NCBI RefSeq assembly: GCF_003334815.1
Contig: NZ_QOWO01000008.1
Length of the DNA stretch: 64,000 bases
Strand: one strand, 5' to 3'
Source of the DNA: Escherichia coli
Lineage (GTDB): Bacteria > Pseudomonadota > Gammaproteobacteria > Enterobacterales > Enterobacteriaceae
In this document: positions 1 through 64,000 of the stretch, in pieces
Numbering within the stretch: position 1 is the stretch's first letter
How the letters are laid out: the number at the start of each line of letters is the position of its first letter
Translations under genes and position numbers: made by a program
The notes under the pieces: generated by a model
What the model was told of the DNA's origin: nothing
Databases searched by the model: none
The model's input: the letters and a program-made list of their open reading frames with translations, nothing else

Positions 1-1386
<1,386 letters not shown>

Positions 1387-1397
1387 ACTCTCCTTAC

Positions 1398-2912
1398 TCA
1401 GGCAACAGCCTGGCTGACTTTAGGCATCGCAAGGCTCAGTGCCTGACGCTCATCTGCCTGCTCGTGTAACAATTCACCGGCGATTTCACCTTCCCGCATC
1501 ACCACAATCCGGTCGGCAACGCCGAGGACTTCAGGTAAGTCGCTGGAGGCAAACAGCACCGCCACGCCCTGCGCCGCCAGCGCATAAATTACGTTATATA
1601 TTTCGTGCTTAGCGCCAACATCAATGCCGCGCGTAGGTTCATCCAGCAAAATGACCTTCATCTCTTCCGATAACCAGCGGCCCAGAATGGCTTTTTGCTG
1701 ATTTCCGCCTGAGAGATTCATGATCAGTTGCTCCGCGCCCGGCGTTTTGATGTTGAGCGAACGAATGTGGTGATCGGCATTGTTTTCTTCCCAACCGTTG
1801 TTGATTACACAACCGCCGAGCACATGTTTACGTCTGGCACTGATGTTGATATTGTCGCGAACGGAGTGCACGGGAATAATGCCTTCCGCTTTGCGATCTT
1901 CCGGGCAGAGCATCATGCCTGCGGCAATGGCGTGGCTCGGTTTACGAATATCGATCGGCTGTTGGTCGATATAAACCTGACCGGCGGTGATTTGCGTCCC
2001 GCCAAACATGCCTTTCATTAATTCGCTACGCCCCGCCCCTACCAGACCAAACAGCCCAACAATTTCACCACTGCGAACCGCCAGACTTATTGGCGTACGC
2101 ACGCCTGGTGCTTTCACAGCATCAAGACGTAGGCGCTCCTCGCCATAACTACGCGGTTGCCAGCCGTAGATATCGCCAATGTCGCGCCCGACCATCGCCT
2201 GCACCAGCGCGTCGTGGTCAACCTGCTGCATATCGGTAAAGGTTTTGACATAACGTCCATCTTTAAAGACAGTAATGGCATCGCTGAGGGCAAATATTTC
2301 TTCCATACGGTGAGAAACGTATAAGATTACCCGCCCCTCTTTTCGCAGTTCACGAATAACGCGGAAAAGATTGTCGATTTCACGGGCAGAGAGGGAGCTG
2401 GTTGGCTCATCAAAGGCGATAATTTTGGCGTTACGCGCCAGCGCTTTGGCGATTTCAACCATCTGCCACTGACCAATGGAGAGATATTTCAGCGGCGTGT
2501 CCGGGTCAATATCCATACCAAGATGTTTAAGTTGTAAACCCGCCTCATAATTCAGCAATGAGCGATTCACAATGCCGCCTTTATGCGGCAGCTGGCCGAG
2601 ATAGATGTTTTCCGCGACGGTCATTTCCGGCACGAGATGCAGTTCCTGGTAAATAATCGCCACGCCCGCGTTAAGTGCTGCGGTCGTGTCGGAAAAGGAC
2701 ATTTCCTGCCCATTAATCACTACAGAACCCGTGGTTGGCGCATAGTTGCCGCTGAGGATTTTTAAGAGAGTTGATTTTCCTGCGCCATTTTCACCCATCA
2801 ACGCATGAACCTGACCGGCATAGCAGTCAAAACTAATATCCGTCAGCGCCTTAACGCCGGGAAACGTTTTACCGATGCCGCGAAATGAGAGATACGGGGT
2901 AGACTGTTGCAT
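1398..2912 (-). CDS. araG: Arabinose ABC transporter ATP-binding protein (duplicated ABC domains)
   Basis: ORF track 1398..2957; start trimmed to [10 protein letters not shown] (504 aa); Walker [10 protein letters not shown] present. Confidence 0.95.
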
Positions 2913-2981
2913 AACGTCTCCGTGAATCACTGGTCGTTCACACCCCCTCTGCATCATGCAGAGGGGAATTTTTCCGGCAAA

Positions 2982-3971
2982 TTACTTACCGCCTAAACCT
3001 TTTTTCTCCAGTTCTTCTTTAAAGTTGTCACGCGTGATCAGTACCACGTCGGTAACTTCGGTAAATTTTGGCGGTTCAACGTCTTTTGCTACCCAGTTGT
3101 AAAGCATTTCGCTGGATTTATAGCCATGTACGTCCGGGCTTGGCAGCAGGGAACCGTAGAAGCCGGTTGCCTGTGCTTTAGACAGTTCGCTCACCGCATC
3201 CACACCGTTAATGCCAATGCCGATGATATCGGCCGCTTTAAAGCCCTGACCTTCCGTCGCGCGTACGCCGCCCAGCACGGTGCTGTCGTTCATACCGACG
3301 ATCAGCCAATGTTTAACTTCCGGATGTTGAACCAGCATTGAGTTGGCAGCGTCAAATGCCCCCGGGATGTCGTTAGATTTGGTAGGTACCTGATAAATTT
3401 GTTTTTCCGGGAATCCGGCCGCTTTCAGCGCATCCATAGATCCCGTAGTACGGCGGCGGGCGGTATCCAGTTCGTTGGCGGTAATCGCCATCACCGCGCT
3501 TTCTTTGACATCCCAGCCACGTTTCTGCATCTCTTTATACAGTTCCTGGCCCTGACGTTCGCCAATTTTAGTCGCCGCCATCATCACCAGCGGAACGGTA
3601 TCCATTGGCTTACCTTTGGCGTTAACAAACTGGTCATCCACGGCAATGACTTTCATATCGTAGCCACGCGCTTTCGCGACGATGGCAGAGCCGAGTTTGG
3701 GGTCCGGAGTACAAATAACGAAACCTTTTGCGCCACTGGCAGCCAGGCTGTCGATCGCGTTCAATGTTTTTTCGCCATCCGGCACGGCAATCTTAATAAC
3801 CTCAAACCCTAAATCCTTCCCGGCTTTATCGGCAAACTTCCATTCGGTCTGGAACCACGGCTCTTCCGGTTGCTTCACCAGAAAACCGAGCTTCAGGTTC
3901 TCCGCCATAGCGGATTGTGACATAACGGCTGCCAGACCAATGGCTGCCAGGGCTTTAGTAAATTTGTGCAT
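2982..3971 (-). CDS. araF: Arabinose-binding periplasmic protein
   Basis: ORF track 2982..4022; start trimmed to MHKFTKALAAIGLAAVMSQSAMA signal peptide (329 aa). Confidence 0.95.
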   Translation of the reverse strand: MHKFTKALAAIGLAAVMSQSAMAENLKLGFLVKQPEEPWFQTEWKFADKAGKDLGFEVIKIAVPDGEKTLNAIDSLAASGAKGFVICTPDPKLGSAIVAKARGYDMKVIAVDDQFVNAKGKPMDTVPLVMMAATKIGERQGQELYKEMQKRGWDVKESAVMAITANELDTARRRTTGSMDALKAAGFPEKQIYQVPTKSNDIPGAFDAANSMLVQHPEVKHWLIVGMNDSTVLGGVRATEGQGFKAADIIGIGINGVDAVSELSKAQATGFYGSLLPSPDVHGYKSSEMLYNWVAKDVEPPKFTEVTDVVLITRDNFKEELEKKGLGGK

Positions 3972-4767
3972 GGTTCTCTCCAGCTTTAGTGTCGTTTTGT
4001 GTAGGGCAAAAACGAATGACATTCGTTAAATTAATCGGAAAACAAAGCATTACCTTTTAACTAAAAGATAAGTGACTGTGTTGACATAGTTTTAGCGAGA
4101 AATTAATTCTCCATAGGAGAGCAATATCACATCGCAGAATTACAGTGAGAACGTGCATAAATTTAGCGGGAAAAGACATAAGGGAAAGCCAATTTGTCAG
4201 ACAAATTGTCGAATGCACAGCAGATTAATCCATAAGATTAGCCTGGAAATCCTTGTTGTCTTTGGTACCCATGCGGGATGTCTTCTTTTTAACCAGTCAA
4301 TAGGCCGCATTACCTGGCGTTGAGTTTTTGAAATGGTGTAATAACCGCAACTCAAAGATGTGGAAAATGCACGTCATTCATTTCGTCATTAATTATCACT
4401 GTGCTCATTAATTAACAGAACACGTATAATGAGAGCCATCTCGCAAAAATGAAAAAACGTTTTATAAAATCATCACTTCATCATGAATTCAAATTCATTG
4501 ATTAATATCAACAAGATACAAAAAGCACTATCATTAAAATTCATTGCAGTTACATTGATTTCATCAATGAAATGTAAAAATATATAAACTTGATGATTTA
4601 AGCATTTTCTTATACCCGTTCAGACGTTATTCTTATTTCAGATCATCGTCAGAATTGACTCCACGATCACATTTCGGACCGGCAGAAAGGAATTATTCTG
4701 CAAACAGTAATTATGGTGTTTTGATTTATCTTGCACCTCTCCACTTCTGGATATAAGGATATTAGGT

Positions 4768-5271
4768 ATGGCAACCGCTGGAATGCTTCTCAAACTCAAC
4801 TCTCAAATGAACCGCGAGTTTTACGCATCCAATCTCTACCTTCACCTGAGTAACTGGTGTTCTGAACAGAGTCTGAACGGCACCGCCACTTTCCTTCGCG
4901 CCCAGGCACAGAGTAATGTGACCCAAATGATGCGCATGTTTAACTTTATGAAGAGTGTCGGCGCTACCCCCATCGTTAAAGCCATTGATGTTCCCGGTGA
5001 AAAACTGAACTCTCTGGAAGAACTGTTCCAAAAAACGATGGAAGAATACGAGCAACGTTCTAGTACGTTGGCACAGTTAGCCGATGAAGCGAAAGAACTG
5101 AATGATGATTCAACCGTCAATTTCCTGCGCGATCTGGAAAAAGAACAGCAGCATGATGGTCTGTTGCTGCAAACCATTCTTGATGAAGTGCGCAGTGCGA
5201 AACTTGCGGGTATGTGCCCTGTGCAGACCGACCAACATGTTCTGAATGTCGTGTCACACCAGCTGCATTGA
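4768..5271 (+). CDS. ftnB: Ferritin-like protein
   Basis: 167-aa ORF with ferritin-like fold, recognised as FtnB; synteny. Confidence 0.93.
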
Positions 5272-5321
5272 TCATCATCGGCGCTAATGCATTGCGCCGA
5301 TGAAGGTTTTGAGAAACCGCT

Positions 5322-5352
5322 GCCTCATCTGTTTGAAGCAGCGGTTTTTTTA
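5322..5352 (+). terminator. Rho-independent terminator downstream of ftnB
   Basis: Hairpin aaaccgctgc...gcagcggttt followed by a T-run; overlaps the yecJ 3' end on the other strand. Confidence 0.5.
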
Positions 5353-5601
5353 ATGGGATTCACCCTGTGGGGTAAACTTGAGTTCAATAAGCGCGATGGC
5401 TTTTTGGATTGCCCGCATGGTGACCGGGTCTGCGGCGGCGGGATGGTTAGTAAAGTCGATATTCTTCAGCTGACTGGACATTTTTTCACGAACTTCAACG
5501 GGCGCGATTACATCGAGAACATCCAGAATTTGTTTGATAACCAACTGGCAAGCAACCACATCAGAAACCAATTCCTGATCGGCATTCAGCGGCTGGGACA
5601 T
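5350..5601 (-). CDS. yecJ: DUF2766 family protein YecJ
   Basis: 83-aa [17 protein letters not shown]..., matches YecJ; synteny. Confidence 0.85.
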
Positions 5602-5715
5602 CGTAAACTCCTGATAGCATTTTGAAAGCCGTTATAGTAGCGACTTCACATCTTCAGCGATAGTCACATCCACCGTCATCAGGACACAAAAAAACCTGCC
5701 GGAGCAGGTTTTTTG

Positions 5716-5802
5716 TTATCGGAACATATTGCCTGGCGGTACGTCTTTGAACGTCTTGCAATAGTTATTGAACATACTTTTCAGGATTTTGCGCAGTTTC
5801 AT
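5716..5802 (-). CDS. azuC: Small membrane-associated protein AzuC (28 aa)
   Basis: Manual minus-strand translation gives MKLRKILKSMFNNYCKTFKDVPPGNMFR*, which I recognise as AzuC; too short for the ORF track. Confidence 0.8.
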   Translation of the reverse strand: MKLRKILKSMFNNYCKTFKDVPPGNMFR

Positions 5803-5883
5803 CGCGGCACTCCGACCATTTGTTATACAGGTGTTATTGTCTTTGCGCTTATAATATGACAACCATCACAAAAATCAATCTTT

Positions 5884-5901
5884 ATGTGATACAAATCACA
5901 T
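5884..5901. promoter_or_regulatory. Candidate CRP site upstream of azuC
   Basis: aTGTGAtacaaaTCACAt is a perfect match to the TGTGA-N6-TCACA core, about 90 bp upstream of the azuC start codon on the minus strand. Confidence 0.5.
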
Positions 5902-6064
5902 AAATACCCCTTTAATGTTATAAAAATGATAATCAAAAAACAGCCCCCCTATTTCTGACACCTACAGATGGCAAGAAATAGCGCCTGCCAGGCGTCTTTT
6001 CCGGCCATTGTCGCAGCACTGTAACGCGTAAAATAGTGCTTTCTCTTACTCTTCTGGCTGGACC

Positions 6065-6388
6065 ATGAGACTTCTGATTCTGACTCTTTCATTAATAACG
6101 CTGGCGGGGTGTACGGTTACTCGCCAAGCCCATGTGAGCGAAGTTGACGCGGCAACAGGTATTGTACGGTTAGTTTATGACCAGGCTTTTTTGCAGCATG
6201 CCCATACCGATCGTTATGTCAGTCGCGGGATCGCCGATCGCGCATGCCAGCAGGAAGGCTATACCCACGCGGTCCCCTTTGGTCAGCCAGTAGGCAACTG
6301 TAGCCTTTTTGCGGGTTCCTTATGTTTGAATACGGAATTCACTTTGTCATATCAGTGCCATCATTCCGCCTTCCCTGTCTTTCTCTAA
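6065..6388 (+). CDS. yecR: Lipoprotein YecR
   Basis: 107-aa ORF with lipobox LITLAGC; synteny. Confidence 0.85.
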   Translation: MRLLILTLSLITLAGCTVTRQAHVSEVDAATGIVRLVYDQAFLQHAHTDRYVSRGIADRACQQEGYTHAVPFGQPVGNCSLFAGSLCLNTEFTLSYQCHHSAFPVFL

Positions 6389-6558
6389 ATATTTTAATCA
6401 GCGAGGGGATCTTCGCTGATTAAAGAAATAGCGGTAATGCGTTTTATTCCCATTCGTATTTTTAATAATTGAAGTTTATATTTTACCTTTTGCAAATAAT
6501 AAAATAACAAATTATAGTGACGCCACAGCAACAAATATAACCTTTGTGGAGCACTATC

Positions 6559-7056
6559 ATGCTGAAACCAGAAATGATTGAAAAACTTAATGAGCAGATG
6601 AACCTGGAACTGTACTCTTCACTGCTTTATCAGCAAATGAGCGCCTGGTGCAGCTATCATACCTTCGAAGGTGCTGCCGCGTTCCTGCGCCGTCACGCCC
6701 AGGAAGAGATGACGCATATGCAGCGTCTGTTTGATTACCTGACTGATACCGGCAATTTACCGCGTATTAATACCGTTGAATCTCCGTTTGCTGAATATTC
6801 CTCACTTGATGAGTTATTCCAGGAAACCTATAAACACGAACAATTAATCACCCAGAAAATTAACGAACTGGCTCATGCTGCAATGACCAATCAGGACTAC
6901 CCAACATTTAATTTCCTGCAATGGTATGTTTCTGAGCAGCATGAAGAAGAGAAACTGTTCAAATCGATTATTGATAAATTAAGCCTGGCAGGCAAAAGCG
7001 GCGAAGGTCTGTATTTTATCGACAAAGAACTCTCTACCCTCGACACACAAAACTAA
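6559..7056 (+). CDS. ftnA: Ferritin (iron storage)
   Basis: ORF track 6544..7056; start trimmed to [13 protein letters not shown] (165 aa), recognised as FtnA. Confidence 0.95.
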
Positions 7057-7093
7057 TGCTCTCCGGCGGCAGGTTTACTGCCGCCGTTTCAAA

Positions 7094-7333
7094 TCAGTGA
7101 CGGCAAATCTTACTCTGATCGGTCGAAAAACCGTCTTTCGAAGGTATAAATTTGCCTTTTGCTGCCAGAAACGCTACCAGCTCTCCCGCTGTCATCCCTT
7201 CTGCCGAGCAGGTGTGAAAACGTGCCTGTTCACCAAAACGCGCTTTAATCGCAGCTTCCAGACTGGCATGCGTATATTGCTCGCCTGATTCAATCATCAT
7301 ATTTAACACTTCATGACCGTGAATAGAGTCCAT
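7094..7333 (-). CDS. yecH: DUF2492 family protein YecH
   Basis: 79-aa ORF MDSIHGHEVLNMMIESGEQYTHASLEAA...; synteny between ftnA and tyrP. Confidence 0.85.
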   Translation of the reverse strand: MDSIHGHEVLNMMIESGEQYTHASLEAAIKARFGEQARFHTCSAEGMTAGELVAFLAAKGKFIPSKDGFSTDQSKICRH

Positions 7334-7414
7334 CGTCCCTCCTCAAAAAAAGCCTAGCGTAGCGATTGCCGCTTATGAAGACTTTGCGCCAGCGCAGGAC
7401 TGAATGCTTTTTAT

Positions 7415-7432
7415 TGTACATTTATATTTACA
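7415..7432. promoter_or_regulatory. Candidate TyrR box in the tyrP promoter
   Basis: TGTACAtttataTTTACA fits TGTAAA-N6-TTTACA; a weaker second box (TGTAACgtcggtTTGACG) lies at 7436..7453. Confidence 0.5.
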
Positions 7433-7523
7433 CCATATGTAACGTCGGTTTGACGAAGCAGCCGTTATGCCTTAACCTGCGCCGCAGATATCACTCATAA
7501 AGATCGTCAGGACAGAAGAAAGC

Positions 7524-8735
7524 GTGAAAAACAGAACCCTGGGAAGTGTTTTTATCGTGGCGGGAACCACAATTGGCGCAGGCATGCTGGCAATGCCGCT
7601 GGCTGCGGCCGGTGTTGGTTTTAGCGTTACGTTAATCTTGTTGATTGGGCTTTGGGCGTTGATGTGCTACACGGCGCTATTACTGCTGGAGGTGTACCAG
7701 CATGTTCCGGCAGATACCGGTCTGGGCACGCTGGCAAAACGCTATCTGGGACGCTACGGTCAATGGCTGACGGGCTTCAGTATGATGTTCTTAATGTATG
7801 CTCTGACTGCGGCATACATCAGCGGTGCCGGTGAATTGTTGGCCTCCAGCATCAGCGACTGGACAGGTATTTCTATGTCGGCAACCGCTGGCGTGCTGTT
7901 GTTCACTTTTGTTGCCGGTGGCGTGGTTTGTGTCGGAACTTCACTGGTCGATTTATTTAACCGTTTTCTGTTCAGCGCCAAGATTATTTTTCTGGTGGTA
8001 ATGCTGGTACTACTGCTGCCGCATATTCACAAAGTGAATCTTTTAACCCTGCCGTTGCAACAGGGGCTGGCTCTGTCTGCAATCCCGGTGATTTTTACGT
8101 CGTTTGGTTTTCACGGTAGCGTGCCGAGTATTGTCAGCTATATGGATGGCAACATTCGTAAGCTACGCTGGGTGTTTATAATCGGTAGTGCGATCCCCCT
8201 GGTGGCATATATTTTCTGGCAGGTGGCGACGCTTGGCAGCATTGATTCAACAACCTTTATGGGATTGCTGGCTAATCATGCTGGATTAAACGGGCTGTTA
8301 CAGGCGTTACGCGAAATGGTGGCCTCTCCGCATGTTGAGCTGGCAGTGCATTTATTTGCTGATTTAGCCCTCGCCACGTCATTTCTCGGCGTTGCGTTAG
8401 GCTTATTTGATTATCTGGCTGATTTATTTCAGCGTTCAAATACCGTTGGTGGACGGTTGCAAACTGGTGCAATTACGTTTCTGCCGCCGTTGGCGTTTGC
8501 ACTGTTTTATCCACGAGGATTTGTGATGGCGCTGGGTTACGCCGGTGTGGCGCTGGCGGTACTGGCATTGATTATCCCTTCGCTGTTGACCTGGCAAAGC
8601 AGAAAGCACAATCCTCAGGCGGGTTACCGGGTCAAAGGTGGTCGTCCGGCGCTGGTGGTGGTGTTTCTCTGTGGTATTGCTGTGATTGGCGTGCAATTTT
8701 TGATTGCGGCAGGGTTGTTACCAGAAGTGGGGTGA
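7524..8735 (+). CDS. tyrP: Tyrosine-specific transport protein
   Basis: 403-aa polytopic ORF starting at GTG; recognised as TyrP; synteny. Confidence 0.95.
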
Positions 8736-8796
8736 TCAGATAGCCTCAAATTCCTTATTGGGTGCCAGAATTAACGCTGACACCCAATTTGGCCTC

Positions 8797-9462
8797 TTAA
8801 TGCAGGCAGCACTGCTTAAATTTCTTACCACTACCGCACGGGCAAGGATCGTTACGCCCCGGTTTCTCTTCTGCTTTGATCGGTTGCTGAACAGCTTTTT
8901 CCTGCGGATGCGCCATCCAGTACGCATGTAGATCAAGCGCCGCCAGTCGAATGGCATCTACGCTCTCTTCAAACGCTTCTGGCGACATCTTTTCTACCCG
9001 CTCGAAGTTTTCCTCAGTACCGTGCAGCGCAATCGCCTCCAGCGCTGGTTTTAACGAATCGGGCAACGTTGACCAGTCAGAAAGTGCCACGCCCCGCATA
9101 TAGCCAAAGCACCACTCCTCAACAATCGTCAGCTCGCTGCCATCAACTTCTCGCAAGCCGAATAACGGCTCAAACTGCTCCGGGAATTCGTTCAGACGCT
9201 CTGCGGTATCGGCCATATGTTGAAAAGCCAGATTCATAAAGCGCGTCATCTCTTTCTCTGACGCCCAGCGCGGCACATAGTCAGCCCCACCCCACACGGC
9301 AACCAGCCACTGTTCCGGTTCAATCTCTTGCGGAGAACTCAACACCGCCGTCAATAAACCGTCCAGCTCCGCCACATCAAGGATGGCGTGGTCAGTGTTG
9401 TATTTGGTCAGAATATCGTCCAGCCATTCCAACTCACTTTCGTTTAACGGTCCCGTTTTCAT
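8797..9462 (-). CDS. yecA: UPF0149 / SEC-C metal-binding motif protein YecA
   Basis: 221-aa ORF ending in the SEC-C type motif [13 protein letters not shown]. Confidence 0.9.
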
Positions 9463-9590
9463 ACGCTTTTCCTTGTGGATCTCAACTCGCCAGCACCTAT
9501 CTTACATGCCGGTCCGTATCAGAGATACTTTTTGAGTGGCTTTGCTGGTGATTAAAAATTAAGGAGGGTGTAACGACAAGTTGCAGGCAC

Positions 9591-9617
9591 AAAAAAACCA
9601 CCCGAAGGTGGTTTCAC
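9591..9617 (-). terminator. Rho-independent terminator of the glyW-cysT-leuZ tRNA operon
   Basis: On the minus strand: hairpin aaaccaccttcgggtggttt followed by a T-run, immediately 3' of leuZ. Confidence 0.6.
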
Positions 9618-9657
9618 GACACTGCTTATTGCTTTGATTTTATTCTTATCTTTCCCA

Positions 9658-9744
9658 TGGTACCCGGAGCGGGACTTGAACCCGCACAGCGCGAACGCCG
9701 AGGGATTTTAAATCCCTTGTGTCTACCGATTCCACCATCCGGGC
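9658..9744 (-). tRNA. leuZ: tRNA-Leu
   Basis: Reverse complement reads GCCCGGATGGTGGAATCGGTAGACACAAGGGATTTAAAATCCC...GGGTACCA, 87 nt with long variable arm and encoded CCA. Confidence 0.93.
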
Positions 9745-9756
9745 TCGGGAAGAAAG

Positions 9757-9830
9757 TGGAGGCGCGTTCCGGAGTCGAACCGGACTAGACGGATTTGCAA
9801 TCCGCTACATAACCGCTTTGTTAACGCGCC
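9757..9830 (-). tRNA. cysT: tRNA-Cys (GCA)
   Basis: Reverse complement reads GGCGCGTTAACAAAGCGGTTATGTAGCGGATTGCAAATCCG...CTCCA, 74 nt. Confidence 0.93.
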
Positions 9831-9884
9831 AAATTCTTCAGGCCTTTCAGCCAGACATCCGCTTGACGCCGATGTCTTTTAAAC

Positions 9885-9960
<76 letters not shown>

Positions 9961-10111
9961 ATTCATCAAGCAATCAGTTAATCACTTGATTTTATTATCG
10001 TCTGGCAATCAGTGCCGCCGTTCGATGCGTTGCATTCTACTTACCTGGCGCGATGAGTCAACGATATTTTTCACCACTTTTGATCGTTTGCTGAAAATTA
10101 CGCCGAAACGA

Positions 10112-10660
10112 TCACTGATCAAGCAAATCTGCACGCGCAGCGCTCAAATATTGCAACATTGACCACAGAGTCAGTACCGCAGCCACAAAGAAAAGTGCAA
10201 TACCGGCGTACTCAACCCAAATGTTCGGACGCCACAGCAGCCATGCCAACGCCACCATCTGGGCAGTGGTTTTCACTTTCCCAATCCAGGAGACGGCCAC
10301 GCTACTGCGTTTACCCAACTCCGCCATCCATTCGCGTAGCGCAGAAATAATAATTTCACGGGCGATCATCGTTGCCGCCGGTAATGTCACCCACCAGCTG
10401 TGATAATGCTCGGTTACCAGCACCATGGCGATAGCCACGAGAACTTTATCTGCCACAGGGTCAAGGAAAGCACCAAACCGGGTACTCTGGTTCCAGCGGC
10501 GTGCCAGAAAACCATCGAACCAGTCAGTCACCGCCGCGACGCAGAAAATGAGCGCGGCGGCAAACGGCGACCAGGTGACAGGCAGATAAAAGACCAATAC
10601 AAAGAATGGGATAAGGATGACACGGAACAGTGTAAGCAACGTAGGGATATTAAATTGCAT
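10112..10660 (-). CDS. pgsA: CDP-diacylglycerol--glycerol-3-phosphate 3-phosphatidyltransferase
   Basis: 182-aa membrane ORF recognised as PgsA; synteny next to uvrC. Confidence 0.95.
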
Positions 10661-10716
10661 AATGACGGGTAACTATCTGTTGTCAGTAAGATTACCCCTA
10701 TGTTGCTACAGAGACA

Positions 10717-12549
10717 TCAATGTTTCAACGACCAGAAGATCTTTTCTGCCAGACCTTGCGAAATACCCGGCACTTTTGCAATTTCCTCGACGCTGGCGTT
10801 ACGTAAACCTTGCAAACCGCCCATATATTTCAACAACATTTGCCGACGTTTTGGCCCGACGCCTTCAATGGTTTCCAGGGAACTGGTATTTTTGACCTTC
10901 GCCCGTTTTTTACGGTGCCCGCCAATCGCGTGATCATGTGATTCATCGCGAATATGCTGGATAACATGCAGCGCGGGTGAATCTGGCGGCAAACTAAATC
11001 CCTCACCTTCCGGCTCAAAGAACAGCGTTTCCAGTCCAGCCTTACGATCTGCTCCTTTGGCAACGCCAAGTAGCAGCGGATGATTTTTATCCCATGAGAC
11101 ATCCAGTTCGGCGAAGACATTTTTCGCCTGCGCAAGCTGGCCTTTGCCGCCGTCGATAAGGATCACATCCGGGATCTTACTGTCGTCAATGGCTTTACCA
11201 TAACGCCGACGCAGCACCTGATTCATCGCCGCATAATCATCGCCCGGCGTGATGCCTGTAATGTTATAGCGCCGATACTCCGCACGCAGCGGGCCGTTAG
11301 CATCAAACACCACACAGGAAGCGACGGTTTGTTCGCCCATGGTATGGCTGATGTCAAAGCACTCCATCCGCTTCACTTCCGGCAATTTCAACACGCTGGC
11401 AAGCGCGGTCAGTCGCTGGTGAACGGTAGATTGCTGCGAAAGTTTGCTGGTTAAGGCCGTCGCCGCATTGGTGCGCGCGAGTTTCAGATAACGCGCCCTA
11501 TCGCCGCGAGGTTTGGTTTGAACATTAATCTTGCGTCCCGCCAGTTCTGAAAGGGAATCGGCGAGCAGCGTTTTATCGCTAAGATTAAAATCGAGCAGGA
11601 TCTCACCCGGTAAGGTGCGCATCTGGCTGCCTTGTAAATAGAACTGGCCTACGAAGGTTTCTACCACCTCGCTCAGTTCCGTACCGCCAGGCACTTTCGG
11701 GAAATAGCTGCGGCTGCCGAGCACTTTGCCCTGACGAATGAACAATACGTGGACACAAGCCATGCCCGCATCGAACGCCACACCAATAACGTCGAGGTCG
11801 TCGCCGGTATTGGAAACGAATTGTTTTTCGGTGACGCGTCGCACCGCCTGAATTTGGTCGCGAATACGTGCAGCTTCTTCAAACTCCAGATTCTGGCTGG
11901 CAGTTTCCATACGACTAATGAGTTGCGTAAGCACCTGATCATCTTTGCCAGACAAAAACAGGCGCACATACTCGACCTGCTGAGCGTATTCTTCTTCACT
12001 CACCAGTCCTTCAACGCACGGTCCCAGACAGCGCCCTATCTGGTATTGCAGACACGGACGCGAGCGATTGCGATAAACACTATTTTCGCACTGGCGAATG
12101 GGGAAAATCTTTTGCAGTAGCGCCAGTGTTTCACGTACGGCATAGCCATTCGGGAACGGGCCGAAATATTCACCTTTGGCATGCTTCGCACCACGATGCA
12201 TCGCCAGACGCGGGTGGGTATCACCACTCAGGAAGATAAAAGGATATGATTTATCATCGCGTAGCAAAACGTTGTAACGCGGCTGATAGAGTTTGATGTA
12301 GTTGTGTTCCAGCAACAGCGCTTCGGTTTCTGTGTGAGTAACCGTTACATCAATTTGCTGGATCTGGGCGACCAGCGCTTCGGTTTTGCGCGAAGCGAGG
12401 TTGCTACGGAAATAGCTGGAAAGCCGTTTTTTCAGGTCTTTCGCTTTGCCGACATAGATAACCGTACCACCAGCATCGTACATGCGATAAACGCCTGGCT
12501 GGCTGGTTACGGTTTTTAAAAACGCTTTTGCGTCAAACTGATCACTCAC
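10717..12549 (-). CDS. uvrC: Excinuclease ABC subunit C
   Basis: 610-aa ORF with GIY-YIG N-terminal motif ([24 protein letters not shown]) and C-terminal HhH. Confidence 0.97.
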
Positions 12550-13202
12550 TGACTTGATAATGTCTCCGCATTACACAGACCATGGCGAATTGCCAGGTGA
12601 GTCAGCTCAACATCGCCATGAATGTTTAGTTTACTGAACATACGATAGCGGTAGCTGTTCACCGTTTTCGGACTGAGATTGAGCTGTTCTGAGATCTCAT
12701 TGACCTTCTGGCCCTTGGTGATCATCAGCATAATCTGCAATTCACGTTCAGACAAACTGGCAAATGGGCTTTCTGTTTTTTCTGGTTCGATCTGGCTTAA
12801 CGCCATTTGTTGAGCGATGTCAGAAGCAATGTAACGCTGCCCTGAATAGACAGAACGAATCGCACTCACGACTTCCTGCGGAGCCGCGCCTTTGCTGAGG
12901 TAGCCCGCAGCACCGGCCTGCATGACTTTCGCTGGTAAAGGGTTTTCTGTATGGACGGTAAGCATGATGATTTTGACATCAGCTGTGGAACGCGCGATTT
13001 TACGCGTCGCCTCAAGACCGCCAATGCCCGGCATACTCATGTCCATTAGCACCACGTCAACGGCATTTGTCCGGCACCACTTAACGGCGTCTTCACCGCA
13101 CGATGCCTCACCGACGACTTTTATACCCTTTATATCTTCCAGAATGCGTCGTATCCCTGCGCGCACCAGTTCGTGGTCATCAACAAGTAGAACGTTGATC
13201 AA
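12546..13202 (-). CDS. uvrY: Two-component response regulator UvrY (BarA partner)
   Basis: 218-aa ORF with receiver domain ([19 protein letters not shown]) and LuxR-type HTH; 4-bp overlap with uvrC. Confidence 0.97.
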
Positions 13203-13660
13203 AGGAATATCTCCAGAAATAGGGATAACGCTACTGATAGTTAGTCATTCGTATATTAGCGGTTTTTATTGCAACTTTGAAACGTTAAAAATGGTGGGTA
13301 TTCGATTTTTCTCTCGTTTTTGTCAATTCGATTGTCCACAGTTATGGTCACGCCCGTCACCAACGGCTTACCGGATCGTTTCACAGTAAGCCCTGCGACG
13401 AAATGTGACAAAAATTACCTTTATTCAGCAAAAATGAAAATCAGCCCGCTGAATATGTAACATTAATTAACCCGAACAATACGGGCAAAAAACATTCATG
13501 ATAAAAATATTTATTGGTCATTATATTAACGCATTTAATAGCACCGTTGACGATACGCTCAAAAAACAACCACTGCTATTTTTAGCAAAGCTTATGGTAT
13601 ACTCCGCCGCCTTAACATTTTTCACCGCAAATTTTCATTGCAACATGACGAGGAAAATAA

Positions 13661-13885
13661 ATGAGTACGCCTGATTTTTCTACTGCCGAGAATAATCAAG
13701 AACTGGCAAATGAAGTCTCCTGCCTGAAAGCGATGCTGACGCTGATGCTGCAGGCGATGGGACAAGCTGACGCGGGCCGCGTGATGTTAAAGATGGAAAA
13801 ACAGCTTGCGCTGATCGAAGACGAAACCCAGGCTGCAGTATTTTCCAAAACGGTTAAGCAAATTAAACAAGCCTACCGTCAGTAA
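13661..13885 (+). CDS. yecF: DUF2594 family protein YecF
   Basis: 74-aa [29 protein letters not shown]...; synteny; a TGnTATACT extended -10 lies upstream. Confidence 0.85.
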
Positions 13886-13890
13886 TATAA

Positions 13891-13926
13891 AACCGGCTGA
13901 TAGCGTGCCTTTCAGCCGGTTTTTGC
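13891..13926. terminator. Terminator hairpin between convergent yecF and sdiA
   Basis: aaccggctga...tcagccggtt stem followed by TTTT. Confidence 0.55.
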
Positions 13927-13952
13927 ATCTGGCACGCAGGACAGAAAAGAGA

Positions 13953-14675
13953 TCAAATTAAGCCAGTAGCGGCCGCGTAACAGGCAACCTGGGTCTTATT
14001 CGGTGCATTGATTTTTTTCTGCATGTTTTTCTGATGGAAATTGACCGTATTCTCAGAGATTGACAAAATCATCGCTATCTCTGCTGATGTCTTCCCTTCC
14101 GCCGTCCATTTCAAAATTTCTTTTTCGCGCTTGCTGAAATTCATCTCTGGCGTCATCACTATTTCATCATTTAAACGCATCAGAGCCATCAGACTTTCGC
14201 GCACCAGTAACTGCATTTTTAATTGCAGTTCATCACTAAGAATGGGTATTTCGCGCGCGCTGCTACGGGAAAAGGACAAAAAGCCCAGCGCCCGGTTTGG
14301 CAGCATTAAATACTGAGTGACACCGCGGCGTAAACCATGTGCGCGCGCGGCTTCCCATAACGGCTGTGCTTCGCTGAATAAGTCATCATTCCACATTAAA
14401 TGGCCCTGACTAAAGTTTTCAGGGTTCAGCACCGGATCAATTGCGAGAAAGTTTTTTGCCTGATAATAACTAACCCACGCCTCAGGGTAATTGGTGTAGA
14501 AAGCCACTTTAGGTCGCGTGAATGGTACCGGGTGGCGAACACATAACGAATAGTAATCGTACTCTAGCTGCTGAGCCTGAAGCTCTATTTCATGGTAGAC
14601 CTCTTCTGCGGCCTCCATCCTCTGAAAACGCAACAGCATCGTGCGACGCCAGCTGAAAAAATCCGTATCCTGCAT
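13953..14675 (-). CDS. sdiA: LuxR-family quorum-sensing regulator SdiA
   Basis: ORF track 13953..14687; start trimmed to MQDTDFFSWRRTMLLRFQ (240 aa); autoinducer-binding plus LuxR HTH. Confidence 0.95.
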   Translation of the reverse strand: MQDTDFFSWRRTMLLRFQRMEAAEEVYHEIELQAQQLEYDYYSLCVRHPVPFTRPKVAFYTNYPEAWVSYYQAKNFLAIDPVLNPENFSQGHLMWNDDLFSEAQPLWEAARAHGLRRGVTQYLMLPNRALGFLSFSRSSAREIPILSDELQLKMQLLVRESLMALMRLNDEIVMTPEMNFSKREKEILKWTAEGKTSAEIAMILSISENTVNFHQKNMQKKINAPNKTQVACYAAATGLI

Positions 14676-14904
14676 AGTAAACCGCAACGCCCCTGAGAGT
14701 GAGTATCATTTATAATGATAATTCAAACTATCACATAAATAAGATTTATATATAATTTATATTATTCAGGCAATGAATTACTTTTGCAAGCCATCGCATT
14801 CTCTTATGTTATTAATGAGTTATGCTGATTTGTTAAGCTGTTTTATCACGCTTGAAATGGCGTCCCGCCCCGACAGGTGAATCGTCGGGGCTGATTTTTT
14901 CTTA

Positions 14905-15657
14905 TTATTGCAGCAGAAACTTCTCGAGGAACTGGCGGGTGCGAGGCTGCTGGGGATCGGCAAATAACGCTTTTGCTGCCCCCTGCTCGACTATCCGCCC
15001 CTGGTCCATAAAAATCGCCCGGTCCGCAACATCCCGGGCAAAGCTCATTTCGTGCGTCACAATCACCATCGTGCGCTTTTCCTGCGCCAGCTGACGGATG
15101 GTGTTCAGGACTTCGCCCACCAGCTCTGGATCCAGCGCCGACGTTGGCTCGTCAAACAAAATCACCTCAGGACGCATTGCCAGCGCACGTGCAATCGCAA
15201 CACGTTGCTGTTGACCGCCAGACAAACGACGTGGATAGCTGGTTTCTTTACCGGCCAGCCCAACTTTCGCCAACAGCTCGCGAGCGCGCGCCGTGGCCTC
15301 TTCTTTCGGTTCGCCTTTGACGATCACCGGCCCTTCAATAATGTTTTCCAGCACCGTACGATGCGGAAACAAATTAAAGTTCTGGAAGACAAACCCGACG
15401 TGCTGACGCAACTGGCGAATCAGCGATTTTTGCTGACTTAATGAACGTGCAGTATCAATAGTGATATCGCCAACGGTGATAGTTCCCGCTTCCGGTTGTT
15501 CCAGCAGATTTATGCTGCGTAGCAACGTGGTTTTGCCGGAACCACTCGGACCGATAATTGCCACCACTTCGCCAGGCTTTACCTCAAGGTCGATACCGTG
15601 CAGCACCGTCTGACCGTGAAATTTTTTCACCAGGTTCTTAACTTCAATGGCACTCAT
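14905..15657 (-). CDS. tcyN: L-cystine ABC transporter ATP-binding protein
   Basis: 250-aa ABC ATPase with Walker A GPSGSGKTT and signature LSGGQQQRV. Confidence 0.95.
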   Translation of the reverse strand: MSAIEVKNLVKKFHGQTVLHGIDLEVKPGEVVAIIGPSGSGKTTLLRSINLLEQPEAGTITVGDITIDTARSLSQQKSLIRQLRQHVGFVFQNFNLFPHRTVLENIIEGPVIVKGEPKEEATARARELLAKVGLAGKETSYPRRLSGGQQQRVAIARALAMRPEVILFDEPTSALDPELVGEVLNTIRQLAQEKRTMVIVTHEMSFARDVADRAIFMDQGRIVEQGAAKALFADPQQPRTRQFLEKFLLQ

Positions 15658-16322
15658 TTTGGTTCTCTCTCCTGGCGATTAAGTTGATTCTCAAAATGGT
15701 TCTGCAACGTCGATAATACTGTCGCCATGATCCAGTAGATGAGCGAAGCCGCCAGGTACATGGTGAACACCTCCAGCGTGCGCGAGGTAATCAACTGCGC
15801 CTGACGGAACAGCTCCGGCACCTGAATTGTCGCGGCCAGCGACGTATCTTTTACCAGGCTGATAAAGCTGTTCGACAGCGGCGGCAACGCCACCCGCGCC
15901 GCCTGTGGCAAAATCGCGCGACGCATAGTCTGCCATGGCGTCATACCAATACTGGCAGCTGCTTCCCACTGACCTTTATCAATAGAAGAAATGGCGGCGC
16001 GCAGCGTTTCGGCAGCATAGGCGGCAGTGTTGAGCGACAGACCAATCATTGCTGACGGAATGGGATCTAATTCGATACCAAACTGCGGCAGGCCGTAATA
16101 GATCATAAACAGTTGTGCGATGAGCGGTGTACCACGAAAAATAGAGATATAAAAACGCGCCAGCCAGCGCACGGGCCAGATTGGCGACAGGCGCATCAGC
16201 GCGAGAATAAACCCGAGCAGTAAGCCAAAAAACATGCCGCCGATACTGAGTTGCAGCGTATACCCAGCCCCTTTCAGCAGGAACGGCAAGGAATCAATAA
16301 CCAGTTGTATACTTTCTTGCAT
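15654..16322 (-). CDS. tcyL: L-cystine ABC transporter permease
   Basis: 222-aa polytopic permease; overlaps tcyN by 4 bp. Confidence 0.95.
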   Translation of the reverse strand: MQESIQLVIDSLPFLLKGAGYTLQLSIGGMFFGLLLGFILALMRLSPIWPVRWLARFYISIFRGTPLIAQLFMIYYGLPQFGIELDPIPSAMIGLSLNTAAYAAETLRAAISSIDKGQWEAAASIGMTPWQTMRRAILPQAARVALPPLSNSFISLVKDTSLAATIQVPELFRQAQLITSRTLEVFTMYLAASLIYWIMATVLSTLQNHFENQLNRQEREPK

Positions 16323-16336
16323 GAGCGTTCCCGGAG

Positions 16337-18228
<1,892 letters not shown>

Positions 18229-18315
18229 ATTCACCCCGAATGTTGTTATGTCTGTTTGCAGTGTAGAGCCATTGTTTGTAAACACAAAAACAACTCCGCT
18301 ACATCTTATTCTTAT

Positions 18316-18867
18316 TTAATATATATCAGAAGAAGGCAGGCTGGAGGATTTCTGCACAAGTCCGGTACAGGTTTGGCGCTGATAGTGTTGATACTTCCGT
18401 AACGCGATGCGGTAATTGTTGGTGCTGGTGGTGGGCAGCCACGGGGCGAGGATTTCATCAAGGAAACCGTCCTGCAGCTGTTCGAGGGAAATATTTTGCT
18501 CGTGTAGATGATTCCCCAAACGGCGCAAACGAACGACATATTCACGCACCGTACCTGGGCTCATTTCAGTTTGCTCAAAAAGAAATTGCTTAAAGCCGAT
18601 AATATCGAAAAAATCACTCTGCGTTTTGCAGTGTAAATCACCGCAAAATCGGCACAATGCCGCCCATGATTGTTGTTCCACTTGCCAGCCATTTTCATCA
18701 AGCAGCGTGTCCAGGCGGGAAATCTCGATTTTATTCACTATTTTGCCGTCGCGAACTAAGGTAATGCGATCGAGTAATTTACGGCAATGCGCACAATGGG
18801 TCTGGCTGTGTTTAAAGTCTTTAAGATAGCGGCTTAATGGCCGTCTTTTCAGGTGCTGCACCATCAT
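18316..18867 (-). CDS. fliZ: Flagellar/RpoS regulatory protein FliZ
   Basis: ORF track 18316..18903; start trimmed to MMVQHLKRRPLSRYLKDF (183 aa). Confidence 0.95.
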   Translation of the reverse strand: MMVQHLKRRPLSRYLKDFKHSQTHCAHCRKLLDRITLVRDGKIVNKIEISRLDTLLDENGWQVEQQSWAALCRFCGDLHCKTQSDFFDIIGFKQFLFEQTEMSPGTVREYVVRLRRLGNHLHEQNISLEQLQDGFLDEILAPWLPTTSTNNYRIALRKYQHYQRQTCTGLVQKSSSLPSSDIY

Positions 18868-18912
18868 TAAGAACTCCTGGTAGTCAAAGTTAAAGTGCGG
18901 CATTTACTGACG

Positions 18913-19632
18913 TTATAACTTACCCAGTTTAGTGCGTAACCGTTTAATGGCCTGGCTGTGTAACTGACTGACCCGCGATTCCCCGACCTCCAGCACCGCG
19001 CCAATCTCTTTGAGATTCAGCTCTTCCTGGTAATAGAGGGTTAATACCAGTTTTTCGCGCTCCGGCAGCGTTTCGATAGCTTCCATCACCCGCTGGCGCA
19101 GATTACTGTCCAGCAGTTGTTGTAGCGGGTTTTCTCGCTGATGATCATCAGTAACCAGTTCGATGCTATCGCCGTGCTCTTCGCGCCACTCATCGTAGGA
19201 GAAGAGCTGGCTGTTATTGGTGTCGAGCAACATTTGGCGATAATCGGCAATATCGATCCCTAAACGTTCCGCTACCTCAGTTTCCGTGGCGTTGCGGCCA
19301 AGTTCCTGCTCCAGTTGCCCTATTGCCTGTGCCACTTCACGCGCGTTGCGTCGCACGCTGCGCGGCACCCAGTCACGGCTGCGAAGTTCATCCAGCATAG
19401 CGCCACGGATACGCTGCACTGCGTAAGTTGTAAATGCCGTTCCTTGTAGGGCGTCATAGCGTTCGACGGCATTAAGTAACCCAATGCCGCCCGCCTGTAG
19501 CAGATCGTCAAGTTCCACGCTCGCGGGCAGTCGAACCTGCAGGCGCAATGCTTCGTGACGCACCAGCGGGACATAACGCTGCCACAGCGAGTGTTTATCC
19601 ATTACACCTTCAGCGGTATAGAGTGAATTCAC
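18913..19632 (-). CDS. fliA: Flagellar sigma factor sigma-28
   Basis: 239-aa ORF starting at GTG; sigma-70 family regions 2-4. Confidence 0.97.
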   Translation of the reverse strand: MNSLYTAEGVMDKHSLWQRYVPLVRHEALRLQVRLPASVELDDLLQAGGIGLLNAVERYDALQGTAFTTYAVQRIRGAMLDELRSRDWVPRSVRRNAREVAQAIGQLEQELGRNATETEVAERLGIDIADYRQMLLDTNNSQLFSYDEWREEHGDSIELVTDDHQRENPLQQLLDSNLRQRVMEAIETLPEREKLVLTLYYQEELNLKEIGAVLEVGESRVSQLHSQAIKRLRTKLGKL

Positions 19633-19657
19633 GATAAACAGCCCTGCGTTATATGAG

Positions 19658-19665
19658 TTATCGGC
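19658..19665 (-). promoter_or_regulatory. Putative sigma-28 -10 element upstream of fliA
   Basis: Minus strand reads GCCGATAA about 30 nt upstream of the fliA GTG; no consensus TAAA -35 at 15-nt spacing, so a weak call. Confidence 0.35.
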
Positions 19666-19751
19666 ATGATTATCCGTTTCTGCAGGGTTTTTAATCGGAC
19701 GATTAGTGGGTGAAATGAGGGGTTATTTGGGGGTTACCGGTAAATTGCGGA

Positions 19752-19777
19752 CAGAAAAAACCCCGCCGGTGGCGGGG
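19752..19777 (-). terminator. Rho-independent terminator of fliC
   Basis: On the minus strand: hairpin ccccgccaccggcgggg followed by TTTTTT. Confidence 0.6.
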
Positions 19778-19809
19778 AAGCACGTTGCTGACAAATTACC
19801 ATTCATGTT

Positions 19810-19910
<101 letters not shown>

Positions 19911-19951
19911 TTTGGCGTTGCCGTCAGTCTCAGTTAATCAGGTTAGGACGA

Positions 19952-21664
19952 TTAACCCTGCAGCAGAGACAGAACCTGCTGCGGTACCTGGTTAGCTTTT
20001 GCCAGCACGGAGTTACCTGCCTGCTGAATAATCTGCGCTTTCGACATGTTGGACACTTCGGTCGCATAGTCGGCGTCCTGAATACGGGACTGCGCTTCGG
20101 ACAGGTTGGTAGTGGTGTTGTTCAGGTTGGTGACTGCGGAATCCAGACGGTTCTGCACGGCACCCAGGGAAGAACGGAATTTGTCTACGGATGCGATAGC
20201 ATCGTCCAGCGCTTTCAGCGGATCCGTGGTCGCTTCAGATTTACCTGTAGCTTCAGTGGTCAGAGAGCCGTCAGCCGCTTTATACAGAGCCGCGCCGTCA
20301 TCATCCAGAATATTGCCGTTAGCAAATTCGTGATAAGTTTCTGTGACAGTCTTGTTGGCCGCAGTCGTCAGTTCACCCTCAGCACCAATATTTACGGTCG
20401 CTCCACCTGTAGTAGCAGTTACTGCACCATCAGCGGCAACGTCATAAGACTGTGCGCCGTTAGCTACGGTATAAGCCTGACCGGTTAACGCAGTGTTCAT
20501 ATCTTCGGCGGATACCGTCGCGCCCTTAATATCCACATTGTTGCTAACCTGGGTGAAGTCAACGGTCATGCCGCTGCCGAAGGTAATCTTCGCATCAACT
20601 GCATCATGACCATTCGCACCGTTGAAAATACCGTCCAACGTTGCCGCGGCTGGGCCGCCGGCCTGGTTTTTCGTCAGGTTACCGTCAGCACCAATGTATA
20701 AAGCATCGCCATTAGTATCCGTCAGGGTACCATCGCTGGCAATTTTAACTTCCTGAGCGCTACCACCGATGGAGATCTGAGCCGTGTTATCGCCGTTTGC
20801 TGCATAGGCTTTCAGAACATCAGCAACTTTAGTTGAGCCCGCAGTACCATCACCATTAGTAAGTGCGGTTGCGTCAAATGAATAAGACTTGCTGGTTGCG
20901 TTGTAGGTATATGCAGTAGAAGCCGCTACGCCTAACCCATTGTTTGTGCCAGCATAACCGCTAATAGTGCTGCCGCCACTAACGCTAGCCAGCACATCGG
21001 TAGCTGTTGCTGCATTAAAGGTAGTAACAGTAGATTTAGTCCAGGTGCTATTGCCACTGACAACTGCACTTTGGGAGAAGCCCGCAGCGGTCAGATCTGC
21101 TTCAGTGGCTTTTGCATTATCAACAGCGCCTTTACCGTTGACGTTGAAGCTGGTCAGCTTCAGTGTAGAAGAGTCGATTTTTTTCAGGTCAATCGTGATG
21201 GTTTCACCATCATTTGCGCCCACCTGAATTTTCATTGAACCGTCTTTGGACAACACATTCACGCCATTGAACTGGGTCTGACCAGATACGCGGTCAATTT
21301 CATCAAGACGAGATTTGATTTCGTCCTGGATGGAGTCCAGGTCAGAATCGGAGTTAGTACCGGTAGTGGCCTGAACCGTCAGTTCACGGATACGCTGTAA
21401 GTTGTTGTTGATTTCGGACAGCGCGCCTTCGGTGGTCTGCGCAACGGAAATACCGTCGTTGGCGTTACGTGCAGCCTGAGTCAGGCCTTTAATGTTAGAA
21501 GTAAAACGGTTAGCAATCGCCTGACCCGCGGCGTCATCCTTCGCGCTGTTAATACGCAAGCCAGAAGACAGACGCTCGATAGAACTCGACAGCGCAGACT
21601 GGTTCTTGTTGATATTATTTTGAGTGATCAGCGAGAGGCTGTTGGTATTAATGACTTGTGCCAT
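19952..21664 (-). CDS. fliC: Flagellin (H antigen), 570 aa with long hypervariable central domain
   Basis: Conserved N-terminus MAQVINTNSLSLITQNNINKNQ and C-terminus ...QVPQQVLSLLQG; Thr/Ala/Gly-rich centre; longer than the 498-aa K-12 allele. Confidence 0.96.
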   Translation of the reverse strand: MAQVINTNSLSLITQNNINKNQSALSSSIERLSSGLRINSAKDDAAGQAIANRFTSNIKGLTQAARNANDGISVAQTTEGALSEINNNLQRIRELTVQATTGTNSDSDLDSIQDEIKSRLDEIDRVSGQTQFNGVNVLSKDGSMKIQVGANDGETITIDLKKIDSSTLKLTSFNVNGKGAVDNAKATEADLTAAGFSQSAVVSGNSTWTKSTVTTFNAATATDVLASVSGGSTISGYAGTNNGLGVAASTAYTYNATSKSYSFDATALTNGDGTAGSTKVADVLKAYAANGDNTAQISIGGSAQEVKIASDGTLTDTNGDALYIGADGNLTKNQAGGPAAATLDGIFNGANGHDAVDAKITFGSGMTVDFTQVSNNVDIKGATVSAEDMNTALTGQAYTVANGAQSYDVAADGAVTATTGGATVNIGAEGELTTAANKTVTETYHEFANGNILDDDGAALYKAADGSLTTEATGKSEATTDPLKALDDAIASVDKFRSSLGAVQNRLDSAVTNLNNTTTNLSEAQSRIQDADYATEVSNMSKAQIIQQAGNSVLAKANQVPQQVLSLLQG

Positions 21665-21720
21665 GATTCGTTATCCTATATTGCAAGTCGTTGATTACGT
21701 ATTGGGTTTCCACCCGTCGG

Positions 21721-21747
21721 CTCAATCGCCGTCAACCCTGTTATCGT
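21721..21747 (-). promoter_or_regulatory. Sigma-28 (class 3) promoter of fliC
   Basis: Minus strand reads TAAA-ggttgttttacgaca-GACGATAA, matching TAAA-N15-GCCGATAA. Confidence 0.8.
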
Positions 21748-21859
21748 CTGTCGTAAAACAACCTTTAGAATTTTTTTCACAAACAGCCATTTTTTGTTAG
21801 TCGCCGAAATACTCTTTTCTCTGCCCCTTATTCCCGCTATTAAAAAAAACAATTAAACG

Positions 21860-21886
21860 TAAACTTTGCGCAATTCAGGCCGATAA
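21860..21886 (+). promoter_or_regulatory. Sigma-28 promoter of fliDST
   Basis: TAAA-ctttgcgcaattcag-GCCGATAA, perfect -10 and 15-nt spacer. Confidence 0.8.
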
Positions 21887-21929
21887 CCCCGGTATTCGTT
21901 TTACGTGTCGAAAGATAAAAGGAAATCGC

Positions 21930-23336
21930 ATGGCAAGTATTTCATCGCTGGGAGTCGGGTCAGGCCTGGATTTAAGTTCAATCCTTGATAGCCTCACCGC
22001 CGCGCAAAAAGCGACGCTAACCCCTATTTCAAATCAGCAATCGTCGTTTACCGCTAAACTTAGCGCCTACGGTACGCTGAAAAGCGCGTTGACGACTTTC
22101 CAGACCGCCAATACTGCATTGTCTAAAGCCGATCTTTTTTCCGCCACCAGCACTACCAGCAGCACCACCGCGTTCAGTGCCACCACCGCGGGTAACGCCA
22201 TCGCCGGGAAATACACCATCAGCGTCACCCATCTGGCGCAGGCGCAAACCCTGACCACGCGCACCACCAGAGATGATACGAAAACGGCGATCGCCACCAG
22301 CGACAGTAAACTCACCATTCAACAAGGCGGCGACAAAGATCCGATTACCATTGATATCAGCGCGGCTAACTCGTCGTTAAGCGGGATCCGTGATGCCATC
22401 AACAACGCAAAAGCGGGCGTAAGTGCGAGCATCATTAACGTGGGTAACGGTGAATATCGTCTGTCAGTCACATCAAATGACACCGGCCTTGACAATGCGA
22501 TGACACTCTCGGTCAGCGGTGATGATGCGCTACAAAGTTTTATGGGCTATGACGCCAGTGCCAGCAGCAACGGCATGGAAGTCTCGGTCGCCGCCCAGAA
22601 TGCGCAGCTGACGGTCAACAACGTCGCCATTGAGAACAGCAGCAACACCATCAGCGACGCGCTGGAAAACATCACCCTGAACCTGAACGATGTCACCACG
22701 GGCAACCAGACGCTGACCATCACTCAGGACACCTCCAAAGCGCAAACGGCGATTAAAGACTGGGTGAATGCCTATAACTCGCTAATAGATACCTTCAGCA
22801 GCCTGACCAAATACACCGCCGTAGATGCGGGAGCTGATAGCCAAAGCTCTAGCAATGGCGCACTGCTCGGCGACTCCACGCTGCGGACGATTCAGACGCA
22901 GTTGAAGTCGATGCTGAGTAATACCGTCAGTTCTTCCAGCTATAAAACGTTGGCGCAGATTGGTATCACGACCGATCCCAGCGATGGCAAACTGGAACTG
23001 GATGCCGACAAACTCACCGCTGCACTGAAAAAAGATGCCAGCGGCGTAGGTGCATTGATTGTTGGCGATGGTAAAAAAACCGGCATCACAACCACCATCG
23101 GCAGCAACCTGACCAGTTGGCTTTCGACAACGGGCATTATTAAAGCCGCTACCGATGGCGTTAGTAAGACTCTGAATAAATTAACTAAAGACTACAACGC
23201 CGCCAGCGATCGCATTGATGCGCAGGTCGCGCGCTACAAAGAACAATTTACCCAACTGGACGTTTTAATGACCTCGTTAAACAGCACCAGCAGCTACTTA
23301 ACGCAGCAGTTCGAAAACAACAGTAATTCCAAGTAA
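21930..23336 (+). CDS. fliD: Flagellar filament capping protein
   Basis: 468-aa ORF MASISSLGVGSGLDLSSILDSL...; synteny. Confidence 0.96.
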   Translation: MASISSLGVGSGLDLSSILDSLTAAQKATLTPISNQQSSFTAKLSAYGTLKSALTTFQTANTALSKADLFSATSTTSSTTAFSATTAGNAIAGKYTISVTHLAQAQTLTTRTTRDDTKTAIATSDSKLTIQQGGDKDPITIDISAANSSLSGIRDAINNAKAGVSASIINVGNGEYRLSVTSNDTGLDNAMTLSVSGDDALQSFMGYDASASSNGMEVSVAAQNAQLTVNNVAIENSSNTISDALENITLNLNDVTTGNQTLTITQDTSKAQTAIKDWVNAYNSLIDTFSSLTKYTAVDAGADSQSSSNGALLGDSTLRTIQTQLKSMLSNTVSSSSYKTLAQIGITTDPSDGKLELDADKLTAALKKDASGVGALIVGDGKKTGITTTIGSNLTSWLSTTGIIKAATDGVSKTLNKLTKDYNAASDRIDAQVARYKEQFTQLDVLMTSLNSTSSYLTQQFENNSNSK

Positions 23337-23360
23337 TCAATATTCATCGGGAGACAGGTC

Positions 23361-23771
23361 ATGTACGCGGCAAAAGGCACCCAGGCCTATGCACAAATTG
23401 GCGTCGAAAGCGCCGTAATGAGCGCCAGCCAGCAGCAGCTGGTCACCATGCTATTTGATGGAGTGCTGAGCGCACTGGTTAGAGCGCGCCTGTTTATGCA
23501 GGACAACAATCAGCAAGGCAAAGGCGTCTCTTTGTCAAAAGCGATCAACATCATTGAGAACGGACTGCGGGTGAGTCTTGATGAAGATAGCAAAGACGAA
23601 TTAACCCAAAACTTGATTGCTCTTTATAGCTATATGGTCAGGCGTTTGCTGCAAGCCAATTTACGCAACGATGTCTCCGCAGTCGAAGAAGTGGAAGCAT
23701 TAATGCGCAATATTGCCGATGCCTGGAAAGAGTCGTTACTCTCCCCTTCTTTGATTCAGGACCCAGTCTGA
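23361..23771 (+). CDS. fliS: Flagellin-specific export chaperone
   Basis: 136-aa ORF; synteny fliD-fliS-fliT. Confidence 0.95.
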
Positions 23772-24136
23772 TGAACCATGCACCGCATTTGTATTTCGCC
23801 TGGCAACAACTCGTCGAAAAAAGCCAGCTCATGTTACGCCTGGCAACGGAAGAACAATGGGACGAACTCATCGCCAGCGAAATGGCGTATGTGAATGCGG
23901 TGCAGGAGATAGCACACCTGACTGAAGAGGTTGCCCCGTCCACCACGATGCAGGAGCAGCTCCGCCCGATGCTGCGCCTGATTCTCGACAACGAAAGCAA
24001 GGTAAAGCAGTTATTACAGATTCGTATGGATGAACTGGCGAAACTGGTCGGTCAGTCATCGGTGCAAAAATCGGTGTTAAGTGCCTATGGCGATCAGGGC
24101 GGCTTTGTGCTGGCTCCGCAAGATAACTTCTCGTGA
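23771..24136 (+). CDS. fliT: FliD chaperone / anti-FlhDC factor
   Basis: 121-aa ORF; start overlaps fliS stop (ATGA). Confidence 0.93.
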
Positions 24137-24213
24137 ATCTTAACGAGCTAATGGTTCGCGAATAATCCGATTACGGCTACGCTTCTAATGTTCCCCTTGA
24201 ATGGAGTCGAAGA

Positions 24214-25701
24214 ATGCGTAATCCCACGCTGTTACAATGTTTTCACTGGTATTACCCGGAAGGCGGTAAGCTCTGGCCTGAACTGGCCGAGCGCGCCGAC
24301 GGTTTTAATGATATTGGTATCAATATGGTCTGGTTGCCGCCCGCCTATAAAGGCGCATCGGGCGGGTATTCGGTCGGCTACGACTCCTATGATTTATTTG
24401 ATTTAGGCGAGTTTGATCAGAAAGGCAGCATCCCTACTAAATATGGCGATAAAGTACAATTGCTGGCCGCCATTGACGCCCTGAAACGTAATGACATTGC
24501 GGTGCTGTTGGACGTGGTAGTCAACCACAAAATGGGCGCGGATGAAAAAGAAGCTATTCGCGTGCAGCGTGTAAATGCTGACGACCGTACGCAAATTGAT
24601 GAAGAAATCATTGAGTGCGAAGGCTGGACGCGTTACACCTTCCCCGCCCGTGCCGGGCAATACTCACAGTTTATCTGGGATTTCAAATGTTTTAGCGGTA
24701 TCGACCATATCGAAAACCCTGATGAAGATGGCATATTTAAAATTGTTAACGACTACACCGGCGAAGGCTGGAACGATCAGGTTGATGATGAATTAGGTAA
24801 TTTCGATTATCTGATGGGCGAGAATATCGATTTTCGCAATCATGCCGTGACGGAAGAGATTAAATACTGGGCGCGCTGGGTGATGGAACAAACGCAATGC
24901 GACGGTTTTCGTCTTGATGCGGTCAAACATATACCGGCATGGTTTTATAAAGAGTGGATCGAACACGTACAAGAAGTTGCACCAAAGCCGCTGTTTATTG
25001 TGGCGGAGTACTGGTCGCATGAAGTCGATAAACTGCAAACGTATATTGATCAGGTGGAAGGCAAAACCATGCTGTTCGATGCGCCGCTGCAGATGAAATT
25101 CCATGAAGCATCGCGCATGGGGCGCGACTACGACATGACGCAGATTTTCACGGGTACATTAGTGGAAGCCGATCCTTTCCACGCCGTGACGCTCGTTGCC
25201 AATCACGACACCCAACCGTTGCAAGCCCTCGAAGCGCCGGTCGAACCGTGGTTTAAACCGCTGGCGTATGCCTTAATTTTGTTGCGGGAAAATGGCGTTC
25301 CTTCGGTATTCTATCCGGACCTCTACGGTGCGCATTACGAAGATGTCGGCGGTGACGGGCAAACCTATCCGATAGATATGCCAATAATCGAACAGCTTGA
25401 TGAGTTAATTCTCGCCCGTCAGCGTTTCGCCCACGGTGTACAGACATTATTTTTCGACCATCCGAACTGCATTGCCTTTAGCCGCAGTGGCACTGACGAA
25501 TATCCCGGCTGCGTGGTGGTCATGTCGAACGGGGATGATGGCGAAAAAACCATTAATCTGGGAGAGAATTACGGCAATAAAACCTGGCGTGATTTTCTGG
25601 GGAACCGGCAAGAGAGCGTAGTAACCGACGAAAACGGTGAAGCGACCTTCTTTTGCAACGGCGGCAGCGTCAGCGTGTGGGTTATCGAAGAGGTGATTTA
25701 A
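24214..25701 (+). CDS. amyA: Cytoplasmic alpha-amylase (GH13)
   Basis: 495-aa ORF with GH13 motifs ([16 protein letters not shown]). Confidence 0.95.
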
Positions 25702-25706
25702 ATTCA

Positions 25707-25727
25707 TCCCCGGCGGCAAGCCGGGGA
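25707..25727. terminator. Hairpin between convergent amyA and yedD
   Basis: tccccggc-ggcaa-gccgggga stem-loop. Confidence 0.5.
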
Positions 25728-25734
25728 GATTTCA

Positions 25735-26151
25735 TTACGGCAGTGGCGTCGGTAACGGCGCTTTATCCAGCGCGGCGGCACACTCTGCCGTCGGGCGATC
25801 CACACGCTCCATCGTCATACCATCGTACTCAATGGTGTTACCGTCACGCTCAACCTCGTATAGCTCACGTTTTACGGTAACGTTAGTGAGATCATCAGAC
25901 ATCAATGTCAACTTACCCGGCACGGCAATCACCCGCTGCCACTGACGGCAATCAAGAGTATCGCCCTCTTTAGTGACAATCAGGCTGCCTATCGCTTCCG
26001 GGCTGACCAGCGCACGTTGCGGCCCTTTGGTCTGCCAGTAGCCCGCCAGCCAGTCCGGCGCGGGGGTTTTCACGACATTGTTATAGTTTTCGACTTCGGC
26101 ACAGCCCGCCAGCAACATGAGCGCGCCTGCAATTGCGAGTTTTTTCATCAT
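25735..26151 (-). CDS. yedD: Lipoprotein YedD
   Basis: 138-aa ORF with lipobox MKKLAIAGALMLLAGC. Confidence 0.9.
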   Translation of the reverse strand: MMKKLAIAGALMLLAGCAEVENYNNVVKTPAPDWLAGYWQTKGPQRALVSPEAIGSLIVTKEGDTLDCRQWQRVIAVPGKLTLMSDDLTNVTVKRELYEVERDGNTIEYDGMTMERVDRPTAECAAALDKAPLPTPLP

Positions 26152-26334
26152 TCGTCCTGCATGAGAAGAAAAGAAGATTGTGGCATTAAAGCCCTGATGT
26201 CGCCAGCCTTTACAGGTTCAGAGAGAAATTTGATCTAACTATTATTTTTGTGAATTATTACCCCGAAAATAAATTTGCATGATGTATGATTCGCGACTCT
26301 TGTTTCAAACCTTCTGAGTTCAGAGGCTACATTC

Positions 26335-27540
26335 ATGTCATGGCAGCAATTCAAACACGCCTGGTTGATTAAATTCTGGGCACCCATCCCTGCGGTCATC
26401 GCGGCGGGTATTCTCTCCACTTACTATTTTGGCATTACTGGCACCTTTTGGGCTGTCACGGGTGAATTTACCCGTTGGGGCGGCCAGCTCCTGCAGCTGT
26501 TTGGCGTCCATGCTGAAGAGTGGGGTTATTTTAAAATTATCCATCTGGAAGGATCGCCATTAACCCGCATCGACGGGATGATGATCCTCGGCATGTTTGG
26601 CGGCTGCTTTGCCGCAGCGCTGTGGGCCAACAATGTCAAACTGCGCATGCCACGCAGCCGTATCCGCATTATGCAGGCCATTATTGGCGGTATTATCGCT
26701 GGTTTTGGCGCGCGTCTGGCAATGGGCTGTAACCTGGCGGCGTTCTTTACCGGTATTCCTCAGTTCTCGCTGCATGCCTGGTTCTTTGCCATCGCCACTG
26801 CCATTGGTTCATGGTTTGGCGCACGCTTTACCCTGCTGCCCATCTTCCGTATTCCCGTGAAAATGCAGAAAGTTTCTGCCGCCTCACCGCTGACGCAAAA
26901 ACCGGATCAGGCGCGGCGTCGTTTTCGTCTCGGGATGCTGGTCTTTTTCGGCATGCTGGGCTGGGCGCTGCTCACGGCGATGAACCAACCCAAACTGGGG
27001 CTGGCAATGCTGTTTGGCGTCGGCTTTGGTTTACTGATTGAACGTGCGCAAATCTGCTTTACTTCGGCGTTCCGCGATATGTGGATCACCGGACGTACCC
27101 ACATGGCGAAAGCAATCATTATTGGTATGGCGGTGAGTGCCATCGGGATCTTCAGTTACGTACAGTTAGGTGTTGAACCCAAAATCATGTGGGCGGGACC
27201 AAACGCGGTAATTGGTGGTTTACTGTTTGGTTTTGGCATCGTGCTGGCAGGCGGCTGCGAAACCGGTTGGATGTACCGCGCGGTAGAAGGTCAGGTGCAC
27301 TACTGGTGGGTCGGTCTGGGCAATGTGATCGGCTCAACCATTCTGGCGTATTACTGGGATGATTTCGCTCCGGCGCTGGCCACCGACTGGGACAAAATCA
27401 ACCTGCTGAAAACCTTTGGCCCGATGGGTGGCCTGCTGGTGACATATTTGCTGTTGTTTACTGCGCTGATGTTGATTATCGGCTGGGAAAAACGCTTCTT
27501 CCGCCGTGCGGCACCGCAGACTGCTAAGGAGATCGCATGA
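26335..27540 (+). CDS. yedE: YeeE/YedE family inner-membrane transporter (sulfur/selenium-related)
   Basis: 401-aa polytopic ORF; overlaps yedF start. Confidence 0.93.
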   Translation: MSWQQFKHAWLIKFWAPIPAVIAAGILSTYYFGITGTFWAVTGEFTRWGGQLLQLFGVHAEEWGYFKIIHLEGSPLTRIDGMMILGMFGGCFAAALWANNVKLRMPRSRIRIMQAIIGGIIAGFGARLAMGCNLAAFFTGIPQFSLHAWFFAIATAIGSWFGARFTLLPIFRIPVKMQKVSAASPLTQKPDQARRRFRLGMLVFFGMLGWALLTAMNQPKLGLAMLFGVGFGLLIERAQICFTSAFRDMWITGRTHMAKAIIIGMAVSAIGIFSYVQLGVEPKIMWAGPNAVIGGLLFGFGIVLAGGCETGWMYRAVEGQVHYWWVGLGNVIGSTILAYYWDDFAPALATDWDKINLLKTFGPMGGLLVTYLLLFTALMLIIGWEKRFFRRAAPQTAKEIA

Positions 27541-27770
27541 AAAATATCATTCCTGATTACCGTCTTGATATGGTGGGTGAACCCTGCCCTTATCCGGCAG
27601 TCGCAACCCTTGAGGCGATGCCGCAGTTAAAAAAAGGTGAGATCCTGGAAGTGGTGAGCGACTGTCCGCAGTCGATCAATAATATTCCACTGGATGCTCG
27701 TAATCACGGCTATACGGTGCTGGATATTCAGCAAGACGGGCCGACCATTCGTTATTTAATTCAGAAGTAA
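27537..27770 (+). CDS. yedF: TusA-like sulfurtransferase family protein YedF
   Basis: 77-aa ORF with TusA-like CPxP motif (GEPCPYPAV). Confidence 0.93.
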   Translation: MKNIIPDYRLDMVGEPCPYPAVATLEAMPQLKKGEILEVVSDCPQSINNIPLDARNHGYTVLDIQQDGPTIRYLIQK

Positions 27771-27878
27771 TCCCTCATTCCCGCTGTGGCCAACAGCGGG
27801 AATATCGTTGCCTCTGTACCACATAGATTTTACCCGCCCCCTCTCCTATTCTTTTCAGTGTGCTCTCAGGAGGTTGCT

Positions 27879-28547
27879 ATGTGTGGACGCTTTGCCCAAT
27901 CCCAAACGCGTGAAGATTACCTTGCGCTTCTCGCGGAAGATATTGAACGCGATATTCCCTATGATCCCGAACCCATTGGCAGATACAACGTCGCGCCGGG
28001 AACCAAAGTTCTTCTGCTCAGTGAACGTGATGAACACCTTCATCTGGATCCGGTTTTCTGGGGATATGCTCCCGGATGGTGGGATAAACCGCCGCTGATT
28101 AACGCCCGCGTAGAAACTGCGGCCACCAGTCGTATGTTTAAACCGCTCTGGCAACATGGTCGGGCAATCTGTTTTGCCGATGGCTGGTTTGAGTGGAAAA
28201 AAGAAGGCGACAAAAAACAGCCTTATTTTATCTATCGTGCTGACGGACAACCTGTTTTTATGGCCGCGATAGGTAGCACACCGTTTGAGCGCGGTGACGA
28301 AGCCGAAGGATTTTTAATTGTCACTGCAGCAGCAGACCAGGGTCTGGTAGATATTCATGACCGCCGCCCGCTGGTACTGTCGCCAGAAGCTGCGCGGGAA
28401 TGGATGCGGCAAGAGATTGGCGGTAAAGAAGCATCAGAAATTGCTACCAACGGCTGTGTGCCAGCAAACCAGTTCACCTGGCACCCGGTATCGCGCGCGG
28501 TAGGTAATGTCAAAAACCAGGGCGCGGAGTTAATTCAACCTGTTTGA
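27879..28547 (+). CDS. yedK: SRAP-domain abasic-site processing protein (SOS response-associated peptidase family)
   Basis: ORF track 27786..28547; start trimmed to MCGRFAQSQ (222 aa) with catalytic Cys2. Confidence 0.92.
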   Translation: MCGRFAQSQTREDYLALLAEDIERDIPYDPEPIGRYNVAPGTKVLLLSERDEHLHLDPVFWGYAPGWWDKPPLINARVETAATSRMFKPLWQHGRAICFADGWFEWKKEGDKKQPYFIYRADGQPVFMAAIGSTPFERGDEAEGFLIVTAAADQGLVDIHDRRPLVLSPEAAREWMRQEIGGKEASEIATNGCVPANQFTWHPVSRAVGNVKNQGAELIQPV

Positions 28548-28939
28548 TAAGCCAGGAGACTATTGATCAATAATACTGCGTCATAAGAAATCTCTATTAG
28601 ACAAAGTAGACGCTCCTTCCACATGCGCCACAAGAAACCTCTATTCCAGTGACACAATTACGCCTGATTATTTCCCTAGCCCGGAATATGAATAAAAACA
28701 TCAACAAAGATTAAATTATTCAAACGTTACTGTTGCGTCTGCGGTCGTAACAACATCCGACGTGGTGATGTGTATCAAATGAGGCCTCTGATGATCAGAG
28801 GGTTTATCGCGTATACGGATCGTGGATGGCAGAAAACTTTCAGAATCAGGTTTCCATTTTAAACCAGAAATTGAGTGAGTTTGCCCCATCCATGCCCCAC
28901 GCGGTGAGATCGGATGTAATTAACAACAGGTTACAAAAC

Positions 28940-29254
28940 CTACACCTGCATGCTCATCACTTCCTGATACGCCGCCACCAGCTTATTACGCACCTGAATC
29001 CCCATTTGCATAGAAACTGAGGCTTTTTGCATATCGGTCATCACATCGTTTAACGCCACGCCGGGTTCACCGAGAGTGAATTTTTCTGCCTGCGTGCGGG
29101 CAGCTGTTTGTGTATCACTAATGCGATCGAGCGCGGCGTGCAGCTGCCCGGCAAAACTAATGGTCGGTTGCGGCAGTGATTCCTGCGCACGCGCACTCAT
29201 CGCCGTAGCCTGTAACTGGCTGATAACCCCTTCAATCCCCTGTATCGCTGACAT
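28940..29254 (-). CDS. fliE: Flagellar hook-basal body complex protein FliE
   Basis: ORF track 28940..29284; start trimmed to [15 protein letters not shown] (104 aa). Confidence 0.95.
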
Positions 29255-29468
29255 TCTCGTCTCCCGGATAATTTCTGGTAGCAAAGCCTACCAGTAAGTC
29301 AATAAGACAAAGGCGCTAAATAACAACAAAAAAACGGGTTTATTGGCGGATAGAAAAAAACGAAAGCACAAATAATGGGAGCGTCAATTTTTCGAGTTTG
29401 CTGACCCGGGAGTGAGTCTTGTTCCACTTTGCCAATAACGCCGTCCATAATCAGCCACGAGGTGCGCG

Positions 29469-32793
<3,325 letters not shown>

Positions 32794-32794
<1 letters not shown>

Positions 32795-34167
32795 TGACCA
32801 CGCGCCTGACTCGCTGGCTAACCACGCTGGATAACTTTGAAGCCAAAATGGCGCAGTTGCCTGCGGTACGTCGCTATGGGCGATTAACCCGCGCTACCGG
32901 GCTGGTGCTGGAAGCCACCGGATTACAATTGCCGCTCGGCGCAACCTGTGTCATTGAACGCCAGAACGGCAGCGAAACGCACGAAGTAGAAAGCGAAGTC
33001 GTTGGCTTTAACGGTCAACGGCTGTTTTTAATGCCGCTGGAGGAAGTGGAAGGTGTCCTGCCCGGCGCGCGGGTTTATGCCAAAAACATTTCGGCTGAAG
33101 GACTGCAAAGCGGCAAGCAGTTGCCGCTCGGTCCGGCGTTATTAGGTCGCGTTCTGGACGGCAGCGGTAAGCCGCTCGATGGCCTGCCCTCCCCCGATAC
33201 GACGGAAACCGGTGCGCTGATTACCCCGCCATTTAACCCGTTGCAACGTACACCGATTGAACATGTGCTGGACACCGGCGTGCGCCCAATCAATGCCCTG
33301 CTTACCGTTGGGCGCGGGCAGCGTATGGGTCTGTTTGCTGGTTCTGGTGTCGGTAAAAGTGTGCTGCTGGGGATGATGGCCCGTTACACCCGCGCCGATG
33401 TCATTGTCGTGGGTTTAATTGGTGAACGCGGACGCGAAGTAAAAGATTTTATTGAGAATATCCTCGGTGCCGAAGGACGTGCACGCTCAGTGGTGATTGC
33501 CGCTCCGGCGGATGTGTCTCCACTCCTGCGAATGCAAGGTGCCGCCTATGCCACGCGCATTGCCGAAGATTTTCGCGATCGTGGTCAGCATGTGTTGCTG
33601 ATTATGGACTCCCTCACCCGCTACGCGATGGCCCAGCGTGAAATTGCGCTGGCGATTGGCGAACCCCCCGCCACCAAAGGTTATCCACCGTCGGTGTTTG
33701 CCAAATTACCGGCACTGGTCGAGCGTGCCGGAAATGGCATTAGCGGCGGCGGCTCGATTACCGCGTTTTATACCGTGCTCACTGAAGGCGATGACCAGCA
33801 GGATCCGATTGCCGACTCCGCGCGGGCGATCCTCGACGGTCACATTGTGCTGTCTCGCCGACTGGCGGAAGCCGGGCACTATCCGGCTATCGATATTGAA
33901 GCGTCGATCAGCCGCGCAATGACGGCGTTGATCAGTGAGCAACATTACGCGCGAGTGCGCACCTTTAAACAGCTGTTGTCGAGTTTTCAGCGTAACCGCG
34001 ATCTGGTTAGCGTCGGCGCGTATGCCAAAGGCAGCAATCCGATGCTCGATAAAGCCATCGCCCTGTGGCCGCAGCTGGAGGGCTATTTACAACAAGGCAT
34101 TTTTGAACGTGCGGACTGGGAAGCGTCTCTCCAGGGGCTGGAGCGTATTTTCCCGACAGTGTCATAA
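32794..34167 (+). CDS. fliI: Flagellum-specific ATPase FliI
   Basis: 457-aa ORF with Walker [14 protein letters not shown]; ATGA overlap with fliH. Confidence 0.97.
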
Positions 34168-34185
34168 CCCAGGAGATAACGGCAG

Positions 34186-34629
34186 ATGGCAGAACATGGC
34201 GCGCTGGCGACCCTGAAAGATCTGGCAGAAAAAGAGGTAGAGGATGCCGCGCGCCTGCTGGGTGAAATGCGTCGCGGATGTCAGCAGGCGGAAGAACAGC
34301 TCAAAATGCTGATCGATTATCAGAATGAATATCGCAATAACCTCAACAGCGATATGAGTGCCGGGATGACCAGCAACCGCTGGATCAACTATCAGCAGTT
34401 TATCCAGACGCTGGAAAAAGCCATTACTCAGCATCGCCAGCAACTTAATCAGTGGACGCAGAAAGTTGACATTGCCCTGAACAGCTGGCGAGAAAAGAAA
34501 CAACGTTTGCAGGCCTGGCAGACACTGCAGGAACGGCAATCCACGGCGGCACTGCTTGCAGAAAACCGCCTCGATCAGAAAAAGATGGATGAGTTCGCCC
34601 AGCGCGCCGCCATGAGGAAACCTGAATGA
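34186..34629 (+). CDS. fliJ: Flagellar export chaperone/stalk protein FliJ
   Basis: 147-aa coiled-coil ORF; synteny. Confidence 0.95.
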
Positions 34630-35753
34630 TTCGCTTAGCGCCCTTGATTACCGCCGACGTTGACACCACCACATTGCCTGGCGGCAAAGCCAGCGATACT
34701 GCACAAGATTTTCTCGCGTTGTTGAGCGAAGCATTAGCAGGCGAGACAACTACCGACAAAGCGGCCCCCCAGTTGCTGGTGGCAACAGATAAGCCCATGA
34801 CAAAAGGCGAGCCGCTGATCAGCGATATTGTTTCCGACGCGCAACAAGCGGATTTACTGATCCCTGTGGATGAAACACCGCTTGTCATCAACGACGAACA
34901 ATCCACATCAACACCGTTAACCACCGCTCAGACGATGACGTTGGCTGCGGTGGCTGACAAAAATACGACAAAAGACGAAAAAGCGGATGATCTGAATGAA
35001 GACGTCACCGCAAGCCTGAGCGCCCTTTTTGCGATGTTGCCGGGTTTTGACAATACGCCCAAAGTGACTGATGTGCCGTCAACCGTGTTACCGGCAGAGA
35101 AACCAACGCTCTTCACAAAACTGACTTCTGCGCAACTCACAACAGCACAGCCTGATGATGCCCCCGGCACACCAGCTCAGCCATTAACACCGCTGGTAGC
35201 AGAAGCCCAGAGTAAAGCGGAAGTCATCAGCACACCTTCACCGGTGACCGCTGCCGCCAGCCCGCTAATCACTCCACACCAGACACAGCCACTGCCCACC
35301 GTCGCCGCGCCTGTTTTGAGTGCACCGCTGGGTTCTCACGAATGGCAACAATCATTAAGCCAGCATATTTCGCTGTTCTCCCGCCAGGGGCAACAAAGTG
35401 CAGAGTTGCGTCTGCACCCGCAGGATTTAGGTGAAGTGCAAATCTCCCTCAAAGTGGATGATAACCAGGCGCAAATCCAGATGGTTTCACCACATCAGCA
35501 CGTACGCGCCGCCCTGGAAGCAGCGCTGCCGGTACTGCGTACGCAGCTGGCCGAAAGTGGCATTCAGTTAGGGCAAAGCAACATCAGTGGCGAAAGCTTT
35601 AGTGGTCAGCAGCAGGCCGCTTCCCAGCAACAGCAAAGCCAACGCACAGCAAACCATGAACCTCTGGCGGGGGAAGACGACGATACGCTTCCGGTTCCCG
35701 TCTCTTTACAAGGGCGTGTAACAGGCAACAGCGGCGTTGATATTTTCGCCTAA
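34626..35753 (+). CDS. fliK: Flagellar hook-length control protein FliK
   Basis: 375-aa Pro/Thr/Ala-rich ORF; overlaps fliJ stop. Confidence 0.95.
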
Positions 35754-35791
35754 CGTCAGAGGTAGCACCGTAATCCGCGTCTTTTCCCCGC

Positions 35792-35818
35792 TTTGTTGCG
35801 CTCAAGACGCAGGATAAT
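35792..35818 (+). promoter_or_regulatory. Sigma-28-type promoter upstream of fliL
   Basis: TCAA-gacgcaggataatta-GCCGATAA, perfect -10 and 15-nt spacer. Confidence 0.65.
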
Positions 35819-35857
35819 TAGCCGATAAGCAGTAGCGACACAGGAAGACCGCAACAC

Positions 35858-36322
35858 ATGACTGATTACGCGATAAGCAAGAAAAGCAAGCGATCGCTTT
35901 GGATCCCGATTCTGGTATTCATTACCCTCGCGGCCTGTGCCAGCGCAGGTTACAGCTACTGGCATTCGCATCAGGTTGCCGCTGACGACAACGCGCAGCA
36001 ACGCGTCGTGCCCTCACCGGTCTTCTACGCGCTGGATACCTTCACGGTCAATTTGGGCGATGCGGATCGCGTGCTTTATATCGGCATAACCCTGCGCCTG
36101 AAAGATGAAGCTACCCGCTCGCGGCTGAGTGAGTATTTGCCGGAAGTCCGTAGCCGTTTGCTGTTACTGTTTTCGCGTCAGGATGCTGCCGTACTGGCGA
36201 CAGAAGAAGGCAAGAAAAACCTGATTGCCGAGATTAAAACCACGCTTTCCACCCCGCTTGTTGCCGGGCAACCGAAACAGGATGTCACCGACGTGCTGTA
36301 TACCGCTTTTATTCTGCGATAA
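35858..36322 (+). CDS. fliL: Flagellar basal body-associated protein FliL
   Basis: 154-aa ORF with single N-terminal TM segment. Confidence 0.95.
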
Positions 36323-36326
36323 CGAC

Positions 36327-37331
36327 ATGGGCGATAGTATTCTTTCTCAAGCTGAAATTGATGCGCTGTTGAATGGTGACAGCGAAGTCAAAGACGAACC
36401 GACAGCCAGTGTTAGCGGCGAAAGTGACATTCGTCCGTACGATCCGAATACCCAACGACGGGTTGTGCGCGAACGTTTGCAGGCGCTGGAAATCATTAAT
36501 GAGCGCTTTGCTCGCCATTTTCGTATGGGGCTGTTCAACCTGCTGCGTCGTAGCCCGGATATAACCGTCGGGGCCATCCGCATTCAGCCGTACCATGAAT
36601 TTGCCCGCAACCTGCCGGTGCCGACCAACCTGAACCTTATCCATCTGAAACCGCTGCGCGGCACAGGGCTGGTGGTGTTCTCGCCGAGTCTGGTGTTTAT
36701 CGCCGTGGATAACCTGTTTGGCGGCGATGGACGCTTCCCGACCAAAGTGGAAGGTCGCGAGTTTACCCATACCGAACAGCGCGTCATCAACCGCATGTTA
36801 AAGCTGGCGCTTGAAGGCTATAGCGACGCCTGGAAGGCGATTAATCCGCTGGAAGTTGAGTACGTGCGTTCGGAAATGCAGGTGAAATTTACCAATATCA
36901 CCACCTCGCCGAACGACATTGTGGTTAACACGCCGTTCCATGTGGAGATTGGCAACCTGACCGGCGAATTTAATATCTGCCTGCCATTCAGCATGATCGA
37001 ACCGCTACGGGAATTGTTGGTTAACCCGCCGCTGGAAAACTCGCGTAATGAAGATCAGAACTGGCGCGATAACCTGGTGCGCCAGGTGCAGCATTCACAG
37101 CTGGAGCTGGTCGCCAACTTTGCCGATATCTCGCTACGCCTGTCGCAGATTTTAAAACTGAAACCCGGTGACGTCCTGCCGATAGAAAAACCCGACCGCA
37201 TCATCGCCCATGTTGACGGCGTCCCGGTGCTGACCAGTCAGTACGGCACTCTCAACGGTCAGTATGCGTTACGGATAGAACATTTGATTAACCCGATTTT
37301 AAATTCTCTGAACGAGGAACAGCCCAAATGA
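36327..37331 (+). CDS. fliM: Flagellar motor switch protein FliM
   Basis: ORF track 36225..37331; start trimmed to MGDSILSQAEIDALL (334 aa). Confidence 0.96.
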   Translation: MGDSILSQAEIDALLNGDSEVKDEPTASVSGESDIRPYDPNTQRRVVRERLQALEIINERFARHFRMGLFNLLRRSPDITVGAIRIQPYHEFARNLPVPTNLNLIHLKPLRGTGLVVFSPSLVFIAVDNLFGGDGRFPTKVEGREFTHTEQRVINRMLKLALEGYSDAWKAINPLEVEYVRSEMQVKFTNITTSPNDIVVNTPFHVEIGNLTGEFNICLPFSMIEPLRELLVNPPLENSRNEDQNWRDNLVRQVQHSQLELVANFADISLRLSQILKLKPGDVLPIEKPDRIIAHVDGVPVLTSQYGTLNGQYALRIEHLINPILNSLNEEQPK

Positions 37332-37741
37332 GTGACATGAATAATCCGGCCGATGACAACAACGGCGCAATGGACGATCTGTGGGCTGAAGCGTTGAGCG
37401 AACAAAAATCAACCAGCAGCAAAAGCGCTGCCGACGCGGTGTTCCAGCAATTTGGCGGTGGTGATGTCAGCGGAACGTTGCAGGATATCGACCTGATTAT
37501 GGATATTCCGGTCAAGCTGACCGTCGAGCTGGGCCGTACGCGGATGACCATCAAAGAGCTGTTGCGTCTGACGCAAGGGTCCGTCGTGGCGCTGGACGGT
37601 CTGGCGGGCGAACCACTGGATATTCTGATCAACGGTTATTTAATCGCCCAGGGCGAAGTGGTGGTCGTTGCCGATAAATATGGCGTGCGGATCACCGATA
37701 TCATTACTCCGTCTGAGCGAATGCGCCGCCTGAGCCGTTAG
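37328..37741 (+). CDS. fliN: Flagellar motor switch protein FliN
   Basis: 137-aa ORF; overlaps fliM stop. Confidence 0.96.
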   Translation: MSDMNNPADDNNGAMDDLWAEALSEQKSTSSKSAADAVFQQFGGGDVSGTLQDIDLIMDIPVKLTVELGRTRMTIKELLRLTQGSVVALDGLAGEPLDILINGYLIAQGEVVVVADKYGVRITDIITPSERMRRLSR

Positions 37742-37743
37742 TG

Positions 37744-38109
37744 ATGAATAACCACGCTACTGTGCAATCTTCCGCGCCGGTTTCTGCTGCGCCACTGCTG
37801 CAGGTGAGCGGCGCACTCATCGCCATTATTGCCCTGATCCTCGCTGCTGCCTGGCTGGTAAAACGGTTGGGATTTGTCCCTAAACGCACTGGCGTTAACG
37901 GTCTGAAAATTAGCGCCAGTGCTTCGCTGGGCGCGCGTGAACGGGTTGTGGTGGTCGATGTGGAAGATGCACGGCTGGTGCTCGGCGTTACCGCAGGGCA
38001 AATCAATCTGCTGCATAAACTTCCCCCTTCAGCACCAACGGAAGAGATACCGCAGCCCGATTTTCAGTCGGTCATGAAAAACTTGCTTAAGCGTAGCGGG
38101 AGATCCTGA
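37744..38109 (+). CDS. fliO: Flagellar biosynthesis protein FliO
   Basis: ORF track 37741..38109; start set to [10 protein letters not shown] (121 aa). Confidence 0.93.
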
Positions 38110-38846
38110 TGCGTCGTTTGTTGTCTGTCGCCCCTGTCCTTCTCTGGCTGATTACGCCCCTCGCCTTCGCGCAACTGCCGGGTATCACCAGCCAGCCGCT
38201 GCCTGGCGGTGGACAAAGCTGGTCGCTCCCGGTGCAGACGCTGGTGTTCATCACCTCGTTGACGTTTATTCCGGCAATTTTACTGATGATGACCAGTTTC
38301 ACCCGCATCATTATTGTTTTTGGTTTATTGCGTAACGCGCTGGGAACACCCTCCGCGCCACCTAACCAGGTATTGCTGGGGTTGGCGCTGTTTTTGACCT
38401 TTTTTATTATGTCGCCGGTGATCGACAAAATTTATGTCGATGCGTACCAGCCATTCAGCGAAGAGAAAATATCAATGCAGGAGGCGCTGGAAAAAGGGGC
38501 GCAGCCGCTGCGTGAGTTTATGCTGCGTCAGACCCGTGAGGCGGATTTAGGGTTGTTTGCCAGACTGGCGAATACCGGCCCGTTGCAGGGACCTGAAGCC
38601 GTGCCGATGCGCATTTTGCTCCCGGCCTACGTGACCAGCGAGTTGAAAACCGCATTTCAGATAGGCTTCACGATTTTCATCCCTTTTTTGATTATCGACC
38701 TGGTGATTGCCAGCGTGTTGATGGCATTGGGGATGATGATGGTCCCCCCCGCCACCATTGCTCTGCCCTTTAAACTGATGCTGTTTGTACTGGTGGATGG
38801 TTGGCAATTGCTGGTCGGTTCGCTGGCGCAGAGCTTTTACAGCTAG
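38109..38846 (+). CDS. fliP: Flagellar type III export apparatus protein FliP
   Basis: 245-aa membrane ORF; ATGA overlap with fliO. Confidence 0.97.
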
Positions 38847-38855
38847 AGAGGCAAA

Positions 38856-39125
38856 ATGACACCTGAATCGGTCATGATGATGGGGACTGAAGCGATGAAA
38901 GTCGCGCTGGCACTGGCTGCCCCGCTATTGTTGGTAGCGTTGGTCACGGGCCTTATCATCAGTATTTTGCAGGCCGCCACGCAGATTAACGAAATGACGC
39001 TGTCGTTTATTCCGAAAATCATCGCCGTATTTATCGCCATTATTATTGCCGGACCGTGGATGCTCAATCTGTTGCTGGATTACGTCCGCACCTTGTTCAC
39101 TAACCTGCCGTATATCATCGGGTAG
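38856..39125 (+). CDS. fliQ: Flagellar export apparatus protein FliQ
   Basis: 89-aa membrane ORF. Confidence 0.96.
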
Positions 39126-39132
39126 CCGTACT

Positions 39133-39918
39133 ATGTTGCAGGTGACAAGCGAACAATGGCTATCCTGGTTAAGCCTGTACTTCTGGCCGTTACTGCGCGT
39201 GCTGGCGCTGATCTCCACCGCACCAATTCTGAGCGAACGCAGCGTGCCGAAACGGGTAAAACTGGGGCTGGCAATGATGATCACGTTCGCCATTGCCCCA
39301 TCATTACCTGCCAACGATGTTCCTGTTTTTTCGTTCTTTGCTCTGTGGCTGGCCGTACAGCAGATCCTGATCGGTATTGCGCTTGGTTTTACCATGCAAT
39401 TTGCCTTTGCCGCTGTGCGAACCGCTGGCGAAATTATCGGTCTGCAAATGGGGCTGTCATTTGCGACGTTTGTCGATCCGGCCAGCCATCTCAATATGCC
39501 CGTTTTAGCGCGTATCATGGATATGCTGGCGTTATTGCTGTTCCTGACATTTAACGGTCATTTATGGTTAATTTCACTGCTGGTCGATACCTTTCACACC
39601 CTGCCGATTGGTGGCGAACCGCTGAACAGCAATGCGTTTCTGGCACTCACCAAAGCAGGGAGTTTGATTTTCCTTAACGGGCTGATGCTGGCGTTACCGC
39701 TCATTACTCTGCTGCTGACACTGAATCTGGCATTAGGTTTACTTAATCGTATGGCCCCGCAATTATCCATTTTTGTTATTGGATTTCCATTAACTCTGAC
39801 TGTCGGCATCTCTTTAATGGCGGCATTAATGCCGTTAATTGCGCCTTTTTGCGAACATTTATTCAGTGAAATTTTTAATTTGCTGGCTGATATTATTAGT
39901 GAATTGCCATTAATATAA
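39133..39918 (+). CDS. fliR: Flagellar export apparatus protein FliR
   Basis: ORF track 39046..39918; start trimmed to [19 protein letters not shown] (261 aa). Confidence 0.95.
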
Positions 39919-39943
39919 TTCCGTAACGTTTATCATGTTATCC

Positions 39944-39957
39944 TAAGGATTATCCGA
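39944..39957. promoter_or_regulatory. Candidate RcsAB box upstream of rcsA
   Basis: TAAGGATTATCCGA resembles the RcsAB box consensus TaAGaatatTCctA; rcsA autoregulation is established. Confidence 0.35.
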
Positions 39958-40207
39958 AAAATAATACCTACGAACATCTTCCAGGATACTCCTGCGGCGA
40001 AATATTTGTTTTAAGCTCACTCACATATCGCAACATTTACTTTACTTTAAGACAATTCCAGGCAAATTATACAACACTTTACGGGATAGTAAGTCCGCCT
40101 GGAAAATCGCGAGAGTGGCGCATTAGGTGACCCATGTTGTTCCGTTTAGTCATGATGAAATATTCAGGTAAGGGGAATTATCGTTACGCATTGAGTGAGG
40201 GTATGCC

Positions 40208-40831
40208 ATGTCAACGATTATTATGGATTTATGTAGTTACACCCGACTAGGTTTAACCGGGTATCTGTTGAGTAGAGGGGTTAAAAAAAGAGAAATCAAC
40301 GACATTGAAACCGTTGATGACCTTGCCATAGCTTGTGATTCACAGCGCCCTTCAGTGGTGTTTATTAATGAGGACTGTTTCATCCATGATGCTTCTAACA
40401 GTCAGCGCATCAAGCACATCATTAATCAACATCCCAATACGTTATTTATCGTTTTTATGGCAATTGCCAATGTTCATTTTGATGAATATCTATTGGTCAG
40501 AAAAAATTTATTGATCAGTTCTAAATCGATTAAACCGGAATCTCTCGACGATATCCTTGGCGATATTCTGAAAAAAGAGACAACGATAACCTCTTTTTTA
40601 AATATGCCGACGTTATCATTGAGCCGGACCGAATCGAGTATGTTGCGAATGTGGATGGCAGGTCAGGGAACCATTCAAATCTCTGACCAAATGAATATCA
40701 AAGCCAAGACCGTTTCATCGCATAAAGGTAATATTAAACGTAAGATCAAAACGCATAATAAACAGGTTATCTACCATGTCGTCCGACTGACGGATAATGT
40801 GACTAATGGTATTTTTGTCAACATGCGCTAA
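40208..40831 (+). CDS. rcsA: Capsule synthesis co-regulator RcsA (LuxR-type)
   Basis: 207-aa ORF with C-terminal LuxR HTH. Confidence 0.95.
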
Positions 40832-40837
40832 CACATT

Positions 40838-40862
40838 CTGACTGGTGGTTTCCCACCAGTCA
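40838..40862. terminator. Hairpin between convergent rcsA and dsrB
   Basis: ctgactggtgg-tttc-ccaccagtcag perfect inverted repeat. Confidence 0.5.
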
Positions 40863-40874
40863 GGCTGAATAAGA

Positions 40875-41153
<279 letters not shown>

Positions 41154-41225
41154 CTATACTTAAGAGATGCCAGGCGGACTTAACGACTGGCGGCAACAAC
41201 AGAGTAACGGTTGCGAGGAAAGATG

Positions 41226-41453
41226 ATGAAAACCGCAAAAGAGTACAGCGATACCGCAAAACGTGAGGTCAGCGTCGATGTCGATGCCCTGCTGGCGGCG
41301 ATCAATGAAATTAGCGAAAGCGAAGTTCATCGCAGCCAGAACGATTCTGAACACGTTAGCGTCGATGGACGTGAATATCATACATGGCGTGAATTAGCGG
41401 ATGCCTTCGAACTGGATATTCATGACTTCAGCGTCTCTGAAGTGAATCGTTGA
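41226..41453 (+). CDS. yodD: Stress-induced small protein YodD
   Basis: ORF track 41211..41453; start trimmed to MKTAKEYSDTAKREV (75 aa). Confidence 0.88.
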   Translation: MKTAKEYSDTAKREVSVDVDALLAAINEISESEVHRSQNDSEHVSVDGREYHTWRELADAFELDIHDFSVSEVNR

Positions 41454-41466
41454 ATGCACAATAAAA

Positions 41467-41553
41467 AAATCCCGACCCTGAGGGGGTCGGGATGAAACTT
41501 GCTTAAGCAAGAAGCACTTAAAAAATTCGTTACACCAGGAAATCTGATGTGTT
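41467..41553 (-). ncRNA. dsrA: DsrA small regulatory RNA
   Basis: Reverse complement reads AACACATCAGATTTCCTGGTGTAACGAATTTTTTAAGTGCTTCTTGCTTAAGCAAGTTTCATCCCGACCCCCTCAGGGTCGGGATTT, which I recognise as DsrA including its terminator hairpin. Confidence 0.92.
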
Positions 41554-41732
41554 CATCACCTTATCCGCAATTTTTTTCGCTGACAAGAAAATATTCGCCA
41601 TATGAATGATTAACGCTACTTATGAATAGAAATGTGACGCACGTCACCCCTTGGTGGCTCTGGCGTCAGCGGGATCGCTCCCGAAAAAATCATCTTTGAT
41701 AATTTGTGCTGTTTTGAGAATCATCCTGGTAA

Positions 41733-44257
<2,525 letters not shown>

Positions 44258-57353: not shown

Positions 57354-57386
57354 CTTCATATTGCCGACAAAGTACGCGTTATCCCT

Positions 57387-57420
57387 GCCGGATGTGGCGC
57401 GAGCGCCCTATCCGGCCTAC
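57387..57420. repeat. REP (palindromic unit) element downstream of msrQ
   Basis: gccggatgtggcgcgagcgccctatccggcctac matches the enterobacterial REP pattern. Confidence 0.7.
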
Positions 57421-57550
57421 TCAGATCACATCAGGTTATGTTTCGTTTGTCATCAACCTCAAATTATCAACACAATTCATTTTATTTCAATAAGATAGAT
57501 AAGTACACCTGAGAAAACTATGCTCTCATCTCCTAAGAGTTGTTGCATTT

Positions 57551-57577
57551 TGTTATATGTTACAATATAACATTACA
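57551..57577. promoter_or_regulatory. Candidate Zur box in the zinT promoter
   Basis: Palindromic tgttatatgttacaatataacatta resembles the Zur operator; about 35 bp upstream of the zinT start. Confidence 0.5.
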
Positions 57578-57609
57578 CATCATATACAATGACTCTGGAG
57601 GAAACTGTT

Positions 57610-58260
57610 TTGGCGATTCGTCTTCACAAACTGGCTGTTGCTTTAGGTGTCTTTATGGTTAGCGCTCCTGCCTTTTCGCATGGTCATCACTCACACGGCA
57701 AACCCTTAACAGAGGTCGAACAAAAAGCTGCTAATGGTGTTTTTGATGATGCCAATGTACAAAACCGAAAGCTGAGTGACTGGGATGGAGTCTGGCAATC
57801 CGTTTATCCTTTACTGCAAAGTGGCAAACTTGACCCCGTCTTTCAGAAGAAAGCGGATGCAGATAAAACTAAAACATTTGCTGAAATTAAAGATTATTAT
57901 CACAAAGGTTATGCGACAGATATCGAGATGATTGGCATTGAGGACGGCATTGTTGAATTCCATAGAAATAATGAAACAACATCCTGTAAATATGATTACG
58001 ATGGATACAAAATACTCACCTATAAATCAGGCAAGAAAGGCGTTCGTTACTTATTCGAATGTAAAGATCCTGAAAGCAAAGCCCCTAAATATATACAATT
58101 TAGCGATCATATAATTGCACCACGAAAATCATCTCATTTTCACATTTTTATGGGTAATGATTCACAGCAATCTTTATTAAATGAAATGGAAAACTGGCCA
58201 ACGTATTATCCATATCAGTTGAGTAGCGAAGAAGTGGTCGAGGAAATGATGTCTCATTGA
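57610..58260 (+). CDS. zinT: Periplasmic zinc/cadmium-binding protein ZinT
   Basis: ORF track 57589..58260; start set to TTG giving [10 protein letters not shown]... (216 aa); His-rich HGHHSHG after the signal peptide. Confidence 0.93.
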
Positions 58261-58602
58261 GTATTCTCATGATAACGCCTCGATGCCGCTTTAGTAAGTC
58301 ATCATAACTGCCACTGGTCCATCCACAAACGCCACTGAACGCAAGCTAGCTACAGACACGCTCATCACTATGACGTGTCTGTATATTAATAAGCTAACCC
58401 GCATTGAGTTAACCAATAACGGATTCCATACACAATACGGCCAACAGAGAAAGATACCTGTGCTCACGCCATTGCTTATATTGGCTGGTTACAATGTGCA
58501 CTATCAATTTTTTAAATAACAAATTCTTAAAACCACTTCTGTATAAGGAATTTTTAAGGTTCGTGGGATAGCTTGACTGTAAAAATTACAGGAGCTACAA
58601 AA

Positions 58603-59133
58603 ATGAACCGATTCTCAAAAACTCAAATTTATTTACATTGGATAACGCTGCTTTTCGTTGCAATAACCTATGCCGCGATGGAACTCCGTGGCTGGTTTCC
58701 TAAAGGTAGTAGTACTTATCTGCTGATGCGAGAAACACATTACAATGCGGGTATATTCGTTTGGGTGTTAATGTTTTCACGCCTGATTATAAAACACCGT
58801 TATAGTGATCCTTCTATTGTACCACCGCCACCTGCCTGGCAAATGAAAGCGGCTTCGCTAATGCACATCATGCTTTATATAACCTTCCTTGCACTTCCTC
58901 TGCTGGGGATTGCTTTAATGGCTTACAGTGGAAAATCGTGGAGTTTCCTTGGTTTCAATGTGTCTCCCTTTGTTACCCCAAACAGCGAAATTAAAGTACT
59001 GATAAAAAATATTCACGAAACCTGGGCAAATATAGGTTACTTTTTAATCGCAGCTCACGCTGGCGCAGCACTCTTTCATCACTACATTCAGAAAGATAAT
59101 ACTCTGTTACGAATGATGCCTCGCCGCAAATAA
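58603..59133 (+). CDS. yodB: Cytochrome b561 family protein YodB
   Basis: ORF track 58573..59133; start trimmed to MNRFSKTQIYLHW (176 aa). Confidence 0.92.
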   Translation: MNRFSKTQIYLHWITLLFVAITYAAMELRGWFPKGSSTYLLMRETHYNAGIFVWVLMFSRLIIKHRYSDPSIVPPPPAWQMKAASLMHIMLYITFLALPLLGIALMAYSGKSWSFLGFNVSPFVTPNSEIKVLIKNIHETWANIGYFLIAAHAGAALFHHYIQKDNTLLRMMPRRK

Positions 59134-59702
59134 GTCGATCCCCTGACAAGGAAATGTGAACCATGGACATCAACGCGTCATAAATGTTTACGCAAGTGCA
59201 CAATGCACCCTTTCCACTATCAACAAGGAGGAGCAGAAACTGTGTAAATCGTACAATGGTAAGACTTATCAAAAATACAGGTTAATTTTGGTATTTAAAC
59301 CTTTTTTACTTGTTAGTATGATACAAAGGCTTTCAAAAAAGCTGGGAAATTCAACAACTCTTGGAAATTATGGACTTTGTCCCGCGGCTTTAATCTGACG
59401 GCCGCGTTCCTTTTTTGACTCAATTATTGACCCCTTCTCTACGCAACTTCAGTTCCCACCACCAACTTTGCGGCAGTTTCATAGGATGAATGTCTAAAAG
59501 AATAATGGTGAGCGATAAGAAAACGACTGAATAACTGCACATATTCGCTCGAAACTTTCCTGTCAGATCCATAGCGAATCAAGTGCTGAATGTCACAGTA
59601 TCGAACAGAAAACAGTGACGATCTAACCCATCAAGAATATTCTACGATTGTTCTGTTTAGGAAAAGCAAGGCGGGAAGTCGGGAGATAAGTCATTGATAA
59701 AG

Positions 59703-59792
59703 TGGCGGAGAGAGGGGGATTTGAACCCCCGGTAGAGTTGCCCCTACTCCGGTTTTCGAGACCGGTCCGTTCAGCCGCTCCGGCATCTCTCC
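59703..59792 (-). tRNA. serU: tRNA-Ser (CGA)
   Basis: Reverse complement reads GGAGAGATGCCGGAGCGGCTGAACGGACCGGTCTCGAAAACCGG...CTCTCCGCCA, 90 nt with long variable arm. Confidence 0.93.
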
Positions 59793-59885
59793 GTTCAGAT
59801 GGTTGCCATGATGCCAGGAAATTTGGCATTTTAACAGTCCCTGTCCGTGCAATTTTGTTCAAGTGACGAGTTTGCGAGCAAAACG

Positions 59886-60683
59886 ATGATTAAGTGGCCC
59901 TGGAAAGTACAAGAATCAGCACATCAAACTGCCCTTCCCTGGCAGGAAGCACTATCGATCCCCCTTTTAACGTGTCTGACGGAACAGGAACAAAGCAAAT
60001 TAGTCACTCTTGCCGAACGTTTTTTACAGCAAAAGCGGCTTGTTCCTTTACAGGGCTTTGAACTGGATTCATTAAGAAGCTGCCGGATAGCACTTCTATT
60101 TTGCCTACCCGTTCTGGAGTTAGGACTGGAATGGCTGGATGGTTTTCATGAAGTCTTAATTTATCCTGCGCCATTTGTGGTCGATGATGAATGGGAAGAC
60201 GATATCGGTCTGGTGCATAACCAACGTATTGTTCAGTCAGGTCAGAGCTGGCAGCAAGGGCCTATCGTTTTGAACTGGTTGGATATACAAGATTCTTTTG
60301 ATGCTTCTGGTTTTAACCTGATTATTCATGAAGTCGCTCATAAGCTGGACACCCGTAACGGCGATCGCGCCAGCGGAGTTCCCTTTATTCCGTTGCGTGA
60401 GGTTGCTGGCTGGGAACACGATCTTCATGCTGCAATGAACAACATTCAGGAAGAAATCGAATTGGTTGGCGAGAATGCGGCGAGCATTGATGCTTATGCT
60501 GCGAGTGATCCTGCTGAATGTTTTGCCGTACTTTCTGAATATTTCTTTAGCGCCCCAGAACTTTTTGCTCCTCGTTTCCCTTCATTGTGGCAACGTTTCT
60601 GCCAATTTTATCAACAAGATCCTTTGCAGAGACTGCATCACGCTAATGATACAGACTCGTTTTCGGCGACGAATGTTCATTAA
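59886..60683 (+). CDS. mtfA: Mlc titration factor A (zinc-dependent peptidase family)
   Basis: ORF track 59847..60683; start trimmed to [14 protein letters not shown] (265 aa); HEVAH motif. Confidence 0.93.
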
Positions 60684-60783
60684 TTAACAACTTTGCAGAT
60701 TAATTAACCAATTGAAATGACTTATGAAATTTAGTGTTGACAGACAAGGTACCGCTAAGTAATATGCGCCCCGTTCACACGAT

Positions 60784-60859
60784 TCCTCTGTAGTTCAGTC
60801 GGTAGAACGGCGGACTGTTAATCCGTATGTCACTGGTTCGAGTCCAGTCAGAGGAGCCA
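60784..60859 (+). tRNA. asnT: tRNA-Asn (GUU)
   Basis: TCCTCTGTAGTTCAGTCGGTAGAACGGCGGACTGTTAATCCG...GGAGCCA, 76 nt. Confidence 0.93.
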
Positions 60860-60947
60860 AATTCTAAAAATTCGCTTTTTTAGCGCAATGTCACTGACCT
60901 TAGTTGAACATTGTTTTTTAACGGATAGCGGGTTTTTAACATCTTAA

Positions 60948-60980
60948 GCGCCCTCGACCTTTATGGTTGAGGGCGTTTTG
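60948..60980 (+). terminator. Terminator downstream of asnT
   Basis: gcgccctc...gagggcg hairpin followed by TTTTG. Confidence 0.55.
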
Positions 60981-61172
60981 CTATGAACGCCATCACCATT
61001 TTCCCCTCGATTATAAAACTTGAGTTATTCAGTAGTCTCCCCTCTTGCAACTCACACCCAAAACTGCCTAACGAAAAGTTATTAATTTTCAATCATATTG
61101 CTATCAGTATTTACATTTTTTCGCTGTGCTAGAAAGGGCGCATTTATGTTAGCTCGTTCAGGGAAGGTAAGC

Positions 61173-63023
61173 ATGGCTACGAAGAAGAGAAGTGGAGAAG
61201 AAATAAATGACCGACAAATATTATGCGGGATGGGAATTAAACTACGCCGCTTAACTGCGGGTATCTGCCTGATAACTCAACTTGCGTTCCCTATGGCTGC
61301 GGCAGCACAAGGTGTGGTAAACGCCGCAACCCAACAACCAGTTCCTGCACAAATTGCCATTGCAAATGCCAATACGGTGCCCTACACCCTTGGAGCGCTG
61401 GAATCGGCCCAAAGCGTTGCCGAACGTTTCGGTATTTCGGTGGCTGAGTTACGCAAACTCAACCAGTTTCGTACGTTTGCTCGAGGTTTTGATAATGTCC
61501 GCCAGGGTGATGAACTGGATGTCCCGGCTCAAGTTAGTGAAAATAATTTAACCCCGCCACCGGGTAATAGCAGTGACAACCTCGAGCAACAGATAGCCAG
61601 TACTTCACAGCAAATCGGGTCTCTGCTCGCCGAAGATATGAACAGCGAGCAAGCGGCAAATATGGCGCGTGGATGGGCCTCTTCTCAGGCTTCAGGCGCA
61701 ATGACAGACTGGTTAAGCCGCTTCGGTACCGCAAGAATCACGCTGGGCGTGGATGAAGATTTTAGCCTGAAGAACTCCCAGTTCGATTTTCTCCATCCGT
61801 GGTATGAAACGCCTGATAATCTCTTTTTCAGTCAGCATACTCTCCATCGTACTGACGAGCGTACGCAGATTAACAACGGCTTAGGTTGGCGTCATTTCAC
61901 TCCCACATGGATGTCGGGCATCAACTTCTTTTTCGACCACGATCTTAGCCGTTACCACTCCCGCGCCGGCATTGGCGCGGAGTACTGGCGCGACTATCTA
62001 AAATTAAGCAGTAACGGCTATTTGCGACTGACCAACTGGCGCAGCGCACCTGAACTGGACAACGATTATGAAGCACGCCCGGCCAATGGCTGGGATGTAC
62101 GCGCAGAAGGCTGGCTACCCGCCTGGCCGCACCTTGGCGGTAAACTGGTCTATGAACAGTATTATGGCGATGAAGTGGCCCTGTTCGATAAAGACGATCG
62201 GCAAAGTAATCCTCATGCCATAACCGCTGGACTTAACTATACCCCCTTCCCGCTGATGACCTTCAGCGCGGAGCAACGCCAGGGTAAACAGGGCGAAAAT
62301 GACACCCGTTTTGCCGTCGATTTTACCTGGCAACCTGGCAGCGCAATGCAGAAACAGCTTGACCCGAATGAAGTCGCTGCACGGCGTAGCCTTGCAGGCA
62401 GCCGTTATGATCTGGTGGATCGCAACAACAATATCGTTCTGGAATATCGCAAAAAAGAACTGGTTCGCCTGACCCTGACAGACCCCGTGACAGGGAAGTC
62501 AGGAGAAGTGAAATCACTGGTTTCGTCGCTACAAACCAAATATGCCCTGAAAGGCTATAACGTCGAAGCCACCGCACTGGAAGCTGCCGGTGGCAAAGTG
62601 GTCACAACGGGTAAAGATATTCTGGTTACCCTGCCGGCTTACCGGTTCACCAGTACGCCAGAAACCGATAACACCTGGCCGATTGAAGTCACCGCCGAAG
62701 ATGTCAAAGGCAATTTGTCGAATCGTGAACAGAGCATGGTGGTCGTTCAGGCACCTACGCTAAGCCAGAAAGATTCCTCGGTATCGTTAAGTACCCAAAC
62801 ATTGAACGCGGATTCCCATTCAACCGCCACACTGACTTTTATTGCGCATGATGCAGCAGGTAATCCTGTTGTCGGGCTGGTGCTCTCGACGCGTCACGAA
62901 GGTGTTCAGGACATCACCCTTTCTGACTGGAAAGATAATGGTGACGGAAGCTATACCCAGATCCTGACCACAGGAGCGATGTCTGGCACGCTGACGCTGA
63001 TGCCACTGAATCGCCACGGATAA
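61173..63023 (+). pseudogene. yeeJ: yeeJ inverse-autotransporter adhesin, N-terminal ~617 codons only; reading frame ends at the IS junction
   Basis: ORF track 61098..63023; start set to MATKKRSGEEINDRQILCGMGIKLRR; stop codon lies 1 nt from the stop of the IS3-family orfB on the opposite strand; full-length YeeJ is several-fold longer. Confidence 0.85.
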
Positions 63024-64000
63024 TTTAGACACTTCCGAGCCGTTGATAATACTGGTTTTCATATTCTGTCGGTGACATCTGATCGCTGGAACCATGCCGA
63101 CGCTTACTGTTATAAAACATTTCGATGTAATCAAAAATATCGCTGCGGACTTCTTCCCGCGTTCCGTAGATCTTTTTCTTTATCCGTTCGCGTTTCAACA
63201 ACTGGAAAAAGCTTTCTGCAACCGCATTATCATGGCAGTTACCGCGACGGCTCATGCTGCCCTCCAGGCCGTGTGATTTTAGGAACGACTGCCATTCATG
63301 GCTTGTGTACTGACTGCCCTGATCCGAATGAACCAGCACCTGTTTTTGGGGATTACGCCGCCATACAGCCATCAGCAGTGCGTTCAGGACAATGTCTTTT
63401 GTCATCCGGGATTGCATGGACCAGCCGATAATTTTGCGTGAGAACAGATCAACAACCACGGCAAGATACAGCCAGCCTTCGTGGGTCCTTATGTAGGTTA
63501 TGTCCGTTACCCAACGCTCATCCGGAGCATCCGGATTGAACTGTCGCTGAAGCCTGTTGGGCGACACGATACTGGCCTCGCCTTTACGAGCCCGCGGGCT
63601 CCGGTATCCGACCTGAGCCTTTATCCCGATACGTTTCATCAGTCGCCAGACTCTGTTCACTCCGCACTGTTGCCCGCTGTCCCGCAGATCTAAATGGATT
63701 TTGCGATAACCATAGACGCATCCCGATTCCAGCCAGAACTGTTTAATCTGTCCTGTCAGTCTCAGGTCTGCCTGATGGCGTTGTGAATGCGGCTGCTGAA
63801 GCCAGGCGTAAAAACCACTGGGATGAACATCCAGCACCCGACAGAGCAGGCGAACAGGCCAGCAACAGGTGTTGTCACGGATAAAGGCGTACCTCAGTCG
63901 GACAGCTTTGCGAAGTACGCCACTGTAGATTCAATTGGTCAACGCAACAGTTATGTGAAAACATGGGGTTGCGGAGGTTTTTTGAATGAGACGAACATTT
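62998..64000 (-). mobile_element. IS3-family insertion sequence, partial (continues beyond right edge), inserted in yeeJ
   Basis: Transposase orfB plus upstream orfA-frame sequence running to the window edge; left boundary estimated to within ~25 bp from a TG-initiated terminal sequence just 3' of the orfB stop. Confidence 0.75.
63025..63837 (-). CDS. IS3-family transposase OrfB (DDE integrase core)
   Basis: 270-aa ORF with IS3-family motifs (VTDITYIRT..GWLYLAVVVDLFSRKIIGWSM, HSDQGSQYTS, NCHDNAVAESFF); starts at GTG and the frame stays open a further ~30 codons upstream, consistent with an OrfAB fusion. Confidence 0.9.
   Translation of the reverse strand: MLDVHPSGFYAWLQQPHSQRHQADLRLTGQIKQFWLESGCVYGYRKIHLDLRDSGQQCGVNRVWRLMKRIGIKAQVGYRSPRARKGEASIVSPNRLQRQFNPDAPDERWVTDITYIRTHEGWLYLAVVVDLFSRKIIGWSMQSRMTKDIVLNALLMAVWRRNPQKQVLVHSDQGSQYTSHEWQSFLKSHGLEGSMSRRGNCHDNAVAESFFQLLKRERIKKKIYGTREEVRSDIFDYIEMFYNSKRRHGSSDQMSPTEYENQYYQRLGSV

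Follow-up and report, generated by a model that had tools for sequence, protein, structure and literature searches.

Paired CRP boxes at the promoter for AzuCR, a dual-function RNA, in Escherichia coli: a layout that fits repression

Introduction

The closest described counterpart of the locus treated here is azuC/AzuCR of Escherichia coli K-12 (b4663/b4434). AzuCR, also designated IsrB or IS092, is a dual-function RNA of approximately 164 nt (Raina et al., 2022, PMC8915982). It encodes the small protein AzuC, which binds GlpD and raises GlpD activity, and it base-pairs with the cadA and galE mRNAs through a region overlapping the ORF, such that its coding and base-pairing regions overlap; AzuC translation is itself repressed by FnrS (PMC8915982). 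In vitro, isrB is transcribed preferentially by sigma-70 RNA polymerase (PMC3141248). The azuCR promoter contains predicted CRP sites, given in the plural, and CRP represses transcription, the RNA being abundant only in exponential glucose cultures and low in glycerol and in galactose (PMC8915982). Earlier work cited by that study found more AzuC-SPA in glucose than in glycerol, and a raised level when crp is deleted (Hemm, 2010, as cited in PMC8915982). Direct binding has been approached by genomic SELEX with CRP, in which clones of the yecJ-yecR intergenic fragment outnumbered all others (59 clones) and in which the SELEX-chip entry for isrB(azuC)/yecR lists exactly two boxes, TGTGATACAAATCACA and TATGACAACCATCACA (Shimada et al., 2011, PMC3105977, Table S3).

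Several other systems provide useful points of comparison. The spf gene (Spot 42) is likewise an E. coli small RNA that encodes a small protein, is repressed by cAMP-CRP and acts on carbon metabolism, although its sequence and protein are unrelated to those of AzuCR. Class I and class II activated promoters, typified by lac (-61.5) and galP1 (-41.5), carry the same consensus box as AzuCR, whereas AzuCR has its boxes at -48.5 and -18.5 and is repressed. CRP activates from -41.5 or -61.5, and also from -71.5, -82.5 and -92.5. Finally, CRP and FNR sites are told apart by a discriminating position at which CRP prefers G and FNR prefers T. The palindrome examined here has the same dyad geometry as FNR operators, and both an FNR assignment and a ChIP-seq peak have been published for it, but it differs from FNR operators in bearing a CRP-type G:C pair at the discriminating position in every lineage examined.

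In what follows, we describe this palindrome, its promoter and its conservation within a 64-kb stretch of E. coli DNA, the whole of which is referred to as the window.

Identity of the locus and its RNA

The locus is the K-12 azuC/AzuCR locus in another E. coli strain. Positions 5560..6110 of the window are identical to K-12 MG1655 over 551 bp (window position being the MG1655 coordinate minus 1,982,157), and the two share sequence, ORF, start site, terminator and both CRP boxes, with nothing that differs (Table 1). Of the 5,426 complete E. coli genomes, 5,420 match a 501-bp query around the palindrome, with identities of 95-100%; yecJ, azuC and yecR are the features annotated under these matches, and azuC itself is annotated in more than 5,400 E. 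coli genomes. In one rare genome, that of E. coli O157:H7 Vac_07.1 (NZ_CP076241.1), only the yecR side of the query (positions 339-501) finds a match, and the sequence suggests a deletion or an insertion that removed the azuC promoter and gene.

Table 1. Features of the azuC/AzuCR locus in window coordinates; positions relative to the transcription start are counted from 5844.
Feature	Window coordinates	Strand	Relative to start	Details
azuC CDS	5716..5802	minus		28 codons plus TAA stop; translation MKLRKILKSMFNNYCKTFKDVPPGNMFR; MG1655 1987873..1987959 (annotation)
ncRNA azuR (AzuCR/IsrB/IS092, dual-function RNA)	5686..5844	minus		RefSeq MG1655 1987843..1988001; start 5844
azuCR intrinsic terminator, hairpin then U-run	5686..5716	minus		MFE and centroid folds of the 159-nt RNA
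azuC ribosome binding site GGAG	5810..5813	minus		7 nt before ATG; read from sequence
-10 hexamer TATTAT	5851..5856	minus	-12..-7	promoter scan
Proximal CRP box TGTGATGGTTGTCATA	5855..5870		-26..-11, centre -18.5	9/10 core
-35 hexamer TTGATT	5873..5878	minus	-34..-29	16-bp spacer; promoter scan
Distal CRP box TGTGATACAAATCACA (TGTGATTTGTATCACA on the azuC strand)	5885..5900		-56..-41, centre -48.5	10/10 core

In a list of ORFs of at least 20 aa, azuC is visible only as the tail of a 48-aa ORF with a TTG start (5716..5862). A preliminary description of this DNA had nevertheless recognized an intact azuC, and this reading is borne out by the 28-codon translation and by a score of 75.9 bits against the NCBIfam equivalog NF033642 (stress_AzuC; cut-off 30, E = 1.3e-21). 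AzuC orthologues of other genomes carry Pfam PF28150. Compared with seven other lineages, substitutions in azuC fall on codon positions 1, 2 and 3 in the proportion 9:7:32, as expected for a translated gene, and the GGAG of its ribosome binding site is invariant in all nine aligned lineages. On the opposite strand, a further 48-aa ORF lies antisense to azuC (window 5713..5859, plus), which is probably c2317 of CFT073. A passage in an in vitro run-off study reports transcription “antisense of azuC” at c2317 and terms the locus complex (PMC3141248).

What the same preliminary description overlooked, in treating azuC solely as a small-protein gene, is the dual-function RNA. By identity to the annotated azuR, the locus yields an RNA of about 160 nt that runs from a mapped start to an intrinsic terminator and holds azuC within it. 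The published length is 164 nt (PMC8915982) vs. 159 nt for the RefSeq feature. The terminator hairpin is conserved in nine lineages, and the A-run and T-run that flank it give it the look of a bidirectional terminator. A consensus terminator scan left this terminator uncalled, although the hairpin is present in the RNA fold; the same scan picked out a weak, non-conserved hairpin at 5982..5994. No Rfam family covers AzuCR in a scan of 5400..6300 at E <= 1. The hits obtained, to STnc370, rsmX and RNAI, are all sub-threshold and fall on the terminator hairpin only.

Promoter architecture and CRP boxes

The azuCR transcription start has been placed at MG1655 1988001, or window 5844 (PMC8915982, Fig. 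1 legend). Counted from there the CDS occupies +43..+129, while the text of the same paper gives +40..+126 and hence a start at 5841, an ambiguity of 3 nt. With the start at 5844, the distal CRP box adjoins the -35 hexamer, and the proximal box, exactly 30 bp away, takes up the stretch separating the -35 and -10 hexamers and overlaps the latter by 2 bp. The proximal box TGTGATGGTTGTCATA is the reverse complement of the second box of Shimada et al., TATGACAACCATCACA. A scan for CRP cores from -146 to +65 returned these two as the only sites scoring at least 8/10, and only five cores of at least 9/10 occur in the whole 64 kb. Perfect TGTGA-N6-TCACA palindromes number two in the window vs. 0.06 expected, a figure derived from 100 dinucleotide-preserving shuffles, none of which reached two.

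The distal palindrome is a genuine CRP box. Its perfection and its placement about 90 bp upstream of the azuC start, both claimed in the preliminary description, hold: the centre, 5892.5, is 90.5 nt from the A of the ATG (5802) and the nearer edge 83 nt, both on its upstream side. The location given there was right to within one base, the palindrome ending at 5900 and not at 5901. A CRP site upstream of azuC had thus been correctly noticed, but the second box, at -18.5 inside the core promoter, had been missed. Moreover, while the link between azuC and CRP stood, as did catabolite control of the gene, the activation that the description implied did not, for the published direction is repression, with AzuC raised by deletion of crp. 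The same description had named a non-activating distance from the start as grounds for giving up the CRP link; the distance is indeed a non-activating one (-48.5 or -51.5), and the link stands nonetheless.

The geometry is informative in this regard. Neither box occupies a class I or class II activating position with either start site. Taking 5841 instead of 5844 shifts the box centres to -51.5 and -21.5, and leaves the conclusion on activation unchanged. Both boxes sit away from -41.5, -61.5 and -71.5; the layout fits repression. We are confident, short of certainty, that the region is a sigma-70 AzuCR promoter with paired cAMP-CRP operators, centred at -48.5 and -18.5, that repress it when glucose is absent.

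Conservation across lineages

AzuC, a membrane protein of only 28 aa, is too short for a homology search, and YecR and YecJ were therefore used as anchors. A contig search with YecR found only two Escherichia loci, and word-index homologues of YecR included no named genus beyond Escherichia; the YecJ anchor reached genera beyond Escherichia. Six Escherichia lineages were thereby compared, namely the window, E. albertii, strain E69, E. marmotae, Escherichia sp. E3659 and one more, and both azuC and the perfect palindrome are retained in all five lineages other than the window. Within the distal box of these six, the 12 bases of the half-sites TGTGAT/ATCACA are all invariant and none of the four central bases is. 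Among the remaining upstream columns the invariant share is about 59%, and the probability of obtaining 12 of 12 by chance is roughly 0.002. The same pattern of fixed half-sites around a variable centre recurs among E. coli strains, in which the 60-bp core carries its polymorphisms at the centre of the palindrome and between the -10 hexamer and the transcription start. Both promoter hexamers (-35 and -10) are invariant in nine of nine lineages. As for the proximal box, its left half differs in two of the Escherichia lineages, reading TGCGA and TATGA; because the box and the core promoter overlap, conservation of the box cannot be separated from promoter function.

Just upstream of the palindrome, a block at 5903..5935 (-59..-91) is nearly invariant in the six Escherichia lineages and is not so in other genera. 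It contains TACCCCT at 5905..5911 (plus), a heptamer of the NarL/NarP type, and it coincides with NarP and PhoP motifs published in 2025 (PMC12266141).

Beyond Escherichia, azuC is found upstream of yecJ in Enterobacter hormaechei (L010, 1311..1394), Kluyvera (L011, 1330..1419) and Kosakonia (L012, 1296..1379), where it encodes proteins of 27-29 aa that end in PPGAMF. Both CRP boxes are present in these three genera at 8-9/10 (9/10 for the proximal box), exactly 30 bp apart and with identical hexamers, and an MFS transporter gene takes the place of yecR as divergent neighbour. The sampled loci of Salmonella, Citrobacter portucalensis and Cedecea have yecJ, and have neither azuC nor such boxes. 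A short contig that carries yecR (L007, 281..1265) lacks yecJ and azuC as well as any CRP palindrome. The boxes thus follow azuC where its divergent neighbour is not yecR and are absent from a yecR contig that lacks azuC, which argues that they belong to azuC and not to yecR. On L007 a ferritin gene is directly followed by yecR, whose product is 61% identical to YecR.

Alternative readings of the palindrome

That the palindrome is a functionless chance occurrence is a reading to which we attach practically no weight. The motif is short, and nothing else speaks for coincidence; the expectation of 0.06 copies per window, the invariance of the half-sites around a varying spacer and the selection of this DNA by CRP in vitro (PMC3105977) already refute it. 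A CRP activator site of azuC, of class I or class II, might seem the natural reading of a perfect consensus core upstream of the gene, CRP sites being mostly activating. We nonetheless consider it highly improbable: the centre is at -48.5 (or -51.5) and not at -41.5 or -61.5, a second CRP box lies inside the azuCR core promoter, and the published behaviour is the opposite of activation, with AzuC increased by glucose and by loss of crp in the earlier work as cited, and AzuCR RNA low in glycerol and galactose (PMC8915982). Control of the divergent gene yecR in place of azuC is somewhat less remote, though still unlikely. The palindrome is located in the divergent azuC-yecR intergenic region, CRP in such regions can control both promoters (Shimada et al., PMC3105977), and an extended -10-like element, TGTTATAAA (plus, 5916..5924), faces yecR in such a way that the box would lie near -39 of a hypothetical start. 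Against this stand the 172 bp that separate the palindrome centre from the yecR ATG, the literature identification of yecR as an FlhDC target, the presence of both boxes beside azuC where the divergent gene encodes an MFS transporter, and the lack of a palindrome on the contig that has yecR without azuC.

Of greater substance is the proposal that the palindrome is mainly or additionally an FNR operator, serving the anaerobic shut-off of azuCR and competing with CRP, PhoP and NarP. Ekdahl et al. (2025, PMC12266141) place an FNR motif at MG1655 1988039-1988058, a PhoP motif at 1988046-1988063 and a NarP motif at 1988060-1988076; the first of these spans the palindrome (1988042-1988057, window 5885..5900), and mutation of the motif or deletion of fnr relieves repression of azuCR (PMC12266141). 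In the same study the changes of in vivo occupancy are found mainly upstream of the annotated CRP sites, which speaks against paired CRP operators. An FNR ChIP-seq peak at 1,986,025 in old coordinates had been assigned to yecR (Myers et al., 2013); once corrected by the roughly 1,980-bp shift that follows from PMC3105977, it falls at about window 5848, at the azuCR promoter. The sequence GTGAT-N4-ATCAC also shares 8 of 10 positions with the FNR consensus, TTGAT-N4-ATCAA. However, both mismatches fall on the discriminating position, where G (C on the other arm) is present in nine of nine lineages, and the top clone of CRP SELEX is the azuC fragment (PMC3105977). Mutation of the FNR motif destroys the CRP box as well, and the published mutant consequently cannot separate FNR from CRP; the reported FNR assay, moreover, was carried out in glucose medium in stationary phase (PMC12266141). 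Dual use of the palindrome by CRP and FNR is possible. As an account of what the palindrome mainly or additionally does, the FNR proposal deserves to be kept in view, and we consider it more doubtful than probable.

A proposed mechanism of repression

Returning to paired cAMP-CRP operators that repress AzuCR, the arrangement of the boxes lends itself to a simple scheme. CRP bound to the proximal box, which is centred at -18.5 within the promoter spacer, should keep RNA polymerase off by physical exclusion, and this box is probably the element that blocks the enzyme. The distal consensus box, in its non-activating position, would most likely serve as a high-affinity anchor that helps to fill the weaker proximal box; alternatively, or in addition, it may block upstream contacts of the polymerase. 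Cooperation between the boxes is plausible, as their 30-bp separation puts both on roughly the same helix face. Occlusion of the polymerase and cooperation between the boxes are thus what we infer, whereas positions, spacing and conservation are observed here, and CRP binding in vitro, the effects of glucose and of crp deletion and the mapped start come from the literature.

A broader scheme, which we put forward only tentatively, is that the palindrome is an operator shared by CRP (carbon) and FNR (oxygen) and overlapping the PhoP motif, and that the in-phase pair at -48.5 and -18.5, maintained across genera, constitutes a dedicated architecture for multi-signal repression at a single small-RNA promoter. 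If such sharing is real, the published phenotype of the “FNR-site” mutant would be partly or wholly a CRP phenotype.

Significance

The azuC gene, its transcript, both CRP boxes, in vitro binding of CRP and the direction of regulation have all been published already, and beyond confirmation of the annotation the finding is of little importance. Its modest value lies in two points: the direction of control is corrected, the site repressing instead of activating, and DNA assigned to FNR in 2025 (PMC12266141) is identified as a consensus CRP box. The phylogenetic footprint, with its fixed half-sites, free spacer and 30-bp spacing in four genera, makes a textbook-quality illustration and is no discovery.

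Other observations in the window

The second perfect TGTGA-N6-TCACA of the window, TGTGATAAAAGTCACA at 49700..49715, is intergenic and precedes drpB (yedR), whose likely start codon is roughly 60-75 bp away. Collinearity of the window with MG1655 and with strain M217 does not extend from azuC to this palindrome (about 6,100 to 49,300, out to 49.7 kb): the fixed offset lands in dcm and not upstream of drpB, which implies at least one indel or rearrangement between about 6,100 and 49,300. The box TGTGATAAAAGTCACA is itself listed under a CRP SELEX-chip peak (yedJ< yedR >rseX) (PMC3105977, Table S3).

Follow-up and report, generated by a model that had tools for sequence, protein, structure and literature searches.

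Which flagellar antigen is specified by the fliC gene at 19952..21664, and to what does its product owe a central region so much longer than that of the K-12 flagellin? Within the window, by which we mean the whole 64,000-nucleotide stretch of DNA analyzed, the gene is an uninterrupted ATG-to-TAA open reading frame on the minus strand (570 codons plus the TAA stop), with fliA, fliZ, tcyJ and dcyD on one side and the divergent fliD, fliS and fliT, followed by amyA, on the other; this is the standard E. coli fliA / fliC / fliD-fliS-fliT arrangement. The 570-aa product scores 729 bits against the NCBIfam model NF005953, “FliC/FljB family flagellin” (cut-off 619), over residues 1-570, and Pfam recognizes Flagellin_N (PF00669) at residues 5-140 (E 1.4e-46), Flagellin_C (PF00700) at 483-568 (E 5e-32) and the central domain “FliC” (PF12445) at 347-473. 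Membership of the FliC/FljB family is thus seen in the curated whole-protein score, in the presence of both terminal helical regions, and in the position at the fliC locus together with a sigma-28 promoter. The gene is the intact chromosomal flagellin gene fliC and carries a known allele, H32.

Three segments can be distinguished in the protein. The N-terminal D0/D1 segment (codons 1-175; 21140..21664, minus strand) and the C-terminal D1/D0 segment (codons 479-570; 19955..20230, minus strand) were delimited by identity to K-12, by the Pfam matches and by the helices of an AF2 model, which places helices at residues 7-100 and 106-129 and a beta-hairpin at 143-159 in the former, and helices at 482-537 and 542-569 in the latter. 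In flagellins, D0 and D1 make up the filament core and mediate polymerization, and a helix of D1 is recognized by TLR5; residues 1-175 and 479-570 would pair in such a D0/D1 coiled coil, providing the filament core, a substrate for FliS-aided export and the TLR5-recognized surface. The variable outer-domain region between them (codons 176-478, 303 aa; 20231..21139, minus strand) was delimited by the loss of alignment to the K-12 core and by homology to the core of H6 flagellin, and these residues would form the outer domains on the filament surface that bear the H-antigen epitopes. A BLASTP self-comparison of the variable core returned the self-match alone, giving no internal repeats, and two look-alike stretches within it, DGTLTDTNGDALYIGADGNLT and NGNILDDDGAALYKAADGSLT, were rejected as a duplication, their similarity being not significant in the same comparison.

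FliC of K-12 MG1655 has 498 aa, 72 fewer than the protein encoded here, and its outer region measures 231 aa as opposed to 303. Ungapped identity between the two, taken per 15-residue block, is 87-100% up to residue 150, drops to 73% at 151-165 and 33% at 166-180, lies at a background level of about 0-20% between the conserved ends, and is 100% over the last 90 residues. An initial annotation of this DNA had described conserved polymerization termini, a product about 70 residues longer than in K-12, and a variable center at roughly residues 170..480, all of which agree with these measurements. It had further called the center very rich in Thr, Ala, Gly and Asp; the richness is real, with 53.1% of residues 176-478 compared to 30.7% in the termini, but given that the K-12 core itself reaches 54.1% it is a general property of flagellin cores and no mark of this particular allele. 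Its notion of a longer central domain stands as far as the additional length is concerned, but not in the sense of an extended K-12 domain: the core cannot be aligned to that of K-12 (E 0.14), whereas it matches the H6 core with an E-value of 1e-15. The K-12 protein (H48; PDB 8CXM) therefore shares with ours the locus, a near-identical N-terminal stretch of about 165 residues, an identical C-terminal stretch of 90 and a core of similar composition, and differs in that this core is 72 residues shorter and without sequence homology to the one described here.

The identity of the antigen could be approached through a published strain. FliC of E. coli 1303 (WP_001507509.1) shows no amino acid difference from the window FliC over all 570 residues, and the two genes are separated by three nucleotide differences, all synonymous and near the 3' end. 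Strain 1303 has been reported as O70:H32 (PMC4384141) and was uniquely typed as H32 by SerotypeFinder (PMC5422975). The companion strain ECC-1470 is listed as “Hnt” in the first study (PMC4384141) and as H2 in silico in the second (PMC5422975), and on this ground the two typings of 1303 were evidently obtained by different methods, the one in PMC4384141 probably being serological. The serotype distinct from K-12 that had initially been proposed is hence borne out by the exact match of the protein to FliC from a strain published as O70:H32. We hold with high confidence that the allele specifies H32, a label which derives by sequence identity from one published strain and from the separation from the lineage typed as H30 (see below). 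Strain 1303 and the window share the whole protein, the locus, the promoter and the terminator, and apart from the synonymous changes and a patch in the 3'UTR we see no functional difference between them.

The H32 allele is already known, and many sequenced E. coli carry it without change. A search of 5,426 complete genomes of this species found the fliC nucleotide sequence with 100% identity in six and with at least 99% identity in 67; in public collections the identical protein corresponds to UniProt Q9AL29, in a cluster of 464 members, and is found on at least 1,000 contigs. The sequenced E. coli carrying the allele come from pigs, cattle, poultry, humans and water. Neither Q9AL29 nor any of six strain names taken from the group with the identical allele was mentioned in the literature searched. 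As a matter of bookkeeping, the window can be labeled as H32 E. coli, with 1303 and WP7-S17-ESBL-04, both phylogroup-A-like, among the strains it resembles most.

What distinguishes the outer region becomes apparent from the comparison with solved flagellin structures (for the PDB identities of the H6, H7 and K-12 entries see PMC8931119). The best sequence matches in the PDB are the flagellins of EPEC O127:H6 (7SQJ/7SN7, 548 aa), with one continuous HMMER alignment of residues 1-570 to residues 1-548 of 7SQJ, followed by EHEC H7 (7SN4), which is aligned only partially in the core, and K-12 (8CXM), aligned at the ends only. Taken separately, the core can be aligned to that of EPEC H6 over its entire length, at 31.9% identity. 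The D2/D3 domains of the K-12 flagellin resemble those of Salmonella, and its filament has no sheath, while the flagellins of sheathed filaments possess three outer domains, D2-D4, that are unrelated to the D2-D3 domains of Salmonella and K-12, and are 50-100 residues larger than the flagellins of K-12 or Salmonella (PMC8931119). The 72 additional residues of the window FliC fall within this range. In the sheath, flagellins pair through a D4 interface that involves two conserved asparagines, N319 and N323 in H7, and mutation of these asparagines disrupts both the sheath and motility (PMC8931119). A motif search located a counterpart, GNLTKNQAG, at residue 328 of the window FliC (codons 328-336; 20657..20683, minus strand) and GNLTKNNAG at residue 319 of H6, with none in K-12; in the HMMER alignment N329 and N333 correspond column by column to N319 and N323 of H7, and G328, N329, L330 and T331 hardly vary across the alignment of core homologs.

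Structure prediction gave results in the same direction. For the AF2 model, which was built from 17 sequences, pLDDT averages 78.6, with values mostly of 80-94 in the outer region and low values confined to the D0 helices. In a Foldseek search against the PDB, the flagellins of H7, Azotobacter vinelandii, H6 and Achromobacter (top four entries 7sn4, 9n59, 7sn7 and 7sqd) led with E-values from 3e-41 to 3e-30, albeit with global TM-scores of only 0.36-0.42, and Salmonella FliC followed at about 1e-24; the rmsd to solved flagellins exceeded 20 Å, the whole multi-domain monomer having been superposed. A low global TM-score would be expected for the model of a multi-domain monomer whose domains are oriented differently, and the fold match should accordingly be read as supportive rather than decisive. 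We infer that the outer region belongs to the class represented by H6, H7, Achromobacter and Azotobacter, with three outer domains D2-D4, rather than to the two-domain type of Salmonella and K-12. The 72 additional residues would then be explained by a different outer-domain architecture (D2-D4) and not by expansion of a K-12 domain.

The likeness to the reference flagellins is uneven. Both H6 (7SN7/7SQJ) and H7 (7SN4) share with the window FliC a near-identical D0/D1, the D4 motif and an outer region larger than that of K-12. The EPEC H6 protein is homologous to ours over the full length of the outer region, yet the cores are only about 32% identical, and it is 22 residues shorter; the core of the EHEC O157:H7 protein aligns in part, and the window FliC is 15 residues shorter than this flagellin. 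Cores with 34-46% identity to that of the window FliC were found in full-length flagellins from Atlantibacter hermannii, Yersinia, Pantoea and Citrobacter, as well as from the betaproteobacteria Ramlibacter and Variovorax, a distribution in line with what is known of this outer-domain family, which extends beyond E. coli.

Since the asparagines of the D4 dimer interface are conserved, we consider it fairly probable, by analogy with H6 and H7, that H32 filaments form an outer-domain sheath like those two. The alternative that survives best is that H32 has an H6-like fold whose outer domains stay unpaired, leaving a filament surface of ordinary, independent domains. With a core identity to H6 of only 32%, and with H7 arranged in dimers and H6 in tetramers with a seam despite their similar architecture (PMC11532411), the packing of H32 is not predictable from the class as such, and our search for experimental images of H32 filaments returned none; on the other hand, both interface asparagines are retained along with their GNLT.N.AG surroundings, the motif is nearly invariant among core homologs, and the size increase of 72 aa lies in the range of 50-100 aa given for sheath flagellins (PMC8931119). 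Unpaired domains seem to us the less likely outcome, yet a serious possibility. The sheath reading can be extended to a broader scenario, towards which we lean only slightly: filaments of H32, and of its sister H30, would be of the sheath-forming H6/H7 type and paired through the D4 asparagine motif, the family would have been exchanged among Enterobacterales and betaproteobacteria, and the split between H30 and H32 would come down to a few charge-changing substitutions at the surface. Were this to be true, a sheath architecture that modulates motility would extend to an H type common among commensal and livestock-associated E. coli. For this type of sheath, an influence on tumbling and on movement through viscous media has been demonstrated only in H7, and H32 could serve as an easy further test case.

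The sequences surrounding fliC were inspected for the signals of its expression. Sites were scored against the FliA consensus TAAAGTTT-N11-GCCGATAA at 16 positions, and only five sites in the 64-kb window match at 13 or more of these. Among them is the putative class-3 (sigma-28/FliA) promoter of fliC, TAAAGGTT-N11-GACGATAA (21741..21767, minus strand), with 14 of 16 consensus positions; judging from consensus and position, this site presumably drives fliC. A divergent sigma-28 promoter, TAAACTTT-N11-GCCGATAA (21860..21886, plus strand; 15 of 16 positions), precedes fliD-fliS-fliT, whose products include the cap protein and the FliC chaperone. A scan for sigma-70 promoters yielded nothing above chance (2 sites compared to 2.7 expected).

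Downstream of the gene, terminator search and alignment to K-12 define a 3'UTR (19755..19948, minus strand) that contains two REP-type palindromes and an intrinsic terminator, the latter consisting of a 7-bp GC hairpin with its stem at 19777-19761 and, next to it, a T-run at 19760-19755. In an alignment of four strains, this 3'UTR and the K-12 region annotated as “small RNA FliX” show a mean column identity of 98%, so that by sequence the fliC 3'UTR appears equivalent to the FliX sRNA annotated in K-12. An Rfam scan of the fliC locus gave REP-derived matches alone, located at the palindromes (19790-19887): naRNA4 with 41.9 bits, below the gathering threshold of 59.5, and ES036 with 38.1 against 37.6.

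These signals bear on a second alternative, namely that the strain is H32 by sequence without displaying the antigen, either being non-motile or exposing another flagellin encoded on an islet of the flk/fll/flm/fln type that represses fliC. E. coli strains with such islets or with an inactive flagellar regulon are known (PMC7018530; PMC5422975), and flhDC and any flagellin islet or fliC repressor would lie outside the 64 kb of the window. Against this, fliC is the only flagellin gene detected in the window and has an intact promoter and terminator, the fli genes of the window, 20 in number, are all intact, including fliA, fliZ, fliD, fliS, fliT and fliE-R, and complete genomes contain a median of one flagellin-like place. 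We regard a silent H32 gene as improbable.

The assignment to H32 has to take account of a close relative. Of the 53 H antigens of E. coli, only four pairs are regarded as related, H30 and H32 being one of them (Hu and Reeves, PMC7018530); neither H30 nor H32 occurs in the supplements of that study, and its text, in which the relation of morphotypes to clusters is left to the figures, allows no lawn morphotype to be assigned to H32 (PMC7018530). When the 5,426 complete genomes were searched with the variable core, 67 matched at 99% identity or more and a further 155 at about 93%; no genome had an intermediate value. The lower group includes genomes named ST361 and ST540. ST361 has been typed as O9/H30 (PMC12744401), although the typed isolate differs from the ST361 genome compared here. 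The flagellin of the ST361 genome (WP_000079738.1), taken as representative of the ST361/ST540 O9:H30 lineage, shares its length of 570 aa and its domain architecture with the window FliC and is 96% identical to it, with 21 substitutions and no gaps.

Of these substitutions, 20 fall in the outer region, and seven change the charge, six in the outer region and one, D106T, in D1. At the nucleotide level, the H30 gene of ST361 and the window fliC differ at 103 positions; dS ranges from 0.17 to 0.38 from codon 46 onwards, while dN/dS amounts to 0.16 for the core and does not exceed 0.02 for the ends. We considered positive selection between H30 and H32 and reject it on the basis of these ratios. 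The dS along with the low dN/dS characterizes H30 and H32, as far as can be read from the coding sequences, as old sister alleles under purifying selection and not as recent variants. The 20 substitutions in the outer region, with the six that alter charge, are likely the basis of the serological distinction between the two antigens.

Given this proximity, the allele might be suspected to specify H30 instead, the labels having been swapped or the antigens being cross-reactive. The recognized relatedness of the pair (PMC7018530), together with the equal length and the 96% identity, makes the suspicion understandable, and our comparison covered strain 1303 and the ST361 genome as references. It is contradicted by the identity of the protein to that of 1303, which is H32 in two papers and evidently by different methods, by the ST361/ST540 names within the other allele group, with ST361 typed as O9/H30, and by the discreteness of the two groups in the genome search; we judge an H30 specificity to be very improbable, and retain H32. 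Typing in silico must nevertheless keep H32 apart from its 96%-identical sister H30. The value added by this analysis is limited to the H-type call, this warning with regard to H30, and the recognition of an outer region of the H6/H7 sheath type. Outside the window, one 546-aa E. coli flagellin of the H30 type (protein P0017) shows a clean in-frame deletion of the outer-region residues 399-422, and may represent a rare deletion variant that still types as H30.

Signs of recombination are visible around the gene. In the vicinity of fliC, strain 1303 differs from the window only in a patch at 19437-20030, where 16 differences are found; the patch spans the last ~80 bp of fliC (three synonymous changes), the REP-containing 3'UTR and one fliA site, and in places the window agrees there with ST361, the H30 strain, rather than with 1303. 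This distribution suggests a small tract of recombination or gene conversion, and its location is what is usually seen when recombination events begin or end in the conserved parts of fliC or close to them. A new H type, or a hybrid formed by recombination between known types, might be proposed from the fact that fliC alleles do recombine and from this small patch at the fliC 3' end and in the 3'UTR, but the patch entails no amino acid change with respect to 1303, and the sequence is already public as Q9AL29 and the gene 100% identical in six complete genomes, exact matches that effectively refute a proposal to which we give hardly any credence.

On a larger scale, the window and WP7-S17-ESBL-04 are separated by only five SNPs over positions 1-32000 and by 111 over 32001-41664 (fliH/fliI to fliR), and are 97.9% identical over 41147-58260, a pattern that indicates a putative recombination boundary near 32 kb. 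Collinearity with this strain is broken at about 58261-59255 and at 60864-64000. WP7-S17-ESBL-04 carries an integrase and the yersiniabactin genes ybtS and ybtX beside tRNA-Asn, where the window has an adhesin gene and an insertion sequence instead. The adhesin reading frame (61098-63023, plus strand) encodes the N-terminal 641 aa of an inverse autotransporter similar to IatC/YeeJ and is directly followed by the transposase ORF of an IS3-family element (63025-63837, minus strand), by which the adhesin gene has probably been truncated.

A few further genes of the window deserve mention. A cytochrome b561 ORF is found at 58573-59133. At 50261-51478, between hchA and drpB, lies a paralog of the OmpC-family porins (405 aa, scoring 540 bits with the model of the “porin OmpC” subfamily) that is annotated as “ompC” in WP7-S17-ESBL-04. 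The dgcQ-equivalent reading frame at 42563-44272 is open in the window, with 569 aa and a TTG start as given in the ORF list, whereas the annotation of WP7-S17-ESBL-04, a close relative, treats dgcQ as a pseudogene that contains an internal stop.

Follow-up and report, generated by a model that had tools for sequence, protein, structure and literature searches.

Loci at which EHEC prophages carry effector genes as cargo are called exchangeable effector loci. In Escherichia coli K-12, the interval between yedK and fliE is the cryptic prophage PR-G and contains yedL, the yedN pseudogene and intG. In Salmonella, SL1896 rather than yedK lies between yedF and fliE (PMC5122947). We found nothing in the literature on the yedK-fliE junction.

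We analyzed a 64-kb stretch of DNA (64,000 nucleotides; the window) that comes from E. coli. In the window, yedK (+) and fliE (-) are convergent across a gap of 392 bp, and a 1,964-bp stretch around this gap is 100% identical to strain CP53. An earlier note on this DNA, which correctly put the separation at about 390 bp, described the gap as an empty island site. We found instead that collinear island leftovers fill positions 28564-28939, and that the only part of the gap that is not island-derived is ~16 bp at the yedK edge (28548-28563). The features of the gap and its flanks are listed in Table 1. The yedK-fliE gap is an ordinary scar at a known cryptic prophage locus. Our results make it very probable that the gap is what remains, in compacted form, of a lambdoid prophage and its cargo (PR-G in K-12), and that no piece of it needs a present-day function.

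Table 1. Features of the yedK-fliE gap and its flanks, in window positions.
Feature	Position	Strand	Description and basis
yedK	27879..28547	+	ATG at 27879; SRAP / SOS-response-associated peptidase; left flank of the gap; from the ORF and the annotation of identical or nearly identical strains
Spacer TAAGCCAGGAGACTAT	28548..28563	.	16 bp; the sole part of the gap common to strains with the alternative (DLP12-like) island, where the attR core follows directly
13 nt between spacer and R1	28564..28576	.	Specific to the island family; from comparison of the flanks of the window (W), K-12, O157 and S forms
R1 TGCGTCATAAGAAATCTCTATT	28577..28598	+	Left 22-nt direct repeat; left end of the yedL module
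yedL upstream leftover AGACAAAG	28599..28606	+	blastn against K-12; junction of the 603-bp deletion at 28606|28607
yedL downstream leftover TAGACGCTCCTTCCACA	28607..28623	+	K-12 counterpart lies beside the final codons of a pin-type invertase pseudogene
R2 TGCGCCACAAGAAACCTCTATT	28624..28645	+	Right 22-nt direct repeat
yedN/espR 3' flank leftover	28646..28673	.	Junction of the ~1.2-kb deletion at ~28670-28673
yedN/espR upstream-region leftover	28674..28775	.	Collinear with K-12 (L001 ~2936-3037), 96%
Palindrome CCTCTGATGATCAGAGG	28785..28801	.	17 bp; within integrase codons G-H-S-D-x-Q
Tyrosine integrase remnant (intG)	28787..28921	+	Last 45 codons; tblastn, residues 387-431 of IdasGreatGrand Int, 89% identity, E = 2e-24
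Tandem GCCCCA motif TTTGCCCCATCCATGCCCCAC	28880..28900	+	Candidate arm-type integrase-binding site
att core CTACACCTGCATGCTCATCA	28940..28959	.	20 bp; stop codon and last six codons of fliE
fliE	28940..29254	-	Right flank of the gap

We found by blastn that the gap aligns with the K-12 locus (L001) as three collinear pieces. The first (window 28400-28606, L001 843-1049) is the 3' end of yedK together with 59 bp from the start of the yedK-yedL spacer. The second (window 28607-28673, L001 1653-1719) is the 67 bp between yedL and the 3' end of yedN. The third (window 28670-29100, from L001 2932; 96% DNA identity) runs from the region upstream of yedN through intG into fliE. Missing relative to K-12 are 603 bp (L001 1050-1652) comprising the promoter region, gene and terminator of yedL, and ~1.2 kb comprising yedN/espR. 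The earlier note was therefore right that yedL and yedN are missing and mistaken in listing intG with them, as a remnant of intG is present in the gap. From this alignment, the yedK-proximal 126 bp are non-coding scraps of two cargo modules, yedL (a GNAT acetyltransferase) and yedN/EspR (a leucine-rich-repeat effector), and the coding parts of both modules were removed by the blunt 603-bp and ~1.2-kb deletions.

The 603-bp deletion at 28606|28607 is blunt and without microhomology. Both scraps that meet there belong to the yedL module, and therefore the window form derives from a yedL-bearing form. The junction of the yedN deletion is also found in strains that keep yedL (strain 1190). Four alleles with the window architecture were nearly invariant from 28573 to ~28750 and otherwise varied in the flanks only. 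Two exceptions occur within the invariant stretch: CAU16175 has 1 bp more at the junction, and a single base is substituted near 28722. This pattern of alleles indicates that the window architecture probably had a single origin and then spread through recombination.

To the right of the cargo scraps, the gap resembles the end of an integrated phage. In a search of a phage collection, Escherichia phage IdasGreatGrand (PP925829) matched window 28776-28959 at 87% DNA identity, including the core at the 3' end of fliE. The phage integrase is 434 aa long, and the window retains codons from its C-terminal end (Table 1). PGAP annotates an 'integrase, incomplete' at this position in other strains. The reading frame of the remnant in the window is shifted, and the window and K-12 have both lost the integrase stop codon through the same deletion of 11 bp. 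The right limit of the phage match is the 20-bp block CTACACCTGCATGGACATCA, past which phage and chromosome diverge. This core agrees with the phage attP at 18/20 positions and, at 20/20, with the fliE allele of strain FDAARGOS_1259 (L009), which contains a different island. The window contains one copy of the core, on the fliE side (allowing <=3 mismatches). The integrase remnant adjoins the core and reads towards it, the core is common to the phage attP and the bacterial target, and homology ends at the core edge. As shown by these alignments, a phage with an IdasGreatGrand-type integrase integrates into the 20-bp core CTACACCTGCATG..CATCA at the fliE 3' end, and the window retains the corresponding attL: the core inside fliE, the adjoining phage arm and 45 integrase codons. 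A lambda-like integrase frame ending ...RGFIAYTDRGWQKTFRIRFPF* was considered and dropped, as the phage match supports the intG/PGAP frame. DLP12 IntD was also considered as the origin of the integrase fragment and showed no similarity to it.

A second core, which would represent attR, was absent from the window and present in FDAARGOS_1259. The island in this strain contains an ompC-like porin gene, ybcM, ybcL and emrE, and its emrE region matches DLP12 with 92% identity. It is bounded by two 20-mer cores, one at fliE and the other (19/20) right after yedK + 16 bp, where comparison of flanks places the spacer/core junction at ...GGAGATTAT|CTACACCTGGATGGACATCA. Judged by their placement, these duplicated 20-mers are a classical attL/attR pair. 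The window (28563|28564) and FDAARGOS_1259 (7027|7028) cease to match precisely at the left border of the 20-bp core, and the attR core is absent from the family to which the window belongs. The boundaries of the prophage are at ~28563|28564 and 28939|28940. Since the attR beside yedK is gone, the remnant cannot excise. We found no homology between 28564-28680 and either the P arm of the phage or the attR region of the alternative island.

The phage arm retained in the window contains the tandem GCCCCA motif. Near-copies of this motif are found in the other arm of the phage attP (L021 4314-4334) and beside the attR core of FDAARGOS_1259, and it is probably an arm-type integrase site. The 21-mer TTTGCCCCATCCATGCCCCAC also occurs, without any difference, near pepN in Salmonella, at the end of a Gifsy-2-like prophage (L017 1304-1324). 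Its presence there as well as in the attL arm of E. coli suggests that the integrases involved may have a common arm-site specificity.

The palindrome in the gap had been described as an inverted repeat at 28779..28797. It is present, although at 28785..28801. Its arms were equalled in 6/300 dinucleotide-preserving shuffles of the gap, which is marginal. The palindrome is perfect in the window allele only, owing to a 1-bp deletion and one substitution, and is imperfect in K-12, in the related phage (CACTCTGATGCTCAGATGG) and in three strains of the same architecture (GACACTCTGATGTTCAGAGGG in these other alleles). Based on these comparisons, the palindrome is an accident of pseudogene decay. It lies 2 bp to the left of 28803|28804, where homology between the two island families stops. 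This position is no more than the endpoint of the different internal deletions in the integrase genes of the two families.

We found the window architecture in 803 of 5426 complete E. coli genomes (~15%). In an even sample of 60 rows of the locus, 11/60 were of the window type, 11/60 of the K-12 type, 1/60 had yedL only, 3/60 were of the S type (without yedL; see below), 3-4/60 had the O157-type tandem (espR3/espR4), and ~29/60 had the alternative DLP12-like island. When an artificial junction was used to search E. coli for genomes that truly have nothing between yedK and fliE, the best rows were all of the 392-bp form. For annotation, this means that in ~15% of complete E. coli genomes the interval is a degraded remnant of a PR-G-type prophage, and neither native intergenic DNA nor an empty attB. 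As a genomic scar, the gap itself is of small biological weight.

Other islands at the locus were diverse. Approximately half of the complete E. coli genomes (e.g., 55989 [L006], PSS-10 [L007] and FDAARGOS_1259) contain a DLP12-like remnant with emrE-ybcL-ybcM, with or without the ompC-like porin gene. Members of this group at times have an IS200/IS605 tnpA/tnpB element right at the yedK stop, or a truncated yedK. The yedK of PSS-10 is 99.9% identical to that of the window, yet it is followed by the other island. Therefore, yedF/yedK-fliE is a recombination hot spot with at least two alternative island families. In the O157-type strain 140 (L004 4149-8200), espR3 and espR4 arose from a 1,958-bp tandem duplication, the junction of which joins the integrase remnant to yedL +148. 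A 2,070-bp contig from a metagenome-assembled genome (MAG) labelled 'Collinsella sp.' (JAIJJM010000587.1, L012) is 94% identical to the K-12 yedL-yedN-intG island, and we therefore regard it as E. coli contamination in the MAG bin.

The earlier note had also called attention to two 14-mers in the gap. Both exist, with the first at 28585..28598 rather than 28586..28599 and a spacing of 47 bp rather than 46. We found that they are parts of a longer repeat, R, of 22 nt, the two copies of which (R1 and R2) are identical at 19/22 positions. Only 1/300 dinucleotide-preserving shuffles of the gap gave a repeat that scored as well, and R is therefore more than a chance repeat.

We compared the positions of R across six architectures. 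In K-12, R1 is located ~59 nt upstream of the yedL start (L001 1020-1041). In K-12 and the O157-type strains, R1 and R2 are 650 bp apart, with R2 between yedL and the 3' end of yedN/espR. The S-form, seen in five genomes (L005, L008 and L022-L024), is without yedL and has a single copy of R, TGTGTCACAAGAAACCTCTATT. Homology of the S-form to the other forms starts exactly at R2, and its single copy is a hybrid, in which the left (yedK) flank of R1 is joined to the right flank of R2. Matches to R were found in 77 metagenome contigs. The spacing was 47/48 bp, as in the window, in 25/77, and ~650 bp, with yedL present, in 26/77. A single hybrid copy with complete flanks from yedK to espR, as in the S-form, was found in 7/77, and an S-type left junction combined with a tandem duplication in 3/77. 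The remainder were cut at a contig end (14/77) or were chance matches in unrelated sequence (2/77). One metagenome contig (L084) has the duplication junction of strain 140 together with the S-type left end (no yedL, single R).

Based on this distribution, the repeats mark the ends of the yedL module and not those of the island. Two copies flank the module where it is present, and one hybrid copy is found where it is absent. R1 and R2 are both <=100 bp from the yedK end and bracket yedL only. The suggestion in the earlier note that the repeats are attachment remnants, to be checked by alignment with K-12, thus held in one respect: they do bracket an insertion/deletion point, that of the 650-bp yedL module, although neither is at the fliE end of the island.

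We found few relatives of R or of the yedL module away from this locus. R was not found elsewhere in the 64-kb window. A search of one genome per species yielded one match by chance and one to a MAG contig contaminated with E. coli, and no others. Neither R nor the yedL module was found in phage genomes or viral contigs. The module was not found outside the yedK-fliE locus save for one diverged paralogue, which is on the conjugative IncF plasmid pSCU-111-1 (L010 6001-6560) and is 77% identical. Homology to this paralogue starts inside R1, where the plasmid reads CATAAGAAATagaTATTAGACAAAGAT, and the R1-like sequence is followed by AGACAAAG. These two elements at the upstream boundary are more conserved than the remaining upstream region, and R1 + AGACAAAG is therefore an old part of the yedL module. 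The plasmid has R-like sequence on the left side of the gene only, with no right-hand copy, and no SRAP remnant upstream. Elsewhere, we found the module neither between copies of these repeats nor as a free circle, and a circular or tandem junction of the yedL unit was absent from metagenomes. Directly past the yedL terminator in K-12 (L001 1624-1659, minus strand), the sequence encodes ..FPAGDK*, which matches the C-terminus of PinE, a pin-type DNA invertase. On inspection by eye for an attC site as in an integron gene cassette (core sites RYYYAAC...GTTRRRY), the hairpin downstream of yedL resembles an intrinsic terminator. In e14-like prophages (L011, L014 and L016), a 3' fragment of yedL occupies the same position beside an intact pinE. 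One of these, the 2.6-kb L011, is recorded as a 'plasmid' but has the look of an e14-like prophage fragment that was either excised or mis-assembled.

We suggest that yedL came or went through recombination across the 22-nt sequence, either by a Campbell-type (single-crossover) event or by exchange between short homologies, and that the window allele would later have lost the interior of the module, leaving R1 and R2 47 bp apart. We favor entry of yedL into an S-like allele over its loss by deletion between R1 and R2, because a chance 19/22 match is far likelier to have been chosen as a target than to have pre-existed as a pair around yedL. For a 650-bp donor, a 19/22 match somewhere in the genome is expected, and two matches pre-existing around yedL by chance would be very unlikely. 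At positions 8 and 15 of R, the bases are T,T in R1 and the plasmid paralogue, and C,C in R2 and the S-form; these states would fit an exchange with the crossover in the first 7 nt. As to direction, no outgroup with R was found, and the distance between yedK alleles is much the same whichever forms are compared (~96%). The tandem-duplication variant with the S-type left junction (L084) fits insertion and deletion alike.

Several other explanations could be offered for the gap and its repeats. If the gap were an unoccupied attachment site, with the repeats as att remnants of the whole yedL-yedN-intG island, then the absence of yedL and yedN and the reality of the repeats would be as expected. 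However, an integrase remnant and other island DNA are present in the gap, the two repeats share a single end of the island, the att core proper differs from them in sequence and coincides with the 3' end of fliE, and the attP region of the phage is without R. The K-12 alignment and the phage attP match refute this explanation, which we consider extremely improbable. It is also highly improbable that R1 and R2 are a functional protein-binding array or regulatory element of the yedK-fliE intergenic region. In the 77% identical plasmid paralogue, conservation of R1 + TATTAGACAAAGAT exceeds that of the adjacent sequence, and R1 could therefore belong to the promoter region of yedL. However, no yedL is left in the window to be regulated. 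R1 and R2 are 650 bp apart in yedL-bearing strains; their 47-bp pairing, which the earlier note had thought might reflect such an array, is due solely to the later 603-bp internal deletion and therefore gives no support to a designed array. R is absent from the rest of the window and from the genomes searched for other species, and the alleles are invariant because they share a recent origin rather than because they are constrained. We found no promoter or terminator consensus in the gap, nothing notable in its RNA fold, and no match with E <= 1 in a covariance-model search of 27000-30000 against Rfam 15.

Two further explanations concern the origin of R. The repeats might be att-like sites through which a dedicated site-specific recombinase would move a small yedL cassette (~650 bp). 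R has sharp limits at 22 nt, there are alleles both with the module (occupied, two copies) and without it (unoccupied, one hybrid copy), and the bases seen at positions 8 and 15 agree with an attB x attP exchange whose crossover fell within the first 7 nt. However, no recombinase gene is associated with the module, which is found at one locus only, and the lack of a right-hand copy on the plasmid, of a circle junction in metagenomes and of R in viral contigs argues against such a cassette, as does the dissimilarity of R to real crossover sites of the neighboring invertase family. When R was considered as a pix/gix/hix crossover site (~26 bp, with inverted 12-bp half-sites like TTCTCCCAAACC), the pix arms of the e14-like prophage L014 (CTTCTCCCAAACCAAGGTTT) proved dissimilar, with AAACC in common and no more. 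We know of no convincing match between R and a dif/Xer-like site. On balance, a dedicated cassette appears quite unlikely, and a miniature cassette of 650 bp mobilized through R by a recombinase acting in trans (e.g., from a resident prophage) appears very unlikely. Were the latter true, the R1/R2 pair in the window would be a disabled cassette site. With its 22-nt repeats, yedL is a neat minor case of a module that has short repeats as its borders, and it would gain interest only if the module were mobile. It is also very unlikely that the repeats are relics of a duplicated 3' end of a Pin/Gin-type DNA invertase pseudogene on the minus strand. The minus strand of R1 reads G-A-S-T-L-S-N-R-D-F-L-*, which by eye is suggestive of GVSTLYQRFP in Pin, a genuine pin tail (FPAGDK*) adjoins R2 in K-12, and the 9-mer GAAACCTCT is common to the repeat and the 3' end of pinE. 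However, local alignment to pinE was not significant (p ~0.04-0.2 relative to shuffles), and a search for a closer invertase found none.

Homologues of YedK were found as prophage cargo in Salmonella and Citrobacter, with 83-84% identity. In Salmonella enterica (L017 and L018), the order at a Gifsy-2-like end is pepN-DinI-GtgE-SRAP followed by a convergent LRR/NEL effector gene. In Citrobacter sp. R56 (L019), an icd fragment and a kinase gene precede the SRAP gene at an e14-like end. Given this, yedK may itself be ancient island DNA.

The locus in the window thus compares with four known systems. One is PR-G of K-12, with its intG pseudogene (RefSeq annotation of NC_000913), which has the same location and the same integrase remnant. 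In contrast to K-12, the window has further lost yedL and yedN, its integrase remnant is frameshifted, and only non-coding scraps of the cargo are left. Like a lambda-type attL in the 3' end of a host gene, as for IdasGreatGrand, the fliE side combines an integrase 3' end, an arm and a 20-bp core (87% identity), and the core restores the last codons of fliE. In contrast to an intact IdasGreatGrand-type prophage, only the 45 integrase codons remain, attR and the body of the prophage are gone, and the site is inert. The effector cargo loci at lambdoid prophage ends in Salmonella are similar in that an SRAP gene is convergent with a gene for a leucine-rich-repeat T3SS effector near the prophage end, and the Gifsy-2-like end and the window have the identical 21-nt GCCCCA motif. 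They differ in that the effector gene is deleted in the window, and in that yedK lies outside the core-bounded prophage in E. coli strains with the alternative island. Finally, the two copies of R that flank the yedL module and the one hybrid copy at the site without it resemble the products of Campbell-type integration or of deletion mediated by short repeats. In contrast to those systems, the repeats here are only 22 nt and imperfect, no associated recombinase was found, and the interior of the module in the window was lost by a separate blunt deletion.

Follow-up and report, generated by a model that had tools for sequence, protein, structure and literature searches.

What, if anything, is encoded between yodB and the serine tRNA gene serU of E. 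coli? The locus was examined within a 64,000-nucleotide stretch of E. coli DNA (the window; coordinates refer to it unless MG1655 or K-12 is named), where the original prediction had seen about 570 bp without a recognisable gene between yodB and tRNA-Ser. This was accurate: yodB ends at 59133 and tRNA-Ser(CGA) occupies 59703–59792 on the minus strand, with 569 bp between them (59134–59702), and K-12 RefSeq has no annotation in the equivalent interval 2042899–2043467 (window position 59416 is MG1655 2043181 on the plus strand). An Rfam 15 scan of 57500–61500 gave zero matches inside the gap; two tRNAs alone passed, and weak matches to sX4 (24.9 vs 70 bits) and to a plastid model overlapped serU itself. 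A search of the literature on the yodB/serU intergenic region and the hairpin sequence described below returned prophage-insertion papers at most. E. coli K-12 is the sRNA reference organism, and the list of its intergenic sRNAs is generally regarded as almost complete.

The gap is a mosaic of the end of a yodB cassette, a conserved island, a fast spacer and a moderately conserved block, and the features discussed below are arranged as follows.

59134–59255, no strand: 3′ flank of yodB, where the 995-bp yodB cassette (58261–59255), present or absent among E. coli strains, ends on the right
59156–59398, plus strand: 80-aa open reading frame, not a gene, its frame not kept among strains
59225–59231, plus strand: Shine-Dalgarno-like aaggagg inside the variable yodB cassette, not conserved and without a credible ORF downstream
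59256–59416, plus strand: conserved island, homologous to a lambdoid-prophage module and interpreted here as promoter plus small RNA gene
59423–59313, minus strand: 36-aa open reading frame with a TTG start and AAGGGG seven nt upstream
59417–59560, no strand: fast-evolving spacer, population identity mostly 90–99%
59425–59764, no strand: stretch shared at ~96.5% identity with the b region of the lambda-Int phages ev099, mEp332 and PhiR70_1
59561–59702, no strand: moderately conserved block by the serU 3′ end, with at least 99% identity in 2897/5405 genomes
59703–59792, minus strand: serU, tRNA-Ser(CGA)

None of the three features to which attention had been drawn earlier, the Shine-Dalgarno motif, the 80-aa ORF and an inverted repeat, is the functional part of the gap, and three false leads are thereby cleared away. 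The first two begin in the cassette. yodB was found in 3114 of 5426 E. coli genomes (57%), and the entire gap was matched in only 3065 of 5422, the remaining genomes matching from 59256 on; in a yodB-less strain (locus L014) 222 bp of unrelated sequence come after the zinT stop, and the match resumes at 59256. The flank 59134–59255 is 19.7% diverged in strain 167. The aaggagg had been described as lacking a credible start codon, and indeed what follows it is GTG-TAA (59242–59247), an in-frame CTG (59240) and an ATG 24 nt off that opens a 9-codon frame; the motif itself is lost in strain 167, where it reads ccagggg. The partial inverted repeats noticed near 59607–59660 are present as AACAGAA (59604–59610) and TTCTGTT (59651–59657), but at 7 bp they are at chance level. 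A repeat search at length 9 or more did not report them, and the minus-strand RNA across them folded no better than shuffles (z +0.71). A serU terminator at this position was rejected, as the hairpin is no better than shuffles and a U-run is absent; the terminator scan and folding of the gap found no intrinsic terminator for serU.

The 80-aa ORF likewise exists as predicted, but the evidence did not uphold its status as a gene. The notion that the gap encodes a small protein, either through this frame or through the 36-aa minus-strand frame spanning the island, appears extremely unlikely. Both ORFs can be read, the longer one is named in many GenBank genomes (solely as ‘hypothetical protein’), yodB-less strains also have a frame that runs on through the junction, and the common SNP at 59418, read by hand, is silent in the 36-aa frame. 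Set against this, in strain 167 (L028) codon 16 of the 80-aa ORF is a stop, and the N-terminal third of the ORF is unshared, its first 33 codons being replaced by unrelated sequence in yodB-less strains. The three SNPs in its shared part are all non-synonymous, as are the rare island SNPs in both frames (both sets read by hand), and the AAGGGG preceding the minus-strand ORF is AAGGGT in K-12. The linkers of the RNA family described below differ by indels that are not multiples of three, so that no reading frame is kept. Ribosome profiling had been named as a check, and the Ribo-RET/Api supplement has no entry with coordinates in 2042900–2043499; RefSeq calls neither ORF. The peptide option is thus unsupported, given the codon-16 stop and the missing Ribo-RET entry.

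Comparison across strains, the other check proposed at the outset, broke the 80-aa frame in strain 167 and revealed a near-invariant island. A copy of the island is present in 5418 of 5426 E. coli genomes, outside any prophage, and its positions 59281–59416 had at least 99% identity in 4999 of 5418 genomes and fell below 95% in none. In strain 167 there are no differences across the 161 positions 59256–59416, as against 19.7% in the left flank and 26% in the right, the neighbouring genes yodB and zinT being 6.2% and 4.9% diverged. In B2 strains, which are without yodB and have their own zinT terminator, 59281–59416 is unchanged. The gap otherwise comprises the yodB 3′ flank within the cassette, a neutral spacer and the serU-proximal block. 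The spacer differs by 6.3% between K-12 and B2 and by 17% substitutions in strain 167 (26% counting a 13-nt insertion), a divergence at or above the local 4-fold-site level; the block differs by 0.7% between K-12 and B2 and by 5% from strain 167. The Salmonella and Citrobacter loci, identified through the neighbours YodB and MtfA, lack the gap DNA, and homology stops at most 20 nt from the serU 3′ end.

The gap probably holds one unannotated, stand-alone small RNA gene of ~89 nt on the plus strand, at 59328–59416. An unannotated small RNA had been among the options offered at first; that option is well supported, but its location, with a promoter region from ~59260, lies outside the features then flagged. 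The parts of the putative gene are as follows.

59260–59293, plus strand: conserved upstream motif TAAGACTTATC..AAAAT..GGTTAATTTT, a possible regulator site, 79% identical to the prophage majority vs 29% for the left flank
59294–59299, plus strand: −35 element TTTAAA, from the promoter scan, matching the prophage majority at 6/6 positions and without variation in 36 prophage versions
59317–59322, plus strand: −10 element TATGAT, TAnnAT being kept family-wide (invariant alignment columns T68, A69, A72 and T73)
59328–59416, plus strand: predicted small RNA of ~89 nt, its 5′ end placed from the −10 element and its 3′ end experimentally mapped
59328–59343, plus strand: stem-loop SL1, GGCUUU-CAAA-AAAGCU, 6 bp and a tetraloop, from the fold
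59344–59371, plus strand: linker GGGAAAUUCAACAACUCUUGGAAAUUAU, ~28 nt, a candidate seed, 25% identical to the prophage majority; the stretch of it conserved in Escherichia is GGGAAAUUCAACAACUCUUGGAAA
59372–59382, plus strand: stem-loop SL2, GGAC-UUU-GUCC, invariant in the model alignment of 33 distinct family sequences
59383–59416, plus strand: stem-loop SL3, an intrinsic terminator with stem 59383–59389/59400–59406, loop UUAAUCUGAC and tail UUCCUUUUUU, fold z −2.6

A promoter scan alone was at chance in this AT-rich gap (2 found vs 3.6 expected). Across the family described below, the −35/−10 spacer is fixed in length at 17 nt and variable in sequence, and it is from this conserved promoter motif that we infer independent transcription and the 5′ end. 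The 3′ end is experimental. In supplementary file 1 of Adams et al. 2021, a Term-seq 3′ end of the ‘orphan’ class, which takes in long 3′ UTRs, is listed at MG1655 2043181(+), that is, at 59416. This end occurs in the second and third condition lists and is absent from the first (LB OD 0.4), and its signal is modest, at ~1900–2200 units. It coincides exactly with the drop in conservation at 59416/59417. The segment 59383–59416 has the hairpin and U-run of an intrinsic terminator, with the Term-seq end at the last U; the consensus terminator scan missed it because of its 10-nt loop. The Cappable-seq and SMRT-Cappable-seq supplements held no coordinates for the yodB–serU region. In published Hfq RIL-seq data, ‘yodB.serU.IGR’ is named among the S-chimera RNAs, its chimeric fragments numbering 39 and 33 and its U-tract having a length of 6. 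This entry, identified at the level of the IGR, has only 1–2 partners, and a RIL-seq-based classifier gave it a low sRNA probability (0.010 and 0.046); the EPEC RIL-seq tables have no entry for the IGR.

The island is homologous, end to end (59260–59415), to a module of lambdoid prophages (158 nt, 69.6% identity, E 1.8e-11). Relative to the prophage majority, the −35 is identical at 6/6 positions, the −10 keeps TAnnAT, and SL2 and the SL3 loop match at 11/11 and 9/10; SL1 and the linker are at random-level identity and the flanks at 6–29%. The 46-nt 3′ double hairpin of the island is 83–89% identical to the prophage copies. These number more than 200 among 5426 complete E. coli genomes and 88 IMG/VR contigs, and lie between the antiterminator Q/late tRNA genes and the holin-lysozyme genes, on the strand opposite the late genes. 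An Rfam scan of the prophage copies gave no match at the module; a weak STnc100-like match adjoins these relatives on the other strand.

RNAalifold analysis of 22 prophage versions returned three helices, two of which, SL1 and SL3, contain compensatory changes. In a structural alignment of 33 distinct sequences, which are closely related and were fitted to the model, 97.2% of cells were paired and 5 pairs had double changes; the score was matched by 0/500 shuffles, and slid controls for covariation were far lower. The SL3 stem pairs covary (CG to UA and the reverse, at two positions), and its loop is 90–99% conserved. Folded separately, the island RNA and 30 other variants have one architecture: a 5′ stem-loop, a linker, the GGAC-UUU-GUCC hairpin and a 7-bp terminator with a UUAAUCYGAC loop and a U-run. 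The separate folds were used for SL1 of the island because a MAFFT alignment with the prophage SL1 misplaced a gap; prophage versions share its geometry with different sequences (GUCCCC/GGGGGC, GUCUCC/GGAGAC). A covariance model, R1, built from prophage copies only with the island left out, found a single significant match in the 64-kb window, at 59339–59418(+) (53.6 bits, E 2.6e-10; next E 0.66; E-values rough owing to a short calibration). Over the hairpins, R1 and the island are 87% identical in sequence, and the match therefore does not reflect structure only; R1 also misaligned SL1 of the island because the island linker is ~9 nt longer.

A chromosomal orthologue was also found in a cryptic-clade Escherichia (L132; 41.4 bits, E 1.1e-7), at a different locus near zinT, with a PPC-domain gene upstream on the same strand. 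Its −35 TTTAAA is identical, its −10 matches at 5/6 positions and the upstream motif is recognisable, while SL1 and SL2 are weakened in its minimum-free-energy fold. It is identical to the E. coli island over 59334–59363 plus two bases (CAAAAAAGCTGGGAAATTCAACAACTCTTGGAAA), a 34-nt stretch that takes in the SL1 loop, the SL1 3′ arm and most of the linker, and this identity points to the linker as a putative seed. In the two Escherichia species the proposed small RNA gene lies 0.2–1.5 kb from zinT at different loci.

The same data bear on whether the island could instead be a shared terminator or long 3′ UTR of the upstream yodB or zinT gene that insulates it from the convergent, very highly expressed serU, with the sRNA a by-product or processed fragment. 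We regard this as unlikely. It agrees with the ‘orphan’ classification of the 59416 end, a class that includes long 3′ UTRs, with the low RIL-seq sRNA probability, which would fit a piece of 3′ UTR, and with the presence of a same-strand gene upstream in every context (yodB or zinT, the gene at L132, and a 41-aa ORF in phage L025). However, those upstream genes differ wholly by context and the module boundary is constant, and the prophage module lies on the strand opposite the surrounding operon. The zinT gene of B2 strains has a strong terminator of its own 110 nt upstream of a still unchanged island. Moreover, ~130 nt upstream of the hairpin are conserved, −35, 17-nt spacing and −10 are kept in a family that is otherwise 60–70% identical, and a plain terminator would need neither the invariant loop nor the invariant preceding hairpin.

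The suspicion that the gap is decayed remnant sequence at an integration target raised a further alternative, in which an old prophage or island at serU left 59256–59416 behind as a functionless fossil, and the rest of the gap as decayed remnant DNA. That tRNA-Ser loci serve as targets holds for serU, where prophage integration is documented (PMC9729726, PMC8190617). The island has a homologue in a prophage module, and beyond E. coli the synteny is lost at the 3′ end of the tRNA. The idea of a remnant stands only as far as the prophage-module homology of the RNA goes. In other respects it failed: no integrase-like ORF or integrase fragment is present, and direct repeats of the serU 3′ end did not exceed 72% over 18 nt. 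A fossil would be expected to decay like its flanks, whereas the island has none of their 20–26% divergence and is near-invariant in 5418 genomes, a pattern that largely refutes the fossil reading; the mapped transcript 3′ end and the long stretch of identity at another locus in another species also speak against it. We consider it very unlikely.

A related possibility, that the gap is a remnant of a phage attP arm, was suggested by the stretch shared with ev099, mEp332 and PhiR70_1, and was rejected. The integrase of these phages, which we take to be lambda Int, is 23–26% identical to serU-prophage integrases, and the shared stretch, extended through tfa (tail-fibre assembly), is collinear with the junction between host and serU prophage in UMNF18 (98.2% over 1783 bp); in this true serU prophage, int ends 27 nt from the tRNA. 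The lambda-type Int and this collinearity indicate host DNA captured by phage. The locus resembles tRNA-adjacent integration scars in lying 3′ of a proven att tRNA and in the loss of synteny with other genera at the tRNA. It differs in lacking a serU 3′ repeat and an integrase remnant, and in that the phage homology of 59425–59764 runs from host to phage.

In the preferred reading, a stand-alone small RNA gene, transcription would start from the sigma-70-type promoter (−35 at 59294–59299, 17-nt spacer, −10 at 59317–59322) and end at the intrinsic terminator with its last U at 59416. The predicted RNA would consist of the 5′ stem-loop, the ~28-nt linker, the invariant GGAC-UUU-GUCC hairpin and the terminator with its conserved loop and U-run. 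It is a member of a family whose other copies, autonomous promoter-RNA-terminator modules (‘morons’), sit in lambdoid and Rac-like prophages. An origin in such a phage is most likely for the chromosomal copy, which would have been transferred in this direction before E. coli and the cryptic Escherichia clades split, and would have been under strong purifying selection ever since. Its product would most likely act as a trans-acting, Hfq-associated RNA that base-pairs with putative targets through the linker as seed.

Between Q and the lysis genes, lambdoid prophages encode ‘moron’ sRNAs of the Pas type (PasA, PasC, PasD/STnc100, AsxR, AgvB; Pearl Mizrahi et al. 2021, PMC8550237; Zhu, Shabalina & Storz 2026 preprint). 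The island’s relatives in prophages share that hot spot, from antiterminator Q/late tRNAs to holin-lysozyme, and both are short RNAs with their own terminator hairpin and U-run, a variable 5′ part and a conserved 3′ end. The Pas sRNAs are accessory and pathovar-linked, whereas the island copy is nearly universal in E. coli and outside any prophage. Identity with them was rejected: R1 gave no match in 3-kb loci around PasA, PasB and PasC in E2348/69, and the published PasA and PasD fragments, which are partial sequences, are unrelated. By sequence and model, the RNAs appear to form a new family, absent from Rfam and distinct from the Pas sRNAs.

Other small RNAs of E. coli offer further parallels. 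DicF (Qin) and IpeX (DLP12) are K-12 sRNAs of phage origin inside recognisable cryptic prophages. They too are small RNAs derived from phage that have remained in the host and act on its genes, as is predicted for the RNA proposed here; at serU, by contrast, only a 160-nt module is left, fixed in the species and without an Rfam match. RybB, MicA and RyhB are canonical Hfq-dependent intergenic sRNAs. With these the putative gene shares a stand-alone promoter (predicted here), a length of 80–100 nt, a single-stranded candidate seed and a Rho-independent terminator with a U-run of six; its conservation island comprises promoter and RNA and ends at the terminator. Its IGR is also listed in the Hfq RIL-seq chimeras. 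It differs from them in that the most conserved part of the family is the 3′ double hairpin with its loop, not the seed, and in its low classifier score.

Two further links bear on what such an RNA might do. The prophage copies are antisense to the late transcript upstream of holin and, with the hairpin kept at 83–89%, the core RNA would be largely complementary to the late-mRNA leader of lambdoid phages, whether incoming or resident; the proximity to zinT in two species hints at a link of linker targets to zinT or zinc. It is conceivable, but improbable, that the chromosomal RNA is a phage regulator, domesticated by the host, with a continuing action on phages and a linker regulating host genes, perhaps zinT- or zinc-linked ones. 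If so, the host might control prophage induction or interfere with phages via lysis or late genes.

For E. coli as a species, a stand-alone small RNA gene at this locus would be a clear case of a ‘moron’ RNA from phage that became fixed in the host core genome. An unexplained published Term-seq end and a RIL-seq-listed IGR would gain an assigned gene and, if confirmed, the MG1655 annotation would grow by one gene. The identical stretch over most of the linker would offer an immediate handle for finding its targets.

The 569 bp between yodB, which ends at 59133, and the tRNA gene serU carry no feature in the K-12 RefSeq record or in the sampled RefSeq genomes, in agreement with the original prediction, and gave no match in an Rfam search. 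Seven substitutions and no indel separate the window from K-12 MG1655 across this gap, and adding 1,983,765 to a window coordinate gives the MG1655 coordinate. The gap is a mosaic, some part of which occurs in 5422 of 5426 complete E. coli genomes and the entirety in only 3065; in E. coli genomes without the entire gap, the match begins at 59256. The 995 bp that follow the zinT stop codon (58261-59255) are accessory and, like yodB, were found in 3114 of the 5426 genomes. Strains that lack yodB, e.g., the B2-type strain L014 (with the yersiniabactin island at asnT), instead have 222 bp of unrelated sequence, including a strong terminator of its own, directly after the zinT stop codon (58260); homology to the window picks up again at 59256. 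This rejoining, together with the limited occurrence of yodB, identifies 59134-59255 as the tail of the accessory cassette.

59134-59255: tail of the accessory yodB cassette
59256-59416, plus strand: conserved island (promoter and predicted small RNA)
59274-59291: palindrome-like motif
59294-59299 and 59317-59322: -35 and -10 elements
59328-59416, plus strand: predicted small RNA
59344-59371: linker
59383-59406: terminator hairpin (SL3)
59417-59560: spacer
59561-59702: 142-bp block at the serU 3' end
59703-59792, minus strand: serU, tRNA-Ser (CGA)

Three sub-blocks were searched in the 5426 complete genomes and scored by identity to the window, and pairwise comparisons were made between K-12 and a B2 strain and between the window and strain 167, a divergent yodB-carrying E. 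coli lineage.

Conservation of the gap and its neighbours
zinT: strain 167, 4.9% divergence
zinT-yodB spacer: strain 167, 14.6%
yodB: strain 167, 6.2%
59134-59255: strain 167, 19.7%
59256-59416: strain 167, 0/161 differences
59281-59416: matched in 5418 genomes, at least 99% in 4999, below 95% in none; K-12/B2, 1/136
59417-59560: matched in 5219 genomes, at least 99% in 23 (depressed by two substitutions private to the window), 95-99% in 3102, 90-95% in 2073; K-12/B2, 9/144; strain 167, 26% with a 13-nt insertion included
59561-59702: matched in 5405 genomes, at least 99% in 2897; K-12/B2, 1/142; strain 167, 5.6%

The K-12/B2 counts agreed with the population identity bands; fourfold-site divergence in the same pair was 1.8% for mtfA and 4% for zinT. 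The strain 167 values thus delimit a perfectly conserved island between two fast-evolving flanks. The first ~25 nt past the junction (59256-59280) diverge by 24% between the yodB+ and yodB-less haplotypes. The original prediction had offered a decayed remnant, an unannotated small RNA or a peptide; of these, a small RNA is best supported, and the reading of the perfectly conserved island as a functionless fossil is poorly supported. The block 59561-59702 also changes slowly (K-12/B2, 0.7% versus 6.3% for the spacer on its left). It contains no recognisable terminator or RNA motif, and no serU terminator was identified; it might hold 3'-trailer or termination signals of serU.

The Shine-Dalgarno-like aaggagg at 59225-59231 is present and, as had been noted, precedes no credible start (GTG-TAA at 59242-59247, an in-frame CTG at 59240 and an ATG 24 nt away); as a functional signal it did not hold up, being ccagggg in strain 167. 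Two minimal start-stop pairs lie in the yodB 3' flank, ATG-TGA behind AAGGAA (59154-59159) and the GTG-TAA behind AAGGAGG; the latter is lost in strain 167 together with its Shine-Dalgarno sequence, and both are probably due to chance. The predicted 80-aa ORF (59156-59398) exists and is a "hypothetical protein" in some automatic annotations, uncalled by RefSeq. Its standing as a peptide gene is undermined by a stop that interrupts the frame at codon 16 in strain 167, by an unshared N-terminal third (the first 33 codons lie in DNA missing from 43% of E. coli genomes, and yodB-less strains join the same frame to a different N-terminal half), and by the absence of an entry at its coordinates in a Ribo-RET/Api study supplement. 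A small protein encoded in the gap is poorly supported. The partial inverted repeats reported near 59607-59660 amount to one 7-bp pair (59604-59610 with 59651-59657), under the length threshold of the repeat search, and the RNA spanning it was no more stably folded than shuffled sequences.

Phage and plasmid records, searched in "distant" mode, gave 46-nt matches to 59370-59415. By alignment, homology between the island and a promoter-RNA-terminator module of lambdoid prophages runs from ~59260 to 59415, with one prophage variant showing 69.6% identity over 158 nt (E = 1.8e-11). Copies of the phage-type module are present in 221 of the 5426 complete E. coli genomes, in 88 IMG/VR contigs (core-motif search) and in two deposited phage records. 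In the six annotated phage or prophage loci examined, it sits in the region from the late tRNA genes (Thr, Gly), downstream of a Q-like antiterminator, to the holin gene, on the strand opposite to these genes. Convergent to the prophage copies, on the minus strands of phage L025 (1629-1825) and L024 (8463-8656), are sub-threshold STnc100-like matches (~22 bits; gathering score, 47), consistent with the Q-to-holin region as a hot spot where several small RNA genes gather.

Identity of the island to the majority of 36 distinct prophage versions
Left flank: 29%
Upstream motif: 79%
-35 (TTTAAA): 6/6
17-nt spacer: 53%, length invariant
-10: TAnnAT kept
SL1 (5' stem-loop): 31%
Linker: 25%
SL2 (GGAC-UUU-GUCC hairpin): 11/11
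SL3 loop: 9/10
Right flank: 6%

The -35 and -10 elements came from a simple promoter scan and are not significant alone; they are the columns fixed across the module family. Immediately before the -35 comes an AT-rich motif resembling a palindrome, AAAATACAGGTTAATTTT (prophage form, AAATTAAGGTTAATTT). The island, the prophage copies and a cryptic-clade Escherichia locus (L132) all retain it, and it may be the operator of a regulator.

Folded separately, the island RNA and the prophage RNAs take the same shape: SL1, a 6-bp stem with a tetraloop (GGCUUU/AAAGCU, GUCCCC/GGGGGC, GUCUCC/GGAGAC, or an 8-bp version), then the linker, SL2 and a 7-bp terminator. RNAalifold recovered the same three helices from 22 prophage versions, and SL1 and SL3 showed compensatory changes. 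A covariance model built on those 22 sequences, with the island left out, gave a single significant match in the 64-kb window, at 59339-59418 on the plus strand (53.6 bits, E = 2.6e-10; next E = 0.66). The model found no match at the PasA, PasB and PasC prophage sRNA loci of EPEC E2348/69, in the serU prophage of E. coli UMNF18, or beside serU in Salmonella, Citrobacter or E. marmotae. In an alignment of 33 distinct, closely related sequences fitted to the structure, 97.2% of cells pair and five pairs show double changes; the covariation score was reached by 0 of 500 shuffles, and slid controls were far lower.

Downstream of the hairpin at 59383-59406 (fold z -2.6) comes UUCCUUUUUU, whose last base is 59416; owing to its 10-nt loop, the hairpin escaped a consensus terminator scan. 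An "orphan" Term-seq 3' end on the plus strand at 2043181 (Adams et al. 2021, eLife 10:e62438, supplementary file 1) corresponds to 59416, the final T of the T-run, and island conservation stops at exactly this base. This end is in the second and third condition lists and absent from the first, which, per the file caption, are LB OD600 2.0, M63 glucose and LB OD600 0.4, respectively (eLife 10:e62438); the RNA is probably expressed in stationary phase and minimal medium. The RNAs in Hfq RIL-seq S-chimeras tabulated by Bar et al. 2021 (PMC8175672, Supplementary Table 1) include at least two entries named by intergenic region as "yodB.serU.IGR". The two examined count 39 and 33 chimeric fragments and have one and two partners, with U-tracts of length 6 and low classifier sRNA probabilities (0.010 and 0.046). 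The main rival, a less probable one, takes the island as the conserved terminator or 3' UTR of whatever gene precedes it; it does not account for the promoter columns being conserved, for yodB-less strains keeping the island when they have their own zinT terminator, or for the module running antisense in prophages. The data best support the reading of 59328-59416 as a small RNA gene of ~89 nt, unannotated and transcribed independently.

The suggestion that tRNA-Ser is an integration target was borne out, as serU is a real hot spot. Phages ev099, mEp332 and PhiR70_1 carry 59425-59764 in their b region at ~96.5% identity (L022, 2051-2388; L023, 3501-3840), i.e., 278 bp of the gap and the 3' 62 nt of serU; three 35-64-kb "plasmid" records hold the same piece. 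An attP arm left in the host was rejected. The phage integrase, presumably lambda Int judging from its sequence, is 23-26% identical to those beside serU in UMNF18 and Citrobacter. It lies 2.1 kb from the copy, with IS fragments and an AraC-type gene between, whereas int in genuine serU prophages is 27-114 nt from the tRNA. The copy also runs unbroken into the tail-fibre end of a serU prophage, as at the UMNF18 junction (98.2% over 1783 bp). This contiguity indicates a host-prophage junction piece captured by another phage, and the evidence points to capture of host DNA by the three phages.

In Salmonella and Citrobacter, similarity to the window ends at most 20 nt from the serU 3' end, and YodB relatives elsewhere are not adjacent to serU. 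In E. marmotae (by MtfA cluster; L016, L128-L131), the serU 3' side is shiA-amn-yeeO, not zinT/yodB, and its serU locus has no member of the RNA family; synteny between the sister species breaks exactly at the tRNA 3' end. A chromosomal orthologue was found in L132 (2437-2534, minus strand; 41.4 bits, E = 1.1e-7), from a genome whose ZinT clusters with E. marmotae/E. ruysiae. Flanked by fliE and a PPC-domain gene, 1.5 kb away from zinT rather than beside serU, it is ~85% identical to the E. coli island, with the same -35, a 17-nt spacer, a TAAGAT -10, and weaker SL1 and SL2. A pair of family members, ~1 kb apart, is present in some prophages; its second member belongs to a divergent third subtype of the same layout (L040, 1960-2041; L061, 4464-4545; minus strands), with a TATACT -10, a different SL1, a covarying terminator stem (GCGACC/GGUCGC), and GGAAAUUC in its linker in common with the E. 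coli island.

The 34-nt CAAAAAAGCTGGGAAATTCAACAACTCTTGGAAA, which spans the SL1 3' arm and most of the linker, is identical in the E. coli island and L132 and is the best seed candidate; the RNA would act by Hfq-assisted base pairing via the linker. The RNA gene is near zinT in both Escherichia species despite different loci, and therefore a link to zinT or zinc is possible. The RNA at 59328-59416 is best read as belonging to a prophage "moron" RNA family, of which it would be a chromosomal copy kept by strong selection in Escherichia.

Follow-up and report, generated by a model that had tools for sequence, protein, structure and literature searches.

The serU and asnT tRNA genes in the 64-kb stretch of Escherichia coli DNA analyzed here (the window) most probably represent unoccupied attachment sites of the K-12 type, with nothing integrated at either of them, a reading to which we assign a probability of about 95% on the basis of the sequence. 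Such an empty state is ordinary, already described and common, and there is nothing new in it. P4-type and lambdoid tyrosine recombinases use the 3′ end of a tRNA gene as attB, and their integration duplicates the 3′ segment of the tRNA while the gene itself stays intact. Each of the two 3′ ends considered here would act as attB for tyrosine-recombinase elements, and an empty site would stay a potential target; at serU and asnT nothing has been integrated, both genes running directly into conserved flanks, and the IS3-family/IS30 pair in yeeJ, the sole mobile DNA nearby, is unrelated to tRNA-directed integration. Since neither tRNA gene is damaged and each adjoins its conserved flank without a break, an incoming element could presumably still integrate at either site. 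The hotspot status of serU and asnT is established in the literature (PMC7545054; PMC5595812): PAI-serU (22 kb, TcpC) and PAI-asnT (HPI) are tabulated for strains 536 and CFT073, among many others (PMC7545054), and yeeJ adjoins asnT, a common insertion site (PMC5595812).

Gene identity and local layout

Both tRNA genes, tRNA-Ser(CGA) and tRNA-Asn(GTT), were found intact by ARAGORN, and their cloverleaf and anticodon were borne out by ARAGORN and by Rfam, where the tRNA model scored 57 bits at serU and 72.6 bits at asnT (Table 1). The coordinates that the initial annotation had given for the two genes, 59703 and 60859, proved exact in the ARAGORN prediction. serU and asnT are divergently oriented with mtfA between them, and their 3′ ends face outward, that of serU toward yodB and that of asnT toward yeeJ, each across an uninterrupted spacer. 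mtfA had been named together with yodB as following serU; yodB indeed faces the integration side, but because serU is read from the minus strand, mtfA lies at its 5′ side. Likewise, the description of the flanks as ordinary core genes holds for yodB and mtfA, which are conserved, but not for yeeJ, which is a variable adhesin gene and not part of the core (PMC5595812). A probe joining yeeJ 62700-63006 to the initial 304 bp of the IS had matches in at most 3,372 of 5,426 genomes. Gene annotation was carried over to the window with an offset of 38499 from the RefSeq record of E. coli 52F4, the closest complete genome (isolated from a calf in Switzerland), which differs from the window by nine mismatches and no gaps over 64 kb (99.98% identity).

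Table 1. Features around serU and asnT, in window coordinates.
Feature	Description	Position	Strand	Basis
yodB	cytochrome b561 homolog; conserved gene on the integration (3′) side of serU	58603..59133	+	52F4 RefSeq annotation; NCBIfam NF008566, E 6e-48
yodB-serU spacer	uninterrupted serU 3′ flank, 569 bp	59134..59702		K-12 alignment
serU	tRNA-Ser(CGA)	59703..59792	-	ARAGORN, Rfam, K-12 alignment
mtfA	DgsA anti-repressor; core gene	59886..60683	+	52F4 annotation; NF011939, E 3e-163; 99.6% identical to K-12
promoter-like site	5′ of asnT (TTGACA, 17-nt spacer, TAATAT)	60737..60765	+	consensus match only
asnT	tRNA-Asn(GTT)	60784..60859	+	ARAGORN, Rfam, K-12 alignment
asnT-yeeJ spacer	313 bp	60860..61172	+	100% identical to K-12
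yeeJ	inverse autotransporter adhesin; truncated 5′ quarter	61173..63006	+	52F4 annotation; K-12 collinearity ends at 63006
IS3-family element, one end	transposase orfB part; terminal repeat TGAATCGCCACGG	63007..63923	-	NF033516; K-12 alignment break
probable IS30 left end	nested in the IS3-family element; runs off the window	63924..64000	+	terminal sequence TGTAGATTCAATTGG read directly

The first 136 nt of the asnT-yeeJ spacer (60860-60995), the asnT trailer, gave a fold (MFE -46.1 kcal/mol, z -5.9) with two strong hairpins that are probably one or two tRNA terminators in tandem; a simple terminator scan gave no call at this position.

Comparison with K-12 and with the closest complete genome

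K-12 MG1655 served as the reference empty state, and the window resembles it closely around both tRNA genes. serU (90/90) and asnT (76/76) are identical to their K-12 copies; the yodB-serU spacer is 569 bp long in both, with seven substitutions and no indel, and the asnT-yeeJ spacer (313 bp) does not differ between the two by a single base. Gene order and orientation, yodB-serU-mtfA-asnT-yeeJ, are the same, and positions 52000-63006 (11 kb) are collinear with K-12 at 98.9% identity with one gap. Relative to this empty state there is no cargo DNA between either tRNA gene and its conserved flank, in agreement with the earlier statement that the sites carry no island cargo, as both 3′ spacers are equal in length to those of K-12 and show no indels.

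The 52F4 annotation across the window shows ordinary chromosomal core genes, comprising otsB-araHGF, ftnA/B, tyrP, leuZ-cysT-glyW, uvrC, the fli operons, dcm-vsr, hprRS, msrPQ, zinT and yodB, and it contains no integrase over the equivalent stretch. Another tRNA cluster, leuZ-cysT-glyW (9658-9960, minus strand), is flanked by the core genes pgsA and yecA and has no insertion. Separately, a yedS/ompC-like porin gene at about 50291-51478 is intact in the window, while its K-12 counterpart has a frameshift and an internal stop. Only in this block does the alignment with otherwise collinear relatives break down, a sign that the gene may be a hypervariable surface-protein allele.

Searches for repeats, integrases and cargo

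The 3′ ends of serU and asnT were used as probes of 16-25 nt, allowing two or three mismatches, and over the whole 64-kb window they matched only themselves, the chance expectation for such matches being about zero. The direct repeat whose absence the initial annotation had noted was thus not found here either, and the 62-nt or 14-nt duplication of the serU 3′ end that bounds serU elements elsewhere has no counterpart in the window. A general repeat search of positions 57000-64000 returned only short two-copy families attributable to chance, none of them at a tRNA end. We then searched the window by tblastn (E≤10) with four island integrases, taken from the HPI at asnT, the HPI at asnU, the asnV island and a serU element. 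Only chance matches were obtained, the best with E 0.44, while the positive controls gave E 1e-26 down to 0, the queries recognizing one another across families with E values of 1e-26 to 1e-32 at 26% identity; the claim that no integrase lies by either tRNA gene is therefore upheld. Neither ybt/irp/fyuA genes nor a P4-type integrase were found in the 64-kb window by the 52F4-based annotation and tblastn. In an Rfam scan of 57000-64000 at E≤0.1 only the two tRNAs scored, and three sub-threshold hits in the same region either overlap a tRNA or fall far under the gathering score.

Occupancy of the two sites across E. coli

We queried 5,426 complete E. coli genomes with junction-spanning sequences. 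Under the 80% coverage criterion, on which the counts depend, and in a genome collection rich in clinical isolates, the mtfA-asnT-yeeJ junction was contiguous, and asnT accordingly empty, in 2,675 genomes (49%), while the occupied-type query, mtfA-asnT-HPI integrase, was contiguous in 2,116 (39%). A further minority carried related but different integrases, or the HPI integrase at an asn tRNA gene without the mtfA flank (H119, H121). The serU junction was contiguous, that is, empty, in 3,851 of the 5,426 genomes (71%). At asnT no single state is commoner than the empty one, and at serU the empty genomes form a clear majority. The role of asn tRNA genes as insertion sites of islands, to which the initial annotation had referred, is well reflected in the 2,116 genomes with the HPI integrase at asnT and agrees with the published tabulation (PMC7545054).

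In the occupied asnT genomes that were sampled, the match to the window stops at 60860-60864, the first bases past the tRNA. In the sampled genomes with an occupied serU, the terminal 62 nt (59703-59764) or 14 nt (59703-59716) of the gene recur on the yodB-side piece, and an intact serU gene remains with mtfA; in query coordinates, the matches broke at 417 and at 464/465, and the proximal piece began at 404. The block formed by the yodB-serU spacer was found in 5,423 of the 5,426 genomes, and in the occupied ones it is located with yodB at the far end of the insert. The insertion points used elsewhere are the same nucleotides as the tRNA 3′ ends here, and from this identity the serU and asnT sites of the window are presumably competent for integration. 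The census confirms earlier descriptions, yet it provides a useful baseline.

Nested insertion sequences in yeeJ

According to the initial annotation, the only mobile DNA nearby is an IS in yeeJ. Mobile DNA is indeed present there, but it consists of an IS3-family element with what is probably a nested IS30, and it accompanies a deletion relative to K-12: yeeJ is cut off at 63006, 2.1 kb downstream of asnT, and 5,993 bp of K-12 sequence are missing, the gap running from yeeJ, which loses its 3′ three quarters, across the spacer into yeeL. K-12 has a full-length yeeJ of 7.1 kb and the yeeL pseudogene, whereas here the IS3-family/IS30 pair takes the place of these 5,993 bp.

The element at 63007 belongs to the IS3 family by its orfB (NF033516, E 5.7e-101; score 338 bits, cutoff 160) and its terminal inverted repeats. 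Its ends are TGAATCGCCACGG and CCGTGGCGATTCA, the latter seen only in the proxy genome 52F4, where RefSeq labels the element just 'IS3 family transposase'. The sequence TGTAGATTCAATTGG at 63924 we take to be an end of IS30. The IS30 share of the window amounts to 77 bp; in 52F4 the identical stretch leads into a gene annotated as 'IS30-like element IS30 family transposase', which starts at the window-equivalent position 63986, and the element there is 1,221 bp long and flanked by a duplication of AC. Past IS30, the IS3-family element of 52F4 resumes, and its other end abuts the yeeL pseudogene (52F4 locus 24508-26963). The nested pair is an IS-associated deletion and not a tRNA-directed integration. 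The yeeJ::IS3 junction, common to only 48 of the 5,426 complete genomes, is a lineage marker.

The remaining asn tRNA genes

The window ends at 64000, 6-12 kb short of asnW, asnU and asnV, and the state of these three genes was inferred from proxy genomes. In 52F4, asnT, asnW, asnU and asnV are followed directly by yeeJ, yeeN, cbl and ldtA, and all four are empty. A repeat of the tRNA 3′ end to the right of asnT, beyond the window, had been named as the observation that would overturn the initial annotation; over 20 kb to the right in 52F4, the asn 3′ end occurs in the four tRNA-Asn genes and nowhere else. The four asn tRNA genes are also empty in G5 and EC102, the other two genomes checked that have the local layout of the window, again with no further asn 3′-end repeat in the 20 kb to the right. 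Because all four sites are empty in these three genomes, absence of an island is the favored reading, and the near-identical genomes make it quite probable that all four asn tRNA genes of the strain are free of islands.

That the strain lacks an island or has it at another asn copy were the right alternatives to pose, as relatives carry the HPI at asnU and an island at asnV. The second alternative, with the HPI or a related island at asnU or asnV just to the right of the window, is nevertheless unlikely. Two genomes with the same yeeJ::IS3 junction give it some weight: in Res13-Lact-PEB17-18 the HPI starts at asnU (integrase and ybtS to irp2; its locus 30933-40611), and in strain 2018-06-4CC an integrase 82% identical in protein sequence lies at asnV (its locus 32994-34501); H119 and H121 further document the HPI integrase beside an asn tRNA gene lacking the mtfA flank. 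However, both island-bearing relatives have ISEc23 in the yodB-serU spacer and flanks only 96-99% identical to the window, and one of them has a group II intron in the place of IS30, whereas none of the four asn sites is occupied in the three genomes with the exact layout of the window, 52F4 (99.98%) among them.

ISEc23, an IS66-family element of about 2.5 kb, occupies window-equivalent position 59440-59450 in both relatives, where the alignments on its two sides overlap by 11 bp; the serU 3′ end is approximately 260 bp away (Res13-Lact-PEB17-18 locus 14210-16741, 2018-06-4CC locus 14951-17482). RefSeq lists it under most of the best 25 matches, and it is absent from the window.

Past excision, choice of site and hidden remnants

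An element may once have occupied one or both sites and have been lost by precise integrase-mediated excision, which would have restored a clean attB. The asn tRNA cluster is dynamic within the yeeJ::IS3 lineage, and precise excision leaves no scar, the sequence being alike for a never-occupied and an emptied site. Still, we hold such a history to be improbable: the flanks are base-for-base K-12-like, there is no positive sign of excision, and empty is the prevailing state at both genes in the census. Ancestral emptiness is the simpler account, because the empty state is the commonest at asnT and the majority at serU.

asnT is empty in both Res13-Lact-PEB17-18 and 2018-06-4CC, and the choice of asn copy thus varies within one lineage. 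It is conceivable, though very improbable in our judgment, that HPI-type islands repeatedly entered asnU and asnV in the yeeJ::IS3 lineage while sparing asnT, and that the local context could bias the choice of attB; the candidate context could be the IS-mediated loss of yeeJ-yeeL or the structured asnT trailer. A random choice among four identical asn attB sites explains the two occupied relatives equally well.

A degraded island remnant concealed in the low-GC spacers beside the tRNA genes deserves hardly any credence: the zinT-yodB-spacer region (57250-59750) has a GC content of 37-42%, but the spacers are of K-12 length with 0-7 substitutions and contain no degenerate repeat, integrase fragment or non-tRNA Rfam family, and the serU spacer, present in nearly every genome of the census, moves with yodB when an element inserts. 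The E. coli genome average is about 50% GC, and we considered the low GC of the zinT-yodB-spacer block as a sign of foreign DNA and rejected it, since virtually all E. coli have the block and K-12 has it in collinear order.

Comparison with known elements

With serU and asnT, and probably every asn tRNA gene, read as empty, the strain would be without the yersiniabactin island, the TcpC island and an Sp14-type effector prophage at their usual positions. This absence fits commensal or livestock-associated E. coli, like the near-identical calf relative 52F4, and the value of the empty-site finding is one of bookkeeping only.

At asnT, the element for comparison is the HPI (yersiniabactin; PAI-asnT or PAI IV536), which uses exactly the 3′ end that is empty in the window and brings an integrase and ybt/irp/fyuA, neither of which the window has. 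In an occupied example, a tyrosine recombinase gene begins about 160 bp past asnT and is followed by ybtS, ybtX, ybtQ, ybtP and ybtA, which identifies the insert as the HPI. At serU, the known inserts are more diverse. O157:H7 Sakai carries the 44-kb lambdoid prophage Sp14 with espJ and tccP, bounded by the 62-nt repeat (extracted locus 4405-8464); an ICE-like element with an integrase, a PilV shufflon adhesin, a BfpA-type pilin and TraD is bounded by the 14-nt repeat (extracted locus 6582-12417); and a further insert, an island, encodes RepL and a pair of H-NS-family paralogs (extracted locus 1-7200). The serU island of 536 and CFT073, Sp14 and the ICE-like elements all integrate between serU and yodB, at the serU 3′ end, and none of them is in the window. 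As for the mobile DNA that the window does contain, it agrees with known IS30 and IS3-family elements in its orfB with terminal inverted repeats and in the probable left end and transposase start of IS30, and it differs from plain IS30 and IS3-family elements in that the two are nested and bridge a deletion.

Follow-up and report, generated by a model that had tools for sequence, protein, structure and literature searches.

In the stretch of Escherichia coli DNA considered here, the reading frame of the adhesin gene yeeJ stops after 616 codons at the edge of an insertion sequence (IS). What became of the rest of the gene: was it separated from its 5' part by a plain insertion, beyond which it still lies intact, or was it removed from the chromosome altogether? 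The window (the whole stretch that was analysed, 64,000 nucleotides from contig NZ_QOWO01000008.1 of assembly GCF_003334815.1) consists of ordinary E. coli core chromosome over positions 1 to 60700, and the features that bear on the question are collected at its right-hand end (Table 1). An Rfam scan of positions 59000 to 64000 returned two tRNAs and nothing else, and comparison with the gene order of MG1655 revealed no island inserted at asnT.

Table 1. Features of the window, with positions counted from its first base
Feature	Position	Strand	Content	Basis
Core chromosomal genes	1..60700		otsB, araFGH, ftnA/B, uvrYC, sdiA, fli operons incl. fliC, dcm-vsr, hchA, hprRS, msrPQ, zinT, serU, mtfA	
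tRNA-Asn asnT	60784..60859	+	conserved left neighbour of yeeJ	ARAGORN, Rfam, MG1655 synteny
yeeJ 5' fragment	61173..63006	+	611 native codons	identity to MG1655 yeeJ, Pfam, PGAP
Tail of the fusion reading frame	63007..63023	+	remainder of codon 612, NRHG and TAA, encoded by the IS inverted repeat	sequence read
IS-A (ISEhe3-like)	63007..63923	-	right-hand 917 bp of a 1229-bp IS3-family element	identity to D1 copy, NCBIfam
IS30	63924..64000	+	first 77 bp of the element	match to K-12 IS30A; full element in identical genomes

The yeeJ fragment and its break point

Between positions 60700 and 63006 the window is 99.65% identical to the asnT-yeeJ region of MG1655, and the alignment ends exactly at 63006, which corresponds to MG1655 locus coordinate 3772. 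This match upholds the reading of the first-pass annotation, in which the gene was identified as yeeJ and described as cut where an IS3-family element ends. By synteny, the fragment sits at the orthologous position between asnT and yeeL/shiA. The yeeJ frame continues across the break to a TAA stop at 63021..63023, such that 61173..63023 comprises 616 codons plus the stop, of which 611 are native and the last five (LNRHG) come from the IS inverted repeat; codon 612 (CTG) is a hybrid, its last two bases being foreign and derived from the TGA that opens that repeat. Both the end of the frame at 63023 and the stop of an opposite-strand orfB at 63025, as given at first reading, are present in the list of open reading frames. 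With regard to the start, PGAP uses the ATG at 61173 in genomes identical to the window, and the start currently annotated in MG1655 corresponds to 61230.

What remains of the protein is its signal/LysM region, a complete barrel, and about one to two Ig-like domains, the last of which is cut. Pfam reports a match over the full length of the IAT_beta model (PF11924; residues 144-419, E 7e-114) and one Invasin_D3/Big_1 domain (residues 533-611) that breaks off at model position 80 of 98; the barrel had thus been correctly assigned in the first-pass annotation, whereas the "first Big repeats" listed there reduce to this single, interrupted Ig-like domain. LysM itself is represented by only a partial and weak Pfam match (residues 79-99, E 0.32). 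The LysM domain of K-12 YeeJ has been demonstrated experimentally (PMC5595812), and the LysM region of the window falls within the stretch that is 99.65% identical at the DNA level to K-12 yeeJ. In NCBIfam, residues 4-611 align with the model for the N-terminal part of IatC, a related adhesin. The C-terminal passenger, made up of the Big_1 array and the C-type lectin cap, is absent here, and the remainder of the gene is deleted in the relatives; with 611 of 2358 residues native, the loss of the passenger that had been anticipated from the frame alone is confirmed. Because the barrel is kept but the defining passenger is gone, we treat the fragment as a gene remnant and not as a functional member of the family. 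The label applied by PGAP in identical genomes is "yeeJ, incomplete, missing C-terminus" (pseudogene). Judging from its sequence, the 616-residue product would have no adhesin function; a stub composed of the LysM region and the barrel could still be made.

A truncated frame of this kind might also be a naturally short yeeJ allele or an artefact of assembly, and according to a warning by Martinez-Gil et al., errors in assembling repetitive adhesin genes may account for some of the truncated yeeJ calls. Here, however, the break precedes the repetitive Big_1 array and falls, to the exact base, at the tip of the IS inverted repeat, from which the last five codons are read. Furthermore, 48 independently assembled genomes, out of 5426 complete ones from E. 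coli, have the identical junction between yeeJ and the IS, and in these yeeJ is annotated as a pseudogene by PGAP. We therefore regard a short allele or an artefact as extremely improbable.

An IS3-family element interrupted by IS30

The element that abuts yeeJ (IS-A) presents the tip of its right inverted repeat on the plus strand from 63007 (TGAATCGCCACGGATAATTTAGACAC). Its orfB remnant, on the minus strand, encodes 270 amino acids and remains open from 63923 to the stop codon at 63025..63027, without an internal stop between the IS30 junction and that codon. The product is an IS3-family transposase according to NCBIfam (NF033516, 338 bits at a cut-off of 160, profile positions 110-369), and is a DDE (rve) transposase as expected for this family. 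E. coli D1 contains an intact copy of IS-A with a length of 1229 bp, terminal inverted repeats that match each other, a 3-bp target-site duplication (CCA) and, in the PGAP annotation, a "programmed frameshift"; its identity to the copy here is 99.2-99.5%, and 99.3-99.5% for the stretch that corresponds to the IS-A portion of the window (locus L005, 1782..2698). The inverted repeats at both ends of IS-A read TGAATCGCCAC(A/G)G..AGACAC, with the left one starting TGAATCGCCACGG. Imperfect repeats ending in TG...CA, as well as the 3-bp duplication of the D1 copy, are traits of the IS3 family. A plasmid copy (LR134252.1) annotated as "ISEhe3 orfA" shows 98.0% DNA identity to IS-A, and the name "ISEhe3-like" is used here purely as a label, taken from one depositor's annotation of that copy.

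It had been proposed that the IS3-family element runs off the end of the window. Instead, IS-A is interrupted at 63923/63924, 917 bp from its right end, by a copy of IS30 in the opposite orientation. The left inverted repeat of IS30 begins at 63924 (TGTAGATTCAATTGG; read further, TGTAGATTCAATTGGTCAACGC), the ATG of its transposase lies at 63986 (ATGAGACGAACATTT, MRRTF), and 81 of the 82 bases at 63919..64000 match K-12 IS30A and its flank. Genomes identical to the window contain the full 1221-bp IS30 with a 2-bp target-site duplication (AC/GT), one copy of which is formed by the final two bases of the IS-A portion (AC, 63922..63923).

The position of IS30 also bears on the programmed -1 frameshift by which orfA and orfB of IS-A are joined. 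The slippery run of the element (TTAAAAAAAGCC) is an A7 in strains 52F4, S43 and D1. It is located outside the window, on the far side of IS30 and 6 nt past the point where IS30 inserted, and this accounts for the failure to find a frameshift site within the window. The A6 run at 63978..63983 and the stop at 63931..63933, which had been weighed as parts of the frameshift region, are both present in the sequence but belong to IS30 and not to IS-A: the former is the run of T that separates the ribosome-binding site of IS30 from the ATG, and the latter falls in the IS30 inverted repeat. Entering 6 nt downstream of the A7 run and duplicating 2 bp, IS30 split orfA from orfB and killed IS-A at a later stage. 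In strain G5, the slippery run (locus L001, about 16463..16469) reads A5TA instead of A7, a second inactivating change in a dead copy.

The site occupied by IS30 is shared with other elements. In the variants of 52F4 and S43, and in the other orientation in K-12 IS911A, IS30 sits 6 nt 3' of the A-run in the context ATATTAAAAAAAGCCGT/GGCG (window 63907..63940; locus L010, 9224/9225 and 10445/10446; locus L011, 9614 and 10836; locus L004, 4541/4542), within an IS3-family frameshift window that reads ATATTAAAAAAAGCCGTGGCGTACTT. The target-site duplications are GC/GC in S43 versus GT/GT in 52F4; as they differ between two IS-A variants, they point to independent entries of IS30 into the same dinucleotide in the same relative orientation. 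In total, this makes at least three independent hits of IS30 on the one dinucleotide within the frameshift window of IS3-family elements. A passage of PMC9333248 that cites Olasz et al. 1998 describes near-palindromic hot spots as preferred targets of IS30. The three cases (52F4, S43 and K-12 IS911A) are consistent with this, and the frameshift window looks like an IS30 hot spot at which IS3-family elements are inactivated.

The far junction and the deletion

Strain 52F4 is 100% identical to the window over 54700..64000 (9301 bases) and differs from it at 8 positions in the first 49.9 kb, and we infer from this identity that the window continues beyond 64000 as 52F4 does. The order of features in 52F4 is the yeeJ fragment, the right part of IS-A, IS30, the left part of IS-A with an intact left inverted repeat, a 564-bp fragment of yeeL, and shiA. 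The far end of IS-A adjoins the yeeL pseudogene in 24 genomes (52F4 and 23 others). Relative to MG1655, 52F4 lacks locus coordinates 3773..9765(7), that is, 5993-5995 bp (~5.99 kb), the boundary being ambiguous by 2 bp because TG is shared at the junction. The missing segment comprises yeeJ codons 612-2358, the spacer that separates the two genes, and 489 bp from the 3' end of the yeeL pseudogene, and a 6.4-kb query covering it gave zero matches in the window or in the loci of the relatives.

At first reading the allele had been taken for a simple insertion of an IS3-family element, with the 3' 5.2 kb of yeeJ located just past the IS and thus outside the window, and if one considers only the window, which ends inside the nested IS30, the data are compatible with that view. 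The relatives argue strongly against it. In 52F4, despite identity over the last 9301 bases, yeeL follows directly after the IS; the 23 other genomes likewise join the far IS end to yeeL; and the yeeJ remainder is missing from all relatives examined. Absence of yeeJ-homologous sequence past the far end of the IS was the outcome that the first-pass annotation had itself named as contradicting its proposal. When chimeric queries were used to search for the reciprocal junction, in which an IS end is joined to the part of yeeJ downstream of the break, it was found in 0 of 5426 complete E. coli genomes in both orientations. Finally, comparison of the flanks of IS-A at the yeeJ/yeeL locus revealed no 3-bp target-site duplication: in the orientation of the IS, the yeeL side reads ...ATATGAAT (...GAAT) and the yeeJ side GTGGCATC... 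(GTG...). A simple insertion is therefore very unlikely.

The absence of a target-site duplication around IS-A indicates that the allele arose by an IS-associated deletion. Taking the junctions together with the missing segment, we consider it highly probable that yeeJ is here a lineage-specific null allele that stems from an IS-associated deletion of about 5.99 kb, and not from a single insertion, and that the IS responsible was subsequently killed by IS30. The right inverted repeat of IS-A is fused to yeeJ after codon 611 and, in the closest genomes, the left inverted repeat is fused to yeeL. IS3-family elements transpose by a copy-out-paste-in mechanism, and deletions of this type usually result when a second IS copy lands nearby and the two direct repeats then recombine. 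Likely routes at this locus would be recombination between two direct IS copies, or intramolecular transposition from an active junction of the two inverted repeats; no intermediate allele, whether a yeeJ that is complete apart from the IS or a locus with a pair of IS copies, was encountered.

The same IS-associated deletion could in principle be followed by the structure found in strain G5, which matches the tail of the window at 3300 of 3301 bases. In G5, IS-A has received at its nt 38-40 (TTA) another complete element of the IS3 family (IS-B), and the left inverted repeat of IS-A has been lost together with a further 374 bp of yeeL. However, at the single base where G5 differs, the window agrees with 52F4, and the 24 genomes with the 52F4-type right junction do not include G5. 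We consider continuation along the lines of G5 to be unlikely, and retain the arrangement of 52F4 as the probable one.

Derived branches, other breaks and known systems

The remaining carriers of the junction, which lack IS30, include ETEC strains (ETEC-2265) and environmental strains (ET979). In this branch, the yeeJ fragment is followed by 490 bp of the right end of IS-A, a group II intron, 746 bp of an IS-B relative (94% identical), a 40-bp left repeat of IS-A, and the same yeeL junction. As an IS between yeeJ 3772 and yeeL ~9766 is common to all of these genomes, its presence there represents the primary event, and the nested elements arrived later. The allele is accordingly useful as a lineage marker, with two derived branches that are distinguished by IS30 versus the group II intron.

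The IS-B-type elements of G5 (locus L001, 16720..17952) and ET979 (locus L002, 17063..17848) are variants with 94% identity and inverted repeats TGGACTGACCCC..., and in these two branches both occupy the same TTA at nt 38-40 of the IS-A left repeat, a site that is empty in 52F4. This suggests that IS-B-type elements target the IS-A left repeat in a site-specific manner. For the naming of IS-B, plasmid annotations offer only "IS3 family transposase" (best match 96.8%, to Salmonella plasmids). The group II intron (ltrA; locus L002, 14797..17062, and also loci L006, L007 and L008) lies between the 490 bp of IS-A and the 746 bp of the other IS, and 490 + 746 amounts to 1236 bp, or about one IS length; one possible cause is that the intron had homed into homologous orfB sites in the two ISs and that its copies then recombined.

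Breaks in yeeJ that involve related elements can also be seen in other strains. S43 (locus L011, 9300..11752) has the same yeeJ breakpoint with the composite of IS and IS30 inverted and 1.55% divergent, and its right junction lies at MG1655 locus coordinate 10449, upstream of shiA; its IS differs from that of 52F4 at 36 sites. Possible causes are an independent insertion at the same site, or insertion targeted to the inverted repeat beside a resident copy, followed by deletion. A deletion allele in 2018-05-2CC (locus L012, 9782..11085) is independent and again involves an ISEhe3-like element. There, yeeJ is interrupted at a point some 483 bp further downstream, an intact IS stands directly before shiA, and the strain contains 16-17 copies of that IS.

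The phosphodiester after codon 611 of yeeJ thus carries ISEhe3-like elements of two variants in opposite orientations (the 52F4 type and S43). It is conceivable, although in our estimation rather doubtful, that loss of the yeeJ passenger is a recurrent, site-targeted event and not a single accident. A recurrent event of this kind would suggest that insertions favour hot spots, that these commensal and ETEC lineages are under selection to lose the adhesin, or that both factors apply.

IS-mediated pseudogenisation is routine, and the present allele is an ordinary one: 48 RefSeq genomes already list it as a pseudogene, and it adds another example to a known pattern. In the inverse autotransporter YeeJ, which has been characterised, it is the surface-exposed passenger that promotes biofilm formation, and the gene is intact in about 35-40% of E. 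coli and was found disrupted in 15 of 96 genomes (PMC5595812, PMC6714894). A premature stop in yeeJ marks the ST410 clone B5/H24RxC (PMC10786849). The literature contains general statements on frequent disruption of yeeJ, and this particular IS allele has not been described in it. For an accessory biofilm adhesin the allele itself matters little, but it does call for caution in adhesin typing, as PCR or read mapping directed at the 5' barrel would score strains that lack the passenger as yeeJ-positive.

Relative to YeeJ of MG1655 (b1978, type Ve), the fragment described here shares the locus (asnT-yeeJ-yeeL-shiA), the N-terminal region and the complete inverse autotransporter barrel; it differs in retaining 611 of 2358 residues, with 5 IS-encoded residues appended, and in being a RefSeq pseudogene. 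IS-A has in common with ISEhe3, as labelled by the depositor, the orfA/orfB organization, the A7 slippery run, the TGA...TCA ends and, in the intact copy, a 3-bp target-site duplication, but is split by IS30 and lacks a duplication at the yeeJ locus. A similar composite is found in the CP4-6 prophage of K-12 (IS911A::IS30A, insN/insI1), where IS30 has likewise inactivated an IS3-family element, having entered the frameshift window at the homologous position (17 nt from where ATATTAAAAA starts) with a 2-bp duplication. We considered identity of the window composite with this K-12 element and rejected it, as the IS30 part alone matches: the host IS is a different one (no DNA match outside IS30), the relative orientation of IS30 is opposite, and the locus is another. 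Other disrupted yeeJ alleles, including frameshifts, deletions and the ST410 stop (PMC5595812, PMC10786849), resemble the present one in losing the passenger of a variably present adhesin; compared with a point mutation of the ST410 type, the probable cause here is an IS-associated deletion of 6 kb.
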